Positions 1 to 17,192 of a stretch of DNA of 17,192 nucleotides are shown here, in pieces. The translations under genes and the position numbers were made by a program. This DNA comes from Candidatus Thorarchaeota archaeon. Lineage in GTDB: Archaea; Asgardarchaeota; Thorarchaeia; Thorarchaeales; Thorarchaeaceae. Location of the stretch: the NCBI GenBank assembly GCA_016839605.1, contig JAEOTX010000046.1, forward strand, positions 1 to 17,192, written 5' to 3'. The notes beneath the pieces are model-generated. The model was not told the origin of the DNA. It did no database searches and saw only the letters and a list, made by a program, of their open reading frames with translations. Within the stretch, counting starts at the first letter, position 1. Every line of letters begins with the position of its first letter.

Positions 1-102
1 AGAGTCTGGAGAAACTGGATGGCTGGCAACGGTCTGACCTACAACCCAATGTATGGTACCTACTACTGGTTCCACCTACACAAGGTCTATCCAACAACCT
101 AG
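1..102 (+). CDS. 3' end (partial) of a probable ABC transporter peptide-binding protein (family 5, OppA/DppA-like)
   Basis: Frame 1 is open from base 1: RVWRNWMAGNGLTYNPMYGTYYWFHLHKVYPTT, then TAG at 100-102. The R-x-W...YNPM...aromatic ending resembles C-termini of archaeal family-5 binding proteins, and a terminator hairpin follows. Only 33 residues are visible. Confidence 0.55.
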   Translation, partial: RVWRNWMAGNGLTYNPMYGTYYWFHLHKVYPTT

Positions 103-132
103 ATCTCTAGTAGAATAGATGTAAGAATAAGC

Positions 133-171
133 GCAGAGGGTTGCTACCCTCTGCCATTCCTTTTATTTTTC
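133..171 (+). terminator. Hairpin plus U-tract terminator
   Basis: Perfect 9-bp stem GCAGAGGGT-TGCT-ACCCTCTGC (133-154), followed by CATTCCTTTTATTTTTT, 30 nt after the stop at 102. Confidence 0.75.
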
Positions 172-289
172 GCAAACTGTTCGGCAATCTAGATAGCAGC
201 ATATACAATGATATCAACGCAGAATCATTACCCAGAAACCAACCGTTATATGCGAGCATCAGAAAATGGGTGTTTAACTGGGAAAACAC

Positions 290-1165
290 ATGAAATACAT
301 GGACTCAATCACAACCCAAGAACTCGTCACGCATTGGTGGAGTAGGGCGTGGATTCGGAATCTGGTGTTTTTGCTGCTGCCAATAGGCATAATCGATGTG
401 GCATACACTCTTGTCGCTACTGCCACATACGGAATTGCTGTTGAATTCAATCCTATCACGCGGTTCTTTTTGAGCAACAACCTATGGCTGCCTTGGTCAA
501 TCATGAATATTGTGGGATTTGCACTCTTCTGCATGTTGGCAGGCTCATATTATCTGAAAACCAGAGACGAACCAGCAGGTCCAAACACAATGTGGCTCTC
601 CCTGATACTTGCTCTAAGAATTGGATTAGCCTCCTATAATATAACATATTTCTACATACCTTTCTTGGTCACAGTATATCCGCCACTTTGGGTAGGCCTT
701 TTCACGTTCACTATCACGTTTATTCTGATGGATAAATTGCTGACTAGAAGAGATGATATAACCCGGCGAACCATCAAGAGCTATTTCACTGTAAGACTCA
801 GTAATATTCATGATAGAAGGCTTATCAGAAACGCAAGTGCGGGAACTAAACCGGTAGAGCCTGTGAAACAGGAAATACTGAAGACTACCCTGCAGAAGAG
901 TGTATGGGCGAAGAGAGCAGCCTATCTCACTATGGCAGTTCTGATGATTGTTGCGATGGCTGGTTCAATTGAGTTTATTGGCGTATTCTCTGGCTTGATT
1001 GCTTGGAGTGATAGAGCTGTGCCATTCTATGTGTTCACTGAATTCACCAGCAGATGGTTTCTGGTCACAGTTGTGGGCATTATACTCTTCCTCTCGTTTT
1101 CAATGTACTTCATTGTTAAGGCATTTGATACTCCAGAAGAATTACCCATGGATACTGGCAAATAG
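290..1165 (+). CDS. Polytopic membrane protein with an N-terminal DUF5658-like domain
   Basis: 291-aa ORF with about 6 hydrophobic segments. The D-x3-T...G-x3-E-x-NP pattern (IIDVAYT...YGIAVEFNP) is typical of DUF5658. A basic loop separates the two membrane blocks. Confidence 0.7.
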   Translation: MKYMDSITTQELVTHWWSRAWIRNLVFLLLPIGIIDVAYTLVATATYGIAVEFNPITRFFLSNNLWLPWSIMNIVGFALFCMLAGSYYLKTRDEPAGPNTMWLSLILALRIGLASYNITYFYIPFLVTVYPPLWVGLFTFTITFILMDKLLTRRDDITRRTIKSYFTVRLSNIHDRRLIRNASAGTKPVEPVKQEILKTTLQKSVWAKRAAYLTMAVLMIVAMAGSIEFIGVFSGLIAWSDRAVPFYVFTEFTSRWFLVTVVGIILFLSFSMYFIVKAFDTPEELPMDTGK

Positions 1166-1250
1166 ACAGCAAAAAGTTAGTCTAGGCCTGTATTGCAAGC
1201 TCGGAGAAGATTGCGCGAAGAGTAAGTCAGATATAACTTCTGTTCTGCGC

Positions 1251-1429
1251 GGCTAATGGGTCTTGAAGGGCACATCGTTTGCTGGAAGTCCCAGCCTTAT
1301 ATTCAATGTTTCATCTTCAACGATGGGTTCAAACCACCCTGTCGGGGGGTGGGCCAGCCCGAATTTTATTAGCCTTCCAATTGTATCTTCTTGGAGATCG
1401 TTGCGGGGGTTCAAACCCCTGCAACACCA
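1251..1429 (+). ncRNA. Candidate structured RNA of unknown family
   Basis: Nested complementary segments: 1251-1260/1365-1374, 1268-1271/1357-1360, 1273-1279/1319-1325, hairpins at 1281-1295 and 1334-1352, and a 10-bp hairpin at 1400-1425 followed by ACCA. G-U pairs favour the + strand. It lies in a 278-nt gap between convergent genes. Confidence 0.45.
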
Positions 1430-1443
1430 TTGAGGTGACAAAA

Positions 1444-2043
1444 CTAAGCCGAGAGTTTTACCAATAGCTCTTCACAATATAGGTCGACCATCTGATTCAC
1501 AAGGTCCTGAGTCGCTTTGGATCCGTACAGTGAAGCCAGGAGTCGAAGCAGAGTCAGGTTGTGGAGCATCGACACGGTGGAATCATTCCGAGAATAGAAA
1601 TCAGTAATTCTCTCCTTAACAACTTGCTTCGCGTCATCGGTTCCCAATCGTAGAATGGCCTTTCTCCGGATCCCATCCATGCACGTTTCGAACTCTTGCG
1701 TCTGAAGCGCCGTTCTAATAGGTCCGATTAGAAAATTCGCTGCGAGCTCGTCTGTAAGATCGTGGCTCCCCAAGTCACGAACACTATCATTGAACTCGAG
1801 AATGACAGATTCCGCATCATAAGGAAGCTTTTCCTTCACAGCCTCGAGGAATGCCCGATACTCCTTTTTCCGGATGAAATGAAGATGGCGCTTGAACTCC
1901 TCTTCGAAGGCAATTACTATCGGACCAATGCCCTCTATCGAGAGGCGCTCTTTCTTGTCACGACTGAAGAGAATGTCCTCCTCTTCAGAATAAAACTGGA
2001 GATGGACCAAATACTTCACCATGAGTTCTAGCTGGTCCGACAT
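1444..2043 (-). CDS. Hypothetical soluble alpha-helical protein
   Basis: ORF 1444..2064 in the track; the ATG at 2043 has a GGTG SD-like motif upstream and is the preferred start. The sequence has an amphipathic helical pattern but no recognisable motif. Confidence 0.7.
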   Translation of the reverse strand: MSDQLELMVKYLVHLQFYSEEEDILFSRDKKERLSIEGIGPIVIAFEEEFKRHLHFIRKKEYRAFLEAVKEKLPYDAESVILEFNDSVRDLGSHDLTDELAANFLIGPIRTALQTQEFETCMDGIRRKAILRLGTDDAKQVVKERITDFYSRNDSTVSMLHNLTLLRLLASLYGSKATQDLVNQMVDLYCEELLVKLSA

Positions 2044-2103
2044 TTGCACACCGTAGATTCTCACTTCACAATTTAGTATATAGCACTAATTCGGAGGTGC
2101 ATG

Positions 2104-2139
2104 AGAAAAAGAGGAAAGGGGTAGAACCGAAGTCCTACC
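2104..2139 (-). terminator. cUUCGg hairpin plus pyrimidine tract terminating the transcarbamylase gene
   Basis: The minus strand reads GGTAGGAC-TTCG-GTTCTACC (8 bp, one G-U) then CCTTTCCTCTTTTT, 14 nt after the stop at 2154. Confidence 0.75.
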
Positions 2140-2153
2140 GTCGTTAATGTAAT

Positions 2154-3200
2154 CTATTTCATGGTCAGTGCCATAACAGCTTTCTGTCCGTGAAGTCGAT
2201 TCTCAGCTTGGTCAAATGCAATTGACTGCGGACCGTCCAGCACTGAGTTCGTAACCTCAAAGCCTCTGTCTGCTGGTAGGCAGTGCATATACATTGACTT
2301 AGGGCCAGCAATATCCATCTTGTCCTGATCGCATATCCAATGCTTGTTCTTGTCGAACACAGCCTGTGACTTCTCAAGCTCTGGTTTGTCATTGAATGGC
2401 GGGATGAACTCCTTGCATGTCCATGCCTTTGGATATACCACATGCGCACCCTCAAAGGCCTCCTCCATGTCGTACATGATTTCAAAGCTTGAATCGTTCT
2501 CTTCTGCCATCACTTTGCACTGGTCTAGGATCTTGTCATCAAGTTCCATGCCCTTTGGGTGAGCAAGAACAGTATCGCAGCCCATCTTTGTGGCCGCAAT
2601 GATAGCACTCTGTGGCACTGCGAGAGGCTTGTGCACCGACGGTGAATATGCCCAGCTCATGACGAACTTGACACCCTTATAGCCGCCAAACTTCTCCTTC
2701 ACGGTCATGACATCTGCTAAGCCTTGACATGGATGGTAGATATCGTCCTCCATATTGATAATGGGAATATGACTCCAGTGTGCGAAGTTGTTGATGACCT
2801 CATTCGCGCGACCATAGACCCAGCCCACAGGATCTCCGTAGCATCTGATGGCGATTGCATGGCCCATTCTAGCCAGAACGCGAGCTACATCTGACACGCG
2901 TTCAGTGGAATATGCTTTCTCATCGCCCTCCAATGCAGGAGCGTATATCTTACTGGGATCAAGGAAGTGAGCGTGTCCTCCCAGTTGCGTCATTCCAGCT
3001 TCGAATGAGTTGCGAGTTCTCAGACTTTGATTGTAGAAGATCATAAACAGCGTTTTCGCATCAAGGAGCTTGTGGGGTTCTCCCATGGCGAACTTCCGTT
3101 TGAGGTCTAGAGCAACATCAATGATGGTCTCCATCTCTTCTCTCGTATAGTCAAGTAGAGTGATGAAGTCTTTACCACGAAAAGTTTCGGTCTTTACCAT
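2154..3200 (-). CDS. Aspartate/ornithine carbamoyltransferase-family enzyme, knotted YgeW/ArgF'-like subtype
   Basis: Has the SLRTRxSF carbamoyl-phosphate motif, HPCQ, HCLP and QAENR. WAYSPSxxKPLAVPQ, YPKAW and YMHCLPAD resemble YgeW. It lacks the DxxxSMG motif of canonical OTCase. Confidence 0.88.
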   Translation of the reverse strand: MVKTETFRGKDFITLLDYTREEMETIIDVALDLKRKFAMGEPHKLLDAKTLFMIFYNQSLRTRNSFEAGMTQLGGHAHFLDPSKIYAPALEGDEKAYSTERVSDVARVLARMGHAIAIRCYGDPVGWVYGRANEVINNFAHWSHIPIINMEDDIYHPCQGLADVMTVKEKFGGYKGVKFVMSWAYSPSVHKPLAVPQSAIIAATKMGCDTVLAHPKGMELDDKILDQCKVMAEENDSSFEIMYDMEEAFEGAHVVYPKAWTCKEFIPPFNDKPELEKSQAVFDKNKHWICDQDKMDIAGPKSMYMHCLPADRGFEVTNSVLDGPQSIAFDQAENRLHGQKAVMALTMK

Positions 3201-3245
3201 TGTGATTCACGAGTCACATCTTTGTTAAGGACCTGTAGAAAAAGG

Positions 3246-3268
3246 TTGCCAAGAAAGACAGTTGGCAA
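3246..3268. promoter_or_regulatory. Inverted repeat TTGCCAA-N9-TTGGCAA, possible operator in a divergent promoter region
   Basis: Perfect 7-bp arms between the divergent starts at 3200 and 3360. Confidence 0.3.
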
Positions 3269-3359
3269 ATAAGTGTCTGATAGCTCCGTCCTTCTCCGAA
3301 CTCTTAAGTGCCACCCTGTCCATCATCTTTGAATACGATAAGACAAGGTTGGAGAGCGA

Positions 3360-5948
3360 ATGAGTAAAAGAAAAGTAATCAACCTAGTCCTCTCCCTCAT
3401 TGGACCAATTGCTCTGATTGTGATATTGACTATGCCAATCGGTCCATTAGCTGGAGGCCTTCAGATTGTAGCCCCCACAGGGGGAATCTTCGACGTTGGC
3501 GTTGGTGTACATCAACCTGAAACGCAGACAATCAAACTACCAGGTCTAGACGCAAACGTTGTGGTGGTCCAGGATCAGTGGGGAATTCCGCATGTCTATG
3601 GAGATACTATAGAAGATGCATTCATGGCAATGGGGTACATACACGCTAGAGATCGGTTGTTCCAGATGTACATGCAAAACTACCTGGCCGCTGGAAGGAT
3701 CAGCGAGATAGTTGGTGGATACGCGGCCAGCTCGGACAGACTGTATCGAACATTGGGATTTGAGAGGTCGGCAGAGAAGACTTTGGCCTGGTTTGAAGCG
3801 AACACGGACAATCCGGATGTTGCCTATACTCTTGATGCTATTGATGCCGAGGTCGCAGGAGTGAATACTTTCATTGACACGATGACAAGTGTGACCACAC
3901 CGATAGAATTCAAGATACTTGGTTTTGATCCACCACATTGGAGACGGTTAGACATCTTCATCTTTGCACAGTTGCAGTCATGGGGACTTGCGGGAGGTTT
4001 CGATGACCTCCGCAACCAATGGATGAGGTCAACAATGGATAATGATACTATGTTCGACGAGGTGTTCCCGTGGACGATGCCATATTCTATCCCTATTGTG
4101 TTGGAGCAATACAACCTAAGCATCACAGAATATCCCAATGCCAATGGCGGCTATCCGGCGGATCCAAACCCGTCAGCTCTGAACAGCGGGGTCATGGCGG
4201 AGGAAGCATACATACCTCAAGAGAAGCTTGAGGTCCTTATCAAAGCACTAGATGAAGTAATCAATCCAATTGGTGACATGGACTTTGTTGGCAGCAATAA
4301 TTGGGTAGTAGGCGGGGATCGGTCTGCAACAGGTGAACCTATTCTATGTAACGATCCGCATCTTGGATTCCAGACTCCTGCCCTCTGGTATGAATCACAC
4401 ATTGTAGTACCTGGGGAGTTGGATGTGACAGGAGTAGGATTTGCAGGAATGCCTGGGATAATCCTAGGTCACAATGAACACACTGCATGGGGATGGACCA
4501 ATGTCGGTGCGGATGTGCTGGACATTTTTGTCGAACAGCTCAACCCCAACAACTCAAGCGAGTACATGTACAATGGAGCTTACAGAGCATTTGAAGTCCA
4601 TGATGAATCAATCCTAACGAAAGAGGGAAACATAATCCCATTCGAAGTCTTAGAGTCTGTTCATGGACCCCTGATTGATTCAATTACGAATACCTACAAT
4701 GTTGACTCTGAGGATAGTCCGAATCTTGCTATGAGGTGGACTGGAAATGACATAATCCACAATATCATGGCAGTTGGTATGATCAATAAGATGAGTGACC
4801 TTGAGAGCTACTTTGACGCCGCCTATTGGTGGGACGTCCCTGCTCAGAACATGGTCTATGCAGACGATCAGGGCAACATTGCACTCACAGTGATGGGACG
4901 TTACCCAATAAGAGCAGGATACGATGGGCATTTTCCAGTTCAGGCTTTGAATGATTCAGTCGGGTGGGTTAGCAATGTCCCCTATGCGTATATCCCGAGA
5001 ACAGTCAATCCTTCTCAAGGATACATTCAATCCACGAATCAGCTTTCAATTGACTGGAATACCTACGGTTTTGAGCTACTCGGACCCTATGCTGATGGCT
5101 ATCGTGGACGTAGGATTGATGCATTGCTTGCAGCTGATGATAGTGTTACGATGGACGATATGAAGAGATTCCAAGCAGATGCTCTCGAAGTTAGAGCCCA
5201 AGAGATTGTGCCCTATGTCGTTGATGCCTGGAACAATTTAGGAGATGGAAATGCAACAGTCGATGAAATCATTGGATGGCTTGATGACTGGGACTATGTG
5301 ATGGATCCGGATGAAAAAGCTCCCACCATTTGGATGTTCCTTCGTAACGCAATTCACTATGAAACGTTCGACGAAATAAGGAGCATCGACTCCAGTCTGA
5401 TGTTGTCACGGACACCGGTGTTGGAGAAGTTCATCAAGGAAAACAACGTGTACTATTTCGATGATCACACCACAGCGGGAGTTGTGGAAACCCGAGATGA
5501 GATTCTTGTACGAGCCATGTACCGGGCGTTGGATGACCTTGTAGCAGATCCGGTCTTTGGAAACGATCCGGCAGATTGGGATTATGGAAACAAGCACAGG
5601 GTCTACTATGACCATCTTGCCGATCTCACATCTGTTGGTGGAATCCCTCATCGAGGGCAGCTTACGTTAAATGTCGCAGGCGGATGGAGAGTGGGTGGTG
5701 GACCTTCGTGGCGCTTGGTGGCCGACATGAGCAATATCCAGATGAGTTACGGCATCTATGCTCCAGGCCAAAGCGGCAATCCGTTCAGTCCACACTTCGA
5801 CGACCTGTTTTGGATCCAGTATTCCTACGACGAAGTCACTGAGCAGCATGGATATCATGCGATCTATTTCTACTCCACAGTAGCCGCATTCCAAGCCGCG
5901 GACACAGAAGGAACGATGATAGAAGCAGTGATTACATTTATTCCATAG
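3360..5948 (+). CDS. Penicillin acylase family protein (Ntn hydrolase, peptidase S45) with N-terminal membrane anchor
   Basis: Motifs DQWGIPHVYG, GYIHARDRLFQM, G-SNNWVV (autocleavage site and catalytic Ser), NDPHL, GWTN, QNMVYAD and PGQSGNPFSPHFDD. Basic then hydrophobic N-terminus; GGAG upstream of the start. Confidence 0.95.
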   Translation: MSKRKVINLVLSLIGPIALIVILTMPIGPLAGGLQIVAPTGGIFDVGVGVHQPETQTIKLPGLDANVVVVQDQWGIPHVYGDTIEDAFMAMGYIHARDRLFQMYMQNYLAAGRISEIVGGYAASSDRLYRTLGFERSAEKTLAWFEANTDNPDVAYTLDAIDAEVAGVNTFIDTMTSVTTPIEFKILGFDPPHWRRLDIFIFAQLQSWGLAGGFDDLRNQWMRSTMDNDTMFDEVFPWTMPYSIPIVLEQYNLSITEYPNANGGYPADPNPSALNSGVMAEEAYIPQEKLEVLIKALDEVINPIGDMDFVGSNNWVVGGDRSATGEPILCNDPHLGFQTPALWYESHIVVPGELDVTGVGFAGMPGIILGHNEHTAWGWTNVGADVLDIFVEQLNPNNSSEYMYNGAYRAFEVHDESILTKEGNIIPFEVLESVHGPLIDSITNTYNVDSEDSPNLAMRWTGNDIIHNIMAVGMINKMSDLESYFDAAYWWDVPAQNMVYADDQGNIALTVMGRYPIRAGYDGHFPVQALNDSVGWVSNVPYAYIPRTVNPSQGYIQSTNQLSIDWNTYGFELLGPYADGYRGRRIDALLAADDSVTMDDMKRFQADALEVRAQEIVPYVVDAWNNLGDGNATVDEIIGWLDDWDYVMDPDEKAPTIWMFLRNAIHYETFDEIRSIDSSLMLSRTPVLEKFIKENNVYYFDDHTTAGVVETRDEILVRAMYRALDDLVADPVFGNDPADWDYGNKHRVYYDHLADLTSVGGIPHRGQLTLNVAGGWRVGGGPSWRLVADMSNIQMSYGIYAPGQSGNPFSPHFDDLFWIQYSYDEVTEQHGYHAIYFYSTVAAFQAADTEGTMIEAVITFIP

Positions 5949-5959
5949 GAGGCATGTAG

Positions 5960-6412
5960 ATGAGAAAGATAGATGATATATTTCCCAATCTTGGGTTTGC
6001 ACCAACACTGATCATAGTTATTGTGCTAGGCATCGCTTTGCAACTAACTGGTTTTTGGATGACAATGCTACTTGCTGGAGGTTTTGGAGGTCTTTTCACC
6101 AGACGCCATCGTCACTCGTTCTTGACAGGATTCCTTGGAGTTGGTATTGCTTGGACAGGAATCTTTGCGTATCTAACGGTAACCGCTCAAGCAATGGCAG
6201 TCGCTGAATTTTTCATTGGCTTGCTTGGCCTTTCAGGGATGGGCTGGCTGGTCATCGTAATCAGTTTACTGCTGGGATCACTCCTGGGAGGTTTTGGCGG
6301 GCTGTTTGGAAGGTCTCTTGTGGAAATCATCGACGAGTTCTCTTCTGAAGCAGAACAAACCCATACTCCAGTTCAACCCACTGAGGAAATCGTAATGGAG
6401 GAGAAACAATAG
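5960..6412 (+). CDS. Small Gly-rich membrane protein (about 4 TM), paralog of 7130..7537
   Basis: GGAGG SD, starting 11 nt after the acylase stop. GxxxG-rich hydrophobic helices and an acidic tail. Confidence 0.85.
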   Translation: MRKIDDIFPNLGFAPTLIIVIVLGIALQLTGFWMTMLLAGGFGGLFTRRHRHSFLTGFLGVGIAWTGIFAYLTVTAQAMAVAEFFIGLLGLSGMGWLVIVISLLLGSLLGGFGGLFGRSLVEIIDEFSSEAEQTHTPVQPTEEIVMEEKQ

Positions 6413-6418
6413 AATAAG

Positions 6419-6441
6419 GCTGTGGCATATTCTGCCACAGC
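6419..6441. terminator. Hairpin between convergent genes
   Basis: Perfect 9-bp stem GCTGTGGCA-TATTC-TGCCACAGC, with short pyrimidine-rich tails on both strands. Confidence 0.6.
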
Positions 6442-6457
6442 ATCTCCCATTTATTGT

Positions 6458-7033
6458 TCATCGCCTTTTGTGATGATAAATACCAGTGATAAATGCAAAT
6501 GCGCATACACCTAGAACAAGCAAGCCAAGTATGATTATTGAGTTCTGGGAAGAATGACTGATAGTTCCCTCTACCTGTTTCCCGTATACTGATGAATCAT
6601 TGTCATAAACTACATACCAGGAACCAGATGACGGAATACCAACATTCCATGATAGAGCGGTCAAATCAGTCTTGTTGAGCATTGAAATCGCATTAAGGCC
6701 TTCTGACCAAGATTCGTAGTTCTGTTCATCAAAGATATACAGATCAACACCGTCACCCCAGCCTGGCCATAAGTCATACTTCTTTTGATCTCCTATGAAG
6801 TGATCACCATCAGTTGTTACGGTGAAGCTTCCTTCAAGAGCATCGCCCTTCTCACATTCGAAAGAATATACCTGAGAGGTGAGGGGACTCAGCCAGAAAC
6901 TATGAGTTGCCAGAGGTTCATGAATGGAAGCATGTTGTTTCGTTGCCACTGTGGAAATTGGCAATGCTGCAATGAGTACCAGTAAGGTGAGAGCAACAGA
7001 CATCTTCAATTGACGGCCTTTGTTGGTCAACAT
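6458..7033 (-). CDS. Type I membrane protein with a GOLD (emp24/gp25L/p24)-like beta-sandwich
   Basis: Signal peptide, then a beta-strand pattern including KGDALEGSFTV, VDLYIFD and GSWYVVYDNDSS (compare p24 G-x-Y-x-x-C-F-D-N-x-x-S), then a C-terminal TM helix and the tail YHHKRR. Confidence 0.65.
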   Translation of the reverse strand: MLTNKGRQLKMSVALTLLVLIAALPISTVATKQHASIHEPLATHSFWLSPLTSQVYSFECEKGDALEGSFTVTTDGDHFIGDQKKYDLWPGWGDGVDLYIFDEQNYESWSEGLNAISMLNKTDLTALSWNVGIPSSGSWYVVYDNDSSVYGKQVEGTISHSSQNSIIILGLLVLGVCAFAFITGIYHHKRR

Positions 7034-7129
7034 ACTACATTCAGTATTGCAATATGCACCTTATGAATCAACTTGATTCTCACGAATGGCATGCAACACC
7101 ATTTTAGGGTAAACAGTCTATGAATAGGC

Positions 7130-7537
7130 ATGGCCCAACGACTGACCCAGAAGGCCTTGGATACTGGGATATATCATGGATACTTCTTGACGCTCCTAAT
7201 TGCTCTGCCACTTCAGTTGATAGGGCATTGGATTCTGATGATTCTTGCTGGAATCGCTGGGGGGCTAACTGTGAAGAGGTACAGGCATGCTCTCATCGCT
7301 GGATTTCTGGGGGTGGGAACTGCATGGTCAATCATCTTCGTTTTTCTAAATGTATTTGCTCAGGCCTATGTCATCGGAGAGTTCTTTGCATCACTTATCG
7401 GACTACCTGGATTCGAACGATGGATAGTTTCCCTTTCAATCCTCATAGGCGGCACTCTTGGTGCAAGCGGATCAATTGTGGGCAGGGCGATTGCTGAATT
7501 GGTTCAAGAGATTCGATCTTCCACTGACGCAGACTAA
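7130..7537 (+). CDS. Small Gly-rich membrane protein (about 4 TM), paralog of 5960..6412
   Basis: Aligns without gaps to 5960..6412: LQLIGHWILMILAGIAGGLTVKRYRHALIAGFLGVGTAW versus LQLTGFWMTMLLAGGFGGLFTRRHRHSFLTGFLGVGIAW. Confidence 0.85.
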   Translation: MAQRLTQKALDTGIYHGYFLTLLIALPLQLIGHWILMILAGIAGGLTVKRYRHALIAGFLGVGTAWSIIFVFLNVFAQAYVIGEFFASLIGLPGFERWIVSLSILIGGTLGASGSIVGRAIAELVQEIRSSTDAD

Positions 7538-7560
7538 ACAATAGTTCATATATGACAGCT

Positions 7561-7569
7561 CTTATATTG
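7561..7569 (+). promoter_or_regulatory. Possible archaeal TATA box for fprA
   Basis: CTTATATTG lies about 23-31 nt upstream of the ATG at 7592. Confidence 0.3.
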
Positions 7570-7591
7570 AAGAGAAGAGGGAGCTTGTACA

Positions 7592-8800
7592 ATGCATTTG
7601 GAGGAAACTGAAACCATGCATCGCAAGATTACTGATGGAGTCTACTATGTCGGTGTCGATGACCACCACACGGCACTCTTTGAGAATCTCTGGCCACTCC
7701 CATTTGGGGTGTCCTACAACTCATATCTGGTTGTTGATGATAAGATCGCGGTAATTGATACTGTGAAGAACATCTTCACTCAGGAATGGCTTGATAACAT
7801 TCGTGAGATAGTGGACCCAGAGAAGATAGACTACATTGTCTTGAATCACATGGAACCAGACCACACCGGAGCCCTACCGAAAATCGCAGAACTCGCAAAG
7901 AACGCAACTATAGTATTCACACAAAAAGCAGCTGGGATGGAGGAATCCTTTTACAATGTAGGCCTTAAGACCAAAGTTGTAGAAGACCTAGAGGAGCTCT
8001 CTCTCGGGAAAAAGACACTGAAGTTCGTACACGTTCAGTTCGTCCATTGGCCAGAAACCATGGCCACGTATCTGGCTGAGGATGAGGTGCTATTCTCATG
8101 TGATGCATTCGGCTCATTCGGTGCACTCAATGGGAAGCACTTCGATGACGAGATTGACATGCGCATGATTGAATCTGAGAGCAAAAGATACCTCTCCACG
8201 ATAATCACGAGTTACTTCAAGTTCGTTCAACGGGCTATTGAGAAGGTCAAGGGTCTCGGAGTAGGAATCAAGTTCATAGCACCCAGTCATGGACCGATCT
8301 ACAGAAAAGACCCCACATGGGTCATCGACCACTTCGACAAGTGGAGTAGTCCTGAGCTTGACAAGCATGTCACGATAATTTTCGGCTCGATGTATGGCTA
8401 TAACCTGCGCCTTGCTCATACGCTCAAGAAAGAGCTAGTAGAGCTAGGAGTCGAAGTCAAGATACACAACATCTCCTATAGCACCATGGACAATGTCATC
8501 ACGGATGCTGTGAGGGCAGGAGTGATTGTTCTAGGCACTCCAACCTACGACGCGTTCCCGTTCCCCAAGATCTGGGCGTTCGTCAATGAGATGGAAGGGA
8601 AACGGTTCCAGAAGAGACCCATAGCTCTCTTTGGCACCCATGGATGGGGCGGTGGAGGTGTCCGTAAACTGAAGAAGTATCTTGAGGAAAATAAGTTCGA
8701 GATATTGGAGCCAAATGTCAGATGCAGAGCAACACCTACTGAGGAAGAGCGACAGGCAATCAAGACATTGGCTAAGAACATCGCAGAGATTGTGAAGTAG
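7592..8800 (+). CDS. fprA: Flavodiiron protein (A-type flavoprotein; O2/NO reductase)
   Basis: Metallo-beta-lactamase-like diiron motifs YNSYL, NHMEPDH, HWPETM, CDAFG and PSHG, followed by a flavodoxin domain (SMYG, GTPT, FGTHGWGG). An alternative start at 7616 has GGAGG upstream. Confidence 0.95.
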   Translation: MHLEETETMHRKITDGVYYVGVDDHHTALFENLWPLPFGVSYNSYLVVDDKIAVIDTVKNIFTQEWLDNIREIVDPEKIDYIVLNHMEPDHTGALPKIAELAKNATIVFTQKAAGMEESFYNVGLKTKVVEDLEELSLGKKTLKFVHVQFVHWPETMATYLAEDEVLFSCDAFGSFGALNGKHFDDEIDMRMIESESKRYLSTIITSYFKFVQRAIEKVKGLGVGIKFIAPSHGPIYRKDPTWVIDHFDKWSSPELDKHVTIIFGSMYGYNLRLAHTLKKELVELGVEVKIHNISYSTMDNVITDAVRAGVIVLGTPTYDAFPFPKIWAFVNEMEGKRFQKRPIALFGTHGWGGGGVRKLKKYLEENKFEILEPNVRCRATPTEEERQAIKTLAKNIAEIVK

Positions 8801-8956
8801 TTCTCTAATCCATTTCAAGCTGCAACTTCATCATTGTGCTTGTAGCTAGTTGGTTCCTAAAGTAACCTTTTTAGTCAGCACCATATTTCCTGAAACAGTT
8901 GTTCGACAAGTGCAGTGATTTATGCTGCACGACAAAGAATGACGGAGGTAAGAGAG

Positions 8957-9544
8957 ATGAAACTCAAGGGAACCAAAACCGAGAAGAATCTACTGACGTC
9001 TTTTGCTGGTGAGTCACAGGCGCGAAACAGATATACTATGGCTGCCTCGACCGCTAAGAAAGAGGGATACCAGCATATTTCTGCAGTCTTCCTGGAGACT
9101 GCAGGGCACGAACTGGAGCATGCGAAGAGGTTCTTCAAGTACCTCAAGCAGGGCAACGCAACCGAGGCCATCAAGGTAGAATGGGATTTTCCAACTTCGG
9201 GGGCCTATGAAAGTACTGAGGAGATACTCAGGCATGCTGCGGCGGGAGAGAAATACGAGTATAGCGAGATGTATCCGAACTTTGCTGATATTGCCGAAGA
9301 AGAGGGCTTCAAGGAGATCGCTCACCAGTGGAGAATGATTGCAAAGGCTGAAACCTGGCATCATGAGCGCTATCTCGCTCTTGCGGAGCAAATCAAAGAT
9401 GGGTCGATCCTCAAGAAGAAAGATAAAGTCCGTTGGCGATGCGATAACTGCGGCTACATTCATGAAGGAACCTCTCCGCCCGATAAGTGTCCTGCCTGTC
9501 AACACGACAAGGGCTATTTCATGCTCGACTTTGCTGAATACTAG
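8957..9544 (+). CDS. rbr: Rubrerythrin
   Basis: LKGTKTEKNLLTSFAGESQARNRY, ExxH motifs (ELEH, ETWH) and a C-terminal rubredoxin-like CDNC...CPAC. GGAGGT SD at 8944-8949 supports ATG 8957 over 8915. Confidence 0.96.
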   Translation: MKLKGTKTEKNLLTSFAGESQARNRYTMAASTAKKEGYQHISAVFLETAGHELEHAKRFFKYLKQGNATEAIKVEWDFPTSGAYESTEEILRHAAAGEKYEYSEMYPNFADIAEEEGFKEIAHQWRMIAKAETWHHERYLALAEQIKDGSILKKKDKVRWRCDNCGYIHEGTSPPDKCPACQHDKGYFMLDFAEY

Positions 9545-9557
9545 TTTCCCAATTCGA

Positions 9558-9597
9558 CACCTTGGTCTAGATTTGGGCCAAGGTGCTTTCAATTTTT
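9558..9597 (+). terminator. Hairpin plus U-tract terminator after rbr
   Basis: CACCTTGGTCTA-GATT-TGGGCCAAGGTG (12 bp, two G-U) followed by CTTTCAATTTTT. Confidence 0.75.
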
Positions 9598-9937
9598 CAA
9601 CATGCTCAAGATAATAGAATGAGAAGATGAGCGGACAGCAGAGCTGTCATTGTTGGGGGTTTGGGGTTGATTGCTGTTAGGGGAGAGAAAAATTATCATT
9701 TCCTGCTAGCCCGCTCTGGATTATGCAGGTAATCCTCTCTTTAGTAATGGTGTATCACACGGTCAATATTCCGAATTTCTCTGAAAGACTAACTGTTTTA
9801 GTATTTGAAGTCATATTGATTTCGTTCTAGTATAGGAATGCGCATTGACTAAACTTTGACAGAGAGGCGTTATGTATTTGCCATGAAACTGTAGAAGGAA
9901 CTTCTGCCATGGAATTCAGAGTCTCATTTTGATTATT

Positions 9938-10027
9938 ATGACAATACACCACGACAATCCGTTCACACCCCCGCCAGAGCCCTGGAATACTGATAACCCA
10001 TTCACACCTCCTCCTGAGCCCTGGTAA
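9938..10027 (+). CDS. 29-aa small protein MTIHHDNPFTPPPEPWNTDNPFTPPPEPW with a duplicated 11-aa unit
   Basis: ATG at 9938 and TAA at 10025-10027. The two 33-nt units differ at 6 positions, all synonymous third-codon positions. The second unit ends exactly at the stop, and a terminator-like hairpin follows. Confidence 0.7.
   Translation: MTIHHDNPFTPPPEPWNTDNPFTPPPEPW
9953..10024 (+). repeat. Two-copy direct repeat, 33-nt unit with 39-nt period
   Basis: gacaatccgttcacacccccgccagagccctgg (9953-9985) versus gataacccattcacacctcctcctgagccctgg (9992-10024); 27 of 33 positions identical. Confidence 0.9.
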
Positions 10028-10039
10028 AAATAATCCATA

Positions 10040-10077
10040 TTGAGACATCCCATGGGTGTCTCAAACACCTTTTCTTC
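10040..10077 (+). terminator. Hairpin (near-perfect palindrome) plus pyrimidine tract after the small ORF
   Basis: TTGAGACATCC-CAT-GGGTGTCTCAA (11 bp, one G-U) followed by ACACCTTTTCTTC. Confidence 0.6.
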
Positions 10078-10184
10078 GCATCCCTGTTGGCAATTGCTTT
10101 CATTGGTGATTTCTAATCCAAATTCGTTGGATTGGCAAAGCATATACGAGGCTTAAGGCCAGAATTCTTCCGGAGAACAATTCC

Positions 10185-12188
10185 GTGGATGATTTCACAA
10201 AGCTGCTTGTATCCGTAGTAGATAATGGAATAGCTAGTGAGTTTCATTTGCGCTATGATGAGAAGGGACCAGTCCTCTCCAATCCAGATGATGTTTTTGT
10301 GAAGGAAACCATAGGTATTGAGAGATTGTTAGTTCATGATGAGGTTGTCATTGATAGTAGTGGAATAAGGAAAAGGAAATCGTTTGCATCTCCTGTTGAA
10401 ATATGCTTCCAACCGCTGCTTTCAGCTGAAAGAGGTTACATGTTGGATAGAAGCAGACCTGACCACCTTTACCCACCATCTAGCGCGGGGTGGTACACCA
10501 GAATAGAAAGGAGAGGAAGAAAATCTAGCATCTTCTTGCATTCTGCTGCTGATGAAAAAAAATACTGGCTTTCAATCGTAGATAATCAGACTGGAGAATT
10601 CCTTGAAGCGCATACAATATTGCCTTTCGAGAAAGGGGTCTTAGAGATAGCGGATGAAACAGAAGAGTATAGTGAGATGTTTCTAGCACTTTCAGAAGTT
10701 AGCGAGTCAGCAGCAATCGAATGGATGGATCGGATATTAGATGGTCCTCCTCCAACATGGAGTGAATTGGCGAAGATTACTGGCGACGTGTATATCCCTA
10801 ATCTAAAAATAGGTAACAGAATGCGGGATACTGTTGATCAACTTGTCCCGAAGAATTACGACTCACAGACTAGACTGCAAGTAATGGCATTTCTGGGAGC
10901 TATTGTCAAGGGTCATAATCCTGGTGAGGATCCTGTAGACTATTTCGAGAGACTCCAATCAACACAGGTTCTTCGGGCTCTTCTAATGGGTCATCTCTCT
11001 TGCATCCTCAGTGGCGGAGAGCCACCATCGTATGTGAGGATAATACAGGATGGCGCTCGTCAGCGCCTAGGGGTGCCAACAAGGACTGTTACCGATTCTC
11101 TTGACTCAGACACGTGGTATCATACATACTATAGAATCTTGGATAGATTTCCTCTTACCTATGATACAGTCCTGGAATATTCTGCTAGGATGAACAACTC
11201 GAATCGCATTGTGCTTGGATTGCCAGTTACTAAATCGCAGGCAGCTAGGTCACGAAAGAATTGGGTTAATAGACTCGATCTCATGGGCATTGGAGTTATG
11301 CTTCGGGCATTGCTACGACCACCTGCAATAGGATTGAAAAGAATTGTCTACATGGGATTTGCCCACAAATGGCCGACCATCCACATGAAATGGTCATCTA
11401 ATATTGGCAGTGAAGGATATAGAGAACCAAGCATTCAGATATTGGAAATGCCGCCAGATAGCGTTGAGGCTTCCCTTAGAGCTAGACCTAATCTATTGAC
11501 TGTAGACTGGACGGGAGCCTCAGTAAATGAGCAACTATACGATGCAGGCTCAAAAACGTGGAGAGTACCCATTAGTAGGATTGCTAGTTCGATGCAAGGC
11601 AAAAGGACTTTGAGAAGATTGGGAAATGAGTTTGGAGCCTGGAGGGGATCAAGGACAAGAAAACCAACGCATCTTTGGGCAAAGGCCCTTGATGCTACGG
11701 CCAATTTGAAATTTCTGGCTAATCTGGAGCAGGACAAGTATGTCGAATACATGGGCTTGACTCGCAGCGAATTATTACATGCCCTTCAAGAAATGAAAGA
11801 AATAGGAATCATCACAGTTGCATATGTCCCGAATGTATTGGATTTAATGACTTTAGCTGTCATAGCGCAAGGAAAGGCCGCCAATGTGTGTTCTCTAAGC
11901 CGCGCCTTTTTGAAATACTCACCAACAGCAACAGTACATTTAGCAAAAGATGGGGAATGGTTACTAGCCCTTACTCGACAGCCCATATCAACGGCACATC
12001 ATCTTATGGCTATTCTACCCGAGGAAGCAGCTAGACATGGTATTACCTTAAGATGCAATAGAACCACCTCCTTCCGCAGCTACCAAGGTAGATTCTATAC
12101 AAGAATGCTACGTGAAGATGGTACTTGGGAAACAGACATATCCCCGATGCTGAGCCAGATACGGGTTCCTTTTCAAGATGAAAACTGA
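10185..12188 (+). CDS. Large hypothetical protein with a probable C-terminal winged HTH plus Lrp/AsnC-like ligand-binding module
   Basis: 667-aa ORF with a GTG start (start uncertain). YVEYMGLTRSELLHALQEMKEIGII fits a wHTH recognition-helix pattern and is followed by a beta-alpha-beta-beta-alpha-beta-like segment. The first ~480 aa are unrecognised. Confidence 0.7.
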   Translation: MDDFTKLLVSVVDNGIASEFHLRYDEKGPVLSNPDDVFVKETIGIERLLVHDEVVIDSSGIRKRKSFASPVEICFQPLLSAERGYMLDRSRPDHLYPPSSAGWYTRIERRGRKSSIFLHSAADEKKYWLSIVDNQTGEFLEAHTILPFEKGVLEIADETEEYSEMFLALSEVSESAAIEWMDRILDGPPPTWSELAKITGDVYIPNLKIGNRMRDTVDQLVPKNYDSQTRLQVMAFLGAIVKGHNPGEDPVDYFERLQSTQVLRALLMGHLSCILSGGEPPSYVRIIQDGARQRLGVPTRTVTDSLDSDTWYHTYYRILDRFPLTYDTVLEYSARMNNSNRIVLGLPVTKSQAARSRKNWVNRLDLMGIGVMLRALLRPPAIGLKRIVYMGFAHKWPTIHMKWSSNIGSEGYREPSIQILEMPPDSVEASLRARPNLLTVDWTGASVNEQLYDAGSKTWRVPISRIASSMQGKRTLRRLGNEFGAWRGSRTRKPTHLWAKALDATANLKFLANLEQDKYVEYMGLTRSELLHALQEMKEIGIITVAYVPNVLDLMTLAVIAQGKAANVCSLSRAFLKYSPTATVHLAKDGEWLLALTRQPISTAHHLMAILPEEAARHGITLRCNRTTSFRSYQGRFYTRMLREDGTWETDISPMLSQIRVPFQDEN

Positions 12189-12196
12189 GAATTTGA

Positions 12197-15100
12197 CTAG
12201 CTCTCCCATTCTCCGGGCAATTTGCTAACAATGACTCCAACCCGTTTCCAGATAAGAACAGCTACAGCAGCGATGATTCCTAGTCCTCCTACCAAAGGAA
12301 CTGTTCCTGCATCCATAGGCATTGATGACGTGCCGGAAATCGTTTCAAATGTCAGTATGGAAGACATTTGGTCCACCACTGGCAAATTGCTGATTGTTAT
12401 ATTGGCACGATACTCGCCTTGCAGTTCGACTGGAAACTCGATTGTTTCGTAGCCAAAATGATGAGCAGCCAAAATCCAAGTATCCACAACTTGGTCCAAG
12501 GGGTCTAAAAGCAAAACCTCAAGTCCCCCGTTCCAGCCTGCGGTCACACCAAGAACGTTGTAGCTCACGTTGAGCGTGCAATTCAAGCCTACTTGAACTG
12601 GATTCAAGGGTGTCAAATCAATTAGCAGCACTGGTGACACTATCAAAGGAATCGAACTGGTGGCTGGTGCATAGCTTGCTGTCCCATAAAATACAACCTC
12701 CACTGTGAGGTTGCCAGCTAAAATGCCGTCTAATGCAATCTCAGCTCCACCACGCGTTCCAGTTAAAGCAGTCTGCTGTAGCATCAAAGCATTATCGCTC
12801 CAGACTCGAATTGTCAGAGGTGCATCTTTAATCTTGAATACGCCAGAAGATACCGTAATGGAGAGTGGAATGGATTGTCCGAACTCCATTGAAACTGGAT
12901 GCTCAATCTGGATAGCAATTGGATATCGAACCAATACTTCAAATTCGACACTAGCACTGAACCAAAAGGTTTCACCCTCGAAGACAAGAATCAGAGAATA
13001 ATTCCCTGCTAGTGATGGAACCCAAGAAATGGAAATCGCTTCCGATGAAATGGAATACGCGGTCCTAGTTGTGAGAGGTGATCCATGAATCTCCCTACCA
13101 TCTGGCGTGTAAAGACTCACAAACACAGTAGCTCCGCCAGCAATATCCCCAAGGCTGTCCACAAGCGTGAAAGCGAACTCATGATGATCATCGATTATTC
13201 CTGAGAAACTCTCATCCAGAACCTTGAAGCTAGTGTATGCCATAACATCGAACTGAACTGCAGTGGTACTCCCAACCCTTAGACTGCTGGCTAGGATAGT
13301 GAGATTCAGGGTGTATTGTCCGACCTCTAGGCCTTCCAGTGATATGCCTATCTCAGTAGATGTAAGGAGAAGTCGGCTAGTCAGGTCTACTGTACCAGCA
13401 GGCCCATGCAATTCAAATGAAGTGTTAAGCTCATCCAAAGCGATGATAGAACCGACCTCATCAATGAATGACGCTGTCAAATACGAATCTGAGGAGCGCT
13501 CGATTGATGAGCTCACACTAACGGTGATGTTGGTAGTGCCATACACCCATATCCTCAGAGCTGCGTTAGACGCGTGATAATGCGCCGTTCCAGCAAATTC
13601 CAGGAGAATGGTGTAGTTGCCCATTCTATCCAGAGTGATGTTCAGCATGATAGGGTCTTGCCCGATTTGGACCACGCTATCAGTCAGTGTGAGACCCAGC
13701 AAGTCGTGATAGGTGGAATAGTCAATCGTGAATCCCTCCAGAGGTGTCCCACCTGAGTCCATCAAAAGCAAAGAGAGTAAAACGGGAGTTATGCCCGCGA
13801 CAACATCGCCTGTTGAAATGACCGACGCTTGTATCTCAGTCCCGTATCTCACACTCACATCGACTGCGTCTGAAGCAGCAAGATACACTCCTAGGCCATC
13901 AAAGACAGCAGTCACTGTCCAGAGACCCTCATCATCTAATTGGACACTCCAGTAGGAATACCCTGTGCTATTTGTCACCACGACAGTGGGCCCGAGCATT
14001 GAACCACCAGGGCCATCTACTATAATCGTGATATTCCGGTTCGCCATCGGAGACCCTTGATAGTCCACGAGGAGGGCTGTGATGTCCAGCATATCTCCAA
14101 CCTCAATCTCTGTTTCAGATACGCCAATGTCTACGTTGCTTTGTGAATATACGGTGTGGTAGGTGTCATCAGTGAAGCCATGAACTGATGTAGCACCTGA
14201 ACAGGAGAGATGAACAGAGTAAAGACCACTCATCGCTGGCACAAAGGTTAGAACTGCCACTCCAGCGCTTGTCGTCACTGTTATCGAGTTAGACCAAACA
14301 CCCAGCTTCACAGGGTCTCCAAGAGGATTGTCAAGTGAAACAACAATGTCCAGGTTCTCAACGGGACTGCCAAGTTGGTCAATGACCAAGACCGTTATGT
14401 TGACATTCTGTCCTGCTATGGGCGGGTCCGGGACTAGTGAAGTTGCTATTGCGCACGTCGTCACGACGTTGAGTTGCTCCTGAGTGTCCCCTCCTATTAG
14501 AAATTGATCTGTCGTAGGTGATGCCCTTATTGTAAGAATCCCGTGAGCATCGTCGGCGAAGTAGAACACCTCGGCTACTCCGCTTCCATTGGTCACTATG
14601 TTGGAAGTCCAAACAGGCACGAGATCAAGCCCTAATACTTCGAAATGTATCAGCACTCCGCTCTGAGTCCCCGCAGTGAGAAGAGTATATCGGAGAGCTG
14701 CGGTGGTGAACAGATCGATCGATGATGGATCAAGTATCAGCTCGGCACTGACAATCTCTAGGACTGATATGGTCGACCCAGTAGAGTTAGCAATGTAGTA
14801 AGGATCTCCTGCATGAAGGAGGGTCATTGTAGCTATCCCTCTATCAACGGGATCCCAGTGGATTGTTTCCATGCCATCGATTGACTCGACCTGAGTCTCA
14901 AACACGATTATGTTATTCTGCTCAATAGAAAGGATGAGCATCCTTCCGACTATATGCTGCTGGTTTGCATCAGTAATACCCACATAAATCTGAAGGGTTT
15001 CTCCAAGCATGCAAGATGGACTATGATTCAGCAGCATGGATGGAATCATGTAAACTCTCTGTATTGCCGACGATATGGCGGATGAGTTGAGGCCATCGCC

Positions 15101-17191
15101 TGCATAACTTGCATTGATTAAGAAGTCGCCAACAGAATCGAAATCATGAGCAAGAGTGCATTTCCCATCTGTGCCAGTCATCCTATTGGCAGCAACAACT
15201 ACAGTACCATTCGACCATAAGATCTCTATTGTCACTTGAGCACCATTCAAGGCTGTGCCACCCCAGTCAATCAATGTGACAACTATGCCCACCTGAGTCC
15301 CCTGTTCGATTGGAAGGATTGGAGTTGTGAGTTCTATCTCCGTGGCGCCCATTATAATGTCAGAAGAAGATATGCTAGCAGCCAATATCCAGTCTTGGGC
15401 CGAAACCATGACGGATGTTGACAGAGTCCCTGGTTCTGAAACTTGGACTAGGTGACTAATAGTTCCATCACCCTGAGTCGTGTTTGTGACATCGAGCAGC
15501 AGTTGGCCATTAATAGAGAAAAAAGTCCTGACTGATATCCCACTGACTCCTATGCTGTGGTAATCCATCAGTGATATGATAACATTGACGAGAGAAGGAG
15601 CTTTCTGGCCAGGCGTTACAATCACATCGATGCCCAGCTGCTCATAGACATCCTCATTCTGCGACGCAAGAGATGCGTCATACCAAGACTGTTGTCCTGA
15701 GGAGGCACGGATGCTGTTCAACCCTCTAAAGAGCGGAATCCATGCGATTCGATAGCGGCCCTCAGTAGTGATTCCGGACTCCTGAATCTGAATACTGCCT
15801 TGGGGGTCAAGAACTGTAACGGTTACAGACAGACCATCAATCGGAATACCAAGATGATCTCTAGCTGTGACCTCAATCCAGGTCTGTACACCAACCTCGG
15901 GGGTTTGAGTAATTGCCAGAGAGAGCGTAGCTGGCACCCGCAAAACAAAACTGGAAGAAGCATACGCGACTCCCCGAGACCCTGTTCCGGAGTACTCCGC
16001 TTCCAATCGATATGGCCCAGCAGAGTTGCCTACCCAAATGGTCTGCACATGACCAGTGGAGTTAGTCGTCAGAGTATGCTCATCAACAATAGTCGAAGGA
16101 AGGAGTATGAATCTAAGAGTAACAGCCTCACCAGAAACTGGACTTGAAGCCGAATCCTTCAATTGAGCCCAGATATCCCATGTGAAACCTACATGATTAT
16201 CACCGCTGATTCCTCCAACAGTAAGTGTGCTTTCTGACCACGAGGTAATCACTTCAGAGTCAATAGAAGTTTGCAGATATTCAGAAGCTGCAAAGACTGC
16301 ATCAAGTTCGTAAACTCCATTTTCGTTGAGAGAAATAGGCACTGATACGTATCCGGTTGAGTCTGTGGTCAAGTCAATATCGACTAGGGTGACAGAGGAA
16401 GGACTAGTCACAGTGACATGTACCACATACCCGGCTAGTGGAATGCCGCTCGAGGTTTCCAATCGGACCTCCAAGGAAACTGAAGTGTACTGATCCATAG
16501 TCCCAGTAGTGAGCCAATCGAGAACAGTGTCTTCGTATACATGCAGCAGACCTGATGACTCACAGCCAACGAGTGAACCATTCCCCAGAAAGGTGATTGT
16601 GTAACTGAAGTTACCTCGCTGACCTGGAGTCCAGTAGAACACGCTGCCTCCAGCAAAGGAAACTCCTTGTTCCGTATGGACTACTTGATCTAGCTCATTC
16701 ACGATTGTGATCGTAGTCAGCTGCGAGGCGATCTCTATCCCATTAGATGAGTAATGAAGAGACCAATCTATGTAGGCCTGTTGTCCCACAGACCCAGTGA
16801 TGAGCGAAGGAGAAAGCATGTAGCTATGGACCGGAGCTACTATGTCAACAGTGTCGCGAAGAATTAGCGCATCACAGTATTGGCGTTCCAAGGTCACTGT
16901 AAGGTTGTATGTCCCCGTGGTGAAATCATTAGACGGTACATGAAGGTCAAATGGTGACACATCCTGATACGACCATTGCTGATGGGTGGGCGGATCTCCC
17001 AGCCTCACTGTGATATTGGTGATGCCTGCGTAGGCTCCTGGTGCAATGGCCCAAGTTAATGTACAATTGATGAGGCTTCCAGCTGATACAATAGGAGTAT
17101 CGATAGCAAGAGACCCCTCCAAAATCCCCCGAACCTCCACGGTGGAAATGCCATAAGCTCGAGAGTGTCCCCAGTCACAAACAACAACATA
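12197..17191 (-). CDS. Very large cell-surface protein with tandem Ig-like repeats and a C-terminal TM anchor (5' partial)
   Basis: The frame stays open past 17140 to the window edge (YVVVCDWGHSRAYGIST-V...). Units of about 100 aa recur with L-x-D-x-x-G-x-P and G-x-Y-x-L-x-A-x-F-x-G-x3-Y-x-x-S motifs. The protein is S/T/V-rich with many N-x-S/T sequons and ends VPLVGGLGIIAAVAVLIW-KR plus a short tail. Confidence 0.88.
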   Translation of the reverse strand, partial: YVVVCDWGHSRAYGISTVEVRGILEGSLAIDTPIVSAGSLINCTLTWAIAPGAYAGITNITVRLGDPPTHQQWSYQDVSPFDLHVPSNDFTTGTYNLTVTLERQYCDALILRDTVDIVAPVHSYMLSPSLITGSVGQQAYIDWSLHYSSNGIEIASQLTTITIVNELDQVVHTEQGVSFAGGSVFYWTPGQRGNFSYTITFLGNGSLVGCESSGLLHVYEDTVLDWLTTGTMDQYTSVSLEVRLETSSGIPLAGYVVHVTVTSPSSVTLVDIDLTTDSTGYVSVPISLNENGVYELDAVFAASEYLQTSIDSEVITSWSESTLTVGGISGDNHVGFTWDIWAQLKDSASSPVSGEAVTLRFILLPSTIVDEHTLTTNSTGHVQTIWVGNSAGPYRLEAEYSGTGSRGVAYASSSFVLRVPATLSLAITQTPEVGVQTWIEVTARDHLGIPIDGLSVTVTVLDPQGSIQIQESGITTEGRYRIAWIPLFRGLNSIRASSGQQSWYDASLASQNEDVYEQLGIDVIVTPGQKAPSLVNVIISLMDYHSIGVSGISVRTFFSINGQLLLDVTNTTQGDGTISHLVQVSEPGTLSTSVMVSAQDWILAASISSSDIIMGATEIELTTPILPIEQGTQVGIVVTLIDWGGTALNGAQVTIEILWSNGTVVVAANRMTGTDGKCTLAHDFDSVGDFLINASYAGDGLNSSAISSAIQRVYMIPSMLLNHSPSCMLGETLQIYVGITDANQQHIVGRMLILSIEQNNIIVFETQVESIDGMETIHWDPVDRGIATMTLLHAGDPYYIANSTGSTISVLEIVSAELILDPSSIDLFTTAALRYTLLTAGTQSGVLIHFEVLGLDLVPVWTSNIVTNGSGVAEVFYFADDAHGILTIRASPTTDQFLIGGDTQEQLNVVTTCAIATSLVPDPPIAGQNVNITVLVIDQLGSPVENLDIVVSLDNPLGDPVKLGVWSNSITVTTSAGVAVLTFVPAMSGLYSVHLSCSGATSVHGFTDDTYHTVYSQSNVDIGVSETEIEVGDMLDITALLVDYQGSPMANRNITIIVDGPGGSMLGPTVVVTNSTGYSYWSVQLDDEGLWTVTAVFDGLGVYLAASDAVDVSVRYGTEIQASVISTGDVVAGITPVLLSLLLMDSGGTPLEGFTIDYSTYHDLLGLTLTDSVVQIGQDPIMLNITLDRMGNYTILLEFAGTAHYHASNAALRIWVYGTTNITVSVSSSIERSSDSYLTASFIDEVGSIIALDELNTSFELHGPAGTVDLTSRLLLTSTEIGISLEGLEVGQYTLNLTILASSLRVGSTTAVQFDVMAYTSFKVLDESFSGIIDDHHEFAFTLVDSLGDIAGGATVFVSLYTPDGREIHGSPLTTRTAYSISSEAISISWVPSLAGNYSLILVFEGETFWFSASVEFEVLVRYPIAIQIEHPVSMEFGQSIPLSITVSSGVFKIKDAPLTIRVWSDNALMLQQTALTGTRGGAEIALDGILAGNLTVEVVFYGTASYAPATSSIPLIVSPVLLIDLTPLNPVQVGLNCTLNVSYNVLGVTAGWNGGLEVLLLDPLDQVVDTWILAAHHFGYETIEFPVELQGEYRANITISNLPVVDQMSSILTFETISGTSSMPMDAGTVPLVGGLGIIAAVAVLIWKRVGVIVSKLPGEWES

Positions 17192-17192
17192 G

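Follow-up and report, generated by a model that had tools for sequence, protein, structure and literature searches.

A conserved, lineage-restricted non-coding element with the substitution pattern of a folded RNA at a membrane-protein locus of Thorarchaeota

The window analysed here is a 17,192-nt stretch of a Candidatus Thorarchaeota genome (GenBank assembly GCA_016839605.1, contig JAEOTX010000046.1, positions 1–17,192). Near its start, a gene for a 291-aa membrane protein (290–1165, + strand) and a convergent gene for a 206-aa protein (1444–2064, − strand) face each other across a gap of 278 nt. Neither gene product has a Pfam or NCBIfam match. The locus order, membrane protein, 206-aa protein, carbamoyltransferase-like gene and penicillin amidase, is conserved. 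An earlier note, made from the letters of the window, had called the convergent gap far longer than a terminator requires and had placed in it a 124-nt multibranch RNA (1251–1374) with a kink-turn-like internal loop. The gap is indeed long. In four members of the same genus that lack the element described below (G004, G007, G008 and G012; G-numbers denote genomes, G000 being that of the window, and L-numbers metagenome contigs), the convergent genes are only 21–131 nt apart and no similar sequence lies between them.

Alignment of this gap with its homologues delimited a conserved block at 1211–1429 on the + strand (219 nt), with TTGCG at its 5′ edge and ACCA at its 3′ edge. The 124 bases originally flagged are thus the middle portion of a larger element, 219 nt long in the window (short form) and about 300 nt long in relatives, and this 219–300-nt element replaces 1251–1374 as the conserved unit. 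Conservation ceases immediately 3′ of ACCA, giving a very sharp 3′ edge, and the spacers on either side of the element are unalignable between relatives. Since the block runs to ACCA, it includes the hairpin-plus-ACCA that the earlier reading had listed as a separate finding. Relative to its neighbours, conservation begins about 36–60 nt past the stop codon of the membrane-protein gene, and 14 nt past the stop of the 206-aa gene when read on the − strand.

BLAST comparison across 87 genomes of the order detected the element in 6/17 genomes of one Thorarchaeota genus (this one and 5/16 others) and in none of the 70 genomes from other genera. BLAST, nhmmer and covariance-model searches together yielded copies in those five other genomes and in six metagenome contigs, where one copy came from a pattern match and more came from contigs encoding homologues of the 206-aa protein. 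The covariance model (R1) retrieved nothing new from 86 genomes of the family. Exact patterns scanned against genome, metagenome and viral collections returned no copies beyond those of the six genomes already identified and one partial contig from a metagenome, with no match to viral contigs in two such scans, and a one-mismatch pattern applied to 400 genomes of the phylum gave extra matches that all fell within coding sequence (G006, G143). Its own genome contains a single copy of the element. It always sits between the membrane-protein gene and the convergent 206-aa gene, and every copy with enough flanking sequence follows the membrane-protein gene in the same orientation. The orthologues in G004, G007, G008 and G012 do without it, so the element is dispensable for the membrane-protein gene. 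Compared with the 206-aa protein of the window, the versions in element-bearing genomes are about 70% or more identical and those in genus members without the element about 50% identical; in several homologues of 66–70% identity that have other neighbours, the element is absent.

Homologues of the 206-aa protein form a family found across Thorarchaeota (158 matches, no Pfam entry), whose gene usually adjoins the carbamoyltransferase-like gene. As homologues are 198–200 aa long, translation of the protein in the window probably begins at Met 8. An AlphaFold model of the protein was confident (pLDDT 91.7), and searching the PDB with it gave nothing informative (Foldseek E ≥ 0.96; VIA-align Z ≤ 6.6, generic helical rows); no RNA-binding family or fold could be recognised by comparison with Pfam, NCBIfam and the PDB. 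What lies downstream of the 206-aa gene varies among Thorarchaeota (a membrane protein, a PmbA/TldD pair, a NUDIX hydrolase or a 186-aa ORF; L049–L054, L059–L063), which marks this flank as a synteny breakpoint. The membrane protein diverges rapidly and at a different pace from the genes around it, with 45–85% identity within the genus as against 92–96% for the adjacent carbamoyltransferase. Its versions in G008 and G012, genomes without the element, are nearer to that of G000 than are those of G011 and G015, which carry it, a pattern that suggests recombination within the locus. Single in-frame stops occur in the 206-aa genes of G005 (TAG; G005:C10:41914–42522) and G007 (TGA; G007:C178:1696–2286) and in the membrane-protein gene of G015 (TAG; G015:C27:36816–37712), and could represent broken genes, sequencing errors or recoding.

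The element, as outlined by the BLAST, nhmmer and covariance-model matches and by alignment A2, is modular (all coordinates on the + strand). At its 5′ end lies a hairpin module (1213–1250) closed by GCGC/GCGC, in which the loop letters AAGAG and CAGAUA are kept. The closing pairs (A2 columns 3–6 with 37–40) form in 7/7 copies, a C-G to U-G change included, and the whole module is swapped for unrelated sequence in L055 and L047. It is followed by the 5′ strand of the closing helix of the earlier fold (1251–1260, partner at 1365–1374), which is partially supported, and by a small GCA/UGC hairpin that leads into a highly conserved tract, UGGAAGUCCCAGCCUUAUAUUCAA (1270–1306), with nearly invariant letters. 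After window position 1306, long forms carry an extra 82-nt segment that is conserved in its own right. This segment is present in four genomes of the genus and four metagenome copies and absent from the window copy, G001 and L046, with the break between ATTCAAT and ATTCATT repeats. Further 3′ come the 5′ strand of a moderately supported long-range helix (1313–1320), where AUCUUCAA pairs with UUGGAGAU at 1391–1398, and a helix UGGGUU/AGCCCG (1324–1361) around the hairpin CCACCCU-GUCGG-GGGGUGG (1334–1352). The most conserved tract, UUAUUAGCCUUCCAA(A)UUGGAUCUUCUUGGAGAU (1365–1398), holds the 3′ strands of both the closing and the long-range helices. It is mostly invariant in 10–12 copies and is kept even in L061, a reduced copy of about 100 nt that retains this 3′ tract and the terminal hairpin. 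The latter is a 10-bp stem, GUUGCGGGGG-loop6-CCCCUGCAAC, followed by ACCA (1400–1429). As judged from these alignments, two modules are optional, the 5′ hairpin and the 82-nt central arm, and the window genome has lost the second by deletion.

Sequence identity across the element was compared with a neutral yardstick, namely the four-fold degenerate sites of the neighbouring carbamoyltransferase gene, which is 95% identical. The element of G000 was 73–79% identical to the four distant copies of the genus (G005, G002, G015 and G011) and 78.5% identical to those of G005 and G015, whereas four-fold sites were only 43% identical in the latter two comparisons (43/99 and 42/98). Identity this far above that of four-fold sites indicates strong purifying selection. 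This selection does not act on a protein. In most copies, stops interrupt most of the frames, the length of the 82-nt indel is not divisible by three, and six-frame translations of the element gave no protein-level match by tblastn, either to adjacent genes in relatives or to other parts of the genome; for these reasons the element is non-coding. With no shared open frame and no tblastn similarity, a small protein or a pseudogene was ruled out. Public gene calls place hypothetical proteins of 64 aa (L046:2125–2319) and 52 aa (L055:2114–2272) inside the element, and these are most likely spurious, no open frame being shared between the copies. The block 1211–1429 (+) is therefore one representative of a non-coding element that is single copy, restricted to one lineage and maintained by purifying selection.

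The substitution pattern of this block fits a folded + strand RNA. Counting the cells of those helices that persist across copies gave 383 Watson-Crick, 48 G-U and 4 A-C. Because a G-U cell reads as a mismatch on the opposite strand, the 48:4 ratio points to an RNA read from the + strand. Folding energy, which the earlier note had wanted set against shuffles, divided according to the segment considered. For the 124 nt (1251–1374) it was just marginally better than expected by chance (MFE z −1.97, with 7/200 shuffles as good; z −1.88 on the − strand), and for the whole block 1211–1429 it was clear (z −4.49 on the + strand, with 0/200 shuffles as good; z −3.90 on the − strand).

We scored the previously drawn 124-nt fold on 10 homologous copies (alignment A2). 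All the letters quoted for it were found in place: GGCUAAUGGG (1251–1260) with UUUAUUAGCC (1365–1374), the loop UCUUGAA/GAAU, GGGC (1268–1271) with GCCC (1357–1360), CAUCGUU (1273–1279) with AACGAUG (1319–1325), GCUGG-AAGUC-CCAGC (1281–1295) and CCACCCU-GUCGG-GGGGUGG (1334–1352). As a fold it mostly failed to carry over to relatives, in which 81.9% of cells were paired and three of the five helices were lost. The sole variable pair of GGGC/GCCC fails in 5/9 copies, and this helix competes with a better one; CAUCGUU/AACGAUG is 74.6% paired with disruptive changes only; and the variation in GCUGG/CCAGC consists of disruptions only. The closing helix (74.4% of cells paired) gave a mixed picture, gaining from a compensatory A-U to U-A change in L046 and from G-U to G-C or A-U changes, and losing from a C-A mismatch in 7/9 copies and broken end pairs. 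The CCACCCU/GGGGUGG hairpin stood firm, at 94.8–95.7% paired (95.7% in the 10 copies) with two compensatory pairs. The proposed kink-turn, and with it binding by L7Ae, found no backing in the relatives. Its loop letters rank with the most variable in the element, the corresponding columns (A2 51–57 and 232–235) differing in almost every relative, and even in the window copy UGAA opposite GAAU gives G-A, A-A and A-G, unlike the canonical tandem.

An alternative fold, made up of the GCGC/GCGC 5′ hairpin, the GCA/UGC hairpin, the long-range helix AUCUCCAA/UUGGAGAU, the UGGGUU/AGCCCG helix around the CCACCCU/GGGGUGG hairpin and the 10-bp terminal stem, had 95.4% of cells paired. In long forms it adds an arm built from UGAAGG/CCUUCA and CAAUGAAU/AUUCAUUG. 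The outer helix UGGGUU/AGCCCG keeps its four central pairs in every copy through G-C/G-U and U-G/C-G changes. In 12 copies, 92.5% of cells of the long-range helix were paired, with three wobble-preserving changes, one C-G to U-A double change and, in L072, two C-A mismatches. The 3′ domain as a whole had 94.1% of cells paired in 12 copies and three pairs changed on both sides. Its covariation score (0.168) was above 498/500 shuffles and all slid controls; related sequences can beat the shuffle control without any structure. Helix support is real but thin, with few copies available and most paired columns never varying. A further pairing between two conserved tracts, UGGAAG/CUUCCA, was inspected by hand in A2 and rejected, as it showed seven disruptive changes and zero compensation. 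On the comparative evidence, the CCACCCU/GGGGUGG hairpin, the surrounding GGGU/GCCC helix and the terminal hairpin are supported, and the long-range AUCUCCAA/UUGGAGAU helix less firmly so. The best supported parts of the predicted fold are thus the terminal hairpin and the 3′ domain, the latter comprising the long-range helix, which encloses a two-helix arm, and then the highly conserved, mostly unpaired tract. If the closing and long-range helices both exist, they cross and would form a pseudoknot.

The terminal stem was 100% paired in 10 copies and in 99% of cells in 12 copies, and six of its ten pairs have changed, always keeping the pairing (G-U/A-U/G-C, C-G/U-G and G-C/G-U). ACCA follows in 11/12 copies and GCCA in L061. 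The 6-nt loop is free to vary, being UUCAAA only in the window and UCUGAA, UCGAAA, UCUUAU, UCCUAU and others elsewhere. ARAGORN predicted a genome-encoded CCA in 25/27 tRNA genes of the window's genome, so that the element has the same kind of 3′ end as the tRNA genes of its host. These tRNA predictions (contigs C7–C207) include many with introns and a tRNA-SeC gene (C181:4103–4193). Like the acceptor/T-arm minihelix used as a substrate by RNase P and the CCA-adding enzyme, the element has a helix, one unpaired discriminator base and CCA; unlike the minihelix, whose canonical form is a 12-bp acceptor/T stack with a 7-nt T-loop (UUCRANY), it has a stem of 10 bp and a variable loop of 6 nt. With a stem of this length and no T-loop, recognition by tRNA enzymes is only a guess. 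tRNA-like 3′ elements act as end-processing signals in MALAT1/mascRNA of mammals and in the tRNA-like structures at the 3′ ends of plant-virus RNAs. The resemblance is that of a long RNA ending in an acceptor-like helix, a discriminator base and CCA. The element differs in consisting, at this end, of only a 10-bp helix with a free 6-nt loop, lacking a T-loop, a D or anticodon arm and a pseudoknotted acceptor, and neither ARAGORN nor the Rfam tRNA model reported anything.

No known RNA family accounted for the element, as the earlier note had suspected. No match reached the gathering cut-off of Rfam 15 across the whole window, and permissive filters on the short and long forms gave chance-level matches only, the long form scoring at best 18.6 and 14.7 bits where the cut-offs are 88 and 35. 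ARAGORN found no tRNA in the element. It is neither RNase P RNA nor SRP RNA, the genome's copies of which lie elsewhere (C46, 158.5 bits; C101, 91.4 bits, just under cut-off), as they do in relatives. A tRNA-gene remnant left as an integration scar was also rejected, the positions giving no T arm and no tRNA of the genome having the acceptor stem GUUGCGG. For box C/D RNAs, defined by a C box (RUGAUGA) and a D box (CUGA) near the ends of a 50–70-nt RNA, no conserved box pair was found on the + strand, and on the − strand a C-like box occurred in long forms only, with no D box. For box H/ACA RNAs, which require a hairpin with a pseudouridylation pocket and ACA three bases from the 3′ end, the element offers ACA-CCA at its end, yet its terminal hairpin is an uninterrupted 10-bp stem without an internal loop. 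Archaeal kink-turn/L7Ae RNAs of both guide classes thus share with it a single-motif size, an ACA three bases before the 3′ end and, in the window copy, GA-containing internal loops, but the element has no conserved tandem G-A, no + strand C/D boxes and no pseudouridylation pocket, and its Rfam C/D matches are far below cut-offs and on the other strand. Nor does it resemble an intrinsic-type terminator, in which a T-run comes immediately after a G+C-rich hairpin; here the conserved ACCA comes next, and the variable sequence beyond it has no T-run. A search of the literature retrieved nothing on an RNA of this kind.

Signals for transcription differed from those of the genome's stable RNAs. A TTTAT/TTTAA-type box lies about 30 nt upstream of its tRNA, RNase P RNA and SRP RNA genes; the element has no TATA-like box at the matching position. 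Between the membrane-protein stop and the element there is no T-run, whereas one is found immediately after the 206-aa stop on the − strand, before the element is reached. The missing TATA-like box and T-run favour co-transcription with the membrane-protein gene, and the element is probably transcribed as the 3′ part of this mRNA. The earlier suggestion of a new structured RNA or a 3′-UTR element stands, given the absence of an Rfam match, conservation above neutral, + strand helices and the position downstream of the membrane-protein gene. We consider it fairly probable that the element is a new lineage-restricted structured RNA forming the 3′ part of the membrane-protein mRNA, with an acceptor-like end and unpaired tracts that bind a putative partner. 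In such a mechanism, the RNA would be made jointly with the upstream gene, and the acceptor-like helix with its template-encoded ACCA would fix and protect the 3′ end, either through handling akin to that of tRNA ends or simply as a block to 3′ exonucleases. The conserved unpaired tracts would be the working surface for a protein or RNA partner, and the outcome might be altered stability or use of the membrane-protein mRNA, or action as a released small RNA. The 3′-UTR-derived small RNAs of bacteria and archaea offer a parallel, as they too lie directly downstream of a same-strand coding gene with no recognisable promoter of their own; the element differs in being far larger and more structured, and in that no target complementarity was found. 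A search for trans targets in its own genome gave nothing above chance, the best complementarity being 16 nt (E 0.13).

Other explanations share part of this evidence. An independent small-RNA gene, with its own promoter and producing a stable trans-acting RNA of 220–300 nt, perhaps partnered by the 206-aa protein, would suit the onset of conservation well past the membrane-protein stop, the sharp 3′ end, the existence of the membrane-protein gene without the element and the way the element tracks the roughly 70%-identity type of the 206-aa gene rather than the roughly 50% type. We regard it as unlikely, given the missing TATA-like box where the stable-RNA genes of this genome carry one, the 66–70% homologues of the 206-aa protein that lack the element, the absence of a recognisable RNA-binding family or fold in that protein and the lack of a convincing complementary target. 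It is quite unlikely that the element, as an RNA specific to Thorarchaeota, is the first archaeal tRNA-like 3′ module; in that case RNase P, the CCA-adding enzyme or a nuclease that trims 3′ ends would recognise the acceptor-like helix with its encoded ACCA, and these tRNA enzymes would mature or mark the membrane-protein transcript.

A feature acting as DNA, or a decaying relic such as a mobile-element remnant or a recombination site at the synteny breakpoint, has a slim chance of being correct. The narrow distribution at always one locus, the large indels (the 82-nt deletion between repeats, the replaced 5′ module and the 100-nt remnant in L061) and the varying neighbour beside the 206-aa gene (membrane protein, PmbA/TldD, NUDIX) would all fit one. 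Such a relic is hard to reconcile with identity far above that of neutral sites, or with helix substitutions that preserve RNA pairing on one strand only; moreover, the element is single copy, no integrase or transposase lies nearby, no viral contig matches it and its terminal helix matches no tRNA acceptor stem in the genome. It is highly improbable that the − strand is the functional one, whether as the 3′ UTR belonging to the 206-aa gene or as a guide RNA resembling the C/D-box class. The element does start just 14 nt past the stop of that gene, the − strand MFE is low too (z −3.90), the two C-A mismatches of L072 would become G-U, and the long-form insert contains AUGAUGA alongside sub-threshold matches to archaeal C/D models (sR55, 14.7 bits against 35). 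Against these, the 48 G-U cells would turn into C-A mismatches, no conserved D box (CUGA) exists, three copies, among them that of the window, lack the insert in which the C-box-like motif occurs, and the T-run directly after the stop of the 206-aa gene lies ahead of the element.

The reading as a structured 3′ part of the membrane-protein mRNA bears on a little-explored area, the literature we searched holding almost nothing on Asgard non-coding RNAs beyond rRNA, tRNA, RNase P and SRP RNA. The narrow range of the element, one sub-group of one genus, limits its general importance. It is nevertheless a clear case of a selected, folded RNA that lies outside all databases and whose ends are defined in the DNA. 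A tRNA-like module, if real, would give Asgard archaea an equivalent of the MALAT1/mascRNA kind of end formation in eukaryotes. Were the element processed by tRNA enzymes, a 3′-end route otherwise known from eukaryotic long non-coding RNAs and viruses would exist in the closest prokaryotic relatives of eukaryotes.

What the first reader, a model, noticed from the sequence alone, without database searches (positions are those of the whole stretch)
9938..10027. Unannotated 29-aa peptide with two identical DNPFTPPPEPW units conserved at the protein level
Seen: the ORF is below the track cut-off. All 6 differences between the two units are synonymous (GAC/GAT, AAT/AAC, CCG/CCA, CCC/CCT, CCG/CCT, CCA/CCT), which suggests selection on the peptide rather than the DNA. 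The second unit abuts the stop, and a terminator like the others in this window follows. Known: NPF is the ligand motif of eukaryotic EH domains, Pro-rich motifs bind WW/SH3/EVH1 modules, PPP stalls ribosomes without EF-P/aIF5A, and tandem identical cores are typical of multi-core peptide precursors. Inference: this could be a bivalent linear-motif adaptor, a processed signal or RiPP-like precursor, or a stalling leader peptide. Caveat: one antisense frame (QGSGGGVNGLS x2) shares the same wobble positions, so synonymy alone does not fix the strand.
Basis: partly seen in the sequence, partly recalled or inferred. Interest (0 to 1): 0.85.

Follow-up and report, generated by a model that had tools for sequence, protein, structure and literature searches.

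The report
Repeat micropeptide gene beside Thorarchaeota regulator
The 29-codon reading frame is a real, unannotated gene: it belongs to a family of tiny proline-rich peptides ending in Glu-Pro-Trp that Thorarchaeota (Asgard archaea) keep directly in front of one orphan regulator-like protein, which points to an undescribed peptide-plus-regulator circuit whose function is untested.

Summary
Observation confirmed. Window 9938-10027 (+) encodes M-T-I-H-H, then two DNPFTPPPEPW units joined by N-T, then a stop. The six differences between the units are all synonymous.

It is a real plus-strand gene. A paralogue lies elsewhere in this genome. Relatives carry 1 to about 7 units, and only the plus frame is open in all of them.

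The wider family ends in P-x-E-P-W/F at or near the stop. A tight version of that tail lies 100-290 nt upstream, on the same strand, of 55 of 69 loci of one orphan ~670-aa protein (61 of 69 with a looser tail). The opposite-strand control gave 0 and 1. That protein is window 10185-12188 and is confined to one Thorarchaeota family. Its predicted C-terminal half resembles a tandem Lrp/AsnC fold.

A terminator-like hairpin and a separate promoter-like box divide the two genes. Units within a gene are identical in protein but diverged at silent sites, and they differ between lineages.

Best reading, about 0.5: the peptide, whole or cut into units, is the partner or ligand of this protein. A cis-acting leader peptide is the main rival. 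The EH-domain NPF idea fails because NPF is not conserved.

No RNA or binding evidence could be obtained. This scan had already noted proline-peptide plus double-Lrp cassettes in other Asgard genomes, and this module on this same window.

The parts
9837..9861 (+). Upstream conserved block: 10-bp palindrome AATGCGCATT (9837-9846) overlapping a direct repeat TTGAC-N6-TTGAC (9845-9860). Candidate operator or upstream promoter element of the micro-gene.
   Evidence: Conserved in the orthologous loci of G001, G015, G005, G011, G002 and G009, and partly in the paralogue on C106. Function inferred, not tested.
9889..9908 (+). Conserved inverted repeat CTGTAGAAGGAACTTCTGCC (7-bp arms, 3-nt centre), 30-49 nt before the ATG. 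Candidate operator or 5'-UTR hairpin.
   Evidence: Present at both peptide loci of this genome and nowhere else in it at up to 3 mismatches. Conserved across genus loci.
9938..10027 (+). Micro-gene of 29 codons plus stop: 5-residue head, then two identical 11-residue units (X-Pro start, Glu-Pro-Trp end) joined by Asn-Thr.
   Evidence: plus frame open in all relatives, conserved start and stop, in-frame changes of unit number, variation concentrated at third positions.
10040..10076 (+). Terminator-like element: 11-bp hairpin at 10040-10064, then T-rich tract at 10070-10076.
   Evidence: A stable hairpin (z at or below -2.3) follows the stop in 19 of 22 loci, usually with a T-rich tract, although the sequences differ.
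10135..10152 (+). Promoter-like box GCAAAGCATATACGAGGC (BRE/TATA-like), about 43 nt before the start of the 667-aa gene. A GGAGA ribosome-binding motif follows at 10171-10175.
   Evidence: Conserved as AAAGCATATACGAAGC in genus orthologues, and as a GATACAAATAG-type box in another genus. Unique in this genome. Promoter function is inferred.
10185..12188 (+). Partner gene ('fam0'), 667 aa. The N-terminal ~325 residues have no recognisable fold. Residues ~325-661 are predicted to be a tandem Lrp/AsnC-like module (winged helix plus RAM-type alpha/beta domain, twice).
   Evidence: No Pfam or NCBIfam match. AF2 model pLDDT 88, pTM 0.85. Foldseek top hit NirDL 4ch7, E 1.6e-6. VIA-align 4czc_A Z 10.5 over 257 residues, AsnC regulators 2ia0 and 2dbb Z about 5. 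Atlas feature neighbours carry HTH_24/HTH_AsnC.

Best explanation
SHOWN. Window 9938-10027 (+) is a genuine protein-coding micro-gene under purifying selection. It is a repeat-expanded member of a family restricted to one Thorarchaeota family. Family members are 12 to about 90 codons long and end in Pro-x-Glu-Pro-Trp/Phe at, or within three residues of, the stop. Each lies 100-290 nt upstream of, and on the same strand as, one orphan ~670-aa protein. The predicted C-terminal half of that protein is a tandem Lrp/AsnC-like module.

INFERRED FROM SEQUENCE. The two genes are separate transcription units: the micro-gene is followed by a hairpin and T-tract, and then by a conserved TATA-like box with a ribosome-binding site before the large gene.

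INFERRED MECHANISM. The peptide acts in trans as the cognate partner or ligand of the Lrp-like protein. The X-Pro...Glu-Pro-Trp unit would be the recognised element, with both ends shielded by proline against exopeptidases. The unit could dock either in the amino-acid-type pocket of the RAM domains, through its terminal aromatic residue, or in the unknown N-terminal domain. Binding would change the protein's assembly or DNA binding, possibly at the palindromes upstream of the micro-gene, which would close a feedback loop.

Tandem identical units raise the dose or valency. They could be cut after Trp/Phe into identical roughly 10-residue peptides, or they could bridge several receptor modules. 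Units are identical within a gene but differ between lineages, which fits peptide and receptor changing together.
For: Coding and strand.

Repeat identity held by selection: in 15 multi-unit genes the units have the same protein sequence but differ at 66 third-position columns against 3 first/second-position columns.

Pairing: a same-strand EP[WF]-tailed mini-ORF lies upstream of 55 of 69 fam0 loci, or 61 of 69 with the looser tail [EGTA]P[WF]. The opposite-strand control gave 0 and 1. The pairing spans at least 9 genera.

Shared range: fam0 was found in 72 of 79 genomes of the family and in 1 of 299 other genomes of the phylum.

Trans action: a stand-alone paralogue sits on C106, carrying the whole ~250-nt promoter-plus-ORF segment. 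It has no downstream same-strand gene and faces ScpB convergently. It is conserved in G001.

Separate transcription units: terminator-like hairpins with z at or below -2.3 in 19 of 22 loci, at offsets of 8-36 nt, plus a conserved TATA-like box and SD before fam0.

Receptor-like fold.

From my own knowledge of Lrp/AsnC (feast/famine) proteins, also reviewed in PMC2995911, which one search listed and I did not open: they sense free amino acids at RAM-domain interfaces and change oligomeric state.
Against: No sequence-level match of fam0 to Lrp/AsnC Pfam models. The best structural match, NirDL, is an enzyme rather than a regulator, so DNA binding is unproven.

The strict upstream, same-strand arrangement with an intervening hairpin is also what a cis-acting leader would look like.

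The peptide has no export signal, so the purpose of a self-made intracellular ligand is unclear.

Eight of 69 fam0 loci lack a recognisable mini-ORF.

In 11 of the 55 mini-ORFs picked up by a first, proline-filtered pass of the census, 1-3 residues follow the aromatic residue. A free Trp carboxylate therefore cannot be a universal requirement without trimming.
Confidence: 0.5

Rival explanations
1. Cis-acting leader or arrest peptide. Translation of the mini-ORF slows at Pro-rich stretches or at the ...Glu-Pro-Trp-stop tail. The ribosome's position then decides whether the downstream hairpin terminates transcription or lets it run into the 667-aa gene.
For: The mini-ORF is upstream and on the same strand in 55-61 of 69 loci. 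A stable hairpin plus T-tract lies between the two genes. The conserved motif sits at the stop, as in termination-arrest peptides such as TnaC (my knowledge). A Pro triplet is present in this member. An earlier scan note (e1-5597958) read related Thorarchaeota ...S-P-E-P-F micro-genes this way.
Against: Stand-alone copies have no downstream same-strand gene (C106 and G001:C62). A conserved TATA-like box and SD lie between the hairpin and fam0. The hairpin starts 8-36 nt after the stop, which is too variable for ribosome-hairpin coupling. No consistent antiterminator pairing was found, with z scores around 0 and none of the 11 arm bases paired upstream in the window. The Pro triplet is not conserved. 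Units that would sit far outside the exit tunnel are kept identical in protein. One to three residues can follow the Trp.
Confidence: 0.2
2. Multi-core precursor of a released peptide (pheromone, RiPP-like or antimicrobial) that acts on a target other than the neighbouring protein. In this reading the neighbour only regulates or processes it.
For: Tandem identical cores diverged at silent sites, as in multi-copy pheromone precursors. Unit number varies from 1 to about 7. Units start X-Pro and end Pro-aromatic, a pattern that resists exopeptidases (my knowledge). In G005 a diverged orphan copy lies next to four OppA-type peptide-binding protein genes. Winged-helix domains can serve as RiPP recognition elements (my knowledge).
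Against: There is no signal peptide and no leader, only a 5-residue head. No modifying enzyme, protease or exporter is conserved beside the gene: the neighbours are a rubrerythrin, fam0 and an Ig-repeat giant protein. Linkers between units are not conserved. The Opp neighbourhood is seen at one locus only.
Confidence: 0.15
3. Bivalent linear-motif adaptor for eukaryote-like modules of Asgard archaea (EH via NPF; profilin, SH3, WW, GYF or EVH1 via the proline run).
For: The organism is an Asgard archaeon: fam0 homologues are labelled Thorarchaeota or Promethearchaeota. This member carries NPF and PPP.
Against: NPF is replaced in orthologues, and PPP is absent from many family members. The family tracks one lineage-specific orphan protein rather than the widely distributed eukaryote-like domains. 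No EH, WW or SH3 gene sits at any locus examined.
Confidence: 0.05
4. Not a gene: a chance ORF, a DNA repeat, or the Gly-rich antisense ORF is the real product.
For: The antisense 75-aa ORF 9916-10143 is open in the window and shares wobble positions. No database protein matches the peptide.
Against: Both antisense frames that are open in the window are broken in other relatives. The Gly-rich frame is broken in G005:C10, G005:C5 and G002:C5, and the other frame is broken in those three and in G011:C64. Between paralogues, homology stops at the plus-strand stop codon, and the antisense N-terminal part is not conserved. Start, stop and in-frame unit changes are conserved across more than 60 loci.
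Confidence: 0.02

Closest known systems
RRNPP and Rgg/SHP-type peptide-regulator cassettes of Bacillota, including Paenibacillus Alo systems (PMC7425212, listed, not read in full) and leaderless communication peptides
   Same: A very small peptide gene sits next to the gene of a cytoplasmic receptor-like regulator. Peptide sequence differs between lineages while the pairing is kept. Candidate operator sites lie in front of the peptide gene.
   Different: The partner has no TPR sensor and instead has a predicted tandem Lrp/AsnC-like fold plus an unknown N-terminal half. The peptide has no export signal. Units are tandemly repeated. The host is an archaeon. Export, re-import and binding are all unshown.
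Lrp/AsnC (feast/famine) regulators of archaea and bacteria (e.g. PF0864 2ia0, PH0061 2dbb, ST1022 2pmh) and the fused Lrp-like enzyme NirDL (4ch7/4czc)
   Same: The predicted fold of residues ~325-661 is winged helix plus beta-alpha-beta-beta-alpha-beta domain, twice in one chain as in NirDL.
   Different: There is no sequence-level family match. An extra 325-residue N-terminal region has no recognised fold. Known ligands are free amino acids or, for NirDL, a tetrapyrrole substrate, not gene-encoded peptides.
Multi-copy peptide precursors (yeast alpha-factor, honeybee apidaecin, cyanobactin or dikaritin-type multi-core RiPPs); from my own knowledge
   Same: Several identical peptide units lie in one reading frame, identical in protein but not in DNA, and copy number varies between relatives.
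   Different: There is no signal or leader sequence, no conserved dibasic or recognition sites between units, and no maturation enzymes nearby. The whole precursor is only 29 residues.
Termination or elongation arrest leader peptides (TnaC, SpeFL, SecM; polyproline stalls relieved by EF-P/aIF5A); from my own knowledge
   Same: A short upstream ORF carries a conserved C-terminal motif next to the stop, followed by a hairpin and T-tract and then a gene.
   Different: Stand-alone copies exist. A promoter-like box precedes the downstream gene. Spacing is variable, there is no antiterminator, and whole repeat units are conserved rather than only the last residues.
Proline-rich micro-genes beside double-Lrp proteins noted earlier in this scan in other Asgard lineages (e1-5395282, e1-5541519, e1-5553605, e1-5516903)
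   Same: The general layout matches: a tiny Pro-rich peptide gene with its own signals next to a large protein with two Lrp-type modules, in Asgard archaea.
   Different: Those notes concern other orders (for example Hodarchaeales). Their partner proteins are not detected by the fam0 profile outside this Thorarchaeota family. The E-P-W tail and the tandem identical units are features of the family described here. Homology between the modules was not tested.

Membership tests
RRNPP / Rgg-SHP peptide-receptor cassettes | Small peptide gene adjacent to its receptor-regulator gene | tested here: met
   55-61 of 69 fam0 loci have the mini-ORF 100-290 nt upstream.
RRNPP / Rgg-SHP peptide-receptor cassettes | Receptor built from TPR-type repeats, usually with an N-terminal HTH | tested here: not met
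   No TPR or any Pfam family in fam0. The predicted fold matches tandem Lrp/AsnC-like NirDL instead.
RRNPP / Rgg-SHP peptide-receptor cassettes | Peptide exported, processed and re-imported, then bound by the receptor | not testable with these tools
   The sequence shows no signal peptide or hydrophobic segment. Export and binding need experiments.
Lrp/AsnC (feast/famine) family, for the partner protein | Winged-helix DNA-binding domain followed by a RAM (beta-alpha-beta-beta-alpha-beta) domain | tested here: met
   This holds at the level of the predicted structure only. Foldseek hit 4ch7 at E 1.6e-6. VIA-align gave 4czc_A Z 10.5 over 257 residues, 2ia0_B Z 5.2 and 2dbb_B Z 4.8. The secondary-structure order fits.
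Lrp/AsnC (feast/famine) family, for the partner protein | Sequence match to the family models (PF13412/PF13404 HTH, PF01037 AsnC_trans_reg) | tested here: not met
   None of 17 members matched at E up to 1. A PDB profile search gave nothing significant. Only language-model neighbours carry these families, at scores of 0.88-0.90.
Lrp/AsnC (feast/famine) family, for the partner protein | Binds DNA and responds to a small ligand | not testable with these tools
   Needs EMSA or footprinting and binding assays.
Leader / arrest peptides with transcription attenuation | Upstream same-strand short ORF followed by a terminator before the regulated gene | tested here: met
Leader / arrest peptides with transcription attenuation | Alternative antiterminator pairing or fixed ribosome-to-hairpin spacing | tested here: not met
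   Hairpin offset is 8-36 nt. There is no consistent alternative structure, with z about 0.
Leader / arrest peptides with transcription attenuation | Acts only in cis, so it is always followed by the regulated gene | tested here: not met
   The stand-alone copies G000:C106 and G001:C62 face ScpB convergently.
Multi-core RiPP or pheromone precursors | Several identical core peptides in one precursor | tested here: met
   Two units here and 1 to about 7 in relatives.
Multi-core RiPP or pheromone precursors | Leader or signal sequence, with maturation enzymes encoded nearby | tested here: not met
   The head is 5 residues. No conserved enzyme, protease or transporter neighbour was found.
EH-domain ligands (NPF motif) | Asn-Pro-Phe conserved as the functional core | tested here: not met
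   Orthologues carry KPF, RPY, TPH, RPI or DPK at this place.

The most novel reading that the evidence does not exclude
A peptide-signalling system in an Asgard archaeon, which to my knowledge would be the first described. A leaderless multi-copy pro-peptide would be cut into protease-resistant X-Pro...Glu-Pro-Trp decapeptides. A cognate double-Lrp-type receptor encoded next door would sense them. Peptide and receptor would diversify together into lineage-specific 'pherotypes', and tandem repeats would set the signal dose.
Probability: 0.2. Interest if true: 0.9.

Novelty: new variant of a known kind. Interest (0 to 1): 0.72.

Why it matters
Gene-encoded peptide ligands for transcription-factor-like proteins are well known in Bacillota and their phages. 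My literature searches found none described in archaea, and Lrp/AsnC-type proteins are known to sense free amino acids rather than peptides.

Here a whole family of Asgard archaea keeps a never-annotated micro-gene beside an orphan Lrp-like protein. The peptide sequence is clearly under selection and changes lineage by lineage.

If the peptide is the ligand, this would extend the ligand range of the feast/famine fold. It would also give a small, easily synthesised handle (a 10-residue peptide plus one soluble protein) for studying gene regulation in organisms that are very hard to grow.

The case also shows how much coding capacity below the gene-calling cut-off is missed in these genomes. No protein database entry matched the 41-residue orthologue searched.

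Tried and rejected
1. Complex prediction of fam0 with the 32-residue form of the peptide gave no verdict (score 0.01, controls not run). It counts neither for nor against binding.

No expression data were obtained.

3. Pfam, NCBIfam and a PDB-sequence profile gave nothing for the peptide or for fam0.

The search with the 41-aa orthologue found no predicted protein.

5. The N-terminal half of fam0 was folded alone (pLDDT 78). VIA-align gave only generic beta-meander matches with Z up to 5.1, so no fold was assigned.

6. Rfam and tRNA scans of the window were empty.

7. The upstream mini-ORFs noted by another reader, such as the 7-codon ORF at 9909-9932, are not conserved in orthologues and were dropped.

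8. The idea that the 660-700-aa proteins near the diverged orphan copies are remote fam0 relatives was rejected. Those in G005 are SBP_bac_5 peptide-binding proteins, and the G011 and G002 ones have no match.

9. A genome-wide search for further copies of the upstream inverted repeat or the palindrome box found no regulon.

10. The resemblance between the peptide tail and an internal S-R-P-E-P-L-Y-P-P-S segment of the fam0 consensus was considered as a pseudo-ligand. The R-P-E-P part is not conserved there (the window has R-P-D-H), so it is left as a note only.

Full report
THE OBSERVATION

Window 9938-10027 on the plus strand runs from ATG to TAA. It encodes 29 residues: a five-residue head (M-T-I-H-H), the unit DNPFTPPPEPW, the linker N-T, the same unit again, and the stop. 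The two 33-nt units differ at six positions, all at third codon positions and all silent. Twelve bases after the stop lies an 11-bp hairpin (10040-10064, dG -15.3 kcal/mol, z -3.9). It is followed by TTTTCTT at 10070-10076. The description is accurate. So is the caveat that a Gly-rich antisense frame shares the wobble positions and is open in the window (75-aa ORF 9916-10143).

IS IT A GENE, AND ON WHICH STRAND?

The same genome (G000; the window is contig C197) holds a second copy at C106:7775-7861. It is 89% identical over window 9885-10027. Homology runs well upstream of the ATG, is recognisable to about -160, and stops exactly at the stop codon. Inside the units every difference between the paralogues is silent. 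The only amino-acid changes are in the head (H to Q) and the linker (N to T).

Six-frame searches of related genomes found a family of mini-ORFs in the same genus with 1, 2, 3 and about 7 units. Examples are three K-P-F-T-P-P-P-E-P-W units in G015, three ...E-P-F units in G005, two T-P-H-T-P-P-P-E-P-W units in G001, and an array of R-P-Y-S-P-G-P-E-P-F units in G011 interrupted by an assembly gap.

In all of these the plus frame is open from an ATG to a stop that follows the last unit directly or after two residues. Both antisense frames that are open in the window carry stops in other relatives. The Gly-rich frame is broken in three of them. Over 26 units the mean column entropy is 0.43, 0.55 and 1.51 for codon positions 1, 2 and 3. 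The strand question is settled in favour of the plus strand, and the ORF is coding.

WHAT ORGANISM?

Homologues of the neighbouring 667-aa protein are labelled Candidatus Thorarchaeota or Promethearchaeota in NCBI. This agrees with earlier notes of this scan on the same genome. The genome is a 3.08-Mb, 259-contig assembly that is 80% complete.

THE DECISIVE CONTEXT

At seven loci the mini-ORF lies 83-175 nt upstream of, and on the same strand as, a ~654-680-aa protein that I call fam0. Six of these loci are in this genus and one is in another genus. In the window fam0 is 10185-12188. A convergent giant Ig-repeat protein follows it.

fam0 is an orphan. It has 14 database relatives, all hypothetical, and no Pfam or NCBIfam match. 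A profile of fam0 finds it in 72 of 79 genomes of this one family, usually in 1-3 copies. Among 299 other genomes of the phylum it appears in only one, on a 2-kb contig that is probably a binning stray.

I then read the DNA upstream of 69 fam0 loci from at least 9 genera.
- A same-strand ATG-started ORF of 8-100 codons ending in E-P-W or E-P-F, with at most three further residues, is present at 55 loci.
- With the looser tail [E/G/T/A]-P-[W/F] it is present at 61 loci.
- The same scan of the opposite strand finds 0 and 1.

Most of these mini-ORFs are single-unit peptides of 12-25 residues, for example ...P-S-R-P-E-P-W and ...R-P-F-S-P-E-P-W. One clade has about 37 residues. Fifteen carry two or more units. 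The window's peptide is therefore the repeat-expanded form of a family-wide 'E-P-W-tail' micro-gene paired with fam0. Neither N-P-F nor the Pro triplet is conserved. The constant part is Pro-x-Glu-Pro-aromatic at the end of each unit, and every repeated unit begins with X-Pro.

REPEATS

In 15 multi-unit genes from several lineages, the units within a gene are identical in protein but differ at 66 third-position columns and at only 3 first/second-position columns. In G005:C10 all ten third positions vary. The unit sequence differs between lineages: D-N-P-F-T-P-P-P-E-P-W here, D-P-K-S-P-P-N-E-P-W, T-P-Q-E-P-P-V-E-P-W, N-P-G-E-I-P-H-P-E-P-W and so on.

The identity of units is therefore old and held by selection, and duplication happened repeatedly. 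Each unit seems to be a functional entity that must fit the same partner, and that fit changes from lineage to lineage.

GENE BOUNDARIES

In 19 of 22 loci a stable hairpin (dG -12 to -24 kcal/mol, z -2.3 to -6.8) follows the stop at a variable offset of 8-36 nt. A T-rich tract usually comes next. The sequences differ between loci, so it is the structure that is conserved.

Between the hairpin and fam0 lies a conserved TATA-like box. In this genus it reads AAAGCATATACGAAGC, at window 10135-10152, and another genus has a GATACAAATAG-type box. It sits about 43 nt before the fam0 start and is followed by a GGAGA-type ribosome-binding site. I infer two transcription units.

Upstream of the micro-gene, genus loci share three elements:
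- a palindrome AATGCGCATT with TTGAC-N6-TTGAC (9837-9861);
- an inverted repeat CTGTAGAAGGAAnTTCTGCC (9889-9908);
- a TGAT(T) motif about 10 nt before the ATG.

The inverted repeat occurs in this genome only at the two peptide loci. No consistent antiterminator pairing was found.

THE PARTNER

An AlphaFold2 model of fam0 built with 17 sequences is confident, with pLDDT 88 and pTM 0.85.
- Foldseek's only significant PDB matches are the siroheme decarboxylase NirDL, a fusion of two Lrp/AsnC-like units (4ch7, E 1.6e-6).
- VIA-align gives 4czc_A Z 10.5 with 257 residues aligned over model residues 325-661, against the next-best Z of 7.1.
- The AsnC regulators 2ia0 and 2dbb align at Z about 5 on residues 491-634.
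- Language-model neighbours of residues 325-667 are archaeal proteins carrying HTH_24 or HTH_AsnC-type domains, with scores of 0.88-0.90. This is a lead only.

The N-terminal 325 residues, a beta domain plus a helical domain, have no convincing match (best Z 5.1). So fam0 is regulator-like by predicted fold. There is no sequence-level membership in the Lrp/AsnC family, and DNA binding is unproven.

STAND-ALONE COPIES

The C106 paralogue, also present in G001:C62, keeps the ~250-nt promoter-plus-ORF segment. It lies between a HypE-like gene and a convergent ScpB, with no gene downstream on its strand.

Further orphan copies exist. In G011:C64, G002:C5 and G005:C5 the units have diverged from each other. 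This suggests weaker constraint away from fam0. One of these copies sits beside four OppA-type peptide-binding protein genes. Single-unit copies in G015:C9 and G014:C351 precede an MFS transporter.

HOW IT MOST LIKELY WORKS

Shown: this is a selected, plus-strand micro-gene. It is paired across a whole archaeal family with one orphan protein of Lrp-like predicted fold, and its identical repeat units are maintained by selection.

Inferred: the two genes are separate transcripts, and the product acts in trans.

Proposed, at about 0.5: the peptide is the cognate partner or ligand of fam0. Lrp/AsnC proteins sense free amino acids at RAM-domain interfaces and respond by changing assembly and DNA binding. 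This rests on my own knowledge. The review PMC2995911 was listed but I did not open it.

A peptide whose business end is Pro-Trp, at or near the C-terminus, could present its aromatic residue to such a pocket, or it could bind the unknown N-terminal domain. Proline next to both ends of each unit would protect it from exopeptidases (my knowledge). Tandem units would multiply the dose if they are cut after the aromatic residue, or they would bridge several receptor modules if they are not. The palindromes before the micro-gene are candidate sites for feedback control.

RIVALS

- A cis-acting leader or arrest peptide (0.2) fits the layout and the motif at the stop. It is weakened by the stand-alone copies, the promoter-like box, the variable spacing, the missing antiterminator and the conservation of whole distal units.
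- A released multi-core peptide acting elsewhere (0.15) fits the repeats. It lacks a leader, an exporter and maturation genes.
- A linear-motif adaptor for eukaryote-like domains (0.05) fails on conservation of NPF and PPP.
- 'Not a gene' is excluded by the comparative data (0.02).

COMPARISON WITH WHAT IS KNOWN, AND NOVELTY

In layout the module works like the RRNPP and Rgg/SHP cassettes of Bacillota, but it fails their membership tests: there is no TPR receptor and no export signal. The partner resembles Lrp/AsnC proteins in predicted fold only.

My literature searches found no archaeal peptide-regulator pair and no description of these peptides. No database protein matches the 41-residue orthologue.

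Earlier notes of this scan describe proline-rich micro-genes beside double-Lrp proteins in other Asgard orders, and another note on this window suggested a peptide-regulator module. Those are unchecked AI notes. I tested the Lrp-like fold and the pairing here myself, but I did not test homology between the modules.

I rate this as a new variant of a known kind, a peptide-plus-regulator cassette with unrelated parts in a new domain of life. Interest is 0.72.

LIMITS

No RNA, ribosome or peptide evidence was available. The one complex prediction gave no verdict. Promoter, terminator and operator assignments rest on sequence conservation only.

Noticed in passing
window 12197-17191 (-): A giant protein of more than 1664 aa, running off the window, made of Big_1, Big_3_5 and MG2-type Ig-like repeats. 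It is convergent with fam0 and syntenic at the orthologous loci of several genomes, including another genus. It could be a target of the module; this was not examined.
   Followed up: partly
L050 (G005:C5) 683-7285: Four tandem paralogous SBP_bac_5 (OppA/DppA-type peptide-binding) genes lie convergent to a diverged orphan copy of the peptide gene. This was seen at this one locus only.
   Followed up: partly
window 10185-12188, residues ~90-103 of the product: fam0 carries a nearly invariant Y-P-P-S...G-W segment. In most relatives S-R-P-E-P-L precedes it, which resembles the peptide tail S-R-P-E-P-W. In the window it reads S-R-P-D-H-L. It may be coincidence or an internal pseudo-ligand.
   Followed up: no
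L051 (G011:C100) 7174-7434: The longest array, about 7 units of R-P-Y-S-P-G-P-E-P-F, is interrupted by a run of N. The true unit number is therefore uncertain, and such arrays are likely under-assembled elsewhere.
   Followed up: no
G138:C292:110-2098: This is the only fam0 match outside the family. It sits on a ~2-kb contig of a genome from another Asgard family, at E 2e-197. It looks like a mis-binned Thorarchaeota contig rather than a transfer.
   Followed up: no
G000:C207:3-1715 (-): A second fam0 paralogue of this genome lies on a short contig cut at both ends. In other genomes of the genus this paralogue is preceded by a single-unit ...H-P-G-R-P-F-S/Y-P-E-P-W micro-gene. The matching peptide gene of G000 is probably unassembled.
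   Followed up: partly
window 7592-9544 (+): A flavodiiron protein gene and a rubrerythrin gene lie directly upstream of the micro-gene and are syntenic in most genus orthologues. An oxidative-stress link for the module is conceivable but untested. The rubrerythrin gene has its own hairpin terminator at 9558-9585.
   Followed up: no
window 10114-10132 (+): A 7-bp inverted repeat AATCCAA-N5-TTGGATT lies immediately before the fam0 promoter-like box. It is not conserved in orthologues.
   Followed up: partly
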